From the IMG/VR virus record IMGVR_UViG_3300034082_001032: 64,000 bases of DNA. One strand, written 5' to 3'. The translations under genes were made by a program, and so were the position numbers. Shown piece after piece: positions 1 to 64,000 of the stretch; positions within the stretch are counted from its first letter, which is position 1, and every line of letters begins with the position of its first letter. The notes below the pieces were generated by a model. The model had not been told where the DNA came from and searched no databases. It worked only from the letters and a program-made list of their open reading frames with translations. This DNA is from a virus. Taxonomy: Duplodnaviria; Heunggongvirae; Uroviricota; Caudoviricetes; Crassvirales.

Positions 1-317
1 ACATGAAACTTCTCTCTTCCTCTTTCTCCTTCATATGTTAAATATATCCAACACACATCTTCTGTGAGACTGTTGAGATAGTCTCGAGCTTCTTTATATG
101 GATATACAAGAGATAGAGTGATGTTATTACCATGACTATGTAGGTAGTGAGCAATATCACTAGCTCTGTTCAAGTTTCTAATACGTCCTTCTCTGCTATA
201 GTCCTTGTTAGCAAATAACTCTCTGAGCTTGTCCCCATCTATATTTTTATAAGAAGGAAACTGGTTTGCTATTGTTGACTTACCACTATGTGGTTGTCCA
301 AAGAGTGCAATAATCAT
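1..317 (-). CDS. Adenylyl-sulfate (APS) kinase-like protein, N-terminal part; 3' end runs off the window
   Basis: Manual translation from ATG at 317..315 gives MIIALFGQPHSGKSTIANQF... (P-loop GxxxxGKST). It is followed by 'IDGDKLRELFANKDYSREGRIRNLNRASDIAHYL', which resembles the CysC 'LDGDNVRHGL..DRxENIRRxxEVA' region. The ATG overlaps the TGA of the upstream ORF (ATGA), suggesting translational coupling. Confidence 0.55.
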   Translation of the reverse strand, partial: MIIALFGQPHSGKSTIANQFPSYKNIDGDKLRELFANKDYSREGRIRNLNRASDIAHYLHSHGNNITLSLVYPYKEARDYLNSLTEDVCWIYLTYEGERGREKFH

Positions 318-1261
318 ATAGTTTTCAATATGTTATTAATGTCAAACATTTCCTCTATACTGTTGTAAGGACATTCGTGAACAGTTCCTTCAAAGGAATA
401 ATCAAAGATGTAGCTATCTATAAGCTTTGTAGTGCCAGGAGGATCTTTAGCGACAATATTATTGTGCATCTTATATCCAAAGTTGACAGGAGATGTTCCT
501 ACCCATAACACTGTAGAAGAAAGTCCCATTCCTGCTGCAGCATGTTGTAAGAAAGAATCTATTAACACACGTTTTTGAGATGTGGCAAGGATGGAGAACA
601 TTTCAAAGTTGGACATTTGTTGTGTTACATGTTCTACATTAGGAATCAGATTGGTGTTTGGTCTAGTCACCTGTATAATGTGATGAGTGTTACTATAACG
701 CTCAGCAATAGCCACAGCTACTTCATAAGGCATGTCTCTAGTCCAAGCATAAGAGAATGTACTATTAAATGAACCTCCATTAGTTTGTATTACCATTACA
801 GGTTTTTCTCTTTGCCAGTTGTATTGCAACATCTTCTGTACAGCATTGGGATGAAGCTGAGGAAGCTGTTCTTTATAAGAAACATCAAGCAGGTCACACC
901 AGTTGTGTATCAGATGCTTCTTACGCATGATGTGGTCACTTTGGAAATAAGGCTCATGACGAAATACAATAGTGTCCCTATCCTTTATATAATCATCATA
1001 GAAGTAAGAAGTGGAACCCACTCTATACACCCTGTGTATGTTAGGGTTGTTTAGGAATATCTCTGGATAGGATACCACCATAATGAGTTTTCTATCAGCA
1101 TAGCGTTCTTTCACATCCTTTATAAGAGATGTTGCTGCTATGTTCTTTCCTAACCCACCTTCGATGTGCCATACAACATACTTATTACTATCTACAGAAC
1201 GGTCTTCTAACACTGTTAGTTTTTCTTCTGCTTCTGCTTCTGTTTTATATCCTACGTTCAT
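314..1261 (-). CDS. Glycosyltransferase family 9-like (heptosyltransferase fold)
   Basis: 315-aa ORF. N-terminal 'HIEGGLGKNIAATSLIKDVKERY' matches the GT9 'GGIGDxxxxxP' loop. C-terminal 'IDSFLQHAAAGMGLSSTVLWVGTSP' matches the GT9 signature 'DTGxMHLAAAxGxPxVxLFGPT'. Confidence 0.6.
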   Translation of the reverse strand: MNVGYKTEAEAEEKLTVLEDRSVDSNKYVVWHIEGGLGKNIAATSLIKDVKERYADRKLIMVVSYPEIFLNNPNIHRVYRVGSTSYFYDDYIKDRDTIVFRHEPYFQSDHIMRKKHLIHNWCDLLDVSYKEQLPQLHPNAVQKMLQYNWQREKPVMVIQTNGGSFNSTFSYAWTRDMPYEVAVAIAERYSNTHHIIQVTRPNTNLIPNVEHVTQQMSNFEMFSILATSQKRVLIDSFLQHAAAGMGLSSTVLWVGTSPVNFGYKMHNNIVAKDPPGTTKLIDSYIFDYSFEGTVHECPYNSIEEMFDINNILKTI

Positions 1262-1264
1262 TGG

Positions 1265-2086
1265 TTATATTTTATATCCAAAATCATTAAAGAACCATCT
1301 ATAACTGTCCTCTATTATCTTACAAGCATTAGGTCCTAACACTTCACGATAATCATCCTTTACAGGTTTGAGTTCACCACGAATGACATGATCTCCAAAT
1401 ATTCCATACCACTTATCATCTTCTGTGGAGTATTGTTGAATATTTTTGAAGTCATGTTGGAAGAACGGAATCTCTAGATAGTCATAGATGCGCTTTAGTT
1501 GCGCATTAGGATCTATACACAGTTCTTCAAATTTAATAAATAGGATGTGTTGATGTGTACCAGCTACGAGTGTCTGGTATAATCGGTCCAGAGCTGGACC
1601 AATAGGAGGATTGTTGGACCACACCACCATACGCTTATCTGTGGTGGTACCTGTTAGGTTTCCCCAGTTAGCAATGTTTGTGTCCACCAAAGGGTTCTGT
1701 CTATACTTCTTCTCTAGAGAAGAATATATAGCACGGATGTCCCTAATCATGCAAATAATCTTGGGGTTGGGATCAAAGGCATGAAGAAAATCACGCTCCA
1801 TTGCCCAACCCCTAGATTTTTCCATAACATACGGACGTTCTGTTATAGCATTATAGAATCCATAGAGTCCATCTTTCAACATTCCCTTAAACCCTGCTTC
1901 CATGAGTTGTTGATCCTGTGCCTTAAACTCTAATCCGTTAGAGAAATAGTTACGGGCATTTGTGTACATCTCAAAGATGCCAGATGTAGGAGTGGAATGA
2001 ATCTCTGGATTCTGTGCTAGAATGTTTTGAATAAGGGTACTTCCAGCTCTTGGGAGAGAGCTGTTGTAGAATATCTTCTTGACCAT
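1265..2086 (-). CDS. Sulfotransferase (PAPS-dependent, Sulfotransfer_3/Stf0-like)
   Basis: 273-aa ORF. N-terminal 'SSLPRAGSTLIQNIL' matches the 5'-phosphosulfate-binding loop (PRSGST). 'CMIRDIRAIYSSLEKKY' matches the 3'-phosphate-binding RDxR...S motif. It overlaps the next ORF by 8 nt. Confidence 0.65.
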   Translation of the reverse strand: MVKKIFYNSSLPRAGSTLIQNILAQNPEIHSTPTSGIFEMYTNARNYFSNGLEFKAQDQQLMEAGFKGMLKDGLYGFYNAITERPYVMEKSRGWAMERDFLHAFDPNPKIICMIRDIRAIYSSLEKKYRQNPLVDTNIANWGNLTGTTTDKRMVVWSNNPPIGPALDRLYQTLVAGTHQHILFIKFEELCIDPNAQLKRIYDYLEIPFFQHDFKNIQQYSTEDDKWYGIFGDHVIRGELKPVKDDYREVLGPNACKIIEDSYRWFFNDFGYKI

Positions 2087-2111
2087 TATGTTTGTTGGTT
2101 TTAATGTTCAA

Positions 2112-2462
2112 TTAGAATGGATTGAAGTCCTTTGGATTTCCTTCAATAAACTCAACAGCTTCTGTTCCTACTTGCTCACAAATAGTGCCAAGAATTACAG
2201 TGTCATCAATACCCCACTCTTGAATGTAAGGAGCACCCAAGTTGAGGCTACCGCCCAACAGACGTTTGAAGGTTTCCATGTTTCCTTCAGCATCAAATGT
2301 AGCAGTACCATAGATGAGACTAAAGCTCACTTCTTCAGCACCTAAGCGATAAGGAGATGCTACCGCTGTTAGATAGTCAGCTGTTTTAACATCATAGGCA
2401 AAAGGAGATTCCATTTCAGGAATTTCAGCAACGGGATTGATCTTTGCAAAAAGCATTTTCAT
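2112..2462 (-). CDS. Hypothetical protein (116 aa), possibly a small sugar-modifying accessory enzyme
   Basis: Intact ORF with the same orientation and packing as the flanking glycan-modification genes. No motif recognised with confidence. Confidence 0.35.
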   Translation of the reverse strand: MKMLFAKINPVAEIPEMESPFAYDVKTADYLTAVASPYRLGAEEVSFSLIYGTATFDAEGNMETFKRLLGGSLNLGAPYIQEWGIDDTVILGTICEQVGTEAVEFIEGNPKDFNPF

Positions 2463-2468
2463 AGCTAA

Positions 2469-3068
2469 TTATTGTTTTAAGTTTTTAAATAATAAGTCCA
2501 ATTGGAAGATGATGCCGTTAGAACAATGGTAGTCAACAATATCTACAATATAAAACCCAAGGTCTATCATCTTGTTCACCACAGCATCCATGAGAGGTGC
2601 TCCCTGATTGTATTCAAGTAAGGACACCTCCATCATTACAAAGGTAGTATTTTTTATTGTATTCTCACCACCTCTAATTATGTCTAACTCAGAACCTTGT
2701 ACATCTAGTTTAATGAAATCTATAGGAGCTCCATCAAAGTAGTTGCAATCATCTAGGCGCTTTGTAATCACTGTCTGTGTTTTACCCTCTGTGTACCAAT
2801 TGGTGTTCTCCTTATACAAGGAACTTCCTGTACCAATTGGATTTACATCCTCTATATGTAACTCAGCTGTTCCATTTTTATCAGACAGAGCTACAATTTC
2901 GTAGGGCTTACCCAGCAGTCTTAGATAGGGCTCACAGTTTTTGTTAGCCTCTATCATAACTATTTGACACTCAGGGAATTTATAGTAGAGTTCTTTAGTA
3001 AAAGAACCTACATGTGCCCCTATGTCTAAAGCTCTTTTGGGGTCAATGTGTCTAAATAGTTTGTCCAT
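2469..3068 (-). CDS. FkbM-family SAM-dependent methyltransferase
   Basis: 'RALDIGAHVGSFT' (SAM-binding GxGxG-like) and 'IDFIKLDVQGSELDII' are characteristic of FkbM-domain O-methyltransferases (Methyltransf_21). Confidence 0.65.
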   Translation of the reverse strand: MDKLFRHIDPKRALDIGAHVGSFTKELYYKFPECQIVMIEANKNCEPYLRLLGKPYEIVALSDKNGTAELHIEDVNPIGTGSSLYKENTNWYTEGKTQTVITKRLDDCNYFDGAPIDFIKLDVQGSELDIIRGGENTIKNTTFVMMEVSLLEYNQGAPLMDAVVNKMIDLGFYIVDIVDYHCSNGIIFQLDLLFKNLKQ

Positions 3069-3937
3069 TGGTTTATTCTATTGTCCCAGCTCCACTTAGG
3101 AGCATATGTCTTCACTTGTTCTTCAAGGTGCATTCCGTTTCTCACAGCTTCTATTTCTTTCTTAAGAATGGAAGCAAACACCTCAGCATGTTTATCCTTA
3201 TCCATCAGATAGGGATAGATAGTTGCCCATCCTTCTGTAGTTTCAGGCAGTGCTCCTATGTTACTTGTTACCACCCTTAGACCAGCTGACAGAGCTTCTA
3301 TCACAGCTATACAAGAGGTTTCCTCAAATGTACAGGGATAGGCTAAAATGTCAAAGCTGGAAAGTTCCTTCCTCAGCTCCTCGTTAGGAATAGATCCTCT
3401 GTATACAATTCCTTCTGTGTTTAGACAGGCGTTATATAAGTCTGTATATTTAGGATCTTCTGTAGAAGCAAAGTCTTCTCCATATATTTTACAGCTAGAG
3501 AAAACATGTAGTTCACAGTTTTTAAGCTTAAGTATATCCCATGCCTTTAGAAGAACATCAAGTCCTCTGAAGGGTGTGGACGTATAACAAAGCTTCACTA
3601 TATCTCTTTCTCCTGGTTTACGTGGTTCTACACCAACACAAGCGTTCTTTATAACAGAAGTTTTGTATCCAGGAATGTTGAATAGTTTCCTATAATATTC
3701 TGATTGCCAGTGACTTACAAAAACAAACTGATCAATTGCTTCAACGTTCTTAGGATCTGTCAACCATTGTACAGCCTGTTGGTCATAGCTCAACTGGTTC
3801 CAATAGATGGTAGGTTTTTCAAAGTCAGCATCTCCTATGTAGTTGAATATAGACCATTTGTCTTTATATTCTTCAGGCAGTCTTCTCATGAGTTCATTAT
3901 ACATAAGCTCTGTACCGCCCATTGGTTTATCAAACAT
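3026..3937 (-). CDS. Glycosyltransferase, GT-B fold (GT4 / Glycos_transf_1 family)
   Basis: C-terminal 'YPCTFEETSCIAVIEALSAGLRVVTSNIGALPE' is the classic E-x7-E retaining GT4 motif. Confidence 0.7.
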   Translation of the reverse strand: MFDKPMGGTELMYNELMRRLPEEYKDKWSIFNYIGDADFEKPTIYWNQLSYDQQAVQWLTDPKNVEAIDQFVFVSHWQSEYYRKLFNIPGYKTSVIKNACVGVEPRKPGERDIVKLCYTSTPFRGLDVLLKAWDILKLKNCELHVFSSCKIYGEDFASTEDPKYTDLYNACLNTEGIVYRGSIPNEELRKELSSFDILAYPCTFEETSCIAVIEALSAGLRVVTSNIGALPETTEGWATIYPYLMDKDKHAEVFASILKKEIEAVRNGMHLEEQVKTYAPKWSWDNRINQWTNYLDTLTPKEL

Positions 3938-4595
3938 ATCCGTGTTTTGTTATAAAGGTATTAAAATCACCCTTGAATTTCTTTGTTCCTATGTGGTTGA
4001 GTGTAATGGTTGGATCTAACCACACCTTATATCCTAAGGATTTCCACTTGTTACAAAGGATGTAGTCTTCAGATATAAGATCACCATTCTCCACCTTTAT
4101 GTCACACACCATTCTATGCTTTTCACCTTCACTCATATACTCATCACTTATATCCCAAAGCTTCTCCAATGCAAATCTACTTATTTTGAGGAAGCCAGTA
4201 CCTACACCATCCACTTCTATAAGCTTTTCATCCTTAGACTTCTTAAGAGTTTTGTCCATCAACTTCACTGTATACCCCTCATTCTTATCACTCTTTTTTA
4301 CAAGAGCCCCACCTATAAATGGTTCTGGTCTATCCAAAAGCCTGAAAAACCATTCTGGTTCCCATTCAGCATCAGAATCTATAAAGAACAGATCGTCATA
4401 CCCTCCCTCCATAGCAAGTCTAAATAGACTGTTTCTAGCTCTTTGGATGAGACTGTCATAGCTTGTATAGATGGCGTGGACAAATATTTCCTTTTCATAA
4501 GCCAGTTTAACCGTACCCAAGAGCGAGTTTGCAAACCAAACATCTATCCTTCCATCATATGAGGGTGTACCTATGAGCACTCTACGCATAGGCAA
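3930..4595 (-). CDS. GT-A fold glycosyltransferase (DxD type)
   Basis: 'VLIGTPSYDGR' at the N-terminus, a 'FFIDSDAEW' DxD motif and 'EDYILCNKWKSLGYKVWLDP' resemble GT2/GT25-like GT-A enzymes. It overlaps the upstream GT4 start by 8 nt. Confidence 0.5.
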   Translation of the reverse strand: MPMRRVLIGTPSYDGRIDVWFANSLLGTVKLAYEKEIFVHAIYTSYDSLIQRARNSLFRLAMEGGYDDLFFIDSDAEWEPEWFFRLLDRPEPFIGGALVKKSDKNEGYTVKLMDKTLKKSKDEKLIEVDGVGTGFLKISRFALEKLWDISDEYMSEGEKHRMVCDIKVENGDLISEDYILCNKWKSLGYKVWLDPTITLNHIGTKKFKGDFNTFITKHGYV

Positions 4596-4607
4596 ATATA
4601 TGTAGTT

Positions 4608-7600
4608 TTATTTATTTCCACAACTTTTTTCTAGATTTTCCACTCTTCCATCTAGCTCTTGTATAGCTTTGATAATTGGTGCTATGAGTTCTTCATATGT
4701 TACACGATAGGCATCTTTATCTTCATCATGTCCCAGAGCATCAAACTTTACTCCTAGCTCATCTATAGCAGCTTTCACATCCTGAGCTATCACTCCATAA
4801 TGTTCTCTTACACCAGACAGCGTACCATCTTTTGTTCCATACTCAAACCCACACTCCTTAACATAGTTATCACGGTTGTCCCAATTGTAGGTTACAGGCT
4901 TAATCTTCTTAATGAAGTTGAGACCTAAACCATCTGGAAGAGGTTTAATATTTGTCTTATCACGACAGTCTGACACTACAGACCAAGCTGCATATACGCA
5001 GTTGCAAACGTTGTTGTTTGCGTTACCCCATACGGTGTGATTATCTATTGCAGAAGTTGTAGCGTTGTCTCCTATAACAATATTATTATCTGTACCAGCA
5101 TAAAAGTTAGCAGCAGAACTATTACCAATTGCAATATTATACTTACCGTTGCTATTAAATTGCATTGCAAACTGCCCAACGGCAATATTTGCTCTACCTA
5201 CATCATTAGAATTTAAAGCTCTATCTCCAACAGCTGTATTCCAAAGACCAGTAGTGTTGAGATTTAAAGCGCCTTTACCTACTGCAGTATTTCCTGCACC
5301 TGTTGTATTACAGCGTAATGCACAGAATCCCATTGCTGTGTTGCCGTAACCAATAGTGTTACAGGAGAGCGCTAGGTTTCCAGTAGCGGTGTTTTGATAT
5401 CCAGTAGTATTAGCTTTTAATGCGCAAAATCCTACTGCTGTATTATCGGATGCTGTATTTGCTTGTAGAGAATAAAACCCTACAGCAGTATTACCGCCTC
5501 CAGTAACGTTTTGTTGTAGTGATGAATATCCAACAGCAGTGTTATTTATTCCTGTTGTATTAGTAAATAGAGCTGTTCTACCAAATGCAGAGTTTCCTGT
5601 GCCTGATGTGTTTGAATATAATGTTCTGTCACCTACTGCTGTTAAATACCTGCCTGTATTTACTCTTAAAGCGCTTCTACCTATTGCTACGTTATTACAG
5701 CCTGTTGTGTTACATCTAAGAGCTTCAACACCTATAGATATATTATTGACTGCAGTTGTATTTTTTTCTGAAGCAAGTCTACCAATAGCTATATTGAGAG
5801 TTCCTGTAGTGTTACTTGCTAATGCTAAAGAACCAATAGCAGTATTGTCACTTCCTATTGTATTTGCTTCTAATGCACAGACTCCTACTGCTACGTTGTC
5901 TATACCAGTAGTAGTACTTCTTAATGCACAAAAACCAACTGCTGTGTTGTTTGAGGCTGTGTTTGAATAGAGGGCTTGAAGACCTACTGCTGTATTATTA
6001 CTACCTACAGTATTAGAATTTAAGGCATTTACACCTACAGCAGTATTACAAACACCTGTTGTGTTACTAAACAATGCATTAACACCTAATCCTGTGTTTT
6101 GGTTTCCTATTGTATTGCAAACTAATGCTCTACAGCCCAACGCTGTATTGTATGCACCAGTAGTATTACTTCTTAATGAGCAGAAACCTACTGCTGTATT
6201 GTTTGATGCTGTGTTACATCTTAACGAGTCAACACCTATAGCAGTATTAGAAGTACCAACAGTATTAGCAAACAAACTAGCAACACCCACCGCGGTATTA
6301 TTAGCACCTGTGGTATTATAAAGTAATGAGTATCTGTTTATTGCTGTGTTATTACCGCCTGAAGTGTTATTAACTAATGAGCAAAAACCTATAGAGACAT
6401 TTGAACCACCAATTGTATTAGATAATAAAGCATTACCTCCTATTGCTACATTACTAGTACCAGTAGTATTACTTCTTAATGCACAGAACCCGACTGCTGT
6501 GTTGTTTGATGCTAAATTACATTCAAGAGCTCTTGTTCCAAGAGCAGTATTACACGCTCCAACTAAGTTTTGTGTAAGTGCTTCTCTACCAATTGCTACG
6601 TTGTTAACACCTGTAGTATTTTTATACAGTGCTGTTTGACCCATAGCGGTGTTATTAGCACCTACTGTGTTATTTGCTAATGCTGAATTACCAAAAGCAT
6701 TGTTGTTGTATCCTGTTGTATTATTGAAAAGAGCTCCATGACCAAACGCTGCATTATTTATACCTACTGTATTAGAAAATAATGCTTGTAAACCAACAGC
6801 CGTGTTTGAAGTACCTGTTGTATTACTCCTTAAAGCTTGTAAACCAACTGCTGTGTTATTTGATGCTGTATTGCAAAGTAATGCACTTCTGCCTAAGGCT
6901 GTATTGTTAAGACCTACAGTATTAGAATATAAAGCATCTACACCTACAGCTGTATTAGCGGCACCTGTCGTATTATTTTTAAGTGAGCTTACACCAATAG
7001 TAACGTTATATGCACCTGTTGTATTACTTCTTAATGCACAAAAACCGACTGCTGTATTGGCTGATGCTGTGTTGCAATAAAGTGATTGATGGCCAATAGC
7101 AGTATTGTTAACACCTGCTGTATTGCATAATAACGATTGTAAACCTATAGCAGTATTGCATGTTCCTGACAAGTTATATTGTAATGCACCTCCGCCCACT
7201 GCAATATTTCCTACACCTATTGTATTTTTTGTTAATGCTCTTACACCCACTGCTGTATTACTAATACCAGTAGTGTTACATGCTAAAGTAAAATATCCGA
7301 CAGCAGTGTTATATGATGCTGTATTTTTATACAACGAACCCTGACCAATAGCTGTATTACGATTTCCTATTAAATTATTCTGTAAAGCATTAGCACCGAT
7401 TGCTATATTTCGTTCACCAGATGTGTTTGAAGATAATGCATCGGTACCTATAGCTGTATTAACTGTACCAGTTGTATTACTTCTTAATGCACAGAACCCG
7501 ACTGCTGTGTTGTTTGAGGCTGTGTTGGCAAACAAAGCGTTTCTACCAAGAGCAGTGTTATTAGTACCTACAACGTTAGTGTATAAGGCAAGTGTACCGA

Positions 7601-10600
7601 CTGCTGTGTTATTAGTTCCAGTCGTATTATTTTCTAGTGCACTTGTTCCTATCGCAACGTTAGCACAGGCAGTAGTGTTTTTTCTTAATGCATAAGGACC
7701 TAAAGCTATGTTACTGTTTCCTGTGGTATTACTTCTTAACGCACAGAATCCAACTGCTGTATTGTTTGATGCTGTGTTTTGACGAAGGGCAAAGAAACCC
7801 ATCGCTACATTACTGTTTCCTGTTGTATTATACCTAAGTGCTGAAGATCCAACTACAGTGTTGTAACATCCTGTTGTGTTACAGCAGGAAGAAAGTGTAC
7901 CTATAGACGTGTTATCAAGTCCTCTTGTGTTACATTGTAGTGTTCTGTACCCAACAGCTGTATTACTATATCCTGTGGTATTACTAAGAAGTGTATTAAA
8001 TCCAACTGCTGTATTAAATACTCCTGTTGTATTATTTCTTAATGCGCTAGCACCTACTGCTGTGTTGGATGATGCTGTATTTAAACAAAGTGCATGTACA
8101 CCTAATGCTATGTTATTACCTCCTACAGTATTACATCGTAGTGCGTTTACTCCTACTGCTAAGTTACAATTACCGGTTGTATTACCTATAAGTGCATAAA
8201 ATCCTAATGCTGAGTTGTAGGTGCCTATAGTATTAGAAGCTAGAGAACTTCTTCCTATAGCTGTGTTATAAGTACCAGTAGTATTGCTTCTTAATGCACA
8301 GAATCCGACTGCTGTGTTGTTTGAGGCTGTGTTACAGTATAAAGCATTAATTCCAATAGCTAAATTGCAATTACCAGTTGTATTACAAAACAAAGCGTTT
8401 AATCCAACTGCTATATTATTTGTACCTACTGTATTATACCTTAATGTACTGGCACCTATTGCGGTATTCGTTGCACCTGATGTATTATTAAGTAAAGATA
8501 AACCTCCTATTGCTACGTTACTAGCACCTACTGTATTGTTTGATAAAGTTAGCCTACCTACTGCTGTGTTGTCTGTACCAGTAGTATTATTTCTTAACGC
8601 ACTAAATCCTAATGCTGTGTTATTTGATGCTGTGTTTAAGTTTAATGCTTCTCTACCAACAGCTGTATTGCTGTTTCCAACAGTATTACATATTAAAGCA
8701 CCTTGACCAACAGCAGTATTTGAAATACCGGTTGTATTTTTATAAAGAGATTGATGACCTACAGCTGTATTACCTGTTCCTGAAGTATTGGCTCTTAGGG
8801 CTTGGGAACCCATAGCTGTGTTAAAAGTACCTATATTGTTATTTCTTAAAGCATATAATCCAACAGCTGTGTTTTGTACTCCTGTAGAATTGTATTGTAG
8901 AGCATTAGTTCCTACTATTGTGTTAGAAGCAATACTTCCACCACCCTTACCAACATCAACACCACTGCCACCAACTAGGTTGACACATAGGTCACCGTTA
9001 GTCTTTTGACATGTTTTACTATCGCCAATTGTTGTAGATGATGTAAACTTCACTATATATTCTGGCGTACCAGCTACAGCTACAGATGTACCACTTGAAC
9101 CTGCTGTTCCTGAAGAGCCACTAGTTCCTGTTGTTCCAGAGGTTCCAGATGTGGCACTGCTTCCGCTTGTTCCACTAGTTCCTCCTGAGCCATTAGTGCC
9201 TGAAGTGCCTGCAGTTCCGCTAGTTCCACTGCTTCCTGCTGTTCCTGAGCTACCAGCAGTGCCAGAAGATCCAGAAGTTCCTGATGTACCACCAGTACCG
9301 TTTGTTCCACTTGTACCACTAGATCCAGACAATCCGCTAGTTCCAGAAGTACCTGTTGTACCGCTTGTACCTGTAGTGCCAGATGTACCACTAGTTCCTG
9401 TAGTGCCGCTAGAGCCTGATGTACCAGATGTACCTGGACTACCTGCTGTACCAGCTGTACCAGATGATCCTGAGCTACCAGAGCTTCCACTAGATCCACT
9501 TGATCCAGCACTACCGTTTGTACCAGATGTGCCAGATGTACCAGAGGTGGCAGAAGATCCACTAGAACCGCTTGATCCTGATGTGGCTGATGTTCCACTT
9601 GAACCAGATGTACCTGTGGTACCACTTGTACCAGATGTTCCACCTGTTCCATTGGTGCCACTTGTACCTGAGCTTCCAGAGGTTGCACTTGTACCGCTTG
9701 TACCAGAAGAACCTGCTGTTCCAGATGTGCCTGTAGTTCCACTGGTTCCGCTTGTTCCTCCAGACCCATTAGTTCCTGAAGTGCCTGAAGAGCCAGAGGT
9801 ACCACTAGTTCCTGTGGTGCCCGAAGTACCCGTAGTTCCAGATGTTCCACTAGTAGCGCTGGTTCCAGATGTACCAGGACTGCCAGATGTACCAGATGTA
9901 CCTGTAGTTCCTGAAGACCCACTTGATCCTGAGGTACCTGTAGTGCCCGAAGTGCCTGCTGTTGCAGACGTACCACTTGTACCTGATGATCCACTTGAAC
10001 CATCTCCCCCTGTAGCACCATCAAGGTTTACTTGCCATGTGCTATATGTACCAGACCCTGTAAGCCTAAATACAATAAAGCTCAATGAGCCAGTTGCTGG
10101 GTTATAAGATGTAACCTCAGCTTCTACGTGATTGTTAGCATCGTAGGCAACAATAATAGACTGAGCAATTGTATATGCTAATCCTGTTCCCACTGTAATA
10201 GTTCCCGTTGTACCTACAGCTCCTAATGTATATGTTGATGTTGATGTTGTGGCAAATCTATCACCACTCAAACCTGAAGATCCAGATGTACCTGTTGTTC
10301 CTGCTGTACCAGAAGTACCTGATGTAGCACTTGTTCCACTAGTTCCGCTAGTTGCACTTGTTCCTGAAGTGCCCCCAGATCCATTTGTGCCACTAGTACC
10401 ACTCGTTCCTGATGTGCCTGTGGTACCACTAGTTCCTCCAGTACCATTAGTTCCACTTGTTCCGCTGGTTGCAGATGTTCCAGAAGTTCCACTAGACCCT
10501 GACGTTCCACTAGTACCAGTTGTTCCTGATGTTCCAGCGGTACCAGAAGTCCCTGTAGTTCCACTACTTCCTGATGTTCCACTAGTTCCACTACTACCAG

Positions 10601-12380
10601 CTGAACCATTTGTTCCAGATGTACCACTCGTACCAGCAGTTCCTGATGTACCAGTAGTTCCACTTGAGCCAGAAGATCCTGAGCTTCCAGATGAACCACT
10701 TGTAGCACTCGTACCACTTGTACCAGATGTTCCTGCAGAACCGTTAGTTCCAGAAGATCCTGATGAACCTGAAGTGGCAGATGTACCTGATGTACCGCTT
10801 GTTCCTCCTGAACCATCCGTACCAGAGATGCCAGATGTTCCTGATGTTCCACTAGTTGCAGAGGTTCCTGAGGTACCTGTAGTACCACTAGTTCCTGATG
10901 TTGCACTAGTTCCATCTGTTCCTGATGAGCCAGATGTACCGCTTGTACCACCACTACCATCAGTACCAGATGAACCACTTGTTCCACTGGTGCCACTAGA
11001 CCCACTAGTTCCTGTTGTACCACTAGTTCCACTAGTTGCTGACGTACCTGATGTACCACTTGTACCCCCTGTTCCATCTGTAGCACTAGTTCCGCTTGTA
11101 CCACTTGTTGCAGAAGTGCCAGAGGTTCCAGACGTACCTGTACTACCAGAGGTTCCAGAACTACCAGAGGTTCCTGTCGTTCCAGAAGTACCCGTGGTAC
11201 CAGAGGTTCCTGTAGTGCCTGAGGTTCCTGATGTTCCTGATGTAGCACTTGTTCCACTACTACCACTAGTTCCTGTAGTGCCACTTGTACCACTAGATCC
11301 AGAGGTAGATGAGCTTCCTGAACTTCCTGATGTACCTGTTGTACCAGAGCTACCTGAGGTTCCACTTGTTCCAGAACTTCCTGCAGTTCCAGATGTTGTA
11401 ACTGGAAAAATTGCTAGAGCACCATCTCCTCTAATATATTCAGATGTATTACCTGTTGCAACAATATTAATTGTTCCAAAGCTTGTAATTGGAGGAGTGG
11501 TTACAGAAAATGCAGGAGGAACTGCTGCCTGTACACTTGTAACTGTACCAACATTAAAAGTTCTATCTGCAGTGAGATCTCTAGTGACACCATTGATTGT
11601 AATAGTTCTAGAGTCTGGAACTGGTGTATATCCCAATAATCCAATAATGTCTCCAGCTGTCAAGGGAGCAGCGGAGGTTACCAATCCTTTTGCGTTTACA
11701 GCAAACTTTAGAGGTGTATTTGATCCATACACATTACTGTTAACTGTAGCAAGGGTGGTTGTCAGAGGAACTCCTGTGTTACCAACACCAGAAACATCTC
11801 CTTGGAGAATGATGATGTCTGATGGGAGATTGATTGGTACTGGTGTAATGTTTGTTACTAATCCTTTACCGTTCACTGTTACAACAGGAACAGTTGTAGA
11901 AGATCCAAATGTTCCTGGAGAAACATTCACAGTGGCTAGTGTAAATGGAACACTGCCTGGACCAGATGCTGTACCATCACCAGTGAGGTTGGTGATGTAA
12001 TTACCAGCAGGCTGGTAAGATGTTGAATCTAAAGATCCATCTCCTTTAACAAAATCATTAGAAGTTCCACCTGTTGTAATGAAAGCAGCAGTTTCAATAG
12101 ACCCTGTAAGGGTAAATGTATATCCTGCACTATTGATTACTGTATCTTCTATAAGAGCACCCCCTAGTTTTACTGGTTGACCAGGAGAAAGTTGAATGAT
12201 TCCGTTGTCAAATATATACCCAATAGTAGCATCTTGAAACTTAGCATCGATCTTTTCGAGTGCAGTTTGCAAGTTGTCATTAGTATTAATGCCTGTATAT
12301 ATCAAATTCTCACCTTCGTAAAATACGCAAGTGGCATTTAATATAACAGGACAAGGAGTTGCTTCACAACCAACAATCAT
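4608..12380 (-). CDS. Giant mosaic tail fibre (2590 aa): N-terminal Cys-motif anchor, collagen-like G-S/T triplet blocks, ~70 x 17-aa YadA-head-like repeats, C-terminal peptidase-S74 intramolecular chaperone domain
   Basis: N-terminus 'CEATPCPVILNATCVFYEGENLIY..NDNLQTALEKID' is shared with four other ORFs. There are long runs of GTSGTSGSSGTTG triplets. The repeat unit is 'NTAVGxxALxxNTxGxx' (Hep_Hag-like). The C-terminus 'WSVVSDCRDKTNIKPL...VTYNWD...GVIAQDV' matches the S74 endosialidase-type chaperone 'SDxRxK'. Confidence 0.85.
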   Translation of the reverse strand: MIVGCEATPCPVILNATCVFYEGENLIYTGINTNDNLQTALEKIDAKFQDATIGYIFDNGIIQLSPGQPVKLGGALIEDTVINSAGYTFTLTGSIETAAFITTGGTSNDFVKGDGSLDSTSYQPAGNYITNLTGDGTASGPGSVPFTLATVNVSPGTFGSSTTVPVVTVNGKGLVTNITPVPINLPSDIIILQGDVSGVGNTGVPLTTTLATVNSNVYGSNTPLKFAVNAKGLVTSAAPLTAGDIIGLLGYTPVPDSRTITINGVTRDLTADRTFNVGTVTSVQAAVPPAFSVTTPPITSFGTINIVATGNTSEYIRGDGALAIFPVTTSGTAGSSGTSGTSGSSGTTGTSGSSGSSSTSGSSGTSGTTGTSGSSGTSATSGTSGTSGTTGTSGTTGTSGTTGTSGSSGTSGSTGTSGTSGTSATSGTSGTSATDGTGGTSGTSGTSATSGTSGTTGTSGSSGTSGTSGSSGTDGSGGTSGTSGSSGTDGTSATSGTSGTTGTSGTSATSGTSGTSGISGTDGSGGTSGTSGTSATSGSSGSSGTNGSAGTSGTSGTSATSGSSGSSGSSGSSGTTGTSGTAGTSGTSGTNGSAGSSGTSGTSGSSGTTGTSGTAGTSGTTGTSGTSGSSGTSGTSATSGTSGTNGTGGTSGTTGTSGTSGTSGTNGSGGTSGTSATSGTSGTSATSGTSGTAGTTGTSGSSGLSGDRFATTSTSTYTLGAVGTTGTITVGTGLAYTIAQSIIVAYDANNHVEAEVTSYNPATGSLSFIVFRLTGSGTYSTWQVNLDGATGGDGSSGSSGTSGTSATAGTSGTTGTSGSSGSSGTTGTSGTSGSPGTSGTSATSGTSGTTGTSGTTGTSGTSGSSGTSGTNGSGGTSGTSGTTGTSGTAGSSGTSGTSATSGSSGTSGTNGTGGTSGTSGTTGTSGSSGTSATSGSSGSSGSSATSGTSGTSGTNGSAGSSGSSGSSGSSGSSGTAGTAGSPGTSGTSGSSGTTGTSGTSGTTGTSGTTGTSGTSGLSGSSGTSGTNGTGGTSGTSGSSGTAGSSGTAGSSGTSGTAGTSGTNGSGGTSGTSGSSATSGTSGTTGTSGSSGTAGSSGTSVAVAGTPEYIVKFTSSTTIGDSKTCQKTNGDLCVNLVGGSGVDVGKGGGSIASNTIVGTNALQYNSTGVQNTAVGLYALRNNNIGTFNTAMGSQALRANTSGTGNTAVGHQSLYKNTTGISNTAVGQGALICNTVGNSNTAVGREALNLNTASNNTALGFSALRNNTTGTDNTAVGRLTLSNNTVGASNVAIGGLSLLNNTSGATNTAIGASTLRYNTVGTNNIAVGLNALFCNTTGNCNLAIGINALYCNTASNNTAVGFCALRSNTTGTYNTAIGRSSLASNTIGTYNSALGFYALIGNTTGNCNLAVGVNALRCNTVGGNNIALGVHALCLNTASSNTAVGASALRNNTTGVFNTAVGFNTLLSNTTGYSNTAVGYRTLQCNTRGLDNTSIGTLSSCCNTTGCYNTVVGSSALRYNTTGNSNVAMGFFALRQNTASNNTAVGFCALRSNTTGNSNIALGPYALRKNTTACANVAIGTSALENNTTGTNNTAVGTLALYTNVVGTNNTALGRNALFANTASNNTAVGFCALRSNTTGTVNTAIGTDALSSNTSGERNIAIGANALQNNLIGNRNTAIGQGSLYKNTASYNTAVGYFTLACNTTGISNTAVGVRALTKNTIGVGNIAVGGGALQYNLSGTCNTAIGLQSLLCNTAGVNNTAIGHQSLYCNTASANTAVGFCALRSNTTGAYNVTIGVSSLKNNTTGAANTAVGVDALYSNTVGLNNTALGRSALLCNTASNNTAVGLQALRSNTTGTSNTAVGLQALFSNTVGINNAAFGHGALFNNTTGYNNNAFGNSALANNTVGANNTAMGQTALYKNTTGVNNVAIGREALTQNLVGACNTALGTRALECNLASNNTAVGFCALRSNTTGTSNVAIGGNALLSNTIGGSNVSIGFCSLVNNTSGGNNTAINRYSLLYNTTGANNTAVGVASLFANTVGTSNTAIGVDSLRCNTASNNTAVGFCSLRSNTTGAYNTALGCRALVCNTIGNQNTGLGVNALFSNTTGVCNTAVGVNALNSNTVGSNNTAVGLQALYSNTASNNTAVGFCALRSTTTGIDNVAVGVCALEANTIGSDNTAIGSLALASNTTGTLNIAIGRLASEKNTTAVNNISIGVEALRCNTTGCNNVAIGRSALRVNTGRYLTAVGDRTLYSNTSGTGNSAFGRTALFTNTTGINNTAVGYSSLQQNVTGGGNTAVGFYSLQANTASDNTAVGFCALKANTTGYQNTATGNLALSCNTIGYGNTAMGFCALRCNTTGAGNTAVGKGALNLNTTGLWNTAVGDRALNSNDVGRANIAVGQFAMQFNSNGKYNIAIGNSSAANFYAGTDNNIVIGDNATTSAIDNHTVWGNANNNVCNCVYAAWSVVSDCRDKTNIKPLPDGLGLNFIKKIKPVTYNWDNRDNYVKECGFEYGTKDGTLSGVREHYGVIAQDVKAAIDELGVKFDALGHDEDKDAYRVTYEELIAPIIKAIQELDGRVENLEKSCGNK
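5210..8870 (-). repeat. About 70 tandem 51-nt (17-codon) repeats encoding 'NTAVGxxALxxNTxGxx' beta-roll units inside the fibre gene
   Basis: The periodicity is visible in the protein. The off-frame plus-strand ORFs (5149..8815) translate to recurring 'PTAVLxxPVVL' shadows. Confidence 0.8.
9080..11400 (-). repeat. Two blocks of collagen-like Gly-X-Y triplet repeats (X,Y mostly Ser/Thr) in the fibre gene; highly repetitive DNA
   Basis: Protein GTS/GSS/GTT triplets for about 600 residues. The shadow ORFs 9151..10107(+), 10249..12000(+), 9080..10024(-) and 10268..11365(-) are all low-complexity VPLVP/QVQLV frames. Confidence 0.8.
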
Positions 12381-12408
12381 TATATATAAATTTTATTATA
12401 TGAACTTA

Positions 12409-12591
12409 TTAGGATTCTAAAATCCTCAATCTTTCCTCAAGCTCCCTAACCTTATCATTCACCTTTTCCAATGCAGTTTGAATGTTGTCATTTGAGTTAA
12501 CATTTATGTATATTAAATTAGCACCTTCGTAGAACACGCAGGTGCTATTTAATAATACTGGACATGAATATGTTCCACAAGTGACATTCAT
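12409..12591 (-). CDS. Stand-alone fibre N-terminal anchor-module protein (~60 aa) with a short coiled-coil tail
   Basis: The internal Met of the tracked 103-aa ORF gives 'MNVTCGTYSCPVLLNSTCVFYEGANLIYINVNSNDNIQTALEKVNDKVRELEERLRILES'. This is near-identical in pattern to the first 45 aa of the 2590-aa fibre. The upstream part of the tracked ORF is the frame-shadow of the Thr-rich neighbour. Confidence 0.4.
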   Translation of the reverse strand: MNVTCGTYSCPVLLNSTCVFYEGANLIYINVNSNDNIQTALEKVNDKVRELEERLRILES

Positions 12592-12595
12592 ATCA

Positions 12596-12853
12596 TTATG
12601 GTGCAGAAGTAGTAGTAGTGGTAGTTGTACTAGAGCTACTAGTTGTAGTGCTAGTTGTACTGGTACTAGTACTTGTGCTTGTGCTTGTGCTAGTAGTAGT
12701 TGTACTTGGAAGAGCTGCATTTATTTTAGCAAGAATATCTTCAAGTGTATCTCCAGGTTGAGCTCCAATATTAGCTAGATAGTCACCATCATAAATGACA
12801 CAAAGGGCATTTACTAGTGTAGCACAGGTTGGACAAATTGTAGCAATACGCAT
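12596..12853 (-). CDS. Fibre N-terminal anchor-module protein (85 aa) ending in a poly-Thr/Ser linker
   Basis: 'MRIATICPTCATLVNALCVIYDGDYLANIGAQPGDTLEDILAKINAAL' is followed by 'PSTTTTSTSTSTSTSTSTTSTTTSSSSTTTTTTTSAP' and then a stop. This is the third tandem copy of the N-module within 500 bp. Confidence 0.45.
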   Translation of the reverse strand: MRIATICPTCATLVNALCVIYDGDYLANIGAQPGDTLEDILAKINAALPSTTTTSTSTSTSTSTSTTSTTTSSSSTTTTTTTSAP

Positions 12854-12935
12854 AGTTGTAAAATTAGTGATTATTAATGATTTTCAATGAGTTACGAAAA
12901 AAAATTGGATATAATATAGCTATACATGTACCATT

Positions 12936-15900
12936 TTATAAGGTAACTGGTCTAGCTTGTGACTGTGCTCTGATACCAAGATCTTTAGCCAACTCTGGAT
13001 AGAACATAGGAAGCATACCAGCAGCTTGGTTACTTATAGGGAATGATTTCATTAGGTATTTAATCACCTTGGTTTTCTCTACAAGTTCCTCATCACCTAC
13101 AGCCATACCAAACATTTCAGTATTAAAGTTCATTATGAGTTTCTTGAAGTTATTCAAATAACTAATTGATGGGAATATACCAGAAGAAACAAGACTAGTT
13201 AAACTAGTAGGATCATAGAAATAAGCCAACTCGTCCTTAATCTTATCAGCAGCTCTGAGCATAAACTTGTATTGATTCTTAACCGCTGCATCTTCATCAT
13301 CGTCTGGGGCATTTGCTTTCAGTCCAATATAGAGAGCATATATAGTTAACATGAACATCAGATCCACCATTTGTCCTTTGATGTTCTTTCTAGTAAGGTC
13401 AATAAACTGAGACTGAGTCATTTCCAAATCCTTACCTGTTTCAGCTTTATACTCTTCTCTCTTCTTTTCATAAAGGTTTCTCATGAATTCCACACCTTTA
13501 TCATTAGCCTGCACAGAGTTGATTAGGTTGTTAATTGATCCAACCACGTCTTCAGATATCACCCTGAAAACATTTCTCATTCTTCCCCATTCATAAGCAT
13601 CAGACGCAGAATTGTATTTAAGATTACCAAGACGTACATCCACCAATCTTGGAATCCAGTTTTTAAATAACATAAAAGATTTTCCATATATGTTCATGTT
13701 TATGTTTCTTACATCATCCTCTGTAAGGTTACCAAGAGCATCTTTACTAACTTGTTGTACCTTTCTTCTAAGTTCAATTACAGATTGTGATTTTCTATCT
13801 ACTCCAGGTATAACAAGTTCTCCATTCTTTATTTCTCCAAGTTTAAGAACACTCTTAGTTTCCAATAGTTCCTTAACATCTTTCTCAAACTTGTTAGCTC
13901 TATCCTTTCTTTCTTCAGCACTACCAGAATACATATCCTTGTATTCAGGTTGTTCTCTGAGATATTCTCTAACGTTAATCACCCTGTCACCATCTACAAT
14001 TGTATTTCTAAGGAATGTAAAGAAGTTAGCAGACTGAACAAACATGTCAGAGTTTCTCATAAGCACCATCATGAACTCTTGAATGTTCTCTTGACTTAAC
14101 TTACTGAGAGACAACTTTTTAGCAAGCTCTCTATTATAACTATCTGTAAAAGGAAGGAAGTATTCAATTGAACGAATCATTTTGTCCCTATCCTCACCAC
14201 GAGTCATTTTATTTCCTGCCATCCAAAGTTCTGTAGATAAATAGTCTTGTCTGGTGAAATACGTTCCAGCATTAATCATAGATTGGAAGTTACCACCTAA
14301 CAGGTTTGAAAGAGCAGATAGAGGATTAAGACCTAACGCGTTGAGTTGGAATGTGTTATTCAATTGGTCAATCACCTTGTTGATACTAATCTGTCTTCCA
14401 GATAAGTTCTCTGGGAATATCTTAATTCCAAGTTTCTTATTAGCTCTTTCTCCAAAATCACTCAGGCTACCAAGAAGTTGATCAAAGCTTTCACTTTGTA
14501 TAAATTTCTGTCCATATATAATGGACTTCATCATATCCTCAACAAGCTTAGTGTTCTCGTTATTATTTGCTGTGTATTCAAGTTTACCATCTTTATATTT
14601 GGTTTTACCAAATGTAGATGTGGCAATAGCTTTCTTGTTCCTTTCTGTATTCACAAGAGCCCTAGCCTGAGCTTCAATATCACTTACATATTTATATTTA
14701 ATAGCCATTTCATTATACAAAGCCATGTTCCTGAACAGGTCTGTGCTTAGCTCTCCTTCAATCTCTCTAGTAAAATATGTAGGAATTGTATCAATTAGTC
14801 TACCTGTAAGAGGATCTGTTTTACCAAATCCTACATCTCCTTCATCAATAGAAACACTTCTTAAAAATTGTTCACCAAGACTAATTTTTCCACCAAAGAT
14901 GATTTTCTCCATTAGTCCTTTTCTAACAAATGGTAAGAATATCCTAGCTTCAGCCTTGCTGATATATCCTATCTCTTGATAGTATTCATTTCTTTCTTTG
15001 ATATAATTGTAGAAATCAAATGCAGCCTTGTTCTCAGGTTTCGTAAGTTCTTTCCATTCAGCAGATTCCCATTTATCTCTCTTTGGAAACTTCTTTGTAA
15101 GATCGTACAAAAACCAACCAGGTGATTCAGATGTAGATGTGTTATAAAGATTCTGAACTTGTGCCTTCTCTCTAGAAATCTCTCTATTGACTTCATCTTC
15201 AGAACCAACTCTTGCCTTATTATCAATTCTCTCAAGTTCTTCTGCAAGCTTTTCTTGAAGGAACTTGTTGTATTCAACCCCATCAATATTGTCTCTAACC
15301 CAACTAAAGTCTTTATCAGTTGATTTAGACTTTAGTTCTTTATAAAAATCACGTTGAAACTCATCAATAAGTTCGTTCTTATCTTTCTTCTTAAGAATAT
15401 CAAAGTAGTTCTTATTGTTTAATCCTTTAGCCTGAGCCCATTTATCGTAGGATTCTTTGAGGGCAGCTAGCTTTTTAGTTTCATCTATAGTGTCCATAGA
15501 TGCAAACCCAAATGCTCTGTTTGCTTTTTTGTACAAAGTTTCAAGAGCTTTCAATTGTAAACTTGATGTAGATACAAACCATTTAGTTATACCCTTGATA
15601 ACTTTCTCTGGAGAGAGGTAGTTATCAACTCCTTCAGATCCAGCAACAAAATCATTTACAAATTCTCCTGATATATCATCAAGATTTGAATCAAGTTCTT
15701 GTGCTAATTCTGTCACTTCACGAAGCTCTTCTCTAAGTGCTCCATCTTCTTCAGATAGTTCTCCCTGGAACAAAAACTTCAAGTCTGTGTTTAATGTAAT
15801 GTAAGCAATCAATGAGTTCTTAGCTGTTTCCAATTCCTCATAGAACTTACTAATATCTTTCTGTTCAAAATCTTTTACATCTTTACCAGCCCAGTTTTCC

Positions 15901-17603
15901 TTATATCTGTCAATTGTTTTCTGAATCTCTTTGTTCAATATCTTAGCCTGACGAAGCAAAGGTTTCAGGTTTTGCTTCATTTGCAATTGGCGTATAGCTG
16001 TGAACAAAGCATTAAGCTGCTCAGCTTTAGATAACTTCTCGCTAGGGAGAGCCTTCTTTTCAGAAATCCTTTTATATACAGCATTTAGTTTTTCTAAGAG
16101 AGCATCAATCTTTTTGTTTCCTGTACTTTCTCCTTCAAGCCCTACAGGAATAAGATAGTCATCTGTGATGTTCTTTACATTAACATCACCTATTTTGATT
16201 GACTGTAATTGTGGAAGAACACCAAGTTTAGCATTTCCAGGAGAGTAGAAAGCTTTGATTGGAATCATCCTTGTCTGCTGGAAGTCTTGTGACCTAACAC
16301 CATATACATTCTGCAGAATAAGTTTATACTGTTCCATCTGTTCTCTCCAAGCATTCACTTTATACCAAGGAACATCCTCATATTTATCAATATTGAGGTC
16401 CATAAACTTCCAGTCAAGGATGTTCATCTTTCCATCAGGAGTGATAGCAAGGAAATCAATAGTACCAGCCAGTCCACGCTTAGCATCATACACCATCACC
16501 TCAGACATAAATCTGGTTCCTCCGTTCTCTTTTGGAAAAGAGTTAAGACGATCTTTGAGATTATCTCTCAGGATCTCGTACATATCTCTATCATTAGGAT
16601 TGAGTTGAGATACATAAGCAGAGTCATCCAAAGGATTATCTCTTAGGAATCCATCATCATCTACAAATACAGAGAATGCATACTCTACATCAGCATGACC
16701 AGATGTACCTTTCTCAGCCTTGAGATCATCAACAGCTTTCTGATAGTCAGACTTGGTAAGATCGTTAGCCTTAAACCTTCTCTCATACCAGTCTTTAACC
16801 AAGTCAGTTACCCTTCTGGGAACTTTCTTACCGTCTATATAATATCCATCATCCTCCTTAGCAATCTTAGATTGGATGTCTTTAAGTTTATTGTATACAG
16901 CTTCTTGAGATGTGCTTTTCTGTAAGAATATAGCATCTTCTTCAGCCCTAATATCTTCCACTGTACCAAAAGATTCTCCAGATAACACCTTCATTGCTGC
17001 TGTGTCAAATCCAGATTTTTGGAAGATGCGCTTTAGAGCATCAAGGATTGTCCTCCACCAGTTCTGCACCTTAGCAAGATTAGTGGCATTCTCAGATAAA
17101 CCTTCTGCTTTATTTGAAATCACCTCAGCCAACACTTTACCAATAGCTTCCTTCTTAAGTTTTAATATATCAGGCTTGCCATCTTTTGTTTGATAGTTAG
17201 GATCAGATCCATATGTATCAATTACATTTTGTAAAATCCTATACCCATTGATTTCCTTCAGGAGTGTATTGAATAACTTAGGATCTGTTTGTTGTATAAT
17301 CTCAACAGCAAAGTGCATAGCTTCCTCAGGAAGTGCTATATCCTCTTTGCCCTCAACAACTTGTACAAGTTTCTGAGTGATGTTAGCTATACCATTAGCA
17401 TTCAGTTTTACTCCGTTAACAATAATATCATCAACGTTTTCAACCTTTACACCAATTCTGTTAAGAAAGTCTTTTGCTAACTTTACAGTTTTAGAGGATG
17501 CAATCTTTTCTGCCTGTTCAAATTCAAGTTCTGCCAAGAGAGGGTTTTCAACTCTTCCTAGAATTTCTTGAAATCTTGCGTCATTTGGATTTATACAAGC
17601 CAT
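12936..17603 (-). CDS. Large virion/ejected protein (1555 aa), mostly alpha-helical
   Basis: Intact giant ORF stop/start-adjacent to the 3839-aa gene. There is a weak PD-(D/E)xK-like pattern ('GTIDFLAITPDGKMNILDWKF') near residue 400. It is one of the three-plus giant proteins typical of crAss-like virions. Confidence 0.6.
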   Translation of the reverse strand: MACINPNDARFQEILGRVENPLLAELEFEQAEKIASSKTVKLAKDFLNRIGVKVENVDDIIVNGVKLNANGIANITQKLVQVVEGKEDIALPEEAMHFAVEIIQQTDPKLFNTLLKEINGYRILQNVIDTYGSDPNYQTKDGKPDILKLKKEAIGKVLAEVISNKAEGLSENATNLAKVQNWWRTILDALKRIFQKSGFDTAAMKVLSGESFGTVEDIRAEEDAIFLQKSTSQEAVYNKLKDIQSKIAKEDDGYYIDGKKVPRRVTDLVKDWYERRFKANDLTKSDYQKAVDDLKAEKGTSGHADVEYAFSVFVDDDGFLRDNPLDDSAYVSQLNPNDRDMYEILRDNLKDRLNSFPKENGGTRFMSEVMVYDAKRGLAGTIDFLAITPDGKMNILDWKFMDLNIDKYEDVPWYKVNAWREQMEQYKLILQNVYGVRSQDFQQTRMIPIKAFYSPGNAKLGVLPQLQSIKIGDVNVKNITDDYLIPVGLEGESTGNKKIDALLEKLNAVYKRISEKKALPSEKLSKAEQLNALFTAIRQLQMKQNLKPLLRQAKILNKEIQKTIDRYKENWAGKDVKDFEQKDISKFYEELETAKNSLIAYITLNTDLKFLFQGELSEEDGALREELREVTELAQELDSNLDDISGEFVNDFVAGSEGVDNYLSPEKVIKGITKWFVSTSSLQLKALETLYKKANRAFGFASMDTIDETKKLAALKESYDKWAQAKGLNNKNYFDILKKKDKNELIDEFQRDFYKELKSKSTDKDFSWVRDNIDGVEYNKFLQEKLAEELERIDNKARVGSEDEVNREISREKAQVQNLYNTSTSESPGWFLYDLTKKFPKRDKWESAEWKELTKPENKAAFDFYNYIKERNEYYQEIGYISKAEARIFLPFVRKGLMEKIIFGGKISLGEQFLRSVSIDEGDVGFGKTDPLTGRLIDTIPTYFTREIEGELSTDLFRNMALYNEMAIKYKYVSDIEAQARALVNTERNKKAIATSTFGKTKYKDGKLEYTANNNENTKLVEDMMKSIIYGQKFIQSESFDQLLGSLSDFGERANKKLGIKIFPENLSGRQISINKVIDQLNNTFQLNALGLNPLSALSNLLGGNFQSMINAGTYFTRQDYLSTELWMAGNKMTRGEDRDKMIRSIEYFLPFTDSYNRELAKKLSLSKLSQENIQEFMMVLMRNSDMFVQSANFFTFLRNTIVDGDRVINVREYLREQPEYKDMYSGSAEERKDRANKFEKDVKELLETKSVLKLGEIKNGELVIPGVDRKSQSVIELRRKVQQVSKDALGNLTEDDVRNINMNIYGKSFMLFKNWIPRLVDVRLGNLKYNSASDAYEWGRMRNVFRVISEDVVGSINNLINSVQANDKGVEFMRNLYEKKREEYKAETGKDLEMTQSQFIDLTRKNIKGQMVDLMFMLTIYALYIGLKANAPDDDEDAAVKNQYKFMLRAADKIKDELAYFYDPTSLTSLVSSGIFPSISYLNNFKKLIMNFNTEMFGMAVGDEELVEKTKVIKYLMKSFPISNQAAGMLPMFYPELAKDLGIRAQSQARPVTL

Positions 17604-20600
17604 TTAGTAACATTCTTTAAGTTTATCAATAACGTTCTTTCTGTCTTTTGACAGAGCTTGATTTATATAATCAAGAGCTTGCGCTTCTGTCATATTGTAT
17701 TTCTGAGCAAAGTTAGTCAATATATTCTTCTTTTGCTCATCTGTAAAGTCTTTCAACCCTTCCAGAGTTGTAATGTTTGCTGCCTCTGGTGCAAAGTAGT
17801 TAAAGATGTCTGCATCAGGAATCTCGTTAGCGATCTTCTTTGTACCATTATCAAGAACAGATTTTTGGAAATCTAGATAGTATTCAGAACCAAGAGCTCC
17901 ATCACCATAAAGATTGATGAGTTTGTAAACATGTTTTACTATAGGCTCACCTTTATACATTTCTGTATAAGTTAATGGTTCACCGTTTCCAAACTTAACC
18001 TTCATGTATCCATACACTTCTTTCAAAGAAAGATCACCTTTTGCCTTTCTTTGAGCAAACATTGATGGTGTGATTGTTTTTCCTGTCTCCATGTCTATTT
18101 GCTCACCTTCTTGATTGATCACTCTAGGAACAAGAACAAAGTCAGCACTCACATCTAAAAAGTTAAACGTTTCGCTAAGGGTGAGTATTCTTCTTTCTAG
18201 AGAAAGAACATTTAGATTTTGTATGTTTGGAAAATATGATGTAGACGTATACTGATATATTTCATTCTCATACTGATCTATACCTACAGGACCAGCATCT
18301 TGTGGTAAAATAAACTTAGGAGATACAGTTTTCCAAATGTCATTATCTTTCCAATTGTTTCTTTGGAACCATCCTTGAGAGAATGCTTGTACATCCGTAT
18401 CTGCTACAATAGTTGATATGATGGGAGCAATAGTCTCACTGAAGTCTTCGATAGGGATAATGTTCTTTATAGAGATGGCAGATTGGTATGTACCTTGCAA
18501 TATTGCTAACATTACAATATCATAATACAAATCTCTAGTGGCAGGAGTGTCTCTCATTTCCCTCATGAGTCCTGTGTAGTAGTTCTCATCATAAGCTTCT
18601 TTTATGTTTGCAGCAAGCTTAATGCTTTTTGCACCATCCACTCTATCAGAACTTTCTATCTTAAGATCTTTGAGAATAGTAACTTCAGGATGATTTTTCT
18701 TAGCAGTGGCAAGTCTGTCTGCTACAGAAGTTCCTTTGTCTACCAATAGACTTTTAATCTCAGTGTTAATTCCACTCTTGATCTGAATAATATAATCAAG
18801 GAATGATGCTTTGAGTTTGTTTGCTATCTTTTCATACTTCTCAGCAGATAGATATTCTCTCTCAGCATAACTCTTTAATACTGAATTAGTTATGATTGTA
18901 AACTGATCTTGATCAAGTTTAAGAATCTCACCCAGTGATTCAGCAGCTCTGTCAAGAAGATTAGCTTGTTCACCAATAAATGTATTATCAAGAATCTTAT
19001 CTACAGAGGAGAAGATGTTAATTTCTCTAGCAACATCAGTTCTTGTTTGTTTTTTGAATAACGTGTCACCACTCTTAAACTTAGTAGTATCATAATTAGA
19101 TGCCTGTGTAAGCTTAAAGCTAAACTCACCCATCTTAGCATACTTCAAGAACTCATTAAATATCTTTTGTTGTTCTGCATTTTTTGTTCCACTGAACCTT
19201 ATACCACTATTATAGTCGCTAATATTTTCATCTAATGTACCCAAGCTTATCTCTACAGATTTAATTTCTTCTTCTGCAGCAAAAAATTTATCTTTTATAA
19301 GATCTATATTAGCTTTTCTAAATAGGTTTTTATCACCTAAGTTATCAAGCATATTCAGATACTCAGAAATGATAGGTTGATTCATGAACATTGCTGCTGT
19401 CTCAATAGGAACTCCAATCCTTTGGAGGAACATGAATGTACCTACAGCAAGATCACTTTGAATTACTCTAAGGATGTATGGATCTTTAGAAACGTCCACA
19501 AAAGATGTAGCATATCCAGACAGACCATCAGAGATTAAACTCTTATCTGTAGCATCGTATACACCAGATATAGAAATTCTTTTCTGACCATCAATCTCTA
19601 CACTATTGTGAGGAAGAATAATATTACCATCTCCTAAGAATTTTTTATCCCTAACAGACAATTCTAAAAACTTTGCAGGATCAATATACACTTCTGACTT
19701 CTGTGTAAGAGATTGACCTGTAATGTTTACAGCAGCAATACCTACCCACTTTTTACCAGTTACGAAAGCATGTCTCACTGAATCCATGAACTTCCTGCTA
19801 ATGAGTTTATTCTTGATGTCCTCTTCTTTCTCATTTCTGAGAGTGTCAAGTTTATCAGCAATCTTCTTCAAACCACCATCGCTTACTGGAGTGATGAGTC
19901 TTTCAAAGTTCTCAGGGAGCGTAAGAAGGCTTTCCAGAGATTCATAGTATTCATTCTCAAGGGATTGTTTATACAATCTCTCTGCTAATGTATTAATATC
20001 ATCTTCAAGAGCCTCTTCAGTTCTCTGACCATTATCACCAGCCAAATCCTGAGCTTTGATAAACTCTTTTGCTTTGTTCATTGCTTCTTCACCAATTCCA
20101 AAGAATGGAACTTGCTTAATGTCACCTGACTTAGTTACATATGTATTCTTTAAATACATATTCAATTTATCTATATCAAAGTCAGATCCTGCCTTGGTGG
20201 TGATTTCAGAAGGAACAACCACTGTAGCTCCCATAGATTGTGGAAGAAATCCTTTTACCTTAAACACCTCTACAGAGCTAAGAGCCTGTGTAGGAATACG
20301 GAAACCAATACCCCTAAGAATAGATTGATTCTCTTTTTTATTAAGATAGTCTAAAAGCTGTTCTTCTGTAGAGAATCTAGAATTAGCAAACTTATCTTTA
20401 AACCAGTGAGGAAGAAGAATCTCACAATAAGGAGCATCTTTTGTATAGAACTTCAAAGCTGTATCTGTAAGAGCCACATTTGATTTTTCTTCATCAGAAA
20501 GCTTTTCAAACTCACCTCTATTAATCTTAACCCACTTACCATCTCTCTTTATAACAAGAGACCTTCCTTCTGCAGAACTTTCCCATCCTGTAGCAGGAAC

Positions 20601-23600
20601 TTGTACATGAGCACCACCATTCATCTTTGGAGAAACAAGAGACTTGTCCACCATAGAGAATAGAATATTTCTTATTTGTACATATGCAGTAGATGCTTCA
20701 AAAGGAATTCTAAACTGTCCATTATCATCAAGTCTCACTGTATCTTTAGCATTGTCAGACATTTCTCTTCTAAGCATCTCACGCTCAAGGAGTTGTGAAA
20801 CACTTGCCCTATCAACAAGCTCAAAACTATCACCAAGGTCTTTGATACCAAGTTTTTTCAGAAGCTCAATATATCCATTCCTGTGGAGAGCATCTTGTAT
20901 TCTCTTGTGTCTGTTGTATTGTTCTTTTGCTTCTGCACTAGCTTTACCATTATTAAACAAGTCTAGTGTAGCAATCTTCATCAACTGAGAACCTCTGGTT
21001 TGAACCTTAGCTCCTTCAAAAGCATTCTCCACTTGTATACCGTAAGCTTTCCATGGAACTTGAACAAGGTTGTTAAAAGGTTTTTGATTAAGTGTACCAT
21101 CATTATTGTACAACTTATATTTTCCTTCTTTACCAACCTTTCTACCACTTTCCATGATAACATAACCAATCTTCTCTTTGAACATTTTCAAATAAAGAGC
21201 TTCAAGATTGGTTCCTTCAACCATGCTATAGTATAAAGGCATCTGAGAAAACTTATCTAATACAAGATCAAAGTTGGTCTTGTTAAACTTGTTTCCAGAT
21301 ACAATAGGTTTAAGAACTTCTGTTACATATTTAGGACTTGGTTTAGTAGCTTCAATAGCATCTTGTTCTCTGAGACGATTGTTCTTATATTGATACAATC
21401 CTTTCTCATGGAGCTTAAGTCTGGTGTAAGCCATTTCATGCTGATGCCAATTTTCTGCATCATCAGTCCATTGACCATTCTTGAGTTTAACTTCCCTATG
21501 TGTATTATCTATAATCCAGGAAGCAGCATCTGCTTCATTTGTTTTAGCATATGCAGGATTAATGTTTGCCAAGCTACCAACTATATTCAAGTCATTGAGA
21601 GTCACTGTGTTAGTGAATGGTTTGAATGTGTGGTAACCAAGTTCCTCAGGATCAAGAGCAATATTTCCTGCTTTATTATAATCCCTGTTAAGAGCTGAGT
21701 TAAGCTCTGGGAAGTCTGCAGTGATTCTTCTTGGAGAAAGGAAAGATTTAATACGTTTGGTTTCATCAAGCTTACCATTCTTCAACTCAAATTGATAAGG
21801 ATCACCAAACAAAATCTTGTGGTATTCTATATTGTTTATGATGTAGTTTACAGCCAAGAAGTTTGTAAGACTGTTGTATTCCTTTTCAGAAAGACTCTTG
21901 TCTAACTTTTCCTTCTTTAGGAAATTACTATCTAACTCTTCAGACCTAAGATTAATTTCACTTGCTTGCTGAGAAATCAAATCTTTAATAGACTCATTAA
22001 TGTCAGAGATGTTATCGCTGATGTATGTATTGATAGCATCATTAGATTCATTATTCAAAATCATATCATTGATTCTTCCAAGAATCTTTATAGGAAGAAT
22101 ATCTTTAAAGAACCTCAGTTCCTGTGCTCTGCTACCAACATTATTAAGTTGTTTCCTGTCAGCTTTTGCCAGAGCAATCTCATCTTCCAAATAACCTCTG
22201 AATATACTATAGATTGTAGGCCAAGCATCTCCAGATTCTACATCTTCAAATGACACAATGTTGCCTAAGTTCATCATCCATTCTGTAGAGCTATCTGCAG
22301 GAATTAGGATGTAGTAGTCACCATTGAGATTTTGGTTAACTTCCAACATAGCCCTGGTGTTTAAACCAAGTCTGTCTGTAGGAGTTCCTTTTTTATTATC
22401 ATTATCTCTAACCCCCTGGATATATTTAACCTTAATTGATTTTATCTTCTTTCCTTCTTTATCAAAGAACAGTCCTCCTTTCTTAAGAACTACGCTGTTC
22501 TTAGAGAACACATCTTTAAGTTCTGGTCTAGCCTCAAGAAGTTCATCTAATGTATTAACATCATTGAATTCACTTTCAAATACAGATGGAGCATTACTGT
22601 CAGCAAATGCATTTGTTTGTTTATCTTCTACGTTTCTGTAAGTGTTCTCATGTACAGGATTGGTCACTCTTACATAGAGCTCAGCAAGTTTAGCCAACTG
22701 ACCACCTACATTTAAAGTTTCTCCTTTAACACTCATCACCTCATCTACCTTCTGAAGATATGTATGAAGTGAGCCTACAGCTGTAATAAATTCTTTTTGT
22801 TGCTTTTCTTTGAGTTTCAAGAACACTTCAATTGGGAAATCAATACCCATTCTTGAAAGAAACTCAACCATCTCTTGAGGAGATTCTACAAGAACATTGG
22901 TAAGATCTTTAACTTTGTAAACCTTATCTACACTATTATAACTAATCAAAGAACTAGCATCTTTTGAAAGAGCCTTCATGTTCTCTGTCCAACCTTTTTG
23001 AGTTTGTTTGATTACAGTGAATAGATTAGCAGGAGCAGTATAAACCTCTCCACTATCCATATATTGAATCAATGCTTCTGGTTTCTGTTTAGTGAAAGTT
23101 TGGTAGAAGTTGATAAACAATCTCCAATCTTGTGGTTCAAACTTAGAGAAATCAATTGTGGCATTACCTTCATTATCTTTTCTAACTCCTTTCAGACGAG
23201 TAAACAAACGAACATAGTTGCCATCATATTTGGCAAGGTCAATCAGTTTATCAACCATCTTTCCAACCTTTGTTGTGTTAGAAAGTTTCTCAAGTACAGT
23301 GACAAATGCCCTACTAAAATTTAGTAGTTTTAATCCAATTATATCAGAAGTTTTTAGTTTTGGAAGTTCCAAACTACTAGAGTTCTCCTGATTTGTAGCA
23401 ACTGCTTCTGTCAGTGTTCCCAACAAAAGTTTTACTGGATAAGGAGATTGTTTTTTGAAATCTACAGAGAATGCTTCTGGAGCATACAAGCGATTGTTAT
23501 AGTTCTCATCATTAATGTTCACTTGAGCATTATCGTCAAACTCAATCTTAAAGGTACGCAAAAAGTCCTTTGTCTTTCCAACAAGCTCACTCCATGCAGT

Positions 23601-26600
23601 TTCTCCAAGAATTTCCAACTTACCTTCTTCCTCATATTGAGTTTTTATATCATCAAATATCTGAGGAGCTGTAAGTTTCTCTGGAGAGAACAGTGATGTA
23701 TTAGTTCCAAATATAGTTTGGAAAGCTCTAGCAGTGATGTCTTCAACAAACTCTCTAGTTTGTTTTTCATTCAATCCTTCTACAGCTCTGTATTCAGCAA
23801 AGTCATTTTTAACACTCTCTGGAAGAACTTTTTCTTTAAACCTACCTGTATCAATAGCCTTAAATAACTCTTCTTTTCCAGAAGGTTTATTTACAAATTG
23901 TTTTACAAACTCAATGATGCTTCTAAAGAACCTAAGTATTCTTTCTCCCAAAGAACGAGCTGGGAGCTTGCCCACTTTGAAATCAGCAAAGTCATCAGCA
24001 ATTCTTTCTTTAGCTTGCTGATCTGTAGCATCTACATAAGCAATCATTTTACCAGACTGCCTATCTTTGAACTCACCCTTCTTAGATTTGAACTCATCAA
24101 GAATAGCTTGTCTTTCTTCTTCAGAAAGAAATCCTTTCCACACACCCTCAAATATCTCGTGGTATTCTGTACCTCTAGCTGCAGACTTATAAAACTTAGC
24201 TACACCATTCTCAAATGCACCCCATGCTTTTTCATTATCATGTGTAATAAGAATGTTCTCAGTGATTTCATAAGGAATACCAGGAACATTCTTAGCAGCC
24301 CATAGTTTGAACAATTCAATCTCTCCGTCACTAATTCTATCAATACCTTCAGCACCCACTTTCCTATATTCACTATTAGCTGGAGGTTTAGTTCCTTTGA
24401 AGTTCTTAGGACCAACAGGTTTAACTTCTTCTACAATAGCTGCAGGAGCTTGTTCAGACTTCTGCTTTTTCAAATCTGCTGCAATTCTCAATGCAACAAA
24501 ATCAAGAGCAAGCTGCTCTTCATCTTTAGCAGCATCAAATTGATCTTGACTCTTAAGAGCTTCAATGACGCTAGCCATAGTTGCTTTGTTAGAAGCAATC
24601 TTTCTAATTACATCATTAGACTCAACACTAACTGAAATGTTATCATCTGCATCAATGTTTGCTATAAATTCAACAGGACCAGCAGTTAGTTGATATGAGT
24701 TCTTTGTTTGACCATCCAATACATAATCACCAATCTTTACAGCACTAGGAGCTCCAGGAGCAGATGCTGTAGGTTTAACTTCTTCCTTCTTAACAGATAC
24801 AATAGGAAGATCTAATCCTTGGAGAATAGCATATTTTTGTTTGAAGTTGTATGGTACTGCTTCTGTAGGCTTAACTACAGCTGTAGTGAGGAACGCTTGT
24901 TTTGTAGGTCTAGCTGTACCATTAGGGAAAGATGCAGAGAGTAGATAGGTTTGGTAGTTTGTCCATTCATTTGTGACAACCTTACCTTCCTTCATGTAAT
25001 ATTCCGTGAACGGTTCTCCAAATGCTTTAAGTGTGTCATCATTAACACTGTTATACATTTCCTGAACCTGAGAAATAATATCGTCTTTACTAGCTTCAAT
25101 GTTTGTTAAATCGTAAGTTTTACCACCAAGAAACAGATTCATAGAATCTGTATCAATGTATATCTTACCCTTCTCATCTGAAGGAGATGACTTCCAAAAT
25201 AAAATATTCTGAAGAAACCTTGCAATCTTCTTATTAATCTTTATCTTCTCATTAGCATCGGACTGATCTTTCACTTCATTAGAAATGCGATTTAGCAGTT
25301 CATATATTGCTTCAGCTTCTTGCTTTGTAAACTTCCTGTTATTAAGGAACATGAGAGTTTCACCAAACTGAAGAGCTGGTCTACCTTTAGGGATAGCTAC
25401 GTTTTCACCCTGATGAGCAATGAATCCTGATTTTGATATTTGTATAAGTCCTTCTTGTGTAGGAATAAGGTTTTCAGGAATAAGATTATCTCCTACAAGG
25501 TTTGTATCATAATAGTCTACAACCTCAGGAATACCTCTACTTACAAGAAATGAATATGCTTGGAATGTTCCTTCAGGAGCAGCAAAGAGTTCATTTCTTT
25601 TAGCTTGCCACCTTTGAGACATTTGCTCAGCTTCAGCTTTCTGATTAGACCTATACCTAGGTTTTTTATCACTTCTTGTGAGAGAAGCTGTAGGCATTGT
25701 ACCAAACACAATAGATTCAATATCCACTGGTTCTCCCACCTTTGCAAGTCTTCTACCAGCAACGTTTACATAATAGTAATCATTACCATCCTGCTCTACA
25801 TATATTGAAGCTACAAGTCCTACAATAGGATCATTGTATTCCTTCTCTGTAATACCAACTCCTTCAAATGCAATTTCTGGAAGCCTATCTAATCCAACAA
25901 TCTTTTGTTTAGGAGTGACAAGAATTGTTTTGAGCCTTGCCCTATTAGGCATAAGCTTTACATTATTAAGAAACTCAATCCTTCTAACAGAATATGCTTT
26001 GAGATTACCTGCTTCCCAATCTTCAGATGCACCTGTATCAGATGTATATAATATATTAGCACTCTTTTTAGAATCCTCAATGACAATCTTTTTAATATCA
26101 TCATCTAGATTTCCTGTACCTATAGAGCCAGAAGACTTTTCAATCTCAGCTTGTTCAGCTTCAATGTCACTTTTATCCTTCATCAACTTCTCTTGAGCAC
26201 TCATTATCTTTTCATATCCATCAAAATTAGATGGATCAAGATTGTATATATCACCATTAATATCTTCAACCTTTACAGTACCGTCATCATTAATACCAAT
26301 CACCTTCACCTTCTGAAGGTTACCAAGTTCTTCGTTTATAGAATCAACTTTTTCCTGTGCTTTTTCTTGAGATCCATGAAAGGTGATATTTCCATCAGGT
26401 GCAGTTACTTGCCACCTATCATCAGCAACTTTATCAATTCTAGCTTTCTTTCCTACAGGAATCTGATATTCCCTACCCTCTTCAAATGTTTCTTTAACAC
26501 CAGCCTTATTTGTAAACTTAGGACCTTCTTTAACCTCAACAACTTCTTCTCCTTTAACTTCTTCAGGAATAGATCCAGAACGTAATTGTTCTCCCTGATC

Positions 26601-29123
26601 CATATACTTATTAAACCCTTCTTCACTTGTAAGGTTATCATATAACTTAACCACTTTGTCTTTTAGAGAATTAAGTCTATTGATATCATGACCATATGTA
26701 AACAGATCAAGAGCGTTTTCTGGACCAACTTGTCTATCAGCTTTTGGATCTTGATTATTGAGTTCAAAGTTGAGCAAGTAGTCAAATAGCTTATTATCTA
26801 CACCATCTTTCAAACCAAGATTGATTCTTTCAGAAGCTGTACGCAATGCTTTAACCTGATCGTTTATATTCTTTCTATCTTGAGCAGATGTAAAATCTGT
26901 GATAGTTTTATTTAAAGCATTAGCACTTTGCTCATATGATGCTGAAAGATCTTTTAGTGATTCTTTATTAGTCAACTGAGAAAGCAAATCATTTGTAACA
27001 GCAGGACTAATATCACTAACACTTTGTTGTATAGAATCTAATCTATTATTTACATGTGGAACTTTTGCTGCAAGAAATGTAAGTTCTGTTTTCCATTTAT
27101 TGAAATCATCGAAACGTGATGTTTCAAGCCCTTCCTCATCGGTGGTTGGATTATCTATCTTCTTGAAAGGATTCTTGAATGTAAAATCAATTGAATTACT
27201 AATCTTCTTAATTTGATTAGCTTCATTGATTAATGAATCTACATATTCATTTACAGTGGACTTATTGGAAGAACTGAAGTCCATACCAAATGACTTCTCA
27301 AATTCAGTTTTGTCCAAATCTTTCAACATCTTCAACTGCTCAATTGTAACATCATGCATTCCTGAAGGAATACGTGATTGTACAAATTTAATGAACATGT
27401 CGTCCTTAAGATTTTTGTACTTAAAGACATCCCCAGCTTTTACAGCCTCGTCCATCTCTTTTGCAATACCTGCAGAACTTAATGTATTTTCATACTGATT
27501 TGTAAGAGTTCCAGTGAGACCATATTGATTAAGAATATTGATAGCACTTTGTAAACGAGCTTCTTTTCCTTGTCCTTTTGCTGCATCAATTCTTCCTATT
27601 ATACCACCTGATATGAGTGCACTAATTGCACCCACCATCATGTTCTCCAATCCTTCAGAAGTACCAAACTGATTCTTTAATCCTGTAAGTGTAGAGTTTA
27701 CTGTTTCATTTACAGTGTTCCAGGTTTCTTTATTCTTTGGATCAGACAGGTTTTTGTACTTTCTTGTATAGTAATCATACACACCTTTCTCAGTGGCATA
27801 TTGACCACCTTCTTCATACACACCTTCTGTCAAGATGTTTGCCATCTTTGGTCTAACAGACTCCCAAACTTTTTCTCCTAATCCTGTAGCAACCTTTGCT
27901 TCAAATACATCTTTAGATCCTTCTTTCAAACCTACCTTACCAAAATCTTCAAGTTCTTTTGTAAGTTGACCTGAGACAGCTTTGTTTGCAGAGGTAAATG
28001 ATTTAAATAAATTTCCAAACTGAATAGCATTAGATGCTGTCAGTAGTGCCATGTTAATACCAAATCTGGTATTCATTGCACTTGTTGCGTAATCTTCAAT
28101 TTGCTCAGCATCTTCTCCTGTAGGATCAACACCAGCATTTTCAAGTCTATATTGTCTTAATAGATCTTCTCTTACAGTGCGATAGGAATCCCTAGCCTCA
28201 ATAGCAGCCTCAGTTCTTGCTGATCCATATAAAGACATTCCATATCTAAATCCATCAGTAATTTTTGTATATGAAGCAAGGTCACCTAGTTTCTTAACAT
28301 CTAGTATTGTATCAGCAGCAACCCCAGCTGTTTTTGCTACATCAAGAGCTTTTTCTACATTGTTTGTTCCAACAAAAAGCTTATTTAGAAAAAGAGAAGC
28401 TTTACCTATTTGACCAGCAACCAAAGGAATTGCTCCAATACCCTCTGTTACAAGACCTATTGCTGCATCTTGAGCAATTGCTCCACCAATAGCACCTGCT
28501 GTAAAACCAAGATTTTTAATAACTTTATCACCCCAGAAGTTTGCAGAACCTGGAGCAAAAGGAAGCATTGCCAAATAAGGATGCTTTTGTTCCTCACGAG
28601 TGTAATAGTTTGGAAAAATGTCTTCCAAGTTCTTTGTCCAGTTATCAATAGCAGCCTCATAACCATCCACTCCTCCAGATAGATTGGAGAGTTTACCATT
28701 TTTAATAGCAGAGATTGTATTTGGGATAGTGGCAAAACTTTGTAGAAATGTACCTACACCAATGCCTCCCATTTTTATAACACCATTAGCTAATTGATCT
28801 GTCCATGATTGTTGTAAACCATATATATTCTCAAGATCTACATTTCTTTGATAAGTAGTATAACGTTGATTTGCAAGAAGTTCACTTTTTGGAACCATCT
28901 GTACAGGGCTACTGAAAGAAGATTGATTTGTCCTAAGTCCAGAAAACTCAGAAAGTTGATCAATGTTCAACCCTGTTTTTCCAACACCTGCACTGCCGTA
29001 TGTTTCAAAACCACCAAGACTAACATCAACATCTCTTACAGTGGGAGATGGCAGAAGCTTCTTAGGAGCCTCGGGGGCTCTATTAGAAACATTATCAATA
29101 AGTTCGTTATCAAAAATAGCCAT
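17604..29123 (-). CDS. Giant virion protein (3839 aa) containing a two-barrel RNA polymerase catalytic-loop-like motif (candidate crAss-like virion RNAP)
   Basis: 'VVVPSEITTKAGSDFDIDKLNMY' (DFDID encoded at ~20169..20183, about residue 2980) resembles the 'NADFDGD' Mg-binding loop of the beta-prime DPBB and the QDE-1 'DYDGD' motif. Its position among the giant cargo proteins downstream of the tail genes matches crAss-like architecture. Confidence 0.6.
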   Translation of the reverse strand: MAIFDNELIDNVSNRAPEAPKKLLPSPTVRDVDVSLGGFETYGSAGVGKTGLNIDQLSEFSGLRTNQSSFSSPVQMVPKSELLANQRYTTYQRNVDLENIYGLQQSWTDQLANGVIKMGGIGVGTFLQSFATIPNTISAIKNGKLSNLSGGVDGYEAAIDNWTKNLEDIFPNYYTREEQKHPYLAMLPFAPGSANFWGDKVIKNLGFTAGAIGGAIAQDAAIGLVTEGIGAIPLVAGQIGKASLFLNKLFVGTNNVEKALDVAKTAGVAADTILDVKKLGDLASYTKITDGFRYGMSLYGSARTEAAIEARDSYRTVREDLLRQYRLENAGVDPTGEDAEQIEDYATSAMNTRFGINMALLTASNAIQFGNLFKSFTSANKAVSGQLTKELEDFGKVGLKEGSKDVFEAKVATGLGEKVWESVRPKMANILTEGVYEEGGQYATEKGVYDYYTRKYKNLSDPKNKETWNTVNETVNSTLTGLKNQFGTSEGLENMMVGAISALISGGIIGRIDAAKGQGKEARLQSAINILNQYGLTGTLTNQYENTLSSAGIAKEMDEAVKAGDVFKYKNLKDDMFIKFVQSRIPSGMHDVTIEQLKMLKDLDKTEFEKSFGMDFSSSNKSTVNEYVDSLINEANQIKKISNSIDFTFKNPFKKIDNPTTDEEGLETSRFDDFNKWKTELTFLAAKVPHVNNRLDSIQQSVSDISPAVTNDLLSQLTNKESLKDLSASYEQSANALNKTITDFTSAQDRKNINDQVKALRTASERINLGLKDGVDNKLFDYLLNFELNNQDPKADRQVGPENALDLFTYGHDINRLNSLKDKVVKLYDNLTSEEGFNKYMDQGEQLRSGSIPEEVKGEEVVEVKEGPKFTNKAGVKETFEEGREYQIPVGKKARIDKVADDRWQVTAPDGNITFHGSQEKAQEKVDSINEELGNLQKVKVIGINDDGTVKVEDINGDIYNLDPSNFDGYEKIMSAQEKLMKDKSDIEAEQAEIEKSSGSIGTGNLDDDIKKIVIEDSKKSANILYTSDTGASEDWEAGNLKAYSVRRIEFLNNVKLMPNRARLKTILVTPKQKIVGLDRLPEIAFEGVGITEKEYNDPIVGLVASIYVEQDGNDYYYVNVAGRRLAKVGEPVDIESIVFGTMPTASLTRSDKKPRYRSNQKAEAEQMSQRWQAKRNELFAAPEGTFQAYSFLVSRGIPEVVDYYDTNLVGDNLIPENLIPTQEGLIQISKSGFIAHQGENVAIPKGRPALQFGETLMFLNNRKFTKQEAEAIYELLNRISNEVKDQSDANEKIKINKKIARFLQNILFWKSSPSDEKGKIYIDTDSMNLFLGGKTYDLTNIEASKDDIISQVQEMYNSVNDDTLKAFGEPFTEYYMKEGKVVTNEWTNYQTYLLSASFPNGTARPTKQAFLTTAVVKPTEAVPYNFKQKYAILQGLDLPIVSVKKEEVKPTASAPGAPSAVKIGDYVLDGQTKNSYQLTAGPVEFIANIDADDNISVSVESNDVIRKIASNKATMASVIEALKSQDQFDAAKDEEQLALDFVALRIAADLKKQKSEQAPAAIVEEVKPVGPKNFKGTKPPANSEYRKVGAEGIDRISDGEIELFKLWAAKNVPGIPYEITENILITHDNEKAWGAFENGVAKFYKSAARGTEYHEIFEGVWKGFLSEEERQAILDEFKSKKGEFKDRQSGKMIAYVDATDQQAKERIADDFADFKVGKLPARSLGERILRFFRSIIEFVKQFVNKPSGKEELFKAIDTGRFKEKVLPESVKNDFAEYRAVEGLNEKQTREFVEDITARAFQTIFGTNTSLFSPEKLTAPQIFDDIKTQYEEEGKLEILGETAWSELVGKTKDFLRTFKIEFDDNAQVNINDENYNNRLYAPEAFSVDFKKQSPYPVKLLLGTLTEAVATNQENSSSLELPKLKTSDIIGLKLLNFSRAFVTVLEKLSNTTKVGKMVDKLIDLAKYDGNYVRLFTRLKGVRKDNEGNATIDFSKFEPQDWRLFINFYQTFTKQKPEALIQYMDSGEVYTAPANLFTVIKQTQKGWTENMKALSKDASSLISYNSVDKVYKVKDLTNVLVESPQEMVEFLSRMGIDFPIEVFLKLKEKQQKEFITAVGSLHTYLQKVDEVMSVKGETLNVGGQLAKLAELYVRVTNPVHENTYRNVEDKQTNAFADSNAPSVFESEFNDVNTLDELLEARPELKDVFSKNSVVLKKGGLFFDKEGKKIKSIKVKYIQGVRDNDNKKGTPTDRLGLNTRAMLEVNQNLNGDYYILIPADSSTEWMMNLGNIVSFEDVESGDAWPTIYSIFRGYLEDEIALAKADRKQLNNVGSRAQELRFFKDILPIKILGRINDMILNNESNDAINTYISDNISDINESIKDLISQQASEINLRSEELDSNFLKKEKLDKSLSEKEYNSLTNFLAVNYIINNIEYHKILFGDPYQFELKNGKLDETKRIKSFLSPRRITADFPELNSALNRDYNKAGNIALDPEELGYHTFKPFTNTVTLNDLNIVGSLANINPAYAKTNEADAASWIIDNTHREVKLKNGQWTDDAENWHQHEMAYTRLKLHEKGLYQYKNNRLREQDAIEATKPSPKYVTEVLKPIVSGNKFNKTNFDLVLDKFSQMPLYYSMVEGTNLEALYLKMFKEKIGYVIMESGRKVGKEGKYKLYNNDGTLNQKPFNNLVQVPWKAYGIQVENAFEGAKVQTRGSQLMKIATLDLFNNGKASAEAKEQYNRHKRIQDALHRNGYIELLKKLGIKDLGDSFELVDRASVSQLLEREMLRREMSDNAKDTVRLDDNGQFRIPFEASTAYVQIRNILFSMVDKSLVSPKMNGGAHVQVPATGWESSAEGRSLVIKRDGKWVKINRGEFEKLSDEEKSNVALTDTALKFYTKDAPYCEILLPHWFKDKFANSRFSTEEQLLDYLNKKENQSILRGIGFRIPTQALSSVEVFKVKGFLPQSMGATVVVPSEITTKAGSDFDIDKLNMYLKNTYVTKSGDIKQVPFFGIGEEAMNKAKEFIKAQDLAGDNGQRTEEALEDDINTLAERLYKQSLENEYYESLESLLTLPENFERLITPVSDGGLKKIADKLDTLRNEKEEDIKNKLISRKFMDSVRHAFVTGKKWVGIAAVNITGQSLTQKSEVYIDPAKFLELSVRDKKFLGDGNIILPHNSVEIDGQKRISISGVYDATDKSLISDGLSGYATSFVDVSKDPYILRVIQSDLAVGTFMFLQRIGVPIETAAMFMNQPIISEYLNMLDNLGDKNLFRKANIDLIKDKFFAAEEEIKSVEISLGTLDENISDYNSGIRFSGTKNAEQQKIFNEFLKYAKMGEFSFKLTQASNYDTTKFKSGDTLFKKQTRTDVAREINIFSSVDKILDNTFIGEQANLLDRAAESLGEILKLDQDQFTIITNSVLKSYAEREYLSAEKYEKIANKLKASFLDYIIQIKSGINTEIKSLLVDKGTSVADRLATAKKNHPEVTILKDLKIESSDRVDGAKSIKLAANIKEAYDENYYTGLMREMRDTPATRDLYYDIVMLAILQGTYQSAISIKNIIPIEDFSETIAPIISTIVADTDVQAFSQGWFQRNNWKDNDIWKTVSPKFILPQDAGPVGIDQYENEIYQYTSTSYFPNIQNLNVLSLERRILTLSETFNFLDVSADFVLVPRVINQEGEQIDMETGKTITPSMFAQRKAKGDLSLKEVYGYMKVKFGNGEPLTYTEMYKGEPIVKHVYKLINLYGDGALGSEYYLDFQKSVLDNGTKKIANEIPDADIFNYFAPEAANITTLEGLKDFTDEQKKNILTNFAQKYNMTEAQALDYINQALSKDRKNVIDKLKECY

Positions 29124-29126
29124 TAT

Positions 29127-31709
29127 TTATCTATTTTTTTTCAGTAGATCTTCTACAGTGTTTGTTCCAATATTGTTAATTACTCCAATTACACCATCTT
29201 CTGTAAGGAATCCTTGTTGATTAAGAATATCTGTCTTCCATGTATTGCCATCATATACATACATCCTAACACTATACTTATCACTAGGACCACCATTGTT
29301 AAAAGGATTACCTTCTACATCAAGTCTAACTTTAGGAGCTATTGCAGTTTTTGCCAAACCAGGAATATTGTATCCAGTAAAATAAGCATTAACAGCAGCA
29401 GATTCATCATTTCCACCAGCAAGATTTGTAGTGTGATTTGGTGATGACATTACAGCATACTTAACACTGTTCAAAGGATGTGTTTGTGCATAGTCTGGGA
29501 AGAAAGAACTAAACTCATTTGTAGTCATTGGAACTATTTGAGTGGTTGACCCATCTGTAACAATCATATTAGCACTACCATCATACTTCTTTTCAATAGT
29601 ATATTTTGTATTAGGATTCTTTTGTAGCTCTGTAAGGGCAGATGGACTAAATTGTTCTTTACGTTCAACGTCCACTTGACCAAGAGTTTCGTATTCACGA
29701 AACTTATTTCCTAAAAGATTATCAATGCGTCTCTTAACATTCTCATTCTTTGAATCTATTGTACCAATAGCCACTTGATATTCAGGCATTCTTTTTGCCA
29801 ATTCAGATGATTGATAATCAAGCTTTTGTTTTACTGTACCTGCAAGAGCTGGTTGATACTTCTTCTCAAGATCAATACCTTTGTTAATTATTGAACTTTC
29901 AACAGAAGTTAACGGTTGTCCACTAAAACGTTTACTGTAAGCTCTTGCAATTGGTTCATATTTAGTTCCTTTATATTTAGCTAAAAGTCCTTGAGAATCA
30001 ATTGTAACTTTTGCTTGTGTTCCACCATAACCTCCACCTTCACTTCTTATAAACTTCTTAGCGTCATTCACTACAGAGAAAAGTTCTTCTGCACTATATA
30101 ACTGTTTTCCATTTGCAAAATTAACACCACCTTCAGATCCCATCGCTTTAGCAATCTGCTCATCAAACTGTTTACTTCCTTCATGTACAGTTTTAAACAA
30201 ATTGTTTTTCTGTGCAATGTCTATTTCAAATCCTCTCTTTCTTTCTACATATTCTTTTTGTAGAGGATCTTTTATGCTTCTTGGATTAATATTATAATCA
30301 TCAACAAGCTTTTGTAAAGCCTTTTGTCTTTCACCTGCTGATAATTTTGAAAATAATTGAGGAGCATATTCTGAATCAAGTTGTTTTGATGCTTGACCAG
30401 CAGCTTCTATTTGTGTGTTAAGTTCAGCAAGAGTGGGCATCTTTGTACTTGTAGAAAGACCTCCAGGAGTTACAACAGGAGCTTCAAGCATTGATTTTCT
30501 CACTCTTTCTGTTTCTTCAGCTTGAAACTTTTGTATATTTAGAGCATGAGTAGCTGCCCACTCTGCGTGTTCTTGTCTAGCTCTATTAACTGAGAACTCC
30601 AATTTCTTTTTCTCCATATTCATCTGAGCATATGGATTACTTTGAATTTCTTGGACATAGCTCTGATAAGACATATCTTGAGCTAAGTTGGTCAAGTATT
30701 TCTGTGTATACAGTTTAGATTTATAATCTTCTATATTGGTTATACTATCTAATCTAGATAGTTCAGATCTTAACTCGCTATCGAGTTTACCACTCCTGAG
30801 TGTTTCATTTATTCTATTGATCTGTGCTTCTTTTTCTGCTTTTTGTACAGATGTAAGATTTGGGTTTGATTTAAGTTCAACAGACAAATCAACAATCTCA
30901 TCAGATAGCATCTTTTTATTTCTATCGTATGTGGTTTGTAAGTCTCTCTTAAACGTATCTTTAGTTGCTCCTCTGTAATGATACATTCCAGTTACACTAA
31001 GTTGCTGCTTTTCTCTTTCATCCAAACTTGAATAAAAGTTATCAAGTAGTTTTTGAGCAGACTTTCCTTTAGTTTTAACACGAAGCATTGCATCATCAAC
31101 TAAAAAATTACCATTCTTGTCACGGATATAATTACCAGCATTATCTCTTTGGTAAGGAATGTCAATAGAATTATCTATTTCTTTAACTTTTTCAGCAACT
31201 TCTCTTAATTTAGAATCAACATCTATATACTCTAGATAACCACCATTAAAACTGCTGTCAAGTTTTCCATCATTTATCCAGCCTCCTACTTGGGTATCCC
31301 ACCACCAGTCATTCTCAGGAGAAGACTTTCCAGATTTAATTGCTGCCTCTTTGTCTTGTTGTCCTTTTCTAACTTTCTGAGTGGACATGACAGCATTGTT
31401 TACAATTGGATCCTTAACAATCTGTGTAGACATTCCTCCTACAGAGTTGACAAGTTGGAAGTTTGAGAAGTCTCCAGCAGCTACAGTTTTCAACTTGCTT
31501 CCTAATTCATTAAGCTTTGACTGCAGATATTGTTTTTGAAGAGGTTTGACAACATCTAATCCAGCAATACTATCTATATATCCCTGAATTTTCTGAACTC
31601 CCTCATCATACTTCTGCTGTTTGTACATACCCACCTTCACCATAGCATCTACGGGAAGTTGGGAAACATAAGGGTTAAATTGTGATATTGCGTCTGTAAA
31701 TGAAGCCAT
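29127..31709 (-). CDS. Large virion protein (860 aa), function unknown
   Basis: Intact ORF within the co-directional late operon. It has a coiled-coil-rich middle region. Confidence 0.55.
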   Translation of the reverse strand: MASFTDAISQFNPYVSQLPVDAMVKVGMYKQQKYDEGVQKIQGYIDSIAGLDVVKPLQKQYLQSKLNELGSKLKTVAAGDFSNFQLVNSVGGMSTQIVKDPIVNNAVMSTQKVRKGQQDKEAAIKSGKSSPENDWWWDTQVGGWINDGKLDSSFNGGYLEYIDVDSKLREVAEKVKEIDNSIDIPYQRDNAGNYIRDKNGNFLVDDAMLRVKTKGKSAQKLLDNFYSSLDEREKQQLSVTGMYHYRGATKDTFKRDLQTTYDRNKKMLSDEIVDLSVELKSNPNLTSVQKAEKEAQINRINETLRSGKLDSELRSELSRLDSITNIEDYKSKLYTQKYLTNLAQDMSYQSYVQEIQSNPYAQMNMEKKKLEFSVNRARQEHAEWAATHALNIQKFQAEETERVRKSMLEAPVVTPGGLSTSTKMPTLAELNTQIEAAGQASKQLDSEYAPQLFSKLSAGERQKALQKLVDDYNINPRSIKDPLQKEYVERKRGFEIDIAQKNNLFKTVHEGSKQFDEQIAKAMGSEGGVNFANGKQLYSAEELFSVVNDAKKFIRSEGGGYGGTQAKVTIDSQGLLAKYKGTKYEPIARAYSKRFSGQPLTSVESSIINKGIDLEKKYQPALAGTVKQKLDYQSSELAKRMPEYQVAIGTIDSKNENVKRRIDNLLGNKFREYETLGQVDVERKEQFSPSALTELQKNPNTKYTIEKKYDGSANMIVTDGSTTQIVPMTTNEFSSFFPDYAQTHPLNSVKYAVMSSPNHTTNLAGGNDESAAVNAYFTGYNIPGLAKTAIAPKVRLDVEGNPFNNGGPSDKYSVRMYVYDGNTWKTDILNQQGFLTEDGVIGVINNIGTNTVEDLLKKNR

Positions 31710-31796
31710 GTCTGATTAAGTTAGCAAATGTAATTTAAAAAGTAATACCAACCAAGAGCAATAACTACTTTCATTAAGTTGGTATAACTGAGTTGA

Positions 31797-34700
31797 TTAT
31801 AGATTTTTGATAGCTTTTACTATGGAGCCATTTCTATTAACTTTGGCTCCTTTCTTAGCTACCTGTCCAATATTAAACCTAGTGGGAGCACCAGTCTTAA
31901 TTGCTCTTCCTGAAGAATCAAATGTAAACTGAGGGAACATATTTTGATAAACATTCATTGTCATAGACTCAAGTTTACTCTTAGCAATTTTATCTGAGAT
32001 GGAGTTAAGAGCCGCTTGAGCTTGTGCTTTTGTATTAGATCTAGCCTGAGACTGTCTTTGGTATTGAGTATCTAGAATTGCTAGGTTCTTTAAAGTGGAA
32101 TCATTTAATAGTGACCTGTTCCTGTTGTACGCACCCATAGCAAGTCCTTGGTTCTCTCTAAACTCTTGTGCTTTTGCAGCAGCATTGGCAGCATATTTCT
32201 TTGAAGATAGTTCAGATAGAGCTGCTGGATTATATCCCACTCTTCTTTGCAAAGCATTGAAGTCAGCCTGATTAGCATTTAATATATCCTGATAAGAAAC
32301 TGTTTGAGGAGTTTCTAACAAAGGTTTGAATGTTTGTGCTTGTACAGGATCTAATTGATTTGACGCTAGTGCAAACATTTCAGAAGACAAATCAGGAGTC
32401 ACTTTATATCCTCTCCTTGTATATGGTTCAAGAAGTGAGTATGCTACATCTAACACTCCTGGACCTTTCAAAGGAGGAGTGGAAGTTTGCATTGTAGGAG
32501 TTTTTGGAGAAATTGTCTTAGGTGGAACAATTGCAGGAGGTAGCTCACTGTTTAGTCTAGTGGGTTTTTCCAACATAGGCTTACGACCAATGTTCTCTAG
32601 TGCAGCCCTATACCTCTCTGTCCTAGGACCAAAGTATTGATCTACGTTACTTTCAAGATTAGATTTACCTAATCCTTTAGTTTTTCCAAGATTCGTAACA
32701 TCGTATTCACTTAAGATTTGTGTTGCAACTTCTGGATACTTAGCATGGAATGCTCTTTGGAAATCAGCTACAGCTTTGTTAGCACCTTTACCTTTATATT
32801 TTTCTGCCTTAGTGTACAGTTCTCTCAAATCATTATCTGTCACTTGAGAGATGTCTGTAACCTCAACTGCATTTCTTTTACCAGGAACACCTTTAGAAAC
32901 TGTGGCTGGTGGCAAAGGAGCTTGATATCCCCCACCAGGACCAAATGTAGATTGTTCTACAGGATCTCCGTACAAACGAAGACCTCCTTGAGCAGTTTCC
33001 ATCTTAGCACCAAATTTAGCCATCTTCGATCCTTTAAACTTACCTTTAAATAAATCTTCATTAAACTTGTCAACATCTTTATATCCATACTTTTCTGCTT
33101 CCTCATGTATAGATTGTTGAATGTTGGCAGCTGTAATTTTCTTATCAGCAATTCCTTTAAGTTTCATATTTGCACCAGCCATTAGAGCTTTTCCAGAATT
33201 TAACTTTAACAAGTCAAAAGGATTATCACCATTTATTTCATCTACAAGAGACACACCCTTGTCCATAATTTTGTTCTGTTTAACTTCTAGCTTGCTAAGA
33301 TTTTGTCCGTATTTCTGGAATGTTAAACCTTTAGATATTTCTTCACCAAGCTCAGGAGCAAATGTTTTATCAATACGCATTCCTCCAAGAACTGTAGCAG
33401 ATTTCTCAGGTTGTCCGTCAGGTCCTATAGATCCACCATCTTCTGTTTCAAATATAGGTTCTTTAGGTTGCACTTCAACTTTTGATCCTGCATAGTCCAT
33501 TCCTACACCACCATCTTTGTGGTAGTCACCAAATGCTTCATACGTCATACCATCACCAGGCATATATGGATTATAAGACACAGGCTCAATATCACCACCC
33601 CAAAGAGGTTTAAGGTTTCCTCCCATTTGCATATTAGGTCTTTCTGTAGACATAGCTCTTGCACTAGGAGGAGTGTAACTATAATCTTTTAGATGACCAC
33701 CAGATCTCATGATATCTGATTGATTATCAGGACGTAACAAATCTTTTAGTTTGTGTTCACCAAATGTAGCAATCACTTGTGGCTGCCAATCATGACTTAA
33801 ATACTTAAGTCCAACTTCTCCACCATCTTCCATAAATGAACTAAATCGACCTTGTTGTAATTGTTGAAAAGATGCATTTGCTGCATTAGCTTGTCCTTGA
33901 GCCAACATATCATCAATTTTCTTTTGTTGTGCTCCACCAATTACACCACCAAGTAAGGAACCAGCAGCACTACCGATAACACCACCAAGAGGTCCTCCTA
34001 ATGCTGTTCCTGCTAATTGACCAAGTCCACCACCAATTTTACTAGCACCAGAGGCTTCACCTTTTCCTCCACCAATATAACTACCAAGTCCACCACCAAG
34101 ATCACCTGCACTATCTGCTCCAAAGGATGTCAAATCTTGTTTCCAATTAGCAAATATAGCACCACCACCTTGGAACTGTTTCACCTTACTGCTTTCATCC
34201 AATGGTTCATAACCAAGATTGGAATAGATGTCTCCAGGATTGTACATATTTTGAATCTCTGTTGGATTACCACCAATCTTTGTACCATCCTCAGCAGTTG
34301 CTTGAAGCACATCATATCCTGTTCCATAAGAACGAGAAAGTTGATTTGGATCAAACATCATATCTTCAGGACGAAGATATCTATTTTTAATATCATCACG
34401 CACGCTAGCAGCTTGTAGTGCAACATCGCTCATAGCAGAAAACTGTTTAGCTCTTAACATGTTTTCTCTGTCTTCTTTAGATTGCACAATGCCTTGTACA
34501 ATATCTAAACCTGCATCAAAAATATTATCTTTAGTTAATTTATTTTCTTTAGGGGGTACTTTAGATACAAAAGGTTTGGGTGATTTTGGTGTAAGGGGTT
34601 TTCCATAATACCTATCCATTCCTGTAATATCATATACAGAAGAATTCACTATATCTTCAGATCTACTGTCTGGTAAACCCATAGGTTGATATTGTTGATA

Positions 34701-34988
34701 AGCAGGAGCATTAAAGTTAAATGGCTGCATGAAAGAAGGTGTTTGCAAATTTGCTTTCAAAGGCATTCCTGCATATTGATATTGTGGAACATCTACACCA
34801 TCCTGAGCCTGTGGAGGATTAGCAAAATCAGTAAGCTGGATCAATTGCTTCTTAACCATAGCTGATCCCATTTTAGCTTTTTTAAATGCACCACCATGTT
34901 TAGCCATAAACTCAGCCTCTGTACCATACTTAGCGTACAACTCAGCTTCAGATTTAACACCAGCAATTTTTAAAATGTCTTTCTTCAT
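31797..34988 (-). CDS. Large virion protein (1063 aa) with a Gly-rich flexible segment, possibly a tape-measure or ejection protein
   Basis: 'GGGLGSYIGGGKGEASGASKIGGGLGQLAGTALGGPLGGVIGSAAGSLLGGVIGG' low-complexity glycine zipper. The ORF is otherwise intact. Confidence 0.5.
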   Translation of the reverse strand: MKKDILKIAGVKSEAELYAKYGTEAEFMAKHGGAFKKAKMGSAMVKKQLIQLTDFANPPQAQDGVDVPQYQYAGMPLKANLQTPSFMQPFNFNAPAYQQYQPMGLPDSRSEDIVNSSVYDITGMDRYYGKPLTPKSPKPFVSKVPPKENKLTKDNIFDAGLDIVQGIVQSKEDRENMLRAKQFSAMSDVALQAASVRDDIKNRYLRPEDMMFDPNQLSRSYGTGYDVLQATAEDGTKIGGNPTEIQNMYNPGDIYSNLGYEPLDESSKVKQFQGGGAIFANWKQDLTSFGADSAGDLGGGLGSYIGGGKGEASGASKIGGGLGQLAGTALGGPLGGVIGSAAGSLLGGVIGGAQQKKIDDMLAQGQANAANASFQQLQQGRFSSFMEDGGEVGLKYLSHDWQPQVIATFGEHKLKDLLRPDNQSDIMRSGGHLKDYSYTPPSARAMSTERPNMQMGGNLKPLWGGDIEPVSYNPYMPGDGMTYEAFGDYHKDGGVGMDYAGSKVEVQPKEPIFETEDGGSIGPDGQPEKSATVLGGMRIDKTFAPELGEEISKGLTFQKYGQNLSKLEVKQNKIMDKGVSLVDEINGDNPFDLLKLNSGKALMAGANMKLKGIADKKITAANIQQSIHEEAEKYGYKDVDKFNEDLFKGKFKGSKMAKFGAKMETAQGGLRLYGDPVEQSTFGPGGGYQAPLPPATVSKGVPGKRNAVEVTDISQVTDNDLRELYTKAEKYKGKGANKAVADFQRAFHAKYPEVATQILSEYDVTNLGKTKGLGKSNLESNVDQYFGPRTERYRAALENIGRKPMLEKPTRLNSELPPAIVPPKTISPKTPTMQTSTPPLKGPGVLDVAYSLLEPYTRRGYKVTPDLSSEMFALASNQLDPVQAQTFKPLLETPQTVSYQDILNANQADFNALQRRVGYNPAALSELSSKKYAANAAAKAQEFRENQGLAMGAYNRNRSLLNDSTLKNLAILDTQYQRQSQARSNTKAQAQAALNSISDKIAKSKLESMTMNVYQNMFPQFTFDSSGRAIKTGAPTRFNIGQVAKKGAKVNRNGSIVKAIKNL

Positions 34989-35009
34989 AATATGTTATTG
35001 TACAGGTTT

Positions 35010-36353
35010 TTATTTATATTTCTCTAACCAACCACCGTTCTTTTTCTTTTTTGTTTCATAATATCCAGAAACATTTCCAGGACTTGATATTTTATTTTCC
35101 ATAAAGTCTTTATTCAGATTTTTTATAAATTCTTCACCTTCTTTATCTGAGGCAAAGTATTGTGAGTTTCCTGAATAATCTACTCTGTAAGGAAGATTGG
35201 GAACAGTTTTATTCAGAGCAGTGGGCGTTTCCATTTTACTAATAGGCACAACAAGATCTTTTTTTGTTTCTCGTTGTGGTTTTGATTCTGGTTTTTTAGG
35301 TTCAGGCTTTTTATACTTAACAGGCTGTACAGGTTTTTTATAGATAGGATATCTAGTACTAATAGCTTTACCAAGGTCAGTATCTAAATACACTTTCAAT
35401 TCTTTACCTGACTTAGTAGGATAATAATTAAAATATCTTGGATTCCCTTTTTCATCTCTATCAAAACCACCTCCTGGATTTTGTAAAATTCCATACTTAA
35501 TTGCTCCTATTTTAGGATTTACATCCTTGTCAACATATCCATCTGTTGTCCACTCTTCTACATAAGAAGGATTAAATCCTTTAGAAGTAATAGTATTTAT
35601 ATAGTTACTTTTAGCGTCTTTAAATTTATTATATAAACTTAAGCTGTCTTGATATGATTTAATTCTTTTATCTTTTGGATTCTCTGTATATATAGTGGGA
35701 AGTTGACTTTCTTTTGCTATAGGTTTTTTGTATAAATATTGATTACCTTTTTCTGTATACATACCTATTCTAGGATCTTTAGGATTATCTAAATATATAG
35801 GTGGATACTTCTTTGTATATGCAACGCCTGGATTTGGAACTATCTTTCCACCTGGTTGCATTACAGGGTATTCTGTTACTGATTCTCCATCAAACTCATA
35901 GTCTTCTCCAGGATACATCATTTGTGTGTCTCCTGTATCAGAAATGCCAAGAAGGGGTTCATACACTCCTTGCATTGTTATTTCATTACTTCCTATTTCT
36001 ACAGGTTCTCCCCAGTTATCAGGATTCCAATAACCCATGTCATCCTTCTTTATTTTAGATCCCTGCTTACTAATATTCCTAGGTTTCCAATCTAGTCCTT
36101 CTTGGTAGAATTTCATTTCCATTCCATTCTGTGCACTAGCCTTTGTCTTCTTTGCATAAGGACCATTGGAAGGAATACCTCCCGTACGTGCATACGTGAA
36201 TCCTACAGCACCAGGCATAGATCCTCCCATCTGCATTGTGCCACCCCATGCACCATTGTAATTGAAACCAATGTCTGTCAATCCACCCATTGTTCCTTCT
36301 ATACCATTTTGTGCTATAGATATGTCCTTATATTTATCAAGCCACTTTTTCAT
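35010..36353 (-). CDS. Virion/tail protein (447 aa), unknown function
   Basis: Intact ORF. Its ATG at 36353 overlaps the stop of the upstream gene. Confidence 0.5.
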   Translation of the reverse strand: MKKWLDKYKDISIAQNGIEGTMGGLTDIGFNYNGAWGGTMQMGGSMPGAVGFTYARTGGIPSNGPYAKKTKASAQNGMEMKFYQEGLDWKPRNISKQGSKIKKDDMGYWNPDNWGEPVEIGSNEITMQGVYEPLLGISDTGDTQMMYPGEDYEFDGESVTEYPVMQPGGKIVPNPGVAYTKKYPPIYLDNPKDPRIGMYTEKGNQYLYKKPIAKESQLPTIYTENPKDKRIKSYQDSLSLYNKFKDAKSNYINTITSKGFNPSYVEEWTTDGYVDKDVNPKIGAIKYGILQNPGGGFDRDEKGNPRYFNYYPTKSGKELKVYLDTDLGKAISTRYPIYKKPVQPVKYKKPEPKKPESKPQRETKKDLVVPISKMETPTALNKTVPNLPYRVDYSGNSQYFASDKEGEEFIKNLNKDFMENKISSPGNVSGYYETKKKKNGGWLEKYK

Positions 36354-37225
36354 TACTTGTAGGAGATTTGAGCAGGTGTGTAAATAAATTGACTAACCAA
36401 ATGTACGTCATCTTTGTCATCTAATATATGCCTCACCTTTAGATCTTTAGCTCTTAGAGGTTCTTTTTTGAAACTGCGTTTGGAGTAGTCCATATTCACT
36501 TGGTTAACAACTTTATCAATTGACATAGACTCACAAGTTGAGTTGAATAGTGTAACTGTCTTATCCTTAACCAATCCCCAGAATGTATTATATTGATAGA
36601 AGTTATCACTCTTTGTGAACGTAATTGTCTTACTATCAACGTTATACACAGGATACTTCATGTATTCTTTTAGGTTGTGCATTGGTTTGGGAACCAACTT
36701 AAGAACACCTGAAGACTGCTGATCGTTGTACAATACAGCTTTATTGAAATATTGATTGTCTGTTTGTACTTTCCTACTGTCATCAAATACACCATCCGTA
36801 CTAGGGAAGTATCTGTATGCCTTAGTGTAGTCTTTTACATTCTGTAAAATCTCATCATGATATTGATATGCAAATGGATATTCAATCATGTACGGTCTAA
36901 TACATCCGTAATATGTATTGTATATTACAGGATTCGTAAGATGTCTCCACAGAGATGCCGTGTTCTTTTCTTGAAACTTAATAGCAGCTAATTCTGTTAC
37001 ACAAATTTCTGTAACTGGAATGTTCCATACTTTTGAACAACAATTTATCCCTGTAGAAGTTAGAACAACCACTTTTACAGAATCATTTACACTAAGAGCT
37101 AGTCCCTCAATCAACTTCTTCTTGGGCACATCAGTAGCGAGTACATTTCCCATATCATCAGATATGGAAAATGTAGTCACTCTACTGCCAGCCTTTTTCA
37201 ACTTTATGACAATTGTCTTAGACAT
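36353..37225 (-). CDS. Tail-associated protein (290 aa), unknown
   Basis: Intact ORF in the tail block. Confidence 0.5.
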   Translation of the reverse strand: MSKTIVIKLKKAGSRVTTFSISDDMGNVLATDVPKKKLIEGLALSVNDSVKVVVLTSTGINCCSKVWNIPVTEICVTELAAIKFQEKNTASLWRHLTNPVIYNTYYGCIRPYMIEYPFAYQYHDEILQNVKDYTKAYRYFPSTDGVFDDSRKVQTDNQYFNKAVLYNDQQSSGVLKLVPKPMHNLKEYMKYPVYNVDSKTITFTKSDNFYQYNTFWGLVKDKTVTLFNSTCESMSIDKVVNQVNMDYSKRSFKKEPLRAKDLKVRHILDDKDDVHLVSQFIYTPAQISYK

Positions 37226-37235
37226 ATTTATTCAT

Positions 37236-37865
37236 TTACGGTATAGGACATGTTGTACATACATCAGCTAATGTTTCTACACCTTCAACATATGTTTGAT
37301 TATCAAATGATCCTGGAGTAATTGATGTAATTTCTAGATTAGCTCCAGTTTCATTAGGATCAGCTACCAACGTTGTTGTTCCACATGTTTCTCCTGCTAA
37401 AATTGTAACAGTTCCAGATATTGTACTAGTATCAGAAGCTGTCCATGTAACACCAACTGTAAGAGTTGTAGCTACAGGAAAACTAGCATATGCATATATC
37501 AATACATTACCAGATGGATCAGCCTGTTGACTACCGCACGCATCAATTGTTACTGTTAAAGGAGCTGCTGTAGTTGTAGTGGTTGTAGTGCTACTTGTTG
37601 ATGTAGTGCTTGTACTACTAGTTGTAGTTGTAGTGGTGGGAACCAAATAAAGATCTATGTAGTTTGTACATAAAACATTATCTGATTTCACCCTAACTAT
37701 TGTAGCTCCATTAGGAATAAGTGTAGAAGTGTATCCAGCAACTAAAGAAGTTTTACTTACACCTGTTTCAAAAGGAACTGAATATCCGTCAATGTCTGAA
37801 TAAAGATCAAAGGGTCCTGTATCAGCTCCTGCGGTTGTTAATGTTATTAATGCTGTTTGTGCCAT
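37236..37865 (-). CDS. Small fibre/decoration-like protein (209 aa) with a poly-Thr linker, ending in 'CPIP'
   Basis: 'PTTTTTTSSTSTTSTSSTTTTTTTAAPLTVTIDACG' linker separates two beta-rich halves. The 'TTTTTTTAAPL' junction is identical to one in the preceding 1565-aa protein. Confidence 0.5.
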   Translation of the reverse strand: MAQTALITLTTAGADTGPFDLYSDIDGYSVPFETGVSKTSLVAGYTSTLIPNGATIVRVKSDNVLCTNYIDLYLVPTTTTTTSSTSTTSTSSTTTTTTTAAPLTVTIDACGSQQADPSGNVLIYAYASFPVATTLTVGVTWTASDTSTISGTVTILAGETCGTTTLVADPNETGANLEITSITPGSFDNQTYVEGVETLADVCTTCPIP

Positions 37866-37876
37866 ATTCTTATTTA

Positions 37877-40800
37877 TTAAGGAATTGCTGTAGTTGTTGT
37901 TGTGGTGGTGGTTATAGGTTGTATAGTTCCTGCAAGATTACATAGAGGAGCAGCAGTAGTAGTTGTTGTAGTTGTGCTTGTACTAGTTGTTGTGGTTGTG
38001 CTACTACTTGTTGTAGTGGTCGTAGTTATAACCGATATTGTACCAGCCAAATTACAATTAAGTGCAGATATGGTTCCTGCTAAGTCACAATTTGGAATAC
38101 ATGGAACTTCTTCAGCAGCAATTGCTTCAAGATCACAACTTCCATTAATTCCTGAATAGAAGAAATTATTCTCAGCAATATACCAATTAGGAATATAACT
38201 ATGGAAGCTTATCCATGAATTAGTATTGAAGTTGAAAGAGAGAGTCCATGACCTATTACAGAAATACTCTGAATCTGAAAGATCTATAAATGTTTTTACA
38301 ATTATTTCTCCATAAGTTTTATTAATATAAAACTGTTGAACAGAGGCATCATATTTTATATTAACATTCAGAGGAATATAATCCAACTTGGATATAATCA
38401 CCCTGTCAAACTTGCTATCAAATACACCATGTAAACCAACACCATTGAAATGGTTGTCTATGTTTACGTTTGGATAATACCTAAGTATTTCAAATGCTAG
38501 GTGATCTGTAAAGAACCTATTAAGTCCTGAACCAAATCCTGACAAGTCTGTAGCACCGTTTCCTGTTATCAAGAACACTTGTCCTCTCTTGGCATCTATT
38601 GTAATTTGTCCTTGAGGTATCTTTAGAAGCATCTTGTTTTGGCTTCCTACATATCCCAAATCAGTTTCTGCAAAATCAATTGGAGGAGCACTGAACATAT
38701 CAGGATTACCTACATATGCTGCCTGAGGATTACTTGTATTGATTGTAAGTAAGTTATTGTATAACAATGACTTATTTTCAAACCTTGCTAGTATACTTCT
38801 ATTTTGTATACCATCCAATGATGTAAGATTTCCGTAATTCTGTGGAAAATCAAAATATGACAATGGGCGATAGATTAGCCAATTGTTAGTGTTGTTATCT
38901 GTAAACTTCTCTTGTTTATCTGAATATATTGCCCTGAATGGATAGTTTGTTAAACATTCATCAGCAGTCCAATTTATAGGCAGATGGGAGAAAAAGTTTT
39001 CTGTATTCTGCTTAGAGAATGTAGCATTGTAATAATATGTATTATCCTGAGCAATTGTTACAAAGCTTTCTTGCAACCATTCATCAGGAATACCTGTGCT
39101 CACGTGTGGATAGAATTCACCTTCTCTATTGTTAAATGCTTGCCTAAGGTCTACATTCACTGACGACTCGCAGTAGAATGTAGGAATACCATAGGCAAAT
39201 AGATACATCTTTCCATCATAGAATGTTCTATCAGGATTGACAACTGGAGGTGTGTAGTTAGGAAGAGGAACAGGAAGCTGATTGTTTGGACAATCCAAAC
39301 GACTAGCTTTTATAGAAACTATATTTTGAAACTGATAAGTGTCAGATGGTGTAACCACTTCCCAATCATACAGAATAGATCTTGCAGAATACCAATACTC
39401 TGGATAAGCAATATTACCTATCTCATCGTAGAATATATCTGAGTCATCAGGTGCCCCAACTCTATTGTCAATAAAGAATGGAAGTTTAGTTTTAAAAGAA
39501 AACTTATTGATGAATGTGTCTCCACCAAAAACTGTAACAATTGGTTCAGCTGTAGAATCTATATTTCTCTGAAACCCTGTATCAATCGTAGTGTAAGAAT
39601 ATATTTGTCCCCACTGGTTTGCAAATATGTTTTTTATAGATCCATAATACGAAACAGTGGATATAGCAAACTCTTCATTAGGTCTAGCACAATTACTTTG
39701 CAAACCACCATTTGGACTTGGTGTCTCAGAAACAACATATCTTGACAAATCATCAATAGCACTTTGTCCAGAACCAAGTGATAAACTTTGTGTGTTGCTA
39801 GGAAAAGGAAGAGGAATTACATCTTTATCAGTCTTTAAATATATAGATGATTCTCTTTCATAATTGTTGATATTGTATAGATCTCCTACATTTTGTACTC
39901 CAGGGATGAGGTATTGAACAATATCTAGTTCTCTTTGCTTGATTCCAAGATCGTTAGCAATAGGAGCCCAATAATCATATTCTGCTATAGAATTATAAGA
40001 ATATGTAAAGTTTCTTCTAGTGATACCGTTGATGTATATTGTCAAGTAAGATTGATACACAGCAAACATTGCAGAAGCATTGAATGTAGAAGTGATGTCA
40101 CCTACAGCAGCACTTGATTGTAATGCATCTTCTTGAGCTTCTCTACTAAGAAGTTTATATAAGGCATGTTTTTTAACTTCTACAAAATGTGCAGTTCCTG
40201 CACCAAATATTGCATTCTCAAGCTTAAGTATATTTCCAAGAAAAGGACTTCCAAAAGATGTATCAGGAGAATTAAAAACTTGTCTATATCTAGATTCATC
40301 TGTTGTAAATGCGCTCAAGTTGTCTGGATAGCAATAGTTGTTGTATCTCCAACTTGTTTGAGTGATACTAAATATATTATCTCCAGCAATTTTTACAGGT
40401 ACTGTTAAAGCTTTAACATTAATTACTACAGGAATAACTGAACTAACAGTGACGTTCTGTAAAGTGTTTGTTACAGGATCTGTGTAACTAAACACAGTAG
40501 AGCCTTGACTTGTAAGCTCGTATGTTGTATAAACGAATCTTTGTGCTGTATCATACAACAGTGTTGGAGATCCTACTATTGTACCTGAGTTAACTACAGG
40601 CAATGTTAAAGAACATACCACTTTATTAACACCGCTTAAGAAGCTGTCTGTTTTTTGAGTGTTTGTGTTACAATCTGTATAACTATAAGATCCATCAGAT
40701 GTTGGAACTAACTCGTATATATTACACTCACTATTGTAAGAATTACTTTCCTCAAGTAAGAATGGATCTTCTCTAAGGTCATTATATGGATAGTTAGGGA

Positions 40801-42574
40801 AATAATACTTAGTTCCCTCTCTTTCGTATTTACCCACATTCCTAAGAATACCTTTTGCTACAATTGATTTATTTACATTACGGTTACCCCTAACAATCTT
40901 AAACCCAACAATATTATCTTTTTCTTCTTGTGTAAGATCCGATGTAAGAATTAAACTTTCTACTTGAGTAGAATCTAATCTAACACCTATAGGGAATATA
41001 GCTCTATCCTCAATTTTTAAATTAGTGTATTTACCACTAAGTTCAACTGTAGGCTGACCACTTTCAAATATAGGACTTACAAGAACATCTGGAAACTTAT
41101 GATGTCTGATGGGTTTGTTCGCAAGAACTCCCCAAACATTTTCATTACATGGATAGACTTCTGTAGATTCCCAATATGCAAATTCACCATATTCATATGG
41201 TGTAGCATTTCCAATATCTTCACCTGTAGCTGGTCCAGTTACAGAAGCTGTGTTGTATATTTTCCAATAAGGAGCACTTGTACCACTTCCTATAAAGTCA
41301 GGATTGGTACTAGGAACATTTGGTTGTACTAATTCTGTAAAGCTAATGTCTCTACCAGGAATATGAAAACCATCTGTTTGTTTACCGTTCTTAAGAAGGA
41401 ATACAATTTCAAATGCATACACTTCATCTCTAAGGTAACCTCTAAGATTGGTTGCATTTAACTCATCTGCATAATCTTCATTTGCAGGGAGTTTGTAAGT
41501 TTGCCACTTAAGACTTATCTGACTTGCAATCTTTTGATAATTCACTCTGTCTATGGATGTGAGATTGTCCCAAACAAGAACATCTTGAACAGCTGTCAAG
41601 TCTTGTGCAATGTCATAATATGGAAACTTCTCAAATATATCATCAACAGTGAGTCTAATCTGTGTTTGATTTTGACCAGTGTATGTTATTTGATTAGTGG
41701 AGTCATCAATAAAATAAGTTCCAACAAGCTCAACAGAAGTGATGGCGTTTACAGTTTTTATCACTGCAAGGTTGTAATACTGGAAGTAACCAGTCACGTC
41801 TATGTTTGAAATATCCAATATAATAGCCTTACCAACAGGATAGTTAAAGTCAGGTGTAATTATTTGAGGATTTGCAATTGGTGTAGGATTGGTTACAGAA
41901 TAATATGATGTGTAAGCATTTCCATCAGCATCACAGTATTGTATTGCAAACTGATATGTACCAGCTGTCAAGTTTCCTGTATTGTTAACATCAACTACAT
42001 CAAGTGCTGGGATGTTAAAGTTTGGTTGAATTTTTAACTTGTTACAATCAAGTTCTGGTATGGTTCTGTTGTCACAAACATCTGTGCCAGGTTCTATTTT
42101 ATATGATTTGGTGACATCATCAATGTTGATATACCTACGAGAATTAAGTCCATCTGTCCAATAAATCTCTGTTGTACAATTTGTTATTTTATGTACAGAC
42201 TTATGAATTGGATAGTTGATGTTGAAGTTTAGACAATTCCCACTAATGAATTTACGATATATGCAATCATTATTATCCATATAACCAATCTCAGAAGCTC
42301 CTGTATTAGGATTGGTTAGAAAGAATATATGCTTAGCTTGCTCATTTATAAAATGAGTTCCTATCAAATGGTATTCTTCAGGAAAGTTTAAACATAGTTC
42401 ATTACCTGGCTCATTCTGATAGTTTACAGAATTTGAGTCATAGTTTTCCACAGCTGCATTCAAGGCATAGGTGAGTTGTCCCTTCTGAACTTGGTTCAAA
42501 GTTTGATCCATGTTCAGCCCTGTTCTTGCAACATTATTCTCTTGAATAATATTTGATTGTCTTTGATCAGCCAT
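37877..42574 (-). CDS. Large tail protein (1565 aa; candidate tail spike or receptor-binding protein) with C-terminal 'C(D/N)LAGTI' repeats separated by poly-Thr linkers, ending in 'AIP'
   Basis: Beta-rich, Asn/Tyr/Thr-rich composition typical of tail spikes. C-terminus is '...CIPNCDLAGTISALNCNLAGTISVITTTTTTSSSTTTTTSTSTTTTTTTAAPLCNLAGTIQPITTTTTTTTAIP'. Confidence 0.6.
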   Translation of the reverse strand: MADQRQSNIIQENNVARTGLNMDQTLNQVQKGQLTYALNAAVENYDSNSVNYQNEPGNELCLNFPEEYHLIGTHFINEQAKHIFFLTNPNTGASEIGYMDNNDCIYRKFISGNCLNFNINYPIHKSVHKITNCTTEIYWTDGLNSRRYINIDDVTKSYKIEPGTDVCDNRTIPELDCNKLKIQPNFNIPALDVVDVNNTGNLTAGTYQFAIQYCDADGNAYTSYYSVTNPTPIANPQIITPDFNYPVGKAIILDISNIDVTGYFQYYNLAVIKTVNAITSVELVGTYFIDDSTNQITYTGQNQTQIRLTVDDIFEKFPYYDIAQDLTAVQDVLVWDNLTSIDRVNYQKIASQISLKWQTYKLPANEDYADELNATNLRGYLRDEVYAFEIVFLLKNGKQTDGFHIPGRDISFTELVQPNVPSTNPDFIGSGTSAPYWKIYNTASVTGPATGEDIGNATPYEYGEFAYWESTEVYPCNENVWGVLANKPIRHHKFPDVLVSPIFESGQPTVELSGKYTNLKIEDRAIFPIGVRLDSTQVESLILTSDLTQEEKDNIVGFKIVRGNRNVNKSIVAKGILRNVGKYEREGTKYYFPNYPYNDLREDPFLLEESNSYNSECNIYELVPTSDGSYSYTDCNTNTQKTDSFLSGVNKVVCSLTLPVVNSGTIVGSPTLLYDTAQRFVYTTYELTSQGSTVFSYTDPVTNTLQNVTVSSVIPVVINVKALTVPVKIAGDNIFSITQTSWRYNNYCYPDNLSAFTTDESRYRQVFNSPDTSFGSPFLGNILKLENAIFGAGTAHFVEVKKHALYKLLSREAQEDALQSSAAVGDITSTFNASAMFAVYQSYLTIYINGITRRNFTYSYNSIAEYDYWAPIANDLGIKQRELDIVQYLIPGVQNVGDLYNINNYERESSIYLKTDKDVIPLPFPSNTQSLSLGSGQSAIDDLSRYVVSETPSPNGGLQSNCARPNEEFAISTVSYYGSIKNIFANQWGQIYSYTTIDTGFQRNIDSTAEPIVTVFGGDTFINKFSFKTKLPFFIDNRVGAPDDSDIFYDEIGNIAYPEYWYSARSILYDWEVVTPSDTYQFQNIVSIKASRLDCPNNQLPVPLPNYTPPVVNPDRTFYDGKMYLFAYGIPTFYCESSVNVDLRQAFNNREGEFYPHVSTGIPDEWLQESFVTIAQDNTYYYNATFSKQNTENFFSHLPINWTADECLTNYPFRAIYSDKQEKFTDNNTNNWLIYRPLSYFDFPQNYGNLTSLDGIQNRSILARFENKSLLYNNLLTINTSNPQAAYVGNPDMFSAPPIDFAETDLGYVGSQNKMLLKIPQGQITIDAKRGQVFLITGNGATDLSGFGSGLNRFFTDHLAFEILRYYPNVNIDNHFNGVGLHGVFDSKFDRVIISKLDYIPLNVNIKYDASVQQFYINKTYGEIIVKTFIDLSDSEYFCNRSWTLSFNFNTNSWISFHSYIPNWYIAENNFFYSGINGSCDLEAIAAEEVPCIPNCDLAGTISALNCNLAGTISVITTTTTTSSSTTTTTSTSTTTTTTTAAPLCNLAGTIQPITTTTTTTTAIP

Positions 42575-42576
42575 TG

Positions 42577-43545
42577 TTAATTATTACGTCTCCAACCATA
42601 TCTGGATACTCTGTTTGGTAACTCGTACATGTTGAACCTATTCAGGTCATTCTTGATTCTCCTTTGTTTTGTCCAAGCATCCTGCTTCTTAATCTCAATA
42701 TCTGCCATGATGAATGCCTCATCTGCGAGATTTTTATAATAACCTAACTTCTGTTGTATTTGATTAAACGTCTCATCGTTTATTTGATTAGACAGAGTTT
42801 CAAACACTTTATATTTGATGAATGCTTCAATATACTCTCTGATACGGAAGTTGTCTGGAATCATTTGGTTTCCACCTGCATCATATTCTGTAGAGTAGAA
42901 TATCATATGCACTATTCCGTTTCTAAAGTTTGTTACAAATTTATTGTCTCTAATGTCAAATGAATCATAACCAGCAGATCCTGGAGTGAACTCACGTAGA
43001 GGAGGTGCCTGTTGATAGAATTCCCAGTTGTTGTTATATTCTACACTACAGTTTTGTCTTGCAGATATATTACCTGGTTTTAACAAATATGACCTTTCGT
43101 AAGATCTGGCTATAGAGTTATTTGTTTTATAAACAGCTTGTATCAACTCAGGCATACACTCAGGACATCCTGTTGTACATTCAAGATTTGTGCAGGGCTG
43201 TCCTCCAGATATTACAGGACTCACTTGAATAGTTGTAACATCAGCAGCCTGAGAATAGAATGAATTGGCTGACTGGTAAGGATATTGAGGAATCTCTGTA
43301 CACATCCAAGCTTCTCTTACAGCATAAAAGTTGTCTGGAAGCCTTGCTTGAAAATCATCAATATACAAAGGTTGTTCACTAATTACATATGTGGTTCTTC
43401 CAAGCTTTCTTAAACACTTGTCCAAATATGTAGGAAACATCAAATCATCTACAGCACCTGTGTCAAAATAAGACTTAAGTTCTTCTTTGACTGTAGAGTA
43501 GACAACTTCTGGTGAAGTGAAATTATATTTATAATAGTATGACAT
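42577..43545 (-). CDS. Tail protein (322 aa), unknown
   Basis: Intact Cys/Tyr-rich ORF 3 nt upstream of the 1565-aa gene. Confidence 0.5.
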   Translation of the reverse strand: MSYYYKYNFTSPEVVYSTVKEELKSYFDTGAVDDLMFPTYLDKCLRKLGRTTYVISEQPLYIDDFQARLPDNFYAVREAWMCTEIPQYPYQSANSFYSQAADVTTIQVSPVISGGQPCTNLECTTGCPECMPELIQAVYKTNNSIARSYERSYLLKPGNISARQNCSVEYNNNWEFYQQAPPLREFTPGSAGYDSFDIRDNKFVTNFRNGIVHMIFYSTEYDAGGNQMIPDNFRIREYIEAFIKYKVFETLSNQINDETFNQIQQKLGYYKNLADEAFIMADIEIKKQDAWTKQRRIKNDLNRFNMYELPNRVSRYGWRRNN

Positions 43546-43548
43546 AGT

Positions 43549-44022
43549 TTATTTTTTCCATTCTCTGTAGATGTGCTGATACTTTTCATTAGTTTTTATA
43601 TAATGAGACAGGAGTCTGGATGTGGTTCTTGATGGTTTAAAGTACCAAAGATCTGAATTCTTAAGTCTTACGTTTTCTCTAAACCAAACCCATCCGAAGA
43701 AGTATCCCTCAGTGTGATAGTTGAAGTTGTAAATCACCTTACCTTTCTCTTTGGTCTTTTGCCAATCAATGGGGAGATTTACAAACTCATCATTAAGTCC
43801 TTTTCTTTTCCTTCTTTTCTTTTTGTTGATTGAGAATTCACCAAACCCAAAAGGAAGTTTTGCTTTCTCGCCTGTCTCTAATATGTAATTTTTGAAAGAC
43901 TCATTGAATGAATAGATGATATTTTTCCATTCATCAAATGATATTTTTATTGATGGGTTCTTTTTACAAAAACTAACGTAGTTATCTTTACTCGAACTTC
44001 TCCAATCTATCTTTACTCTCAT
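43549..44022 (-). CDS. Hypothetical protein (157 aa), basic
   Basis: Intact ORF. Its ATG overlaps the stop of the upstream ORF at 44022. Confidence 0.45.
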   Translation of the reverse strand: MRVKIDWRSSSKDNYVSFCKKNPSIKISFDEWKNIIYSFNESFKNYILETGEKAKLPFGFGEFSINKKKRRKRKGLNDEFVNLPIDWQKTKEKGKVIYNFNYHTEGYFFGWVWFRENVRLKNSDLWYFKPSRTTSRLLSHYIKTNEKYQHIYREWKK

Positions 44023-44750
44023 TACTGGGTATTTGTTGAATTAGGTGCTTGCCCATCTACACCTTCTGAAGTTTGATCTGTTTTAAGTCTAAAATATGTA
44101 GTGAGGAGCTTTTGAGAAGTTAGTTCCAAAACTTGTTTTTCCAAATACCCAGGAAGAGCATAAGGTTTATCGAGAGGGTTTTTACACCATTCTGAATCAG
44201 TATATTCTATACCACCACATCCACACTCAGGAAACATAATCTCATTAGGAACATCTTGTTCAAACAAAGCTGAAATTCTAATAGCTTGAATAAGTGGATT
44301 ACTGATGTACAAATAACCATTCATAATCCAGAAATAACTTTCTCTCTTTATGATGGGAAGTTTTATAAGATTTACATATCTGTTTATTGTAATCTCTTTA
44401 AACTTAGTTCCTCTTCCACTTAAAGCATTTATAGAATAAACACCTTGAATAATATATTGATAGTTACCTTCAGCTATGCGTGGAAGTTTGTATCTAGTTC
44501 TTGCAACAGTGCAAGGATCAACAAAATCACAACATTCGGAAATAGGAACTTCCACCATTTCCAAACAAGGAATGGTTGTAAACAAAGTGTCAGTAGCCCA
44601 AAGCTTTCTGAGATTTGTTTCTCTCTTGATTAACAAGAGTGCATTATTTTTGACTTCAGAAGCCACAGCTCTGTCAGTGATAAGGTTGTCTGTAGACAAC
44701 AGCTTATGCATAGAACGTACGTCTGAAACTAATTTTCTTAATGTTGACAT
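44022..44750 (-). CDS. Hypothetical tail protein (242 aa)
   Basis: Intact ORF. There is a start/stop overlap at 44750 with the upstream gene. Confidence 0.45.
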   Translation of the reverse strand: MSTLRKLVSDVRSMHKLLSTDNLITDRAVASEVKNNALLLIKRETNLRKLWATDTLFTTIPCLEMVEVPISECCDFVDPCTVARTRYKLPRIAEGNYQYIIQGVYSINALSGRGTKFKEITINRYVNLIKLPIIKRESYFWIMNGYLYISNPLIQAIRISALFEQDVPNEIMFPECGCGGIEYTDSEWCKNPLDKPYALPGYLEKQVLELTSQKLLTTYFRLKTDQTSEGVDGQAPNSTNTQ

Positions 44751-46003
44751 TATAAATACTGTTTGAATATATTTGTCATTCCTTGTTCAAAATCTATAAG
44801 AAATCCTGTAACTTCAGCTCTTGAGATTGTGTAACCATTTTTCTCATCCCAAGAACTCTTAGCATTAGAGAATGCAGGTATTTGATAAAACTTAATTCCA
44901 CCAAAGTCAATACTTAGCTCGTGATGTTTATCTCCAGTGAATATATAGAAGTTCTTGTTGTTTGACCATTCTTCTCTAAATTCTATTGGGAATACACTAG
45001 CAAGCTTTGCAGGCTTCATAGCATCGCCATGATTAAACATCATTGCTGTTTCTCCATAACTTACATACTTTCTGTATCTAGGAGAACAGTCAAATGTAAC
45101 TCTTAGATTACTTTTGAAGTATGCATTTAACCAATTAATCATATGCCATCCCACAAACTCATCATGATTTCCAGCTACATAGACAACTTGTACATCATCT
45201 ACATTCTCAAGAAGCATCTTTATCATTTCTACCTCATGATTACAAATCCTCTCGAAAGAATCATGATAGGTGAGAAGGTTCTGTTGTGGAGTTCCTTTAG
45301 TTGTAGTTCCTGTAAATTCACTGTTGAATTCATCAGAACCTATAATGTAAATCACACTTTCCATGTAATTTGACAAGCTAGCTTGATTCACAATGATCTC
45401 CACTTTGTTTAGAATATTAGAGAACCTTTTGTTTATATCATTGTCCCCATCTACATCAAATTTATTTAGATGGGAGTCTTGTTTATTGATAATCAAACAT
45501 GCTAAAGACTTATCAGGATTTTGTTCACGCAATTTAACTTCTGAACATTTAGGCTGATACTCTTTGAGAAACTCAACAAATGAGTCTTGGAACAGTTGCT
45601 CACTAGTTTTCTTAGCCATCCAGGCTTTAACCTGCCAATGAGGAGTTTTAGAATTTCCCCAATAGTTCTGGACGTATTTAGTTATTTCCCATTTAGATGT
45701 GTCAATCTTACTCTTTTCTATCAGTTCTTCCAAAGATTTAATCTCATCTGGAGTATTGAAAACCACTTCACCAATTCCTTTAGATACATCTTCTTGATAT
45801 TTAATGATTGCATCTTCTAGCTCAGTCATGTAACTAGAAGCCTCAGCATCATCACTTATACTACTTGTACTATTTCTAAGTTCTTTTAACAGTTCATCCA
45901 CCTCAGCTTCCGTAACTCCTAACTTATCAGCATAAAACTTCTTGCTCTTTTTCCAATTCAGCATGTTTTGAAGCTGATTTAAAAGGTGTTGGTTGCCGAC
46001 CAT
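44750..46003 (-). CDS. Calcineurin-like metallophosphoesterase domain protein (417 aa)
   Basis: Phosphoesterase motifs are in order: 'IIGSDEFN' (GD), 'VYVAGNHDEF' (GNHD/E), 'MMFNHGD' and 'FTGDKHHE' (GDxHH). Confidence 0.55.
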   Translation of the reverse strand: MVGNQHLLNQLQNMLNWKKSKKFYADKLGVTEAEVDELLKELRNSTSSISDDAEASSYMTELEDAIIKYQEDVSKGIGEVVFNTPDEIKSLEELIEKSKIDTSKWEITKYVQNYWGNSKTPHWQVKAWMAKKTSEQLFQDSFVEFLKEYQPKCSEVKLREQNPDKSLACLIINKQDSHLNKFDVDGDNDINKRFSNILNKVEIIVNQASLSNYMESVIYIIGSDEFNSEFTGTTTKGTPQQNLLTYHDSFERICNHEVEMIKMLLENVDDVQVVYVAGNHDEFVGWHMINWLNAYFKSNLRVTFDCSPRYRKYVSYGETAMMFNHGDAMKPAKLASVFPIEFREEWSNNKNFYIFTGDKHHELSIDFGGIKFYQIPAFSNAKSSWDEKNGYTISRAEVTGFLIDFEQGMTNIFKQYL

Positions 46004-46144
46004 AACTCAATAATTTGGTTAAAATTACAGTAAAGGTATAAATGTTTTTGAAATTCTCCAAATTTATTTAACTGAACAAGTTATCTATTGTAATCAAATT
46101 GATTATAAATAAAACCCCCACCCTAGAAAGGGCAGGGGAAACAC

Positions 46145-46182
46145 CCTGTAAAACCAACAAAACAGGGTTTTTAATATTAACG
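46145..46182. terminator. Intergenic hairpin 'CCCTGT-aaaaccaacaaaa-ACAGGG' followed by TTTTT; an imperfect GC hairpin (cccctgccc/gggtgggg) sits just upstream and is followed by a T-run on the minus strand
   Basis: Seen directly in sequence. It lies between the stop of gene 46205..46540(-) and the start of gene 44750..46003(-). It is one of few GC-rich spots in an AT-rich genome. Confidence 0.35.
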
Positions 46183-46204
46183 AAACATTTTACTACATAT
46201 CTAT

Positions 46205-46540
46205 TTAAAGAGGAAGAGTGGTGGTTGTTGTTGTACTTGTATAATAATATGTGCAATTGTTTACTAAATTACAAAAGCTAACATTCAATGAAGGGTTTGT
46301 TAAAATAGTCTGAAGAATAGTCTGAACCAATGTGACAGGGTCAAGTTCATTATCAATCTTTTCTAAAACCACATTCAAGTTATCTCCTGTTGTTACACCT
46401 GTATTTGGTAAAGTTGGACCATTATAGCAAATAAGATTAGAATTTATTGGATATCCAGCAAACCAGCCATTGTTACACTTCTTTGGATAGACAGAGTTAA
46501 CAACAACAGGATTACAAGGAGAACCTGGTACACAAGCCAT
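46205..46540 (-). CDS. Small fibre-like protein (111 aa) with the shared N-terminal module, ending in a poly-Thr C-terminus ('TTTTTTLPL')
   Basis: '...GDNLNVVLEKIDNELD' matches the 'NDNLQTALEKID' core of the fibre anchor module. The N-terminus is Cys-rich. Confidence 0.45.
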   Translation of the reverse strand: MACVPGSPCNPVVVNSVYPKKCNNGWFAGYPINSNLICYNGPTLPNTGVTTGDNLNVVLEKIDNELDPVTLVQTILQTILTNPSLNVSFCNLVNNCTYYYTSTTTTTTLPL

Positions 46541-46559
46541 TTATTGTAGATTTAATAGA

Positions 46560-47603
46560 TTAAGGAATATACATTATGTAATAACAAGCAAGTGTTGGCT
46601 GAATATTAGAGTGACCAAGTCCACCTCCTGCAGAAGCAATAGTTATTCCTGTAGTGGATGAATTAGTAGTCAAAGTTGCTTGAACACCATCTCTACTAGA
46701 TTCACCACCACCTCCTGGTTGAATTGATCCCTCGTACGTGTGTGTGTGACCAGGATCTGTAAGAGTGTGAGTGTGTGAAGGAATTTGCGTAACATCAAGA
46801 ACTACACTGTTAGCTCCATATGCCGTATCTCCAAGTGCATAATTAGGATTAGTAGGAGTGGCAGGATTAACAGCAGCTGCTAAAACACCTCCAGGAACAA
46901 GTTGTATAGCTCCAACAGGAACCCTACCGCGTTTATCTGGTGTACCATTCTGACCATTACACAAATAAATCTTGTCCCAATCTCCAAGACCTGCACCTGT
47001 AATATCAAAATTAGAAAGAACTCCATAATATTCCACTACAGTGTAGGGAACCATTCTGTTATAATACTGTGTAGAACCACCTGTACTGTCAAGATAGGCT
47101 TGAATCAAAGTGTCTAGATCGGAAAGCTTTACATAGTTAACATCAACATCAAGAGCAAGTGCTGCTAACGCTACATCCAAAGCACACAGTTTTGTAATCA
47201 CTGCTTGAAGAATAGCATGTGTTCCAGATGTAGAAGTTACACCAGTTAGACATCCTATTGAATAGCTAGCTTCGATTACATCAACTCTTCCATCAAGAAC
47301 TGTAACTTGAGTTTGTAAATCACAAGCAGCTTTAATTAGAGCTGTCAGATAGGCATTTAGTGTAAGTTCTCCACAATCAGGAAGATATTTACTTACCACT
47401 TCACATATAATTGTTTGATCGATGATAGGTTTAACACCTTCACCGTTAATCGTTGATGTGAGAAATTCTATCAAAGTGGCTTCAATAAAAGACAAAGAGT
47501 CACCATTCTGAATACCCAGAAGAGGAACATCAATGCCTGTATATCTAACACATCTATCTGAAACAATTTCAGCACACCCGTTATAGCAATTTGAACAAGC
47601 CAT
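46560..47603 (-). CDS. Tail fibre protein with phage tail-collar (MdpB/gp12-like) receptor-binding domain (347 aa)
   Basis: 'YLCNGQNGTPDKRGRVPVG', 'TQIPSHTHTLTDPGHTHTY' and C-terminal 'GGGLGHSNIQPTLACYYIMYIP' match the Collar domain pattern 'LPDLRGRFP...MPxHTHT...GGGQPHNNMQPYLxLNYII'. The N-terminus 'CAEIVSDRCVRYTGIDVPLLGIQNGDSLSFIEATL' resembles the shared anchor module. Confidence 0.65.
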   Translation of the reverse strand: MACSNCYNGCAEIVSDRCVRYTGIDVPLLGIQNGDSLSFIEATLIEFLTSTINGEGVKPIIDQTIICEVVSKYLPDCGELTLNAYLTALIKAACDLQTQVTVLDGRVDVIEASYSIGCLTGVTSTSGTHAILQAVITKLCALDVALAALALDVDVNYVKLSDLDTLIQAYLDSTGGSTQYYNRMVPYTVVEYYGVLSNFDITGAGLGDWDKIYLCNGQNGTPDKRGRVPVGAIQLVPGGVLAAAVNPATPTNPNYALGDTAYGANSVVLDVTQIPSHTHTLTDPGHTHTYEGSIQPGGGGESSRDGVQATLTTNSSTTGITIASAGGGLGHSNIQPTLACYYIMYIP

Positions 47604-47612
47604 TTTAGGTTA

Positions 47613-47879
47613 TTATTTTTTAATTAAAAGTTTAACTTTACTAGCTATCTGCTCCACAGAAAAGTTTGATGCATAATCCAAATTACAAAACTTGAACGTT
47701 AATATTCTTTTGTAATTTAAGAGGTCACCTATTACAATTCCAGGCACAGGATAGTTGAGTTGGAAAACAATGTTATTATATTCATTGTTTGCCAATTCTG
47801 TCAACTTACAATCTATTTCTCCTAAGAGAAACGTTATAGTTGAACAATCAACGCAATTTGTAAGCCTTGGTGATAACAT
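47613..47879 (-). CDS. Hypothetical protein (88 aa); an alternative overlapping Cys-rich 46-aa mini-ORF exists at ~47855..47991
   Basis: The alternative frame reads 'MANCRNCGMKFGCGCQLINGLCSACNHALTQVTQRIKNVITKAYKLR' (CxxC...CxC...CxxC zinc-ribbon pattern). Only one of the two models is likely real. Confidence 0.35.
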   Translation of the reverse strand: MLSPRLTNCVDCSTITFLLGEIDCKLTELANNEYNNIVFQLNYPVPGIVIGDLLNYKRILTFKFCNLDYASNFSVEQIASKVKLLIKK

Positions 47880-47992
47880 TTTTTATTCTTTGAGTTACTT
47901 GAGTCAATGCATGATTACAAGCTGAACATAGACCGTTGATTAGTTGACAACCGCATCCAAATTTCATTCCGCAGTTTCTACAATTTGCCATA

Positions 47993-48556
47993 TTAATGAA
48001 AATTATTTATGTAATTGTTTCCGTAACAATTACAATTGTTCTTAATAAAATTGGTTAACATCTTGTTTGCCTGATTGTACAACTTGTTTGATGTAACCAC
48101 AGCACAGTTATTAGCAGCAGCAATAGATCCCTGAATAAAATAATATATACTATTCAAGTCAACTTTTGCTTGTGTTTTTATAGCCATGTCACATTCCATC
48201 ATATCAAGCCTCATGAATGCATCATCAAATTTTTCTTGGAGATGGTCAACACGAATTATTGTCTTTTGTACAAAGTTTAGATATGCAGGAGCTACGGAAT
48301 ATTTTATGTAATATATTCCATCAGGAAGAGGGAGCAAAGGATCCCCAACAGCTGTTAATCCTAATGAAGCAGAATTATAGATATTGAAGTCATTGATGTT
48401 AAACGGAAGACTTACAAGACCAAACCCAGGAACTTCAATTTCTATTGTAGGAGCTGATACAGGAGGGGACACTGGATAAGTGGACGCATCAGCAATACCT
48501 AATGTTTGTATATTGTATGTAGGGATTACTAATATGTCTAATTTAAGATCCGCCAT
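47993..48556 (-). CDS. Hypothetical structural protein (187 aa)
   Basis: Intact ORF starting immediately after a hairpin terminator. Confidence 0.45.
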   Translation of the reverse strand: MADLKLDILVIPTYNIQTLGIADASTYPVSPPVSAPTIEIEVPGFGLVSLPFNINDFNIYNSASLGLTAVGDPLLPLPDGIYYIKYSVAPAYLNFVQKTIIRVDHLQEKFDDAFMRLDMMECDMAIKTQAKVDLNSIYYFIQGSIAAANNCAVVTSNKLYNQANKMLTNFIKNNCNCYGNNYINNFH

Positions 48557-48558
48557 GT

Positions 48559-48612
48559 TTTTTAAATAAATAAGCCAGAGGATTTGAGATTGAATCCTCT
48601 CACCCTCTGGCT
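48559..48612 (-). terminator. Rho-independent terminator candidate (minus strand)
   Basis: Plus-strand 'GCCAGAGG-atttgagattgaatcctctcac-CCTCTGGC' forms an 8-bp perfect stem, with a nested 7-bp stem gaggatt/aatcctc. On the minus strand it is followed by UUAUUUAUUUAAAAAA (plus 48559..48574). It lies directly after the stop of 48645..49802. Confidence 0.5.
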
Positions 48613-48644
48613 TAGGTTATATGATATTGTTTCTTACTACCCTA

Positions 48645-49802
48645 TTAAGGAATCAAAGTGCTAGTAGTAGAAGTTGTAGGCCATACAGTGGTGGTAGTAG
48701 ATGTAGTGCTTACACAAGCATTATCATCAGCTACAGAACCAAGACCTGCTACAAGAACCGCTTGAATAGCAGCAGTGAGTGCCTGAGGAACAGCAATGAT
48801 CACCATTGCATCTTCCTTAATGTAATCACCCCAAGAATAGGCAGACTTGTCATACTCGTTAAACTTGATGTAGAAGGTATCGTAGGTAGTACCGTCAGTT
48901 ACCCAAGACTCAAAGTTTTCGTTATAACCAGCCATCCTATAGAGATGCTTCAGGTAACCAGCTTGATAGCTGTAGAAGTTTTTCTCCAATTGCTTAATCT
49001 CATCAGAAGTACCTGAAGGGTAAGAAGCACGTTGAGTAACTTCAGCATTAGCTACAATGTTACAAGCATCTGCTACAATAAAGTCAGCAGTTGTAGCTGG
49101 TCCACTGTATACAAATGTACGGAAATACATTCTGTCATACTCCCAAGGGAATGCAGCAACATCACAAGGCTGACCATACTTGGTAAGAGGCTTACCAGAA
49201 ATACGGAGGATAGCATTCTGATCGTTACCAATCCTTTGGAATTGATAGAAATCATTGAAGTTGATGTTGTCTGGGTTGTTACCAGGAGCTTGCAAAGTCA
49301 ATTGAAAGATAAACTGATCAATCAATGCAGGAACATCAACGTTCTCACAAGGATCACCACCACAGTCACAGCAAGGAGCTTGAACAGTCACTGAGCGAGT
49401 GAACCCATTGAAATACAGAGTATCCAGATAAGAAGAATGGGCACGGAGTGTAAGGGTAACAATGTCACCACACTTTACGTTCCAACCATCAACATCAGTA
49501 ACTTGAGTAGCAGGTGTTGGACAACCAGTCACTTTATACCACTCGGTTACATTGGATTTACAAGTTCCTTCAACGCAACCTGCAATTTTGTCAGAGCGTT
49601 TTGAACCTTGAAGATAAGTGTTTGTTCTACCTTGAGCGAGATAAAAGTATGGTTTAGCAGCGATGTTAGCAGCAGTTGCTACACTATAATCACTTCTAAA
49701 GATACCAAACTGTCCTGCGGACAGGCCTTGCGTAGAACCAGAGCTAGGTAGAGAGTTTCCTACTGGAACTACGAAGAGCGTAGTTAATGAGAAATCAGCC
49801 AT
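48645..49802 (-). CDS. Structural protein (385 aa), probably abundant, ending in a Thr-rich tail 'TTSTTTTVWPTTSTTSTLIP'
   Basis: Beta-rich, with a Cys cluster 'APCCDCGGDPCEN'. It is followed by a strong terminator, which suggests high expression with attenuation. Confidence 0.5.
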   Translation of the reverse strand: MADFSLTTLFVVPVGNSLPSSGSTQGLSAGQFGIFRSDYSVATAANIAAKPYFYLAQGRTNTYLQGSKRSDKIAGCVEGTCKSNVTEWYKVTGCPTPATQVTDVDGWNVKCGDIVTLTLRAHSSYLDTLYFNGFTRSVTVQAPCCDCGGDPCENVDVPALIDQFIFQLTLQAPGNNPDNINFNDFYQFQRIGNDQNAILRISGKPLTKYGQPCDVAAFPWEYDRMYFRTFVYSGPATTADFIVADACNIVANAEVTQRASYPSGTSDEIKQLEKNFYSYQAGYLKHLYRMAGYNENFESWVTDGTTYDTFYIKFNEYDKSAYSWGDYIKEDAMVIIAVPQALTAAIQAVLVAGLGSVADDNACVSTTSTTTTVWPTTSTTSTLIP

Positions 49803-49830
49803 TTTGTGCTTATTTTAATTATTAAAAAAC

Positions 49831-50562
49831 TTATTCATTTGTCTGTATCCTATATATACTATTCTGGACAGCAGACTGATTTTCGGTGTACATTGCAAGA
49901 TTTTGAACTGTAAGATCTAGAAGTTCATCTTCTAGGTAAAGTTCTAGTTCACAATCTTGATCGAATGATGGTTCACCATCAAGCATTATGTATCCCTCTT
50001 TATTGATGTACTGAGGATACCTCATGTACGATATGTAAATTTTTGTGGGGGTAAATTCACCATCTGTAAAGATTGATATCTCATCAGATGATATAAAGTT
50101 AAAAGTTTCTTGGTATTCAAAAGAAGGTTTGTAATGATCGTTATTCAAAAGAAGTGACAAGTCACCATGTTTTGCAAGATCTTTGTTTATCCAAATCTTT
50201 CTATCTTTACATCTACCTTTGTCAGCCAATACATAACTATCAATATAGAACATGTATTTAGGATCTAACTCATGCAAATATGCAAACCACTGATTTAGTT
50301 GTATATTTTTTAAAGTTAACGTCAGTGGTTGGTGAGCATAGTTCACCACCAAACTTTGAAGATCTTCATACCTTTTCTTAAAGGAATCAAGTCCTAAACC
50401 AGATACCGTACTGAAACCATCAACTTTTTGTTTTATCAATTTGATTTGAGCTTCATTCAAAGCTAAAATCTTATCTTCTAATGCTATCTGTTGATGTTCG
50501 TTAGTTGATAGTTTATTTAGTTTCTGATCTATTTTATACAATAAACTATCTACAGGTATCAT
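49831..50562 (-). CDS. Hypothetical virion protein (243 aa)
   Basis: Intact ORF with a 4-nt overlap (ATGA type) with the upstream gene at 50559..50562. Confidence 0.45.
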   Translation of the reverse strand: MIPVDSLLYKIDQKLNKLSTNEHQQIALEDKILALNEAQIKLIKQKVDGFSTVSGLGLDSFKKRYEDLQSLVVNYAHQPLTLTLKNIQLNQWFAYLHELDPKYMFYIDSYVLADKGRCKDRKIWINKDLAKHGDLSLLLNNDHYKPSFEYQETFNFISSDEISIFTDGEFTPTKIYISYMRYPQYINKEGYIMLDGEPSFDQDCELELYLEDELLDLTVQNLAMYTENQSAVQNSIYRIQTNE

Positions 50563-51527
50563 ACAGAAGCTAGTTTTTTACTTTTAAGTTTTTGTTCAAG
50601 GGTAAGCAGTTCATCCTGATTATCATCATCAGCAAGGAATTTTACCAAATCTTCTTCATCCTTTGCCACTTCAAACTCACCTTCGTAAATTTTTCCATTA
50701 GGCTTAAGCCTGTATACAGAATGCGTCAGAGCTTGCTTTACCAAATCTTTAATATGGAGTAAGTTTTCTTTCATGTCAGCAAACCTGTTGAAAATCTCAA
50801 CTGGATTCAATCCTTGATATTTTCCGTTTTTGAATTCTGTTTGTTTAAGAACGTTATCAACTTGATTGTATACAGAATCTTCTCTAGAATCATCTGTAAC
50901 AGGAAGACCTAACAACCTTGCAACTTTTCTCTTCTTCTCAGGAGTCATTGAATCAAACTTCACAATAGCCTTATTGATGAGCTGTTTCTTTTTGAACACT
51001 ACAGCATTTTCAATATCTTCATCAGCTACATAGAACTGAGTGTCAGCAGGAAATTCACCACGCTCCCAAGCTTGATAGCTAGAAGCAATTGTTGGATGAA
51101 CTCTAAGCCATGCAAATGCAAGTTCTTGAAGAGGAACAGAGATATCAAAATAGTTATCTCCATCTATCAATTTTACAGGCTGTACATGCAATGTATCATC
51201 TGTAGATGTAGAGAGTCCATAATTCCAGAACTTAGAACGTGGTCCAAGATCAATTCCTCCAAGAGCATTTTGAAGCTTTTCACAAAGTTCTGTAACTCGT
51301 TCAACCTCAATTTCTCTTTCTGTAGGATCTGAAATTCTACGGATGTAGGATGCTTCAGGATTAAGTCCTGTCCTATACTGACCATCAAGTTCCTTGTATG
51401 GATACTTGAACACGCCTGTACCAGGTATTCTTGTAAGTCCTCTTTGTGCTAGACCACTTTGCATTGTTTGCAATTGTGTGCTATTGTAATCTCTTTTGAT
51501 TGTGGAAATTTTTCCTGTCTTACCCAT
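50559..51527 (-). CDS. Hypothetical head/neck protein (322 aa)
   Basis: Intact ORF, first gene after the MCP intergenic region. Confidence 0.45.
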   Translation of the reverse strand: MGKTGKISTIKRDYNSTQLQTMQSGLAQRGLTRIPGTGVFKYPYKELDGQYRTGLNPEASYIRRISDPTEREIEVERVTELCEKLQNALGGIDLGPRSKFWNYGLSTSTDDTLHVQPVKLIDGDNYFDISVPLQELAFAWLRVHPTIASSYQAWERGEFPADTQFYVADEDIENAVVFKKKQLINKAIVKFDSMTPEKKRKVARLLGLPVTDDSREDSVYNQVDNVLKQTEFKNGKYQGLNPVEIFNRFADMKENLLHIKDLVKQALTHSVYRLKPNGKIYEGEFEVAKDEEDLVKFLADDDNQDELLTLEQKLKSKKLASV

Positions 51528-51672
51528 TTTATGTAGTTTTGATTTGGTTTATAAAAAGTTGACTTTTCTATTTACACTTACCCATATGTAGTTTAAGTTG
51601 CAGAGTGCTTCCACTGAAGGAGTAGCGAATGGGAGACACCCCAATCCAACACTCTGTAGTTTGAGAAGAGCA

Positions 51673-51693
51673 CCCCCACAGGGAACGTGGGGG
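51673..51693 (-). terminator. GC-rich hairpin 'CCCCCAC-agggaac-GTGGGGG' downstream of the MCP stop (terminator or attenuator candidate)
   Basis: 7-bp perfect GC stem located 50-70 nt after the stop of the major capsid gene. The trailing minus-strand sequence, UGCUCUUCUC, is only moderately U-rich. Confidence 0.35.
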
Positions 51694-51716
51694 GCAATCT
51701 CTTCTCGGTATAGGGT

Positions 51717-51735
51717 CTAGGAATACTATTCCTAG
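51717..51735. promoter_or_regulatory. Perfect 19-nt palindrome CTAGGAATA-C-TATTCCTAG
   Basis: Seen directly, 9+1+9 with no mismatches, immediately after the MCP stop codon. It is a candidate dimeric-protein operator or RNA hairpin. Confidence 0.35.
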
Positions 51736-51744
51736 AGTGGATCC

Positions 51745-53298
51745 TTAGAATTGTGGGATCTCTTCAATCAAAACTGTACGAGACAAGTCTTCAATGAATA
51801 CATCACAACGGTCTTTCATCCAGATCTCATAACCAGGGAACTTGTTAGCTGAGCTCATACCCTGAGACTTAGCAAAACCAAGGTGGTGACGAGTTCCGTC
51901 AATATAACCCCAAGTCATAGAAGGAGCACCTTTCATCCTTACTTCACGGATGTTGTTCACCATTGAACCATCGCTCATTGGAGATACGTCAAACACCATA
52001 AATACAGGAGTAGATTTCTTGTTCTGACCAAATTCAAGGTTAGATTGTGGAAGATCCAATTCTTTCAAGTGAATCAGTTCAACACGACCAGTCTCACGAG
52101 TAACCATTGCATCAAATGCAAAGTTGTAAGTGATGTGCTGTCCTTCTCCTTGCATATAACGATTACCGCTATCTGCCATGAAAGTCAAGCCAGAATTCAA
52201 AGCATCTGTCTTAAGAGCTTGCTGGAATACATCGAAACCAGCTTCGTTTGTATACATTTTAACACGACGGTCTTTTACATCAACCCTACGATAGAACAGA
52301 TCTCCGAAAACTGAACGGATAAGGTTAGCAGAAAATTCACCACGGTTATATTGAACCAAGTTACCATTGTTACGCATCCTGTGATAAACACCAGCAGAAG
52401 TACGCTTCAATTCTTGCTTAGAACCATTTGTTTTAACAGTACCAGGCTTAGCCCAAATCATACGCTTAACTTTCAACTCAAGCATAGACTTACGCATCCA
52501 GAACTCAATGAATGGTTCCCATTTAACATCATTCCTAGTCAAAGGAAGTTGGTTCCTACGCTGTGGAGCGTAAACCAAAATGTCCAAAGGTTTGCCAGAA
52601 GCATCACGCATCATTTTGTCATCAGCCCACTCAGTGATTTTGTGCTCAAAACCATATGCAGAACCAAGAGATTCGAACATAGTGATTTGCTCACCCAAAC
52701 GAGGAAGACCCAAAAGATCTTGATCAAATTCACCGATAGCAGCATCAACAAGCTCAAGTTCAATTCCGTATTGCAGGAAAGTTGGGCTTACGAAGTCTAC
52801 AGTTGGGTTATCAGTGATGAGAGTGAAGTAATAAAGGTAGCCCATGTTCCAAGGAACTGGATCCTTAATAACGTAGAAACGAGGACCATACTGACGAGAA
52901 CCTACAGAAATAATAGCATTCTTAGAGAACTCATTAGTATCAAGAACAAGAGAGAACTCTTGACCATCAATACCAGGCTTAAGCAATTCTGCTGTAGAGC
53001 TTGGGATGTCGATGATTTTAGGGAACTTGTAAGGAACCGCAACCTGCCACTTCCATGCATCGCTGTTATTGTCGATGTAAAAAGGAGTAGACTTGTTGAT
53101 CATGTCCAAAAAGTCATTGCTGTAAAGAGAGCTCTGTGTGTAGAGGCTGATGATTTTCTTGTCGTAATCAGCAGGCTCAGTTGAGTGGAAGCTCTCCAGG
53201 TGGTTAGCATCAGTGAGCTTACCTACGGCACGTTTGTCCATAGAAGCAACACGAGCATACGTGAAACCAGTTAACCCTGGGATTGTTTGAATTGCCAT
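51745..53298 (-). CDS. Major capsid protein (517 aa; HK97-fold expected)
   Basis: Size and position: after portal and scaffold-like genes, and followed by a hairpin and palindrome. The layout matches the crAss-like TerL-portal-...-MCP order. No motif-level confirmation is possible by eye. Confidence 0.6.
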   Translation of the reverse strand: MAIQTIPGLTGFTYARVASMDKRAVGKLTDANHLESFHSTEPADYDKKIISLYTQSSLYSNDFLDMINKSTPFYIDNNSDAWKWQVAVPYKFPKIIDIPSSTAELLKPGIDGQEFSLVLDTNEFSKNAIISVGSRQYGPRFYVIKDPVPWNMGYLYYFTLITDNPTVDFVSPTFLQYGIELELVDAAIGEFDQDLLGLPRLGEQITMFESLGSAYGFEHKITEWADDKMMRDASGKPLDILVYAPQRRNQLPLTRNDVKWEPFIEFWMRKSMLELKVKRMIWAKPGTVKTNGSKQELKRTSAGVYHRMRNNGNLVQYNRGEFSANLIRSVFGDLFYRRVDVKDRRVKMYTNEAGFDVFQQALKTDALNSGLTFMADSGNRYMQGEGQHITYNFAFDAMVTRETGRVELIHLKELDLPQSNLEFGQNKKSTPVFMVFDVSPMSDGSMVNNIREVRMKGAPSMTWGYIDGTRHHLGFAKSQGMSSANKFPGYEIWMKDRCDVFIEDLSRTVLIEEIPQF

Positions 53299-53335
53299 TT
53301 TGTGTTATCTTTTTAAGTTAATATAGAAAAAAAAG

Positions 53336-54577
53336 TTAAATAAACCACGAGTTTGGCTTACTAGGTTTACTTGATTTCACTGAAGCTTTACTAGCTTGTC
53401 TAGCAACTTCACCAAACAATTCATTTGACTTTTTGGTGATGCCAGTCTTTTGAATCGTAGAAAGGGTGGGATCTTTTTCAATGATCTTTAGAAGAAGGGC
53501 AACCTTCACTTTCATTTCATGATTCTCTGGACGCTTCAGATCTAGGATGGTACGATCAAAGTCTGTGAGCTTTTCACCAGAGCTTGTTTTGTACTTATCA
53601 ACTAGAAGGAAATCTTGTAGTTCACCAGCAAGTTTGGGATTGATGGGAATCCCGTCAAATTCTTTTGCTTTGAGTTTCTCTTGCAAAACAGTTTGAACGT
53701 TATTTACATATTGCTGTTTATAAGCAGCTTGTTGTTGTAATTGTACTTCTTGTTCCTGTTCCATTTTAGCCAGCTTAGCTGACTCTTTTTTTACTAGCAC
53801 CTTGTGGTGTTTTGCTGCAACAGTTTCAAGATCACCGTAGTTTTTCAGACGCTCCACTTCTGTAGTGATGTCTTCAGGATCAAAGCCCTGATCTTCAAGA
53901 GCTTGTTTTATAACTGCCACTTGATTATTCTCTTGTGACAGATCCATTTCTGAAAAATTCTGTATTTGATTATATGTACCGAAATATTCTTTGGGGTCAA
54001 CACCCTTTACAAAGATGGCATCAAAGGCTTGTTGGTAATCTTCACCAAACTGTCCAATGAAATTGTTAACCACCTCAATTGCACCTTTTTTCTTTTCTGA
54101 GTTAAATCTTTCAAGGAATTCTTCAGCTGTAGAGATTGTTACATCTTCTTCTTCGTCATCCTTGGAGAATACGCCCAGTTTGAAAAGGTCTCTAGATAGA
54201 GCTGTGAATTGGGAAACCTCTTCTTCAGCTTCTTCACCATCTTTAGTTTCTTCAGCAGCAACTTCTTTCTTAACAGGAGCAGAAGGTGTTTCGTTATTAT
54301 CATCATCTTCTTCTGTATCTTCTCCGTACAGAAAACTTTGAATGTCAACAGTTTCTTCCTTCTTTTCTTCTTCTTTAGGTGCAGCAGCAGTTTTTGCTGA
54401 AGCCTTCTTTTCAGGAGCAGGAGCTGGTTCGTTGATATCTTTGATATCATCAGGGTTTCCTGTAGCGGTTTCTGGTCCCATCAAATCATTTAATAGATCT
54501 GTGTTGCCCATTCCCATTTCCATGGTGTCCTGAATACTGAAGTTCCCAAATTGGGGATTATCTAGATTTTCGGCCAT
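53336..54577 (-). CDS. Scaffolding-like protein (413 aa): acidic low-complexity N-half, coiled-coil, basic C-terminus
   Basis: 'EEEKKEETVD', 'EDTEEDDDNNETP' and 'EEAEEEVSQ' acidic tracts. 'KLAKMEQEQEVQLQQQAAYKQQ' coiled coil. C-terminal 'KASVKSSKPSKPNSWFI'. It lies between portal and MCP. Confidence 0.45.
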   Translation of the reverse strand: MAENLDNPQFGNFSIQDTMEMGMGNTDLLNDLMGPETATGNPDDIKDINEPAPAPEKKASAKTAAAPKEEEKKEETVDIQSFLYGEDTEEDDDNNETPSAPVKKEVAAEETKDGEEAEEEVSQFTALSRDLFKLGVFSKDDEEEDVTISTAEEFLERFNSEKKKGAIEVVNNFIGQFGEDYQQAFDAIFVKGVDPKEYFGTYNQIQNFSEMDLSQENNQVAVIKQALEDQGFDPEDITTEVERLKNYGDLETVAAKHHKVLVKKESAKLAKMEQEQEVQLQQQAAYKQQYVNNVQTVLQEKLKAKEFDGIPINPKLAGELQDFLLVDKYKTSSGEKLTDFDRTILDLKRPENHEMKVKVALLLKIIEKDPTLSTIQKTGITKKSNELFGEVARQASKASVKSSKPSKPNSWFI

Positions 54578-54605
54578 ATGTAGTTCTATTTAATTGGTTT
54601 TCAAT

Positions 54606-54636
54606 ACAAAAGTATAGTAGTTTAATTTATTAGCAA
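54606..54636 (-). promoter_or_regulatory. Bacteroidetes sigmaA-type promoter candidate (TTTG-N19-TACTTTTG) for the scaffold/capsid block
   Basis: Minus strand reads ...cTTTGctaataaattaaactactaTACTTTTGtattgaaaaccaattaaatagaactacATG. The -33 TTTG falls at 54633..54636 (plus) and the -7 TAnnTTTG at 54606..54613, with a 19-nt spacer and about 26 nt to the start codon. Confidence 0.5.
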
Positions 54637-54695
54637 AGAGAACGAACACTATATACCCCAATTTTGAAGATAATATAGCATTAATATTTTTTACT

Positions 54696-55226
54696 CTAAT
54701 CAAGTTTGTTTATGATGGAGTCATTAATTATCCTAAAACTTCTGATTGGAGCAATGTCTGTAAGTGTCACTTGTTGTATATCAACTCCCCACTTCTTTGC
54801 TTCAACCCTCACTTTTTTAGTAAGAACATTATCTATGTCTGGAGCTAAACATTCTTCTAAGGATGTAGTGATTATGATGTTTTTTATAATGGACTGCGTA
54901 ATGTCAGACAAGGCATCCTGTGCATCATAGACTTCCAAAAGGAATATCTTAACGTCTGATATCTTATATTTAATAACTCCTTTCACCACAATGTTCTGTT
55001 TATCCTGTGTGTACAAGGACTGTGGAGCAAGACTGAGTGTAGTTACTACCACATGCTGTGATATAACGTCATCAAATATTGGAAGTTTCACGTGGAACCC
55101 TGGACCTAGCACTTTTCTAAACTTACCATTTCTAAGAAGAACTGCTTCTTCATAGCTTGGTATAATGATTGCTGGTGACACATAGTGCCACCAGTCTAGT
55201 AATAAGTCTATAAGTCTATCAAACAT
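54696..55226 (-). CDS. SPFH/band-7 (stomatin/HflKC-like) domain protein (176 aa)
   Basis: 'VVKGVIKYKISDVKIFLLEVYDAQDALSDITQSIIKNIIITTSLEECLA...KKVRVEAKKWGVDIQQVTLTDIAPI' follows the SPFH pattern, ending in the ...WGI.V..V.I.DI.PP core. There is an N-terminal hydrophobic segment. Its ATG overlaps the portal stop. Confidence 0.5.
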   Translation of the reverse strand: MFDRLIDLLLDWWHYVSPAIIIPSYEEAVLLRNGKFRKVLGPGFHVKLPIFDDVISQHVVVTTLSLAPQSLYTQDKQNIVVKGVIKYKISDVKIFLLEVYDAQDALSDITQSIIKNIIITTSLEECLAPDIDNVLTKKVRVEAKKWGVDIQQVTLTDIAPIRSFRIINDSIINKLD

Positions 55227-57811
55227 TATTTAGATTTTTTAGCTCGTCCTTTAGCATTTTCTTTAGCAACAGCTAAGTCGTTTGCTTGATTCTCTCTAGC
55301 AATCTGTAACTTCTCTCTTTCAAGCTGAAGTTTCTCAGCAGCAAGCCTGTTCTTATTTTGAATGTCAGACATCTTAAGTTGATAGTCTTTTGCAGCTTTG
55401 GCTTCCTCGCTTGCAAACCTACTCATCTCAAGAACATCTGGAACTGCATTCTGATTAATATCTTCACTCTCCACTTTACCAAATCCTGTAGCTTGGATGA
55501 TGGCAATCTCTTTCTTACTAATCCTGTCAAGTTCTTTTTGATAGTTATCATTAGCAATCTTCTGCTCATTTTGAAGTTGAGCTTGTTCCAATTGGGCTTC
55601 AGCAATTTGTTGCTGTTGTTCCATTTGTTGCTGCTGTTGCTGCATTTGTTGATCCTGAAGCTGTTCCTGCCTTTCTTTTAATGTCTTAAACACTTTCTTC
55701 ATTCCTCTTATTGAGTTCGTAGAATAGAGCTCTATTACATCGTGGAGTGATCCTCCGTTCTGTAGAACAGCTTGAGACAAGCCTCTGATTTCCCTAAACA
55801 TCTCTCTATCTTCAGGACGATTTGTAGCAAACACTTTGAGGTCACGGAATCTAAGATCTGTACCGTTCACCTGAACAAATGCAGACTCTCCTTCAGATGT
55901 AATATATGAAAGAGTGGATTGTGGCTTTTTACTTTCTACATACAAAGAAGCATCAATAACTGCTTGATACAATTGTCCAAGTACATACTCATGAGCTACA
56001 AAAAGAGGTTCTGTTTGAGAATAACTCTGTTGGATTGCAGCATTTGTACCTGTAGCAGATTCACTGGCTGATATAGATCCCATCCTTTGTCTAGACATAC
56101 CAATAAGTTCCCAACACTCATTCTTCAATTGCATAGCAAGTTGATAACGAGATTGAATCTCCTGCGTACGTGTAAGGTCAATATCTCTAAACTGATTGAA
56201 GCTAGATGGACTTTTGAGGTTCTCAGGGGAGTCATCTATGAACACAACTCCTCTGTTCCTAGCTTCCATTTCCCAAATATCAAGAGCATCTTGTGCATCT
56301 CCATCTTTGGGAACTGGTACGTGCCTGATAGATGTCAAATAAACCTTACCCACTTCTTTCTCAAGGAGCTTATAAAGCTGATTCATACATACATTATACA
56401 ACACCTGGAAAGGCTTCATCAGATCAACCAGACTCTTAGCCTCAGTGTTCTTCACTTCATAAGTAATACCTATAATTGGGCAATAGTTCAAAAGATTGAA
56501 TGGTTTGATGTGGTAGATGTCTGGTCCAATCTTTGTACCCTGATACCACTGATTAATCCAACCCCATTCCAAAGATTGTTCTGTAGGAATAGTTCCTGAT
56601 TTGTAGTTTTCATCAACAAGGGTAGATTGTTCATTTCCCATCTCATCTACATAAATCAACTTTCCAATTTTTCTTTTACTAAGCCAATAAGTTCTAACCA
56701 CTACATACTTGTAACCAAAAGAGGACACATTAGATGTAAGTCCTAAGAAATCTTTAAGACCATCGTTGTTCTCCTTCATTTCACTCTCGATAATCATACG
56801 GGTTTGAAGGACCAGTGGATCAAATGTATCGTAAGTAACTGAGTCAATACCAGGACTGACATTCGGATTACCTAGATTAGATTCACGGACATTAATCAGT
56901 CCATAGTCTTGGAGAGAACTTCTCAAATGGTCAATTTCATCTTTGGTTAGGTCAGGAATACTCTCAATAATTTCTGAAAGTTCCATAACCTGCACTGTAC
57001 CAGCAGCATAAGCACCTTGTGCTCTACCTGTAGGATCAGATATATATTTCCTATCTGGTGTTGTTAAAAACCAGGTGTTCTTTGGATTAGCCACTTCAAT
57101 GTTATACCCAACCTTTGAGTTATCCTCGTAGATGTGATAGTATTCACGAGCAGAAATAAGCATGTCTCTAAATGCATCTTCTGATTTCTCTTTCAGATTG
57201 AAGTCTGCTTTCTGACAGGTGAGAACATGGTTTGCCCACTTTTCAGCTACAGAAGTGTAACTGTCAAGCTCATCCTTCACCTCATCGAAAGTCATTTGTT
57301 GAACTTGTTCGTCATCAACTTCTTCTCCAGACATGGCAACCTTTTCCATAATCTTCTGTCTTGCCTGAGCCATTACATAATCTTGGAGAATCTGTGTTTT
57401 AAACTCAAGCTCTTCAGATTGACTATCGTCATCAAATGCTTTAATTCTAAATGCATCAGGACGCTTAGATATCTCACCAACAAGTTCGTTAATTGGTGTA
57501 GTGATGATTGAATAATGTTTTACATAAGCAGGAAGATTCAAATCAGCCGTAAGCATATCTGTAAAACTTTTTACTTGTGGCTCCTGATAGAAGTCTTCCA
57601 TTCTAAGGATGCCCTTGACAAGATCGTAGTTTTTAACAAATGTATCCCTATTTTTTACATACTCAGCATATGCCTTGTTAGCAAAATAATCCATTGTGTT
57701 CTTAATCCAACTCTCGTCTCTCTTCTCTTTTTCAGTTTTGAACTGATCGGGAAATATGTTCAGATAGGCATACCTAATCGTAGCATCTTTCGTATATCTT
57801 ATAATTGCCAT
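55226..57811 (-). CDS. Portal protein (861 aa) with a Gln-rich coiled-coil C-terminal extension
   Basis: Immediately downstream of TerL, with a start/stop overlap at 57811. Size is typical of crAss-like portals. C-terminal 'QEQLQDQQMQQQQQQMEQQQQIAEAQLEQAQLQNEQK'. Confidence 0.65.
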   Translation of the reverse strand: MAIIRYTKDATIRYAYLNIFPDQFKTEKEKRDESWIKNTMDYFANKAYAEYVKNRDTFVKNYDLVKGILRMEDFYQEPQVKSFTDMLTADLNLPAYVKHYSIITTPINELVGEISKRPDAFRIKAFDDDSQSEELEFKTQILQDYVMAQARQKIMEKVAMSGEEVDDEQVQQMTFDEVKDELDSYTSVAEKWANHVLTCQKADFNLKEKSEDAFRDMLISAREYYHIYEDNSKVGYNIEVANPKNTWFLTTPDRKYISDPTGRAQGAYAAGTVQVMELSEIIESIPDLTKDEIDHLRSSLQDYGLINVRESNLGNPNVSPGIDSVTYDTFDPLVLQTRMIIESEMKENNDGLKDFLGLTSNVSSFGYKYVVVRTYWLSKRKIGKLIYVDEMGNEQSTLVDENYKSGTIPTEQSLEWGWINQWYQGTKIGPDIYHIKPFNLLNYCPIIGITYEVKNTEAKSLVDLMKPFQVLYNVCMNQLYKLLEKEVGKVYLTSIRHVPVPKDGDAQDALDIWEMEARNRGVVFIDDSPENLKSPSSFNQFRDIDLTRTQEIQSRYQLAMQLKNECWELIGMSRQRMGSISASESATGTNAAIQQSYSQTEPLFVAHEYVLGQLYQAVIDASLYVESKKPQSTLSYITSEGESAFVQVNGTDLRFRDLKVFATNRPEDREMFREIRGLSQAVLQNGGSLHDVIELYSTNSIRGMKKVFKTLKERQEQLQDQQMQQQQQQMEQQQQIAEAQLEQAQLQNEQKIANDNYQKELDRISKKEIAIIQATGFGKVESEDINQNAVPDVLEMSRFASEEAKAAKDYQLKMSDIQNKNRLAAEKLQLEREKLQIARENQANDLAVAKENAKGRAKKSK

Positions 57812-59841
57812 TATGTAAAGAGTTTATTTCTTTTTTGTGTATTAAATAGTCCTCTAGATTCAGAGAACAGTGTATTTTTTGACTTGTTAGCAAACATTGC
57901 CCTCACCCTATCATCTCCTGAACCACCAACTCTGCCCATTATAGGATCCATTTTATATGCCTGAGCAATAGCTAGTTCTGCTGCTACAATACGGTCAAAG
58001 TTACCCTGATCATTATATTGTATCACCTCTTCCAAAAGAACAGGATCAAATATCTTACTCACCCCCATTATTTGTTTAGTTATGTTACCAGCATCATCTT
58101 TCTCTGTTAACACAGTTTCTTCCAAATACTTCTTTAAACAGTTATGAAGATAGTCAATTATCTTTTGAGAACTTCTATGGATACCATACTCACGTTTCAC
58201 CGTAGTGTTAGGTACAATTTCCATCAACCACTGAGGTTGTTTCTCTAGATAGTGAGCATCTCCTTTTGCTTTCATATACTCAATAAATGATATATCATCA
58301 TTCTCACAGAGCGTTCTAGCATTGTAATATTTAATAAGAAGCCTAGCCTGTTCTTCCCACGTTTCCTTCTTATCAGGTCTAGCCACATACGAAGCTACGA
58401 ACATATCCTGATATTTCTCACCTGTAATATCATGCATACGTTTATAAACATAAACTGCTCCCAAAGAGGAGCTATATGCTGATTGTCCCTGTCTATATGG
58501 ATCCACTCCTGCTACATACAACCCATAAGGAGGATTTGCTACAGGAAATTCATATATCACTACGGGAGCATCCTTTAAGTCACTATTCTTCAGAGGAAAG
58601 TTACTGATTGCTTGCTTATCTGTAAAACTGTGTCCAATCTTATCCTCGTCATTGAATAAAATAACAGGAGTGCCCGTACGCTCAGCTTGAAGAAGCCTAG
58701 TCTTTTGCCTCTTGGCAGCTTCAATATCAAATATATTAGTATCCTCGTTAAGGAATATATCATCTACTTCCAATGGATAGTACATCTTTTCTTTAAGATA
58801 TGCTATTCTGTCTCCAGCCTTCTTTAGTCTATCTAAGTTGTTGGTTGTTATTTCTTTTGCTTTCTCCTCATTGCTAACCAACATAGATATTTTGTGTAAA
58901 TCGCTATCAGCTGGTTGTTCAAGAAACGCACCAAGGGTTGAAGGCTCTTTGGCTTCCATTCTATATTTATACGAAATGAACAACCCGTGCACTCGTTTGT
59001 CATCTTTCTCATTATTGTAAGTGAGGAAATTAAAATTATCTACGTCGAACATAAGACTCTTGGCATCCATGAATTTCTTCATATCACCACCAGTACCTGT
59101 AAGAATGGGAGAACAACCCCATCCAAATGGTGTGGTGAAACCAGGGACAGCTGCCTGAAAGCCTCGTAGAAAATTTCCTTTACCAATCTCATCTATAATT
59201 AGTTTACGTGGTTTTGTACCAGCGATTGCTTCTTCATTATTACCTTCATCAAGGTTACGAATGAGGATCTGGGAAAATGGAATTCTTTCTCCTCCCTTTG
59301 TTTTGATTCCCAATGTCACTTGATTCTTCCAATTGTCCTCAATTCTCTGCCATCTCCAAGCTTCTGGAAGAAAGTTTAATCCCTTGTCAATTTTATCTGT
59401 AATTAGTTTAATATCTGGAGCATTCAAACCAGAAATAATATTCTGTGAATTCTCATCAAATGTAGCTCCCCATGCAATGTATGAGCTCTCAATAACCGAC
59501 TTAGCCAAACGTCTTATCCCTAGAATAACAAGTCCTTTCTTTTCGTTCTGAGCTCTATCTATCTCATTTGTTATAATCCACTCATTATCACGTAGATAGG
59601 GGTTTGCATACTTCTGAGAAATACGTCCACGTTCATCTATAATATCCACTTCTGTATTCCAGAAGTTTAGGTGCCAATAAAGAAAGGGATTTATATAAAC
59701 CCCATTCATCATAGCTCCATTTAAACATAAGTCCTTGTGGAAATTAAAAAACTCTCTATGTTCAGAGCTTTCCTTGTCTGGAATTCTTGGCTGATTGATG
59801 AACCAATCTTTATAATCTATTGACTGTATGCTGTTTATCAT
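57811..59841 (-). CDS. terL: Terminase large subunit (676 aa)
   Basis: Deviant Walker A 'LGIRRLAKSVIES', Walker B 'PRKLIIDEIGKG' and the RNaseH-like nuclease motif 'YVAGVDPY' in the C-terminal half. Confidence 0.8.
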   Translation of the reverse strand: MINSIQSIDYKDWFINQPRIPDKESSEHREFFNFHKDLCLNGAMMNGVYINPFLYWHLNFWNTEVDIIDERGRISQKYANPYLRDNEWIITNEIDRAQNEKKGLVILGIRRLAKSVIESSYIAWGATFDENSQNIISGLNAPDIKLITDKIDKGLNFLPEAWRWQRIEDNWKNQVTLGIKTKGGERIPFSQILIRNLDEGNNEEAIAGTKPRKLIIDEIGKGNFLRGFQAAVPGFTTPFGWGCSPILTGTGGDMKKFMDAKSLMFDVDNFNFLTYNNEKDDKRVHGLFISYKYRMEAKEPSTLGAFLEQPADSDLHKISMLVSNEEKAKEITTNNLDRLKKAGDRIAYLKEKMYYPLEVDDIFLNEDTNIFDIEAAKRQKTRLLQAERTGTPVILFNDEDKIGHSFTDKQAISNFPLKNSDLKDAPVVIYEFPVANPPYGLYVAGVDPYRQGQSAYSSSLGAVYVYKRMHDITGEKYQDMFVASYVARPDKKETWEEQARLLIKYYNARTLCENDDISFIEYMKAKGDAHYLEKQPQWLMEIVPNTTVKREYGIHRSSQKIIDYLHNCLKKYLEETVLTEKDDAGNITKQIMGVSKIFDPVLLEEVIQYNDQGNFDRIVAAELAIAQAYKMDPIMGRVGGSGDDRVRAMFANKSKNTLFSESRGLFNTQKRNKLFT

Positions 59842-60173
59842 TATCCTCTACTTTTAAGGAAGTCTTCTGCCATTGATGACAGTTCTCCCTTTCCTCTCAC
59901 CTCCACCTTAGCTTCTTCCATTTTCCTGAGCTTATCCACCACTTCCACTAGAGCTAGGTAGTTCTTCATAGTTTCCTGAACAAACTTACCCTGAGCTTCT
60001 ATAGATGCTATCACCATAGGGAGCATTCCTCCTTTGGCTGTAGGTTTCCACTCAATCCTGTCCTTCAACTCATGAAGGGGATTGGCATCAACATATGCCC
60101 TCCAACTCTTAAGTTGCTCTTCAGCCCACTCAAGTTCTGTATTAATATATGTAGTTTTCTTAATAGTCGCCAT
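59841..60173 (-). CDS. Hypothetical protein (110 aa) directly upstream of terL; possibly a small terminase or packaging accessory protein
   Basis: Position (its ATG overlaps the previous stop) and small helical character only. Confidence 0.3.
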   Translation of the reverse strand: MATIKKTTYINTELEWAEEQLKSWRAYVDANPLHELKDRIEWKPTAKGGMLPMVIASIEAQGKFVQETMKNYLALVEVVDKLRKMEEAKVEVRGKGELSSMAEDFLKSRG

Positions 60174-60444
60174 TATCTTCTTCTTTAAATAGACTATCTA
60201 AATCCATTCCTTCTTTAATTATTCTGTCAAGCTCTTCTGCATCTGTTCTAGGGATGTCCATGTCAAGCTGGCTTATATACTTACTTAACGCAAACACTAG
60301 CTCTCTATCTGTCACTCCCCAAACATCCCCATATCCATCCAGTGCTGTAGCTAGATGTCTACCCATATTATATTCTGGGTAGAGCTTATGTAAGTCTTGG
60401 AGAGCATGTATAGCCTGGTTATAATAATTTGGCTTCTTGCTCAT
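60160..60444 (-). CDS. Hypothetical protein (94 aa)
   Basis: Intact ORF in the small-gene block upstream of terL. Confidence 0.4.
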   Translation of the reverse strand: MSKKPNYYNQAIHALQDLHKLYPEYNMGRHLATALDGYGDVWGVTDRELVFALSKYISQLDMDIPRTDAEELDRIIKEGMDLDSLFKEEDNGDY

Positions 60445-60449
60445 AACTT

Positions 60450-60632
60450 CTATTTTATTAAAATCCCTGCTCTCTTTGCTGCAAGCTCAGACAAGCTTGG
60501 CGCAACAATATCATTCAGGAGCTTTTCAATCTGCTCATTAGCAGCTTTCTTAACTTCTTCTGAAACTCCTGGTGTGGCCACCAAAGCTCCAAGTTTCTCA
60601 ATAACAATCCATGCTTCTACTACAGGGTTCAT
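60450..60632 (-). CDS. Hypothetical small protein (60 aa)
   Basis: Intact ORF. It overlaps the next ORF by 4 nt. Confidence 0.3.
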   Translation of the reverse strand: MNPVVEAWIVIEKLGALVATPGVSEEVKKAANEQIEKLLNDIVAPSLSELAAKRAGILIK

Positions 60633-60880
60633 ATTAGTTGGTTTAAGTCGTCATCATCCGACAGGTTTAGGTCATCCCTATCAATTTCAGGGATGTTGTC
60701 AAAATTATCTTTATACTCATCATCCATATATTCCTTAGAGAAGGAAATTCCTACGGAGTCTTGTTCATCGTCCATTGTTCCTATAATGTCCACATAGTTC
60801 ACACCCTTATCATATAAACCCACAAGAATTTCTATGAACGTATTCAAATGAATCTTCTTAATCTTTATATGATTAGTCAT
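60629..60880 (-). CDS. Hypothetical acidic protein (83 aa)
   Basis: Intact ORF, acidic ('DDEQDS', 'DDDDLNQLI'). Confidence 0.35.
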   Translation of the reverse strand: MTNHIKIKKIHLNTFIEILVGLYDKGVNYVDIIGTMDDEQDSVGISFSKEYMDDEYKDNFDNIPEIDRDDLNLSDDDDLNQLI

Positions 60881-61184
60881 TGCCTAATTCTTTGTGTATT
60901 TCATCAAACTCTTCCTCACCAAGCACTGCCTCCCACTTATCAATTGGACACTTGCAAGACAAACATGCTGTTTTTGCAGAAAGCGTACATCCACAATTTG
61001 TACAATGTAAATCTGGACGAACGCTTTCATATCTTCCTGTAGCCTTCCTATTGTCAGACTGGTAAGAACACTTAGCACAAACACTCAATCTCTCCTCACT
61101 AATGTTCTTAATCTGTTCCTTCAAATGAGACGGAGGAATCAACTTGTTTCTCCACCCTTCGTAAATCTGGGATATGTTCAACAT
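60873..61184 (-). CDS. Cys-rich zinc-ribbon protein (103 aa)
   Basis: 'CAKCSY...HCTNCGC...CLSCKC' gives four CxxC/CxC pairs. The 5' 77 nt overlap the HU gene in another frame, so the true start may be downstream or non-ATG. Confidence 0.4.
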   Translation of the reverse strand: MLNISQIYEGWRNKLIPPSHLKEQIKNISEERLSVCAKCSYQSDNRKATGRYESVRPDLHCTNCGCTLSAKTACLSCKCPIDKWEAVLGEEEFDEIHKELGND

Positions 61185-61524
61185 CTATCTTTGGTTTTAA
61201 TGTCTCTATACCTATTAACGTATTTGCCAGCTTTACAGATGCAGACGCTCTCTTTTGTTCTGAGAGAGCCTCATCATTCATTTGTCTTTCGAACAAATTA
61301 GCCTTACTCAACATCTTCGCCATCTTCCTTTGAGCTTTCTTGTGATTGAAATAAAACTTCCCAAACCCAGAAATCTCCACACTATAATTATTCGCAAGAG
61401 CTTCATTAGCTCCCTGAAACTGATGATTTACAATTGCCTCAATAGTCTTCTCACTTGTCATTGTCTTAACAGCTAAAATCCTAATGAGGTAGTCCTTAAC
61501 GGACATTGACATAGGCTTATCCAT
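61108..61524 (-). CDS. HU/IHF-family DNA-binding protein (138 aa)
   Basis: 'SVKDYLIRILAVKTMTSEKTIEAIVNHQFQGANEALANNYSVEISGFGKFYFNHKKAQ' matches the HU fold signature '...V.L.GFG.F.V..R.AR', including the beta-arm GFGKF. Confidence 0.65.
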   Translation of the reverse strand: MDKPMSMSVKDYLIRILAVKTMTSEKTIEAIVNHQFQGANEALANNYSVEISGFGKFYFNHKKAQRKMAKMLSKANLFERQMNDEALSEQKRASASVKLANTLIGIETLKPKIDVEHIPDLRRVEKQVDSSVSFEGTD

Positions 61525-61879
61525 GACTCACATTTACCTGTAAAACAATATTGTTCTCAAAGTTGAGCGTAATCATAGGATTGACCTTCACCTTACTCCC
61601 ATCCTTCACCAACACACCAATCTTCTTCAGCTTACTAATCATATTATTAATCGTAGGAGCTGAACTCTTATACTTCTTACAGAACTCTTCCCTATTATTA
61701 GAATAAGAAATATTACCCTTAACTGCTGTAAATGCTGTCAACTGAAGTTCTCTCTCTGTCAACTTAAGATCATTAATAGCAGAAATAATCGTGTAATACC
61801 TCTGAGCAACATCAAATGCATCTCCTTCAGCTTTCCTAAGCTTCTGAACAATTACACTTTTATTTACCGTTGGTTCCAT
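61517..61879 (-). CDS. Hypothetical protein (120 aa), possible HTH/winged-helix DNA binder
   Basis: 'APTINNMISKLKKIGVLVKDGSK' is helix-turn-helix-like. Its ATG overlaps the HU stop. Confidence 0.35.
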   Translation of the reverse strand: MEPTVNKSVIVQKLRKAEGDAFDVAQRYYTIISAINDLKLTERELQLTAFTAVKGNISYSNNREEFCKKYKSSAPTINNMISKLKKIGVLVKDGSKVKVNPMITLNFENNIVLQVNVSHG

Positions 61880-61957
61880 ATTTAGATGTCTAATACAAAG
61901 ATAGGAGGAATTAAATCATTGACAAATAACCACTTACATTATTTAATACACTAATTG

Positions 61958-62206
61958 CTATATTATGTCTGAATTATCCACATCCTTCCAAAAAACAACA
62001 ACCACATTAACAAAGAACAATCCCAAAACAACCTCATCCTCTACAGAACCATCTTCTAATGTATATCTCTGAGAAAATATACCAAGCTTATAAAACGGAT
62101 GCTTTAACGTATTAAGCTCTAATTCAATCGTCATCTCATTAGAACCAATATATCCAGAAACAACAGCAATAGAAATCAAAAACAATACAACATATAATAT
62201 TAACAT
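61958..62206 (-). CDS. Small membrane protein (82 aa), first gene of the leftward transcription unit
   Basis: N-terminal transmembrane helix 'MLILYVVLFLISIAVVSGYIG'. Promoter-like motifs lie 40-80 nt upstream. Confidence 0.4.
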   Translation of the reverse strand: MLILYVVLFLISIAVVSGYIGSNEMTIELELNTLKHPFYKLGIFSQRYTLEDGSVEDEVVLGLFFVNVVVVFWKDVDNSDII

Positions 62207-62244
62207 AATAAACCTATTTTAATTCATAACCCACCCACCGCCCT

Positions 62245-62280
62245 CAAAGGTATGTCCATTTACAATAGCTACCAAAAACT
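62245..62280 (-). promoter_or_regulatory. Bacteroidetes sigmaA-type promoter candidate (TTTG-N20-TACCTTTG) driving the leftward (late/structural) unit
   Basis: Minus strand reads gttTTTGgtagctattgtaaatggacaTACCTTTGagg. The -7 box falls at plus 62245..62252 and the -33 TTTG in 'ccaaaaac' (plus ~62272..62277). Confidence 0.45.
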
Positions 62281-62290
62281 TTTTTTTTTA

Positions 62291-62318
62291 AAAACCCCCC
62301 ACCCCCCTTGTAGAAGGG
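62291..62318. repeat. GC-rich element AAAACCCCCCACCCCCCTTGTAGAAGGG, a paralogue of the element at 46111..46135 (AAAACCCCCACCCTAGAAAGGG)
   Basis: The two intergenic copies share 'AAAACCCCC(C)ACCC...TAGAA(A)GGG'. Both can fold CCC...GGG hairpins. Confidence 0.45.
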
Positions 62319-62364
62319 AGAGGAGGCTACTCCACATAGCAACCCCCATCTACAGATTGGGAGT

Positions 62365-62375
62365 GGAGACACCCC
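62365..62375. repeat. 11-mer GGAGACACCCC (also at 51632..51642), preceded in both copies by TGGGAG
   Basis: The exact 11-mer is shared between two intergenic regions of an AT-rich genome. Confidence 0.45.
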
Positions 62376-62414
62376 CCGTCAATCATTTTTTAACAAATTT
62401 AAATCGAAAAGCAA

Positions 62415-62807
62415 ATGAGCGATTTTCAAACAGTGACCATCATTGATGGCAATTTCACAGGAAAAGGTAACTTCAGTGGTTACAATGCAGCAGGTCAAAG
62501 AATTCATGTTCCTGCAAGGCAGATGGAAAATCTCGGTCTGTCAGACAGGAAACAAATTAAGTTTCCTCTTTACGCATTGGTAGTAGAGCGTGAATTCTCA
62601 AGTGTTGATGGTAGTGGTCAACCAACAGGAGAAAAGTTCAAGCGTGCTCAAACAGGCAGCATCTTCCTCAATGAGGATGACATGATGACTGCAGCAAATG
62701 CTGATGACTTGTTGAGACTGAAGACTAAGAATGCACTTGCATCACAAGCAAAGAGCATTGGTTTGACAGATGCAGCAATTAGCAATCTGTTGAGCGTAGC
62801 AATCTAA
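62415..62807 (+). CDS. Hypothetical protein (130 aa), first plus-strand gene after the switch region; possibly an OB-fold/ssDNA-binding-like early protein
   Basis: Intact ORF followed by a hairpin terminator. No confident motif. Confidence 0.45.
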   Translation: MSDFQTVTIIDGNFTGKGNFSGYNAAGQRIHVPARQMENLGLSDRKQIKFPLYALVVEREFSSVDGSGQPTGEKFKRAQTGSIFLNEDDMMTAANADDLLRLKTKNALASQAKSIGLTDAAISNLLSVAI

Positions 62808-62814
62808 AACTAAC

Positions 62815-62853
62815 GAGTTCCTCACTAATCACAGTGGGGAACTCATTTTGTTT
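62815..62853 (+). terminator. Rho-independent terminator candidate
   Basis: GAGTTCC-(16-nt loop)-GGAACTC stem followed by ATTTTGTTT, 8 nt after the stop of 62415..62807. Confidence 0.45.
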
Positions 62854-63074
62854 AACGTTAACTAAAATAAACACGGGTTTTTTGAGGTTTGCGTTAAACA
62901 AAACATGCTATTATATATATGGGTGGGTGTTATGTAACACTTTGGGTGGGGATATTAAGCACGAAATAGATGGTGTAAACACTCTACATGCCTGTTAATC
63001 ACTTGATTAGACAGTTGAAACCAAGGATATTACAACAAAATATATAGCATTATTCATCAATTAAACCAATAGTT

Positions 63075-63224
63075 ATGACAGAGTTTAAAGTTACTTATTT
63101 GTATACAGACTATTCTATTAGATCTGTGTATATTCAAGCTTCATATAAAGAAGAGGCTAGAGTTTTGGTATATAGTCGTACAGAAGGTTGTGTTCAAACT
63201 CTTTCTGCTGAATACACATCATAA
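63075..63224 (+). CDS. Small ORF (49 aa), hypothetical
   Basis: Manual translation gives 'MTEFKVTYLYTDYSIRSVYIQASYKEEARVLVYSRTEGCVQTLSAEYTS'. It ends in a hairpin terminator. Confidence 0.3.
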   Translation: MTEFKVTYLYTDYSIRSVYIQASYKEEARVLVYSRTEGCVQTLSAEYTS

Positions 63225-63250
63225 GAGCCTGTTATGGGCTCTTTTCATTT
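63224..63250 (+). terminator. Rho-independent terminator candidate
   Basis: AGAGCC-tgttatg-GGCTCT followed by TTTCATTT. Confidence 0.45.
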
Positions 63251-63436
63251 GAACAAACAGATGGGTTGAATAAACCAAGCTTGTGGTAAAGCAGTTTGTT
63301 CTTTTATTACCTTAGAAGCGAGGTATGGAGTGGATATAATGCGAAGTGAAACCACTCTTTTTTAATGCACCATTTCAGCTTCCCAAGGGCTGACAGATTG
63401 TAAACCAGGAAATATGCAGCTTGCTTAGTAATAAGC

Positions 63437-63793
63437 ATGATTAGTCCATACCATGTGGAGTGCAAAAATATCAGGTTGGTGTTACATTCTGAGTGCAGAG
63501 GGAAATTATACATGATTGGAGGTTATACATGCTCCCAAGCAGGTGCAAAGCCTGCATTTTTCTTTTGTCACCAATTAAATCAATTAGTTATGTATGAAGT
63601 GCATCTATTAGATAATAATCGTGCTAATGCTCTTCGTGTTATTGAAATTCCTATTATTCCTAGAAAGGGGGATTTCTTTACATTAGAAGACAATAGAGTG
63701 CATGTTAGGTATTTAGTGTTAGACGTTAATTATGTTCATAACATACAGGCTGCAACATTTACAGTGATGTTATGTGTAGCTGCTAAAGGATAA
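63437..63793 (+). CDS. Hypothetical protein (118 aa)
   Basis: Intact ORF. It contains a 'CxxxxxC...C' pattern. No family recognised. Confidence 0.4.
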   Translation: MISPYHVECKNIRLVLHSECRGKLYMIGGYTCSQAGAKPAFFFCHQLNQLVMYEVHLLDNNRANALRVIEIPIIPRKGDFFTLEDNRVHVRYLVLDVNYVHNIQAATFTVMLCVAAKG

Positions 63794-63819
63794 TTAGTCA
63801 CCAATTTAAAACCAAATAT

Positions 63820-63999
63820 ATGTCACAATCATTTGAAACATTGTTGTTAGAAGTTAGGGATTCTATTGAGCAATCAATGACACCATCACAGCTCACTTCC
63901 ACCCTCATGATGGCTCTTAAGAAAGCTGAAGAGCTTGAGGAAGAATGGATTAATGAGCTGTATGAGAATAATGATGGGTTTCAATCATTTATTTATTAA
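63820..63999 (+). CDS. Small acidic ORF (59 aa), hypothetical
   Basis: Manual translation gives 'MSQSFETLLLEVRDSIEQSMTPSQLTSTLMMALKKAEELEEEWINELYENNDGFQSFIY', stopping at 63997..63999. Confidence 0.3.
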   Translation: MSQSFETLLLEVRDSIEQSMTPSQLTSTLMMALKKAEELEEEWINELYENNDGFQSFIY

Positions 64000-64000
64000 A

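Follow-up and report, generated by a model that had tools for sequence, protein, structure and literature searches.

A giant crassvirus gene probably encoding a crAss-type virion RNA polymerase fused to a protein that other crAss-like phages encode separately

The window, a stretch of 64,000 nucleotides of viral DNA (IMG/VR record IMGVR_UViG_3300034082_001032), encodes a protein of 3,839 aa. This protein is very likely (probability of about 0.9) the DNA-dependent RNA polymerase that a crassvirus packages in its virion, a single chain with two barrels, whose N-terminus is extended by a protein which in other crAss-like phages has its own gene upstream. Judged by sequence comparisons, it is an in-frame fusion of three parts: an N-terminal module (N-module) similar to phi14:2 gp67 and crAss001 gp47, a HExx domain, and a polymerase of the gp66/gp50 type. 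The features are summarized in Table 1.

The giant gene (17604..29123, minus strand) is a single ORF from ATG to stop, with 3,839 codons plus the stop, as given by the ORF list and the translation. Flanking ORFs of 1063, 860 and 1555 aa have the same direction and are tightly packed. The stop of ORF860 and the giant ATG are 3 nt apart, and the giant stop codon is directly followed by the ATG of ORF1555. The initial annotation had described this ORF and its consecutive large neighbours correctly, and its placement of DFDID at 20169..20183 was exact. The longer motif AGSDFDID corresponds to residues 2978-2985 (20169..20192). DxDxD occurs once in the whole protein, as DFDID, and the protein has two Cys residues. 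At least nine contigs encode the identical 3,839-aa protein, and they come from several JGI and ENA samples that are independent of each other. Pfam searches detected Crass_capsid (PF23898, E 6e-27), crAss_MUZ (PF25731, E 4e-39) and CrAss_Ring_1 (PF24228, E 4e-9) in the window, which also encodes a P22-like portal. By its crass capsid, muzzle and ring proteins, the phage can be classified as a crassvirus. ORF1555 matched crAss001 gp49 in two collinear BLASTP segments (E 1e-5 and 3e-5), and it was 62% and 48% identical to the gene after the polymerase in the relatives L003 and L042, respectively. No HExxH is found in its sequence.

Table 1 Features of the giant gene and its downstream partner. 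Positions refer to the window; module assignments are predictions from sequence and models.
Feature	Residues	Position	Strand	Remarks
Giant gene: gp67/gp47-like module, HExx[H/E] domain and gp66/gp50-like virion RNA polymerase in one frame		17604..29123	-	
Predicted N-module	1-~1565	24429..29123	-	homologue of phi14:2 gp67 and of the first ~900 aa of crAss001 gp47
Best conserved core of N-module	52-877	26493..28970	-	
Gly/Ala-rich hydrophobic stretch	~203-245	28389..28517	-	GFTAGAIGGAIAQDAAIGLVTEGIGAIPLVAGQIG
Hypervariable inter-module linker	~1540-1600	24324..24506	-	Pro/Lys/Ala-rich, KKQKSEQAPAAIVEEVKPVGPKNFKGTKPPANSEY
Conserved HExx[H/E] domain	~1600-1790	23754..24326	-	homologous to crAss001 gp47 C-terminal HEAFH domain
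YHEIFE motif	1654-1659 (HEIFE 1655-1659)	24147..24161 (HEIFE)	-	
Predicted RNA polymerase module	~1791-3839	17607..23753	-	orthologous to phi14:2 gp66 and crAss001 gp50
Modelled catalytic core	2340-3420	18864..22106	-	
First double-psi beta-barrel region	~2599-2714	20982..21329	-	approximate limits; invariant K2605, K2624, K2662, G2664
Second double-psi beta-barrel region	~2833-2991	20151..20627	-	approximate limits; carries the catalytic loop
DFDID, predicted Mg2+-binding Asp triad D2981/D2983/D2985	2981-2985	20169..20183	-	aligns to gp66 1361-DFDID-1365
Bridge-helix candidate	3110-3141	19701..19796	-	inferred from 32-residue helix and position
Trigger-loop-equivalent segment	~3194-3222	19458..19544	-	...GYATSFVDVSKDPYI
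Downstream partner gene, 1,555 aa, crAss001 gp49-like 'RNA polymerase-associated' cargo protein		12936..17603	-	position is that of phi14:2 gp65

The assignment to the crAss-type single-chain two-barrel virion RNA polymerases is strongly supported. In a phmmer search against the PDB, the sole match was phi14:2 gp66 (6VR4_A, E 4e-22), with an alignment of 650 residues. By BLASTP, the polymerase module aligned with residues 837-1745 of gp66 and residues 1064-1803 of crAss001 gp50, with an E value of 3e-29 in both cases. Homology to gp66 covers at least residues 2344-3331, at an identity of ~22-24%, and no sequence match of the giant protein was found upstream of gp66 residue ~790. These comparisons point to orthology of the C-terminal module with gp66 and gp50. 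With the full-length protein as query, Pfam and PHROG gave nothing meaningful; the family is absent from those libraries.

In the phmmer alignment, the motif pairs residue for residue with 'GSDFDIDK' of gp66. GSDFDIDK was invariant in all 45 related ORFs reaching the site (44 of the 46 IMG/VR loci, plus L003), and DFD[I/V/F]D was found in 145/145 of the 50%-identity cluster representatives covering it. Across relatives of 24-84% identity, a further 30 columns of the core were invariant, among them those with the barrel-1 Lys residues. As evidence, the bare pentamer is weak, and it is homology that gives the motif its significance: in a protein of such size and composition, 0.10 occurrences of D[FY]DxD and 0.004 of AxDFDxD are expected by chance. 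In gp66, each of the three DFDID Asp residues is essential for RNA synthesis (bioRxiv 10.1101/2020.03.07.982082). By transfer from gp66, the Asp triad of the giant protein would bind the catalytic Mg2+.

The AF2 model of the catalytic core (pLDDT 85, pTM 0.80) matched 6vr4_A in Foldseek with an E value of 7.5e-31. In this model, the core has the fold of gp66: a single chain forms both double-psi beta-barrels and carries the DFDID loop. Among the best 50-60 fold matches listed, those to polymerases were all two-barrel polymerases or their subunits, and none was a T7-like right-hand polymerase fold. The crAss-type single-chain polymerase proposed in the initial annotation was thus borne out by the 6VR4 match, the alignment to both gp66 and gp50, the barrel fold around DFDID and the conservation of the triad in every homologue that covers it. 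The last two were checks that the annotation itself had set. Landmarks known in gp66 are the bridge helix (1529-1559), the trigger loop (1598-1636) and a cleft-blocking domain (196-233) (bioRxiv 10.1101/2020.03.07.982082). A bridge-helix candidate, at model residues 771-802 and with invariant R3117, G3128, A3131 and T3135, fits the position of the gp66 bridge helix according to the phmmer alignment offsets. In a second phmmer stretch, residues 3194-3314 aligned with gp66 1610-1738, with the common motif FVDxxKDPYI. Confident modelling covers residues ~2340-3420. For the part that would correspond to the first ~800 residues of gp66, with its cleft-blocking domain, the AF2 model of residues 1590-2400 was poor (pLDDT 58.6), and its Foldseek search against the PDB gave no match below E 0.08.

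By sequence, the extra ~1,800 residues are orthologous to what a separate gene encodes in other phages, phi14:2 gp67 and crAss001 gp47. The phi14:2 gene order gp67-gp66-gp65 equals the order of N-module, polymerase and ORF1555 here. One complete, collinear giant ORF was found in 41 of the 46 IMG/VR relatives. Among the cluster representatives (50% identity, n=146), 127 reached 3,500 aa or more (median 4,119 aa, maximum 5,650 aa), and the N-module and the polymerase core occurred together in 113 of these 127 giants. In public data, most members of this large environmental clade of uncultured crassviruses carry the fused form, and the 3,839-aa protein is among the shorter ones. No close relative was found among 50,697 deposited phage genomes. 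Break points recur in the family at residues ~1565, ~1790 and ~2400, delimiting the modules. Split relatives are L003 (1710, 828 and 1605 aa) and L040/L042 (1927 and 2373 aa). A group I intron was considered as the cause of the L042 split, and the Rfam search was empty, so the GIY-YIG gene at this site was treated as free-standing. That relatives are generally split, as suggested by fragment searches giving proteins of ≤1,831 aa only, was a search limitation, as revealed by the IMG/VR loci and the representatives.

The initial annotation had called the protein much larger than the described crAss-like examples. This is numerically right in comparison with the 2,180-aa gp66, but the fused form is the norm, and fused polyproteins have already been mentioned for crAss-like phages (Drobysheva et al., bioRxiv 10.1101/2020.03.07.982082). 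Its proposal of extra fused domains stood in so far as fused modules do explain the length, but their guessed contents were mostly wrong. Against an intein, there was no Hint, intein or LAGLIDADG match in Pfam at E<=0.1, and insertions peculiar to this protein, relative to the family profile, did not exceed 17 residues; against a cell-wall-degrading module, there was no cell-wall hydrolase domain in Pfam at E<=0.1. Fusion with the gp67/gp47 orthologue explains the length, which corrects the ideas of exceptional size, a hidden intein or a lysin.

The N-module matched residues 38-723 of crAss001 gp47 by BLASTP (E 2e-21), and the family profile matched gp47 with E 1e-57. Phi14:2 gp67 was missed by BLASTP, phmmer and the full-length family profile; it was found solely by the profile restricted to the N-module (E 4e-11). 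The same profile detected a 1552-aa protein of Lbo-JY46 (E 2e-77) and a 2208-aa structural protein of csAssE-Sib (E 7e-32). The N-module had no PDB, Pfam or PHROG match, and PDB profile searches with both halves were empty. Within its Gly/Ala-rich stretch, the Kyte-Doolittle value peaks at 1.5 (residues 221-239), and N204, G206 and G210 are invariant in the family alignment. This stretch is possibly a membrane-active segment. An epsilon crAss-like phage (whose protein lacks DxDxD) and a cyanophage have the N-module as a separate protein, devoid of the catalytic motif. Because of this independent occurrence, the module most likely serves packaging or ejection and not catalysis, a role also suggested by its gene position and modest hydrophobic segments. 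The epsilon crAss-like phages were dropped as examples of N-module carriers lacking a polymerase, since a divergent virion polymerase is reported in them (PMC11054128).

Conservation falls at residues 1501-1600, in the region of the linker. Insertions of 80-539 aa were found at position ~1565 in 24 of 36 larger homologues, and gene boundaries lie near the linker in L003 and, by gene order, also between phi14:2 gp67 and gp66. With an identity of 0.62, the HExx domain that follows is more strongly conserved than any other part of the N-terminal half. It was detected in 124 of the 127 giants, and H1655 and E1656 are invariant among the homologues. In place of the canonical HExxH, the giant protein has HEIFE, with a Glu replacing the second His; among the 121 giants with a recognised motif, 96 had HExxE and 25 had HExxH. 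By hhalign, the domain matched the gp47 C-terminus (probability 96.9%, E 1e-10), and no match was found with the HExxH region of phi14:2 gp65. No Pfam or PDB peptidase matched it by sequence or profile, and 33 sequences of the domain, compared with Pfam, yielded scattered noise only. The model around the motif had a pLDDT below 55. From its sequence, the domain is a candidate zincin-like module.

Three alternative explanations would deny either the enzyme or the fusion. If DFDID had arisen by chance in a large structural protein with no relation to polymerases, for which the chance expectation of the pentamer leaves some room, neither the phmmer match to gp66 nor the gp66-like fold matches should have appeared; they refute this explanation, whose probability is practically nil. 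The module could instead be an inactive relic, polymerase-like but without catalysis, and serving only as structural or ejection cargo. The low identity to gp66 would allow this. However, the Asp triad, the flanking GS..DK and the 30 further core positions are invariant across relatives, and the triad is retained in every representative covering it. Such purifying selection on active-site residues is unexpected in a dead enzyme, and we consider a relic very improbable. It is extremely improbable that the length is an artefact, caused by a mis-assembly or frameshift joining two genes, or by an unrecognised intein or intron. The split genes of L003 and L040/L042 might hint at it, as might the run of N's that interrupts the L003 scaffold close to its first break. 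Against it stand the recurrence of the identical protein on contigs from independent samples and a giant architecture common to 41/46 IMG/VR relatives and 127/146 cluster representatives. Besides the empty intein-related searches, just 55 residues were in insert states relative to the family profile, and no Rfam intron was found in 12000..36000.

Phi14:2 gp66 is packaged in virions (bioRxiv 10.1101/2020.03.07.982082), and crAss001 gp47, gp49 and gp50 were found in virions by mass spectrometry (PMC6235969; PMC10172136). By analogy, the giant protein would be part of the capsid cargo, alongside the 1,555-aa gp49-like protein and smaller cargo proteins. It would then be threaded, partly unfolded, through the tail into a Bacteroidota host, ahead of or with the DNA. 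In the host it would refold and transcribe the phage early genes, the Asp triad holding the catalytic Mg2+. We infer packaging, ejection and activity here from orthologues of ~22-24% identity.

The mature form of this polymerase may differ from its primary product. The chain could be a polyprotein precursor, cut at the linker and perhaps again after the HExx domain. The cutting enzyme would be either the HExx[H/E] domain itself, working as a zincin-like peptidase, or a different protease of the phage. The mature polymerase would then have ~2,000-2,250 aa, like gp66; only in this mature form does the explanation differ from the main one. We regard cleavage as a serious possibility that falls somewhat short of even odds. 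Fused forms in crAss-like phages have been described as 'likely cleaved', with a zincin-like protease domain in the gene block (Drobysheva et al., bioRxiv 10.1101/2020.03.07.982082). In phi14:2, crAss001, L003 and L040/L042 the modules are encoded separately and can thus function unjoined, and the insertion hot spot in the linker coincides with those gene boundaries. The HExx domain is nearly universal in the giants and keeps its His and Glu, and a nearly invariant Glu lies 18 residues past the motif, which we read as a gluzincin-like spacing. However, the canonical second His is a Glu here and in most giants with the motif. The domain also persists in lineages whose genes are already separate, so it must do more than cut the fusion. 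Peptidase matches were absent from Pfam and the PDB, and the model around the domain was too poor for a fold comparison. In N4, a virion polymerase of ~3,500 aa is reportedly ejected uncut (PMC13434306). A rather unlikely variant combines a functional, uncut fusion with a direct part of the N-module in entry. In that case, a chain of ~430 kDa would be ejected whole, the N-module with its Gly-rich hydrophobic segments leading through or into the host envelope and holding the polymerase at the DNA entry site, and early transcription would be coupled to genome entry. If this were true, the protein would parallel the N4 virion polymerase by convergence, with a two-barrel enzyme as its basis, and the widespread change from HExxH to HExxE would mark a domain that lost, or never had, a processing role.

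In its main reading, as a fused virion polymerase, the gene can be annotated with confidence as a crass-type virion RNA polymerase. Both the crAss-like virion polymerase and fused polyproteins were already known, and the giant protein is a further member. The understanding of these enzymes is unchanged by our findings, and the by-products are modest. With phi14:2 gp66 (PDB 6VR4; Drobysheva et al. 2021) it has in common the GSDFDIDK loop, the FVDxxKDPYI trigger-loop region and the position in the gene block, upstream of a gp65/gp49-like gene. Unlike gp66, a separate protein, the polymerase here forms the C-terminal ~2,050 residues of a longer chain. Phi14:2 gp67 (1,797 aa) resembles the N-module and adjoins gp66 directly upstream, but it is a separate gene, whereas the N-module is fused to the polymerase; a HExx domain was not detected in gp67. 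CrAss001 gp47 (2,341 aa), a virion cargo protein annotated as 'putative RNA-polymerase subunit', has both the N-module (residues ~52-877 of the giant protein) and a C-terminal HEAFH domain. It differs in being encoded separately, on the opposite strand from gp50 and gp49, and in having the canonical HExxH where the giant protein has HExxE. A crAss-like transcription block in the form of a 'huge polyprotein', with all three proteins fused, has been reported (Yutin et al. 2018, as cited by Drobysheva et al.). In the form given by that citation, it is likewise an in-frame fusion of the polymerase with a neighbouring virion protein, and gene boundaries vary between relatives. Here, in contrast, the gp67-like and gp66-like parts alone are fused, and the gp65/gp49-like protein stays a separate 1,555-aa gene.

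More distant systems have comparable designs. The N4 virion RNA polymerase (~3,500 aa, Schitoviridae) is also a giant single chain of similar size, packed in the capsid, ejected and used for early-gene transcription, and its catalytic part likewise lies between non-catalytic regions. It belongs to the T7-like single-subunit (right-hand) polymerases and not to the two-barrel ones. No N4 structure was among the best 50-60 fold matches listed; the likeness is one of analogy, not homology. Neurospora QDE-1 and related RNA-silencing polymerases, as well as gp96 of Thermus phage P23-45, are far more distant than gp66 and have other flanking domains. In P23-45, the virion polymerase is also fused to a structural or ejection protein, the tape measure protein; there, the polymerase is N-terminal to its partner, whereas here it is C-terminal.

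The giant protein is encoded by one uninterrupted minus-strand ORF (Table), whose co-directional, tightly packed neighbours encode proteins of 1063, 860 and 1555 aa. Its stop codon directly abuts the ATG of the 1555-aa ORF (ORF1555). At least nine contigs, drawn from independent JGI and ENA samples and including one of 101,932 bp, encode the identical protein. An assembly artefact is ruled out for this ORF. The window is crassvirus DNA, with Crass_capsid (E 6e-27), crAss_MUZ (E 4e-39), CrAss_Ring_1 and P22-like portal markers.

Pfam and PHROGs scans of the giant protein gave no match. Among all PDB sequences, phmmer found a single match, 6VR4 (E 4e-22), which is gp66, the virion-packaged polymerase of Cellulophaga phage phi14:2. 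The alignment paired aa 2344-2997 with gp66 794-1391, and within it '...TKAGSDFDIDKLNMYLKN' of the giant protein with '...TKTGSDFDIDKMYVMLPN' of gp66. A second stretch (aa 3194-3314 vs gp66 1610-1738) spanned the trigger-loop region of gp66, with FVDxxKDPYI common to both. By BLASTP, the giant protein matched gp66 and gp50 of Bacteroides phage crAss001 equally well (E 3e-29 each). The AGSDFDID motif lies at aa 2978-2985, and the position of DFDID in the initial annotation, 20169..20183, agreed exactly with the translated ORF. Its counterpart in gp50 is DFDVD, at residue 1483.

Aa 2340-3420 were modelled with AlphaFold2, using 35 homologues as input (mean pLDDT 85.1, pTM 0.80). Foldseek matched the model to 6vr4_A (E 7.5e-31, TM 0.68), and to nothing else below E 0.09. 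Strand clusters at aa ~2599-2714 and ~2833-2991 of the model lie on either side of a helical connector; the Asp loop is part of the second. GSDFDIDK was unchanged in all 45 related ORFs reaching the motif site, and DFD[I/V/F]D was present in 145/145 cluster representatives covering it; the one representative lacking it was truncated ahead of the motif. Among relatives of 24-84% identity, 30 core columns were invariant, including the first-barrel lysines. The DFDID pentamer alone is weak evidence: the length and composition of the protein predict ~0.10 chance occurrences of D[FY]DxD. It gains its weight from the homology, fold, conservation and context results.

These results bore out the annotation of the gene as a virion RNA polymerase, and the giant protein is a new, divergent member of the crass-type enzymes. 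Deposited phage genomes held no close relative (best tblastn identities 21-29%, covering at most 32% of the polymerase part). The gp66 protein is present in the virion and transcribes early genes, and each Asp of its DFDID is essential (bioRxiv 10.1101/2020.03.07.982082). Mass spectrometry has detected crAss001 gp47, gp49 and gp50 in virions (PMC6235969; PMC10172136). By analogy with these orthologues, the giant protein would be a capsid cargo, threaded through the tail partly unfolded, and would then refold and transcribe early genes, a scheme that follows the ejection model of PMC10172136.

Features of the giant gene and its protein, and of two other genes in the window.
Feature	Position	Strand	Basis
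Giant gene, 3,839 aa	17604..29123	-	single ATG-to-stop ORF
DFDID, aa 2981-2985	20169..20183	-	sole DxDxD of the giant protein
Match to crAss001 gp47 (2,341 aa)	aa 53-704 and 1633-1788 (gp47 38-723 and 2135-2304)		BLASTP
N-module match to gp47	aa 52-877		family profile from 37 giants, E 1e-57
N-module match to phi14:2 gp67			N-module profile, E 4e-11
HExx[H/E] domain	aa ~1600-1790		hhalign to the HEAFH-bearing C-terminal domain of gp47, probability 96.9%
gp66/gp50-type polymerase	aa ~1791-3839		sequence and fold matches to gp66
Collagen-like tail-fibre or tail-spike gene, 2,590 aa	4608..12380	-	many PHROG tail-fibre matches
DNA-repair exonuclease-like gene, 417 aa	44750..46003	-	phrog_704, E 3e-47

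Judging from the sequence matches, the length of the giant protein is due to gene fusion. In phi14:2, gp67 (1,797 aa) is encoded immediately upstream of gp66 (2,180 aa), and the two separate genes total 3,977 aa, compared with the single 3,839-aa chain of the window. Downstream, ORF1555 resembles crAss001 gp49 and occupies the position of phi14:2 gp65. The initial annotation had attributed the extra length to an intein or to fused domains, such as ejection, pore-forming or wall-degrading modules, and these guessed contents proved mostly wrong: a Pfam scan found no intein, Hint, LAGLIDADG or cell-wall hydrolase domain, and the extra part is a gp67/gp47-like N-module plus the HExx domain. Aligned to the family profile, the giant protein has just 55 residues in insert states.

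The fused form is common. Among 46 related IMG/VR loci (41-90% identity), 41 had one complete stop-to-stop ORF of 3,657-5,141 aa, collinear with the giant protein; three were cut by contig ends and two were split. HMMER found 2,557 homologues of the polymerase core in 1.84 billion cluster representatives (E<=1e-3). Of the best 150, 146 were new representatives, and 127 of these were giants of at least 3,500 aa (median 4,119, maximum 5,650), with the N-module in 113 and the HExx domain in 124. The window protein is thus one of the shorter members of its family. One protein-homologue search gave nothing above 1,831 aa and missed the query's own protein; its length distribution is misleading for giants, since contigs and the representative library contain many of them. 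The fused form is already mentioned in the literature, and Yutin et al. 2021 described multidomain large proteins whose boundaries differ between close relatives (PMC7886860). The novelty first claimed for the protein's size therefore does not hold.

Length varied mainly at the aa ~1565 linker (insertions of 80-539 aa) and at the extreme C-terminus. Extra sequence at the C-terminus is also seen in the largest homologues, of which locus L045 reaches 5,141 aa. Split variants placed the boundaries between modules at aa ~1565, ~1790 and ~2400. Locus L003 was split into 1710, 828 and 1605 aa and L042 into 1927 and 2373 aa; further examples are several catalytic genes of ~1,450-1,800 aa. A NADAR domain (PF08719) lies inside the polymerase gene product of some relatives (P0009, L003 10001..14818; P0016). 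In L042 (IMGVR_UViG_3300035670_000055), a 221-aa GIY-YIG homing-endonuclease ORF ('GIYKLYF...FYIGST', 10768..11433) sits exactly at the break between the two genes, and another is at the start of L040; L042 and L040 are the only split IMG/VR relatives. Rfam found no group I intron at the L042 break.

Cleavage of the giant chain is possible but somewhat less likely than not. Autoproteolysis would fit the hypervariable linker and the conserved HExx domain adjoining it. However, the motif in the giant protein is HEIFE (window 24147..24161), not HExxH, and HExxE prevails in the giants (96, vs 25 with HExxH). Split lineages also keep the domain. Sequence and profile searches revealed no peptidase similarity for it, and a low-confidence AlphaFold2 model of aa 1590-2400 (pLDDT 58.6) gave no recognisable peptidase fold. 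The His and first Glu are invariant, and the HExxE/HExxH state does not follow the fused or split arrangement of the genes.

The N-module seems to be a virion module that can stand on its own. The epsilon crAss-like phage csAssE-Sib has it as a separate 2,208-aa 'structural protein' lacking any DxDxD (E 4e-35). It is also present in a 1,552-aa protein of Leptolyngbya phage Lbo-JY46 (E 2e-78) and in proteins annotated 'structural protein' in Cellulophaga phages phi4:1 and phi17:2. The profile detected no polymerase core in the 93% of the Lbo-JY46 genome covered. This cultured cyanophage (PP438436.1, 125 kb, unclassified below Caudoviricetes) carries crass-type genes at 1213..26667, among them a muzzle homologue (E 1e-102 against the window's ORF 37877..42574), a homologue of the 860-aa neighbour and the N-module protein. 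The product of the next gene (2,748 aa) has two HExxH motifs and lacks DFDxD.

The N-module has three Gly/Ala-rich, moderately hydrophobic stretches, and the giant protein has two Cys in 3,839 aa, at aa 2900 and the penultimate residue ('...KECY'). Both features may fit unfolding of the protein and its passage across an envelope, for which they are weak evidence. The C-terminal Cys column was almost invariant in alignment A1 (aa 3838-3839, window 17607..17612).

Elsewhere in the window, G+C was raised at the collagen-like gene (0.43-0.46 at 8-12 kb vs ~0.35 elsewhere). In the near-identical contig L004 this region was called as a 583-aa gene on the opposite strand, and the differing gene calls suggest a variable or repeat-rich receptor-binding locus. 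The exonuclease-like gene is set among virion structural genes, with tail-ring genes on one side and a tail-fibre gene on the other.

Follow-up and report, generated by a model that had tools for sequence, protein, structure and literature searches.

Tracts of hydroxy amino acids punctuated by Pro form extended, glycosylated spacers between modules in serine-rich-repeat adhesins (GtfA/GtfB), cellulase linkers and mucins, and mucin-type glycosylation shows a preference for Pro at +3. The crAss-like phage described here resembles the serine-rich-repeat adhesin systems in its long Pro-punctuated Thr/Ser (T/S) tracts between modules and in its GT4-type enzyme, and the T-x-x-P spacing of its repeated unit recalls the mucin preference; however, adhesin, cellulase and mucin tracts are of variable length instead of 7-8 residue units, and they are found on secreted cellular proteins, not on virions.

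Among phages, mycobacteriophage capsids are glycosylated by phage-encoded glycosyltransferases (Freeman et al. 2023, summarised in PMC11256854). The system of Che8 and other cluster F1 mycobacteriophages is like the one we propose in its phage glycosyltransferases, in a capsid-surface protein as proposed substrate and in cytoplasmic modification before lysis; however, that case is experimentally shown and concerns actinobacterial siphophages with different enzymes (PMC11256854), whereas the present phage is known from sequence, the acceptor that we propose is a discrete poly-Thr unit carried by several of its proteins, and its cassette adds methylation and sulfation genes. TibC, a GT9-related enzyme, glycosylates protein serines, and the acceptors of the bacterial autotransporter heptosyltransferases (BAHTs) TibC and AAH (on TibA and AIDA-I) are serines in beta-helix repeats, not poly-Thr (PMC4358343). 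The ΦcrAss001 capsid protein gp36 (PDB 7QOF) has 333 residues and is present in nine copies per asymmetric unit of a T=9 capsid (Bayfield et al. 2023, PMC10172136). No relevant account of phage proteins with poly-Thr tails came up in the literature searched.

Thr/Ser units in virion proteins

The window, a stretch of 64,000 nucleotides, had been described in a sequence-only reading as encoding five Thr/Ser tracts, two identical TTTTTTTAAPL junctions and four proteins ending in -IP, and all of these are confirmed in the sequence. The proteins involved, together with a giant fibre, are:

4608-12380, minus strand: 2590-aa fibre; N-module and two long G-[T/S]-[T/S] collagen-like arrays (aa ~330-705 and ~795-1100)
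12596-12853, minus strand: 85-aa fibre-type protein; N-module, 34-residue T/S tract (12605-12706), then AP at the C-terminus
37236-37865, minus strand: 209-aa two-domain accessory protein; N-domain (aa 1-74), ...LVP-T/S23-AAPLTVTID... (T/S23 linker and AAPL at 37557-37637), C-domain (aa 105-209) ending CPIP
37877-42574, minus strand: 1565-aa muzzle protein; 24-residue T/S linker (aa 1517-1540, 37955-38026), AAPL (37943-37954), terminal unit T8 (aa 1555-1562) plus AIP (37880-37912), then TAA TAA; C-terminus ...ITTTTTTSSSTTTTTSTSTTTTTTTAAPLCNLAGTIQPITTTTTTTTAIP
46205-46540, minus strand: 111-aa fibre-type protein; Cys-rich N-module and terminal unit TSTTTTTT-LPL (46208-46240)
46560-47603, minus strand: 347-aa fibre; N-module and putative tail-collar-like C-terminal domain, C-terminus YYIMYIP, no Thr tract
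48645-49802, minus strand: 385-aa auxiliary capsid protein; 21-residue tail of units STTSTTTT-VWP and TTSTTST-LIP (48648-48710), C-terminus STTSTTTTVWPTTSTTSTLIP

The 1565-aa protein was identified as a crAss muzzle by Pfam PF25731 (crAss_MUZ), recorded for an identical protein, by phrog_37948 (1e-108) and by its location after the upstream CrAss_Ring_2 and CrAss_Ring_1; a PDB sequence search with it gave nothing useful. In a comparison with 17 relatives, its conserved core extends to near ...GSCDLEAIAAEEV, and beyond this point lies a C-terminal appendage that varies and is made up of C-x-L-A-G-T-I mini-repeats and Thr units. The 347-aa fibre matches phrog_8763, phrog_8469 and phrog_1800, which are tail or tail collar fibre families (tail-protein matches at 1e-18 and 2.5e-17, 'tail collar fiber' at 1e-3), with no Pfam match at E <= 0.01. 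Compared with isolated phages, the 36-50 kb region gave no match in a nucleotide search.

In 2,733 unique ORFs from relatives, T/S runs were 7-8 residues long in 113 of 131 terminal and 331 of 619 internal cases, and 63% of the internal and 49% of the terminal ones had Pro at +3. The tripeptides most often found after runs were AAP, VWP, ATP, VAP and IAP, AAP being the commonest ending clade-wide (51/619 internal runs), and the two residues before Pro are mostly small or hydrophobic. The poly-Thr tracts repeat a single linker unit specific to the clade, 7-8 Thr/Ser followed by x-x-Pro, which is arranged singly, in tandem or closing longer T/S stretches; at a C-terminus it forms a Thr tail that closes with x-x-Pro (or x-Pro-x), as in AIP, LIP, SAP and LPL. 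A terminal unit was present in 68/68 members of the 385-aa family, 35/74 of the 111-aa, 23/68 of the muzzle, 19/121 of the 209-aa and 3/60 of the 88-aa families, and was found in none of the remaining families, including TerL, portal, MCP and ring proteins; in the 347-aa family, 0/91 relatives show a Thr unit. The unit is confined to outward-facing virion proteins: the auxiliary capsid protein, the muzzle distal appendage, N-module fibres and small accessory proteins. It has the features of an O-glycosylated linker, that is, a hydroxy-amino-acid tract with Pro, between folded modules, in exposed proteins.

The auxiliary capsid protein and the -IP endings

Although the 385-aa protein had been counted as one of four tail proteins ending in -IP, it is an auxiliary capsid protein, a homologue of ΦcrAss001 gp36. 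Its fold has two domains, PH-like and FliD-like, as in gp36, and within the capsid module its gene lies downstream of Crass_capsid (gene order: portal, Band_7, 413 aa, Crass_capsid of 517 aa, 322 aa, 243 aa, 385 aa); this identity came from fold comparison, and a PDB sequence search gave nothing useful. In relation to gp36, it has the 21-residue double Thr-unit tail as an extra part.

The tail is found in 68/68 unique relatives and shows zero or near-zero amino acid entropy at most of its 21 positions, with 3-7 codons per position and W(-12), L(-3) and P(-1) invariant, compared with 0.6-2.6 bits in the 24 preceding residues. It is under strong position-specific purifying selection. In the wider family, for which a word-index search gave over 3,600 sequences at E <= 0.001, 17 of 50 full-length representatives of 50%-identity clusters carry the tail and 33 lack it, the tail being an add-on to the capsid protein family. 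If the copy number matches that of ΦcrAss001, the capsid surface would bear several hundred tails. A tblastn search of isolated phages with the 385-aa protein gave no match; by capsid protein the closest isolate is Leptolyngbya phage Lbo-JY46 (26% identity), in which no Thr tails were found, a point that we count against glycosylation of the tails. The residue-by-residue conservation of the capsid tail, with its fixed Ser and invariant Trp, is no less compatible with a docking peptide than with a glycan carrier.

Chance had been thought unlikely to give four -IP C-termini, and the counts bear this out, with four such proteins among the 41 of the window where the proteome-wide frequency of the IP dipeptide predicts 0.14 (binomial P = 1.1e-5, or ~0.004 corrected for 400 possible dipeptides). 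The proposal that they form one common assembly, docking or processing signal does not hold, because the endings have different origins. Two families alone conserve terminal IP among relatives, the 385-aa family (56/68, with Pro ending all 68) and the 347-aa family (82/91, with Pro ending all 91); it is shown by only 5/68 muzzle and 8/121 209-aa relatives. In the muzzle and 385-aa proteins, -IP is the x-x-Pro close of a Thr unit; the CPIP of the 209-aa protein is the end of a Cys-bounded folded domain, outside the Thr unit; and that of the 347-aa fibre has a separate origin, as the conserved close of the putative tail-collar-like domain. The real signal is the unit, T7-8 then x-x-Pro, and not the IP dipeptide. 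A link between -IP and the Cys-rich N-module was also considered and ruled out, since only the 347-aa fibre among the five N-module proteins ends in this way. Of the eight T/S runs of at least six residues in the window, four end 2-3 residues ahead of a stop codon, which is a stronger regularity than the -IP excess. No tRNA genes were found within the window, which leaves the idea of a phage tRNA-Thr supply unsupported.

The tails might instead be unmodified docking peptides, in which a Thr spacer would carry a hydrophobic end (VWP, LIP, AIP) into a pocket of a neighbouring capsid, fibre or tail subunit as an assembly clamp, a possibility that we consider unlikely. The fixed length of the capsid tail and its invariant Trp, Leu and terminal Pro are in agreement with it; terminal Pro goes with having a tail (13/17 against 5/33 without), and in distant relatives of the capsid protein PLTP, PIVP or LTLP also closes a small number of spacers that are not made of Thr. 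Furthermore, the N-termini of ΦcrAss001 head fibres are bound in pockets of the capsid protein and gp36 (PMC10172136). However, x-x-Pro also closes the internal units, where nothing is C-terminal, terminal endings follow no strict pattern in the fibre and muzzle families (LI, IM, V, LL, AAP, PPL), and the confidence of the tail model is low (pLDDT ~42).

Exchange of modules at the Thr units

Internal units join Cys-bounded modules, and relatives differ in the modules found at those joints; in the fibre, muzzle and 209-aa families the units mark module-swap points. Relatives carry one or the other half of the 209-aa protein by itself, including N-domain-only versions that close in a Thr unit, and the C-terminus of the muzzle is hypervariable. 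In relatives, the N-module of the 111-aa protein may stand alone or precede a terminal Thr unit, several units or unrelated domains of up to 1273 aa, and L270, a phage near-identical to that of the window, shows a 222-aa version of the gene in which a Thr linker joins this N-module to an extra domain. The 85-aa protein has no C-terminal domain, and in the relative L224 a 131-aa version shows a globular C-terminal part replacing the tract.

Of the suggested domain shuffling through Thr-codon repeats, the exchange of modules at the tracts is seen in relatives, but the AAPL junction is not a recent exchange. The two TTTAAPL junctions differ in codons at 4/7 positions and AAP is the commonest unit ending, so their identity is not evidence of recent exchange. 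The two long tracts have no common DNA word of more than 12 nt, and the window Thr tracts overall share words of 6-14 nt. Recent DNA exchange between the AAPL junctions was ruled out by the codon differences together with shared words of no more than 12-14 nt, and the window tracts are poor recombination substrates at present because the words that they share are so short.

That the terminal Thr units are neutral leftovers, functionless linkers whose downstream domain was lost or never gained in recombination at Thr-coding DNA, seems improbable to us. It would account for N-terminal parts of the 111-aa, 209-aa and muzzle proteins being found both with and without downstream domains, as in the L270 gene, and for the variable endings of these three families; however, it leaves unexplained the capsid tail, conserved at protein level over varying codons in every relative, and the sharp 7-8 length common to terminal and internal runs, and the poor recombination potential of the present tracts also speaks against it. 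Recoding by frameshift or readthrough at the Thr runs, which could fuse the muzzle with the 209-aa protein or the 85-aa with a 61-aa protein, was rejected on sequence grounds as very improbable, for although the next gene begins 9-12 nt past the stop and the 209-aa frame, followed backwards, stays open across the muzzle Thr run, composition alone leaves (ACN)n open in all three frames, no X XXY YYZ slippery heptamer is present, close double stops follow (TAA TAA after the muzzle, TAA TGA after the 85-aa protein), the two junctions require different shifts, and gaps of ~200 and ~90 nt follow the 111-aa and 385-aa tails.

The glycan-modification cassette and its possible targets

A glycosyltransferase (GT)/sulfotransferase cluster had been noted at 1-4595, with the Thr tracts suggested as natural targets; the cluster is present, closes the structural gene block on its 3' side and is conserved among relatives. 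It contains:

314-4595, minus strand: whole cassette
314-1261, minus strand: GT9-fold enzyme, 315 aa
1265-2086, minus strand: sulfotransferase, sugar-type, NoeE-like
2112-2462, minus strand: 116-aa protein, function not assigned
2469-3068, minus strand: FkbM methyltransferase
3026-3937, minus strand: GT4-type glycosyltransferase
3930-4595, minus strand: 221-aa protein, weakly GT2-like

An APS kinase gene adjoins the cassette just outside the window. The GT9-like and sulfotransferase pair was found in 17/17 relatives with a recognisable giant fibre gene upstream and at nine other loci. Fold comparison shows that the GT9-like protein has a GT-B fold closest to GT9 structures; no Pfam family, GT9 included, matched it at E <= 1, and a profile sequence search of PDB gave no match. 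It was considered as a BAHT and rejected: it has only two Cys (122 and 297), its Rossmann-like fold starts at residue ~27, and, unlike the protein-acting BAHTs, it shows no N-terminal beta-barrel, beta-hairpin thumb or four-Cys iron finger; LPS heptosyltransferases match it equally well. The missing Pfam GT9 match and BAHT features count against glycosylation of the tracts. In L189, a relative, genes for a PfkB kinase, a HAD phosphatase and a cytidylyltransferase-like protein adjoin the GT9-like gene, and we take them to resemble three steps of the four-step ADP-heptose pathway.

The cluster joins a GT9-fold enzyme, a GT4 and a sulfotransferase, with APS kinase, and glycosylation of the Thr tracts by phage enzymes is therefore plausible. 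As the best explanation of the whole, which we rate slightly above an even chance, quantised Thr linker units on surface proteins are O-glycosylated by the phage's own cassette. The units would act as extended hydrophilic spacers and tails, and would be O-glycosylated in the cytoplasm by the late cassette; the glycan may be methylated (FkbM) and sulfated (NoeE-like sulfotransferase), with PAPS supplied by the adjacent APS kinase, and the outcome would be a mucin-like coat on the virion. Rather doubtful to us is the more specific proposal of a virion 'glyco-tag' on capsid, muzzle tip and fibres, glycosylated by a GT9-fold O-glycosyltransferase, possibly with heptose, and sulfated via phage-made PAPS.

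The cassette could also act on host lipopolysaccharide or capsule, as GT9 enzymes are classically LPS-core heptosyltransferases, or on the (G-T/S-T/S)n arrays of the adjacent 2590-aa fibre, which is encoded directly upstream and is another T/S-rich candidate substrate. Tail and cassette were both present in every relative examined, from loci of ±10 kb with the two features ~45 kb apart, and the association could therefore be due to common descent.

The clade is a very abundant environmental one that probably infects Bacteroidota; the MAG bins belong to Cytophagales, Sediminibacterium and, in one case, Woesearchaeota, and host assignment from them is suggestive only. Independently of any modification, the swapping of Cys-bounded modules at Thr joints explains the diversification of the clade's host-contact proteins, the unit provides a simple annotation rule for exposed virion proteins and domain boundaries in these genomes, and a highly conserved 'hypothetical protein' is now identified as an auxiliary capsid protein. 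If the 'glyco-tag' proposal is right, no sulfated, mucin-like phage virion would precede this one, and the unit would be a portable acceptor tag for cytoplasmic protein glycosylation. If the tails carry glycans, phage virion glycosylation would be known not just in a few mycobacteriophages but also in a crAss-like lineage widespread in the environment, and a short, transplantable acceptor motif would be defined along with a compact enzyme set.

A threonine unit in exposed virion proteins

About 270 related loci yielded 2,733 unique ORFs, in which Thr/Ser runs were analyzed. Runs of 7-8 residues account for 113 of the 131 terminal runs and 331 of the 619 internal ones, and a proline is found at the third residue past the run in 63% of internal and 49% of terminal runs, the most frequent following tripeptides being AAP, VWP, ATP, VAP and IAP. 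From this length peak and the proline at +3, the poly-Thr tracts very probably represent a linker unit, T7-8-x-x-Pro. The unit occurs singly, as the final portion of a longer T/S stretch, or in tandem, as in the related locus L014 (TTTTTTTTAAP TTTTTTTVEP TTTTTTTTIEP TTTTTTTTVAP). The AAPL, AIP, SAP, VWP, LIP and LPL of the window are closings of this unit.

The relatives' ORFs were placed in window families by BLASTP. A terminal Thr unit is present in all 68 members of the 385-aa family (auxiliary capsid protein, ΦcrAss001 gp36 homologue; 48645-49802, minus strand), 35 of 74 in the 111-aa family, 23 of 68 in the muzzle family, 19 of 121 in the 209-aa family and 3 of 60 in the 88-aa family; among these assigned ORFs, none was found in the remaining window families, including terminase, portal, capsid, ring and cargo-like proteins. 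The unit is thus confined to exposed virion proteins. All late genes of the window lie on the minus strand.

Window genes identified by PHROG and Pfam matches
57811-59841, minus, large terminase
55226-57811, minus, portal
51745-53298, minus, crAss-type major capsid protein
44022-44750, minus, ring protein 2
42577-43545, minus, ring protein 1
37877-42574, minus, muzzle protein (1565 aa)

Directly after the portal gene there is a Band_7 (SPFH) domain protein (176 aa, 54696-55226, minus), and an SbcD/Mre11-like DNA repair exonuclease (417 aa, 44750-46003, minus; phrog_704, 3e-47) lies inside the tail/fibre block, flanked by the genes of the 111-aa fibre and ring protein 2.

The window belongs to a divergent crAss-like phage. 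No DNA-level similarity was found among isolated phages; when capsid proteins are compared, the nearest of them is a Leptolyngbya phage (26% identity). Of 8,000 candidates scored against the 385-aa protein, 3,627 reach E <= 0.001, and it matches at least 595 IMG/VR stretches; the lineage is very common in metagenomes. Homologues were also found in three MAG bins, two of them Bacteroidota (Cytophagales, Sediminibacterium), a weak hint of the host.

Module exchange and C-terminal ends

The sequence-only reading had proposed domain shuffling through Thr-codon repeats. The shuffling itself holds at family level, where the 111-aa, 209-aa and muzzle families vary in modules at the units, and the Thr unit is a module joint. 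In the 111-aa protein the N-module terminates in Cys, and is followed in relatives by a stop, one Thr unit, several units, or a Thr linker and unrelated domains (proteins of 200 to 1273 aa); in a phage near-identical to the window phage the counterpart has 222 aa. Both domains of the 209-aa protein (37236-37865, minus) are also found apart in relatives, and the forms with only the N-domain end with a Thr unit. The muzzle core has a conserved end (...CDLEAIAAEEV), past which relatives show varied mixes of Thr units, small Cys-bounded domains and tandem mini-repeats of about 12 residues (C-x-L-x-G-[TS]-[AVI]-x-x-x-x; aa ~1490-1554 in the window, 37880-38100, minus). These mini-repeats resemble the last strand of the core, with up to five copies in relatives (L105, L111). 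Some relatives lack the gene of about 200 aa that follows the muzzle gene; in the others it falls into one of several unrelated families. A recent exchange between the two TTTTTTTAAPL junctions finds no support, as four of seven codons differ and the longest DNA word common to the two long T/S tracts is 12 nt; the junctions are identical because AAP is the most frequent closing.

The 290-aa protein (36353-37225, minus) matches only the C-terminal end of phrog_15100 (positions 1587-1777 of 1783), whose N-terminus is matched by the muzzle protein; some other phages may encode both as a single protein. In the window clade the 290-aa gene is separate in every case.

Proteins with a common Cys-rich N-terminal module (C..C..C.Y.G..L...G...D.L...L.KI)
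12409-12594, minus, 61 aa
12596-12853, minus, 85 aa
46205-46540, minus, 111 aa
46560-47603, minus, 347-aa fibre
4608-12380, minus, 2590-aa fibre (at its N-terminus); two G-[T/S]-[T/S] collagen-like arrays, aa ~330-705 and ~795-1100

This module is presumably a common virion-attachment module of fibres. The 61-aa ORF is a near-duplicate of the N-terminus of the 2590-aa protein, and in the related locus L213 the giant protein begins directly with the module. A 103-aa ORF (12409-12720, minus) extends the 61-aa gene upstream across the T/S tract of the 85-aa protein in an alternate frame (LQVQLLLAQAQ...), and was rejected as an ORF-calling artefact.

All sequence statements of the earlier reading were correct on re-inspection, including the -IP C-termini, which are found in 4 of 41 window proteins against 0.14 expected (P ~1e-5; ~0.004 corrected for all dipeptides). 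More striking is that four of the eight window Thr/Ser runs of at least six residues end 2-3 residues ahead of the stop codon. The 347-aa fibre ends in YIP without a Thr tract, and its family shows -IP in 82 and a terminal Pro in 91 of 91 relatives; this YIP is probably the conserved end of a tail-collar-like domain. The CPIP of the 209-aa protein is the end of a Cys-bounded domain, and many small proteins at this gene's position in relatives end in C, CP or CPIP. A link between -IP and the Cys-rich N-module was rejected, since the ending does not track the module.

The tail of the 385-aa capsid protein

Comparison of 50 distinct tail-coding sequences, from relatives 80-100% identical overall, shows zero or near-zero amino-acid entropy at most of the 21 tail positions, yet 3-7 codons at each. 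Trp -12, Leu -3 and Pro -1 are invariant and Ser -18 is conserved at 98%; the 24 preceding residues vary freely (0.6-2.6 bits). This sequence comparison demonstrates that the Thr tail is under selection. One full-length representative was taken from each of 50 clusters at 50% identity: 17 have a tail of some 20 T/S-rich residues (13 with terminal Pro) and 33 stop directly after the core. The tail is thus an add-on that some members of the family gained and have since kept constant. In the main rival reading, the tail could carry no modification and serve for docking, its Trp and LIP fitting into an adjacent subunit; its residue-level conservation agrees well with this. Such docking does not exclude a glycosylated tail.

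The glycan-modification cassette and its possible targets

The cluster at 1-4595 shares the strand of the structural gene block and lies at its 3' end. Pfam identifies a sulfotransferase, an FkbM methyltransferase and a GT1/GT4-type glycosyltransferase, and NCBIfam gives weak NoeE-like (sugar sulfotransferase) and GT4 similarity, all far under family cut-offs. The GT9-like protein (315 aa, 314-1261, minus) has no Pfam GT9 match. Its pairing with the sulfotransferase was found in all 17 relatives' loci with a recognisable giant fibre gene upstream, and in nine further loci. The remaining slot differs between relatives: GT4 and a 221-aa protein; PfkB, HAD, cytidylyltransferase-like and cupin genes, resembling ADP-heptose synthesis (L189:7060-9240); four 2OG-Fe(II) oxygenases of prolyl-hydroxylase-like Pfam families (L198:1708-4825); or epimerase, UDP-glucose dehydrogenase and carbamoyltransferase (L204:623-9473). 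These comparisons demonstrate a conserved cassette, predicted to act in carbohydrate modification and sulfation. After it, just left of window position 1 in the same phage (L187:3052-3853), there are an APS kinase (148 aa) and a nucleotidyltransferase-like gene (128 aa), the latter with at least 597 IMG/VR relatives, including very large contigs (150-320 kb).

Host LPS could be the target of the cassette instead of the Thr units. So could the adjacent 2590-aa fibre, directly upstream, a further T/S-rich candidate substrate in which G-[T/S]-[T/S] triplets make up about 700 residues; these arrays explain why GC climbs to 0.43-0.46 between 8 and 12 kb, and also account for long spurious opposite-strand ORFs. 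Glycosylation of the Thr units, which the sequence-only reading had suggested, is put forward tentatively. Mycobacteriophage capsids glycosylated by phage-encoded enzymes (Freeman et al. 2023, as summarised in PMC11256854) are a precedent, as is TibC, a GT9-related enzyme that glycosylates protein (PMC4358343), although the GT9-like protein lacks the beta-barrel and iron finger of such bacterial autotransporter heptosyltransferases. Glycosylated linkers rich in Ser, Thr and Pro are known, as is the glycosylation of phage virions; literature searches found no description of a quantised poly-Thr unit, of a selected C-terminal Thr unit on a crAss auxiliary capsid protein, or of a Thr unit paired with a GT9-fold/sulfotransferase/APS-kinase cassette.

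In the proposed mechanism, the Thr units would serve as extended hydrophilic spacers and tails, which the cassette would O-glycosylate in the cytoplasm, ahead of assembly. The adjoining APS kinase suggests that the phage supplies its own sulfate donor, PAPS, for the predicted sulfotransferase.

Follow-up and report, generated by a model that had tools for sequence, protein, structure and literature searches.

G/C-rich intergenic motifs of an uncultured crAss-like phage as candidate parts of separate transcript start and end signals

Primary-sigma promoters of Bacteroidetes combine a -33 TTTG box with a -7 TAnnTTTG box. At transcript ends, tRNA-like processing signals are found in plant mitochondrial t-elements, MALAT1 mascRNA and mitochondrial tRNA punctuation, and T7 early mRNAs carry 3' stabilizing hairpins and RNase III sites between genes. 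Few known viruses are as abundant as the crAss-like phages; to our knowledge, their non-coding signals are almost unmapped. In the crAss-like phage phi14:2, middle and late promoters belong to the host RNA polymerase (RNAP) (bioRxiv 10.1101/2020.03.07.982082). Early transcripts of phi14:2 share no common upstream motif, its gp66 prefers single-stranded templates, and its most abundant transcript is that of the capsid. The crAss-type virion RNA polymerase has no known promoter motif. A catalogue of structured RNAs from IMG/VR holds 8495 candidates, tRNA-like ones and terminators included (PMC10690425), and sequences of the (GGGT)n type fold into parallel quadruplexes of very high stability (PMC3818834, PMC3594281).

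We analyzed a 64,000-nt stretch of DNA (the window) from an uncultured crAss-like phage. Its capsid protein matches Pfam Crass_capsid and the genes neighboring the capsid gene match CrAss_Ring_1/2; portal and terminase are also present, a 3839-aa ORF carries DFDID, and an HU-like gene (PF00216) adjoins the switch region. The host is probably a member of the Bacteroidota. An SD-like motif was seen in 1 of 38 gene leaders, which are 50% A. Megablast for close cultured relatives gave 0 matches, a protein search among isolate phages returned a cyanophage (26% identity) as its sole match, and a pattern search for relatives of a 130-aa early protein found none. Relatives of the switch region were gathered via the HU-like protein. 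ARAGORN detected no tRNA or tmRNA in the window. Rfam searches at gathering thresholds returned no known RNA family for the window and five related loci, and at E up to 10 gave only noise in three regions.

An earlier note had grouped several GC-rich intergenic motifs of this DNA into one family reused across the genome. Our analysis indicates that the motifs are very probably G/C-rich parts of at least four unrelated signals for transcript start or end, and all of them make sense on the transcribed strand only. The individual sightings were mostly sound. The exact 11-mer GGAGACACCCC occurs twice, at 51632-51642 and 62365-62375, both on the plus strand; allowing one mismatch added no matches (expected 0.25; two were reached in 4 of 100 shuffles). 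The TGGGAG said to precede both copies does so loosely, lying one base upstream at 62358-62363 but overlapping the 11-mer at 51630. Across 2000 shuffles that kept local composition, a GC-rich 11-mer common to two intergenic regions arose in 1.15%, against 77% for any 11-mer, so the repeat is mildly non-random in what was a post hoc test. The second element recurs as described, at 46111-46132 and 62291-62318 (0 of 100 shuffles). CCCACCC has six occurrences where 2.2 would be expected (a count reached in 3 of 100 shuffles), at 46117, 62230 and 62298 and, on the minus strand, at 53464, 62921 and 62944; the site at 53464 falls within a gene. Recurrence of CCCACCC/GGGTGGG at 62231 and 62925-62950 is real, but the run listed with them at 51673 is CACCCCCAC, not CCCACCC. 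Conspicuousness between genes was likewise borne out: the density of G or C runs is about 15-fold higher between genes than within coding DNA, with 8 of 18 runs of at least 5 nt falling in the 3.2 kb (5%) that is intergenic. The unifying claim fared differently. A covariance model of the element around the first 11-mer has a single match (72 bits; the runner-up scores 13), and the three motif classes have no common core beyond G or C runs and sit in different elements.

A Y-shaped RNA after the major capsid gene

The first 11-mer falls within a 63-nt predicted Y-shaped RNA with a three-way junction (the Y element; 51597..51659, minus strand), to which our covariance model R1 assigns an E value of 8e-19; this is the only R1 match in the window. 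Its 7-bp closing stem, P1, pairs 51650-51656 with 51601-51607; arm a (51627-51646) bears the 11-mer at its tip, and arm b (51610-51621) ends in the loop UUCAGU, all on the minus strand. One copy was found in each of 80 of 80 related contigs (51-82 bits), in every case 75-225 nt past the capsid gene. The model matched once in 437 kb of other regions of related phages, at the post-capsid site of a contig already counted. A pattern search added 79 loci; the capsid gene ends 69-225 nt upstream on the same strand in 76 of them, and the remaining three are cut by a contig end. The element invariably occupies the spacer that separates the capsid gene from its downstream neighbor, 75 to ~480 nt from the capsid stop codon and ~30 to ~115 nt from the next start codon.

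The alignment argues strongly for the fold. Overall, 96.6% of cells are paired and compensatory changes occur at 16 of 18 base pairs; none of 500 shuffles was as good, and shifted controls were 30-47% paired. P1 is 97.5% paired over its seven pairs, with compensatory changes in five. Arm a contains G-U pairs (33 of 58 at one position) that fit the sense strand only. Arm b has a 6-nt UUCRRU loop in 52 of 58 variants, with A or G (G in ~40%) at position 5, a stem of 3-5 bp and 1-2 nt to P1. Arm a is freely variable: the UGUC loop appears in 22 of 58 variants and the arm shifts through compensatory changes, so that the 11-mer is not a conserved sequence within the element. In L162 and L169 arm a is cut to 3 bp and P1 and arm b persist.

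Because it is single-copy, position-bound and strongly covarying, the Y element can be proposed on solid grounds as a candidate new RNA family, as far as comparative sequence evidence goes. It is absent from Rfam 15 and appears undescribed as judged against that release. Transfer RNA models did not recognize it, either RF00005 (79-nt search, E up to 10) or ARAGORN. A pattern search of GTDB genomes gave one match, within an ORF and unmatched by the model, and we rejected this as a bacterial Y element. Two further ideas were discarded: another Y element in the switch region, since a full-sensitivity model search of the window returned only the post-capsid hit, and loop-loop pairing of arms a and b, since variants with other loops do not compensate. 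In more distant relatives the post-capsid slot contains a plain intrinsic terminator or other hairpins; in L164, L165 and L166 a terminator is all that it holds.

Two hairpins accompany the Y element in the capsid-gene 3' region. H1 (51716..51736, minus strand) is variable and directly follows the stop codon. H2 (51663..51706, minus strand) is long and stable; its top stem CACCCCCAC/GTGGGGGG is the element listed earlier at 51673. The 217-nt spacer folds at -66.1 kcal/mol (z = -4.4), and most of 58 distinct relatives are predicted to form an equivalent of H2 (-21 to -29 kcal/mol); those without one have an insertion between H2 and Y. The base of H2 (GAGAAGAG/CUCUUCUC) is conserved and its top variable. 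Neither H2 nor Y is followed by a U-run.

The first 11-mer would thus be the tip of arm a in a three-way-junction RNA of the capsid mRNA 3' UTR, beside H2. The role we tentatively favor for the Y element, as possible rather than probable, is that of a tRNA-like signal that may direct processing of the capsid mRNA or set its 3' end. As a punctuation signal, it would be cut by tRNA-processing nucleases or would otherwise define the 3' end; H2 would then cap the very abundant capsid mRNA, which would no longer be coupled to downstream genes. Recruitment of tRNA-processing enzymes, if true, would account for the separation of the capsid mRNA from the ~60-kb late operon. The 7-bp P1 is acceptor-like, and together with a 4-5-bp arm bearing the UUCRRU loop it somewhat resembles an acceptor stem with its T-arm. 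The element lies between cistrons, and in four relatives a tRNA-Met follows 6-9 nt downstream. A tRNA T-loop has 7 nt and A58, unlike the arm b loop with 6 nt and G at position 5 in ~40% of variants. Retention of Y beside a true tRNA argues against a purely redundant processing signal.

Terminators, late promoters and the switch region

Read as its reverse complement, the second flagged element, AAAACCCCCACCC..TAGAAAGGG, gives two predicted intrinsic terminators. T2 (46105..46138, minus strand; terminator scan), the reverse complement of AAAACCCCCACCCTAGAAAGGG as previously listed, reads CCCCUGCCC-UUUCUA-GGGUGGGGG followed by UUUUAUUUAU. Its hairpin (46115-46138) has 10 pairs, 7 of them G-C, and UUUUAUUUAU stands directly 3'. 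An alignment of 14 relatives shows compensation in the stem, for example CCCCUGGGC/GCCUGGGGG and CUCCCUGGGAC/GUCCUGGGGAG, with the T-run always 3'. Just upstream of T2, the T1 hairpin (46143..46173, minus strand) has a covarying stem and a near-invariant loop, UUUGUUGGUUUU; on the plus strand it reads as a hairpin followed by T5. Two-sided (compensatory) changes were found in 9 of the 16 pairs of T1/T2.

The terminator scan also marked a terminator-like hairpin at 62290..62317 (minus strand), CCUUCUAC-AAGGGGG-GUGGGGGG followed by UUUUU. Its reverse complement is the second AAAACCCCCCACCCC..TAGAAGGG copy, and the hairpin makes up the 3' end of a switch-region S element; it has 8 pairs at 62295-62317 with UUUUU directly 3'. 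A G-run followed by a U-run is found at this place in some relatives only. No gene is annotated ahead of the hairpin on its strand, and the late promoter comes downstream. The suggestion that the flagged motifs might be attenuators holds for the AAAACCCCC..TAGAAGGG pair, whose two copies each correspond to a predicted intrinsic terminator on the coding strand; at 46115 the stem is kept by compensation. Both would act on the late strand and presumably in one direction, because their G-rich 3' arms pair via many G-U wobbles, which leave the complementary strand unable to form the hairpin.

The pattern TTTG-N18-21-TAnnTTT[GA] matched five times in the window; four of these matches fall between genes, in sense orientation and ahead of a gene. 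TTTG-N20-TACCTTTA (46031..46062), kept in relatives, would serve the next unit downstream of T1/T2; TTTG-N20-TACCTTTG (62245..62276), kept in relatives as AAATAAATTTGG-N19-21-TAACTTTG, belongs to the late operon. The pattern search gave two more, without a G-box, at 54607..54637 and 61896..61926; all four are on the minus strand, and the match at 54607..54637 indicates that the late strand uses host-type promoters. Each of the four has both primary-sigma boxes, which the early element at 62913-62920 lacks. A host-type promoter (-33 TTTG, -7 TAnnTTTG) lies within 40-75 nt after each terminator, an arrangement that would form a cassette closing one unit and opening the next. The terminators and promoters of the window are themselves of ordinary kinds. 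The 11-mer and terminator motifs had also been proposed as phage RNAP promoters or HU/HTH binding sites. A role as phage RNAP promoters is not supported: they sit in late units of host-RNAP type and would act as RNA stems. We likewise saw no sign that HU or HTH proteins bind the flagged positions.

The second 11-mer belongs to hairpin A of the S element (62355..62384, minus strand; GAUUG-AC-GGGGGG-UGUC-UCC-AC-UCC-CAAUC). In relatives the same position reads GGGGG-AUA-CCCCC-AAC, with one occurrence per locus. The spelling seen in the window was found in no related IMG/VR contig, and the Y-element model gave no match at hairpin A. The second 11-mer is thus a variant form of a different conserved hairpin, and the identity of the two 11-mers is either chance or local sequence exchange; shuffling, at ~1%, leaves the coincidence only partly explained. 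With one Y element per window and per locus, and hairpin A once per locus, neither behaves as a dispersed repeat.

The center of the S element (62318..62354, minus strand), GGAG-UAGC-CUCC plus the C-rich CCUCCUCUCCC, is conserved in sequence in an alignment of 26 relatives. The RNAalifold consensus of these relatives is weak (-2.7 kcal/mol, one covarying pair) and we claim no structure from it; its orientation is taken from G-U pairs only, and Rfam returned no match. The idea of hairpin A as a repeated, N4-type hairpin promoter for the virion polymerase was set aside as speculation, the hairpin occurring once per locus. No comparable hairpin was found in the first 12 kb of phi14:2.

GGGTGGG boxes and competing explanations

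A link to promoters, also suggested before, does hold for GGGTGGG, which lies directly 3' of the late -7 box and of a conserved early TATATA block. The late leader AGGGCGGUGGGUGGG (62230..62244, minus strand; the CCCACCC noted at 62231) is nearly invariant as TTTG-GGGGTGGTTGGGTGGG in ~20 relatives, even where the HU-like protein is only ~50% identical. The early twin G-box (62913..62951, plus strand) reads ATATATAT-GGGTGGG-(hairpin GTGTTA-TG-TAACAC)-TTT-GGGTGGGG. The pattern TATATAwA-GGGTGGG-N8-26-GGGTGGG was found in 93 IMG/VR stretches (88 distinct variants), always in the early direction and once per locus apart from L082, which has a tandem pair. In 75 of the 88 variants the element is closely preceded by a stable hairpin, and about one third have a hairpin between the boxes. 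Positions 62921-62951 fit a G-quadruplex motif of four tracts of at least three G (GGG-T-GGG-N16-GGG-T-GGGG), as do the 88 variants; we rejected a quadruplex at the late leader, with three G3 tracts and a GG only. The boxes would stand at the very start of two divergent units, late after the -7 box and early after a terminator, and are by position putative promoter-proximal or 5'-leader elements. The twin G-box appears undescribed and is a concrete candidate for this phage group's early promoter or leader.

The simplest alternative to separate signals is that all motifs are one site reused for a single factor, either a virion RNAP promoter or an HU/HTH site. The strong enrichment of G/C runs between genes, the exact GC-rich 11-mer in two intergenic regions and the HU-like gene beside the switch region are in keeping with it. 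We nevertheless consider it very improbable: the covariance model finds a single Y element, arm a is free in sequence while its pairing is kept, relatives have GGGGG-AUA-CCCCC in place of the switch-region 11-mer, the second motif is a hairpin with a U-run and compensatory changes (a terminator), and the classes lack a common core beyond G or C runs. A narrower proposal, which we regard as quite unlikely, is that the common 11-mer stems from recent gene conversion or from selection for one partner recognizing GAUUG..GGGGUGUCUCC..CAAUC. So GC-rich a match is rare among shuffles, the likeness extends beyond it (GATTG, GGGGTGTCTCC and CCCAATC follow in the same order in both hairpins), and the switch hairpin of the window differs even from that of its closest relative, L081. 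Against this, the test was post hoc, no second genome has the same pairing of variants, and both hairpins run as G-run, short loop, C-run and AAYC in relatives, which raises the chance of identity.

As for the capsid 3' region, Y and H2 might instead be a passive exonuclease barrier or leaky terminator, or a protein site regulating the capsid gene or the next one. The very stable spacer fold, the presence of H2 in most relatives, the plain terminator or simple hairpins in the slot of distant relatives and the retention of Y beside a true tRNA all agree with this, and a protein site would be consistent with the UG and GC nucleotides kept at the junction and with the conserved arm b loop. It is somewhat unlikely in our view, since a barrier needs no conserved three-way junction, fixed 7-bp stem or near-invariant UUCRRU loop; H2 and Y lack the U-run of the canonical terminators that the phage uses elsewhere; and the variable distances to the capsid stop and next start argue against a translation operator. 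The GGGTGGG boxes, finally, could be functional in themselves, as a virion-RNAP promoter or initiation region, a G-quadruplex, or a nut/put-like read-through RNA. They are invariant in 88 variants whose spacer (8-26 nt) and flanks vary; the early side lacks both the -33 TTTG and TAnnTTTG, and a terminator hairpin fills its -35 region; the late promoter is trailed by the same boxes, and both units have internal terminators. The stability of (GGGT)n parallel quadruplexes (PMC3818834, PMC3594281) and a crAss-type virion polymerase that lacks any known promoter motif fit as well. We judge such a function unlikely: the late copy comes after an ordinary host-type promoter and therefore cannot be specific to the virion polymerase, the late leader has only the three G3 tracts and a GG, and the inter-box hairpin occurs in only about a third of variants. 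Improbable is the fuller version in which the early element (terminator, TATATAwA-GGGTGGG-N8-26-GGGTGGG) would be the start signal of the virion RNAP together with a 5' leader whose G3 quadruplex or nut/put-like RNA, also at the late leader, would set the early/late switch or terminator read-through.

Comparison with known systems

The window and its many uncultured relatives provide a regulatory map with host-type late promoters and putatively one-directional terminators paired with promoters. To this the map adds three conserved non-coding elements absent from Rfam, namely the Y element, the switch-region S element and the twin G-box. The four sense, intergenic promoter matches upstream of late genes, conserved in relatives, resemble Bacteroidetes and phi14:2 promoters; unlike these, the first late promoter bears a nearly invariant G-box leader on its 3' side, and the early TATATA-GGGTGGG element lacks both host boxes. 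The signal at 46105-46138, and probably that at 62290-62317, matches intrinsic (Rho-independent) terminators in having a G/C-rich stem-loop, then a U-run, at the end of a gene block with the next promoter following, and at 46105-46138 the stem is kept through compensatory changes. Their 3' arms, almost pure G plus one U with several G-U wobbles, are unlike those of typical intrinsic terminators.

The twin box shares with (GGGT)n quadruplexes and with lambda nut and HK022 put its two G3-T-G3 boxes, variable middle loop and place just downstream of a promoter, and G-box units hold internal terminators as the nut and put units do. Unlike nut and put, the G-boxes have no sequence similarity to those sites, and the late copy has only three full G3 tracts.

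H2 resembles the 3' stabilizing hairpins of T7 in being long, stable, conserved, devoid of a U-run and placed after a very highly expressed gene. Unlike the T7 hairpins and RNase III sites, it is accompanied by a three-way-junction element. We found no description of a tRNA-like processing element of the Y kind in phage mRNA in the literature searched. The Y element differs from t-elements and mascRNA in not being a cloverleaf, as one long arm replaces the D and anticodon arms and the loop has 6 nt; no tRNA model recognizes it, and its cleavage is here a prediction. In common with the candidates of the IMG/VR catalogue (PMC10690425), it derives from IMG/VR data and carries covariation evidence. 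With t-elements, mascRNA and tRNA punctuation it shares a 7-bp closing stem, apparently stacked on a short arm with a UUCR.. loop, ~11-12 bp in all, and, as in tRNA punctuation, it lies between two cistrons, in a slot where relatives carry a real tRNA.

Recurrent GC-rich motifs in the late arm

The window covers the greater part of a crAss-like phage's late (structural) arm, together with the switch into the early arm. Every long ORF between 314 and 62206 is on the minus strand; by PHROG matches, terminase, portal and major capsid protein are among the products. The capsid protein belongs to the Pfam family Crass_capsid, and CrAss_Ring_1/2 proteins lie nearby in a relative. A 3839-aa ORF contains DFDID, which is the catalytic motif in the virion RNA polymerase of phi14:2. 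No close cultured phage relative of the window was found. Gene leaders are A-rich, with a Shine-Dalgarno-like motif in only one of 38, and a pattern search indicated Bacteroidetes-type promoters on the late strand; we infer a host within the Bacteroidota. At 8001-12000, inside a 2590-aa ORF (4608-12380), G+C is 0.43-0.46 against ~0.35 elsewhere. In Cellulophaga phage phi14:2 itself (locus L289, NC_021806), ARAGORN called a tmRNA at 4031-4500 with the tag GSSVQKLAMVA and a textbook T-arm, GGGGG-TTCGAAT-CCCCC. This call falls within the g005-g006 region, reported by Drobysheva et al. as a highly expressed early 'long non-coding RNA', and Rfam models score below threshold there.

An earlier note had described a family of GC-rich intergenic motifs reused across this DNA, and its raw observation holds, with small inaccuracies. 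The 11-mer GGAGACACCCC is present at 51632 and 62365 and nowhere else in the window, even with one mismatch allowed. Some shared 11-mer arises in 77% of shuffles keeping local composition, and one equally GC-rich in ~1%. The second reported element does occur at both 46111 and 62291. CCCACCC/GGGTGGG is indeed recurrent (six occurrences, 2.2 expected), except that the instance placed at 51673 reads CACCCCCAC and the one at 53464 falls inside a gene. Intergenic DNA amounts to 3.2 kb and carries G or C runs of at least 5 nt at ~15 times the density of coding DNA. The features are real, non-random, intergenic, GC-rich and concerned with transcription, as had been proposed. They are not one motif family, being instead a mixture of two terminators, promoter-proximal G-boxes, capsid 3'-UTR stems and a variant of another conserved hairpin.

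Terminators, late promoters and the switch region

A terminator scan identified terminator T2 at 46105-46138 (-), CCCCUGCCC-UUUCUA-GGGUGGGGG-UUUUAUUUAU, and a terminator-like hairpin in the switch region at 62290-62317 (-), CCUUCUAC-AAGGGGG-GUGGGGGG-UUUUU. T2 forms a tandem with a second hairpin, T1, and the two are kept in 22 distinct relatives, with compensatory changes in 9 of 16 pairs. The T2 stem sequences are very different among relatives, and a T-run always follows. The T1 stem (46143-46173, -; loci L128-L159) covaries and bears a near-invariant 12-nt loop, UUUGUUGGUUUU; because its opposite strand reads as a hairpin and then T5, T1 may stop antisense transcription. Approximately 45 nt downstream of T1/T2 lies a promoter, TTTG-N20-TACCTTTA, conserved in relatives. 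Five matches to TTTG-N18-21-TAnnTTT[GA] are present in the window; four (46031, 54607, 61896 and 62245) fall between genes, each placed upstream of a gene on the coding strand. The switch-region hairpin likewise precedes the first late promoter (62245-62276). Each hairpin thus precedes a promoter of the same class, and the two 'copies' of the second element are two similarly built terminators before two promoters.

The second 11-mer lies in hairpin A of the window, GAUUG-AC-GGGGGG-UGUC-UCC-AC-UCC-CAAUC, a spelling found in no related IMG/VR contig. This hairpin is part of the S element, a sequence-conserved stretch of ~95 nt with the first early gene on one side and the late promoter on the other (62291-62390, -; loci L081-L127), whose relatives were reached via the HU-like protein and via the late-leader pattern. 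In relatives, hairpin A (GGGGG-AUA-CCCCC-AAC; single per locus) is followed by a G-run, then by GGAG-UAGC-CUCC and a C-rich stretch, with a G-run and U-run often coming last. The whole S element is likewise single per locus. The consensus fold is weak, with little covariation, and there is no Rfam match. The S element stands on the template strand of the first early gene, 30 nt upstream of it, and may act as a small RNA, a leader or a signal at the DNA level. In many relatives, iteron-like repeats and a CACGTG palindrome lie beside it. Loci L096, L100, L103, L106, L108, L112, L113 and L118 have 2-5 such repeats (AGGGGGG.TGT.GTCAAG..ATAGCTTTAC) in the interval from the S element to the late promoter, together with a TTCCACGTGGAA palindrome and an A7T7 tract; this arrangement looks like a replication origin or an operator array. 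Only a remnant, ATGGACATA, is seen in the window, within the promoter spacer (62253-62272). In L162, 18 tRNA genes in two opposed blocks (77-2089) occupy the switch region, replacing both the S element and the G-box.

GGGTGGG boxes of the divergent units

Within the earlier finding, only the GGGTGGG boxes behave like a truly conserved motif at the sequence level. On the late side, AGGGCGGUGGGUGGG (62230-62244, -) directly follows the -7 box; the late leader of relatives, TTTG-GGGGTGGTTGGGTGGG, is almost invariant even with an HU-like protein only ~50% identical. The early pair, at 62921 and 62944, belongs to the twin G-box element (62913-62951, +), found in 93 IMG/VR stretches as 88 distinct variants. 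Its order is a stable hairpin with a T-run (75/88), TATATAwA, GGGTGGG, an 8-26-nt spacer and GGGTGGG, with neither a -33 TTTG nor a TAnnTTTG box. It always points in the early direction and occurs once per locus, except in L082, where two stand in tandem. About a third of variants (35%, vs 13% in shuffles) also have a small hairpin in the spacer.

Their position suggests that the boxes are promoter-proximal or 5'-leader elements of both divergent units. Service to the virion polymerase is one candidate role, but the host-type promoter ahead of the late copy speaks against a signal purely specific to that polymerase. A G-quadruplex (four G3 tracts with 1-nt loops) and antitermination are further candidates.

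An inverted repeat, TTTTGTTTAACG..CGTTAAACAAAA around ACACGGGTTTTTT, lies upstream of the twin G-box in the window (62846-62903, +); the same module is downstream in L089, L105, L109, L114 and L126, and other relatives have a different conserved module after the G-box (AACTCATTGATTT..GTGAGTTAGAGAG). Other viral contigs (L097, L098, L120 and L123) carry CCTCCCCTTTGGGGAGG(T/C)TGGGTGGGGC, a hairpin plus G-box, in L120 just upstream of a gene start. The boxes may therefore have wider phage use.

A Y-shaped RNA downstream of the capsid gene

The post-capsid spacer (51528-51744) is read on the minus strand, as judged from its neighbouring genes. It folds at -66 kcal/mol (z = -4.4 vs shuffled sequence) into hairpins H1 (variable) and H2 (long) and a three-way junction, the Y element. 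At least 598 IMG/VR contigs encode a related capsid protein; among the best 80, which were compared, capsid identity is 95-100% and the spacers have nonetheless strongly diverged. Alignment of 57 distinct junction copies gave 18 pairs, with 96.5% of cells paired and compensatory changes in 16 pairs, reached by 0/500 shuffles; shifted controls were only 35-48% paired. The copies were chosen partly by pairing of the closing stem (P1), which makes this stem partly circular evidence; the two arms were not chosen by pairing. G-U pairs are compatible with the mRNA strand only.

A covariance model from this alignment found exactly one Y element in each of the 80 loci, a non-seed locus (60.8 bits) among them, always on the strand of the capsid gene, whose stop codon lies 75-225 nt upstream. 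The single copy in the window, 51597-51659 (-), scored 72 bits and the next best match 13 bits. Across 437 kb of other regions of related phages, the one match was the post-capsid site of an already counted contig. The core sequence pattern occurs in at least 119 IMG/VR contigs; in 76 of 79 new loci a same-strand capsid gene ends 69-225 nt upstream, and the remaining three are truncated at a contig end. Nothing real matched the pattern in 185,579 species-representative bacterial genomes, and Rfam and ARAGORN searches did not recognise the element. Its conserved core comprises the 7-bp closing stem, junction nucleotides UG and GC, and short arm b with a UUCRRU loop (52/58 variants). Arm a, whose tip is the first 11-mer (GGGGUGUCUCC on the minus strand), is variable, with a UGUC loop in only 22/58 variants and a stem altered by compensation. 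Arm a is down to ~3 bp in two more distant relatives (capsid 83-86% identical), which keep P1 and arm b.

A real tRNA-Met (CAT) gene lies on the capsid strand 6-9 nt downstream of the Y element in four relatives (L057 4728-4802, L069 4720-4791, L079 4777-4851 and L080 4736-4810), with the same A-rich leader, belonging to the next gene, beyond it. In L162 (83% capsid identity), a 151-aa ORF (11554-12009) is inserted between capsid gene and Y element; its encoded Cys and His pairs, inspected by eye, make it a homing-endonuclease candidate. Other relatives, at 82-83% capsid identity, have in this slot only an intrinsic terminator (L164, L165, L166) or H2-like hairpins (L163, L167, L168). The slot is therefore a modular '3' end of capsid message' region. 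The leader and start of the post-capsid gene (AAACTACATATGGGTAAG) are duplicated in the window (51577-51594 and 51522-51543, -), the upstream copy starting a 5-codon dead-end ORF (MGKCK*); L163 has a similar pseudo-start.

The Y element stands at varying distances from both neighbouring genes, which speaks against a translational operator. Of the phi14:2 transcripts, the capsid one is the most abundant. The Y core resembles the acceptor stem and T-arm of a tRNA, and we prefer to read the element as a tRNA-like punctuation signal: tRNA-processing nucleases would cut at it and detach the H2-capped capsid mRNA from the cistrons downstream. Against this stand an arm b loop of six nucleotides, not seven, a G at loop position 5 in ~40% of variants, the one or two nucleotides between arm b and P1, the failure of tRNA models to find the element, and its retention beside a true tRNA. 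A punctuation signal is only slightly more likely than a passive stabiliser or a protein site. Both the Y element and the twin G-box are robust, show wide conservation and have no Rfam entry; the terminators and host-type promoters are of known kinds.
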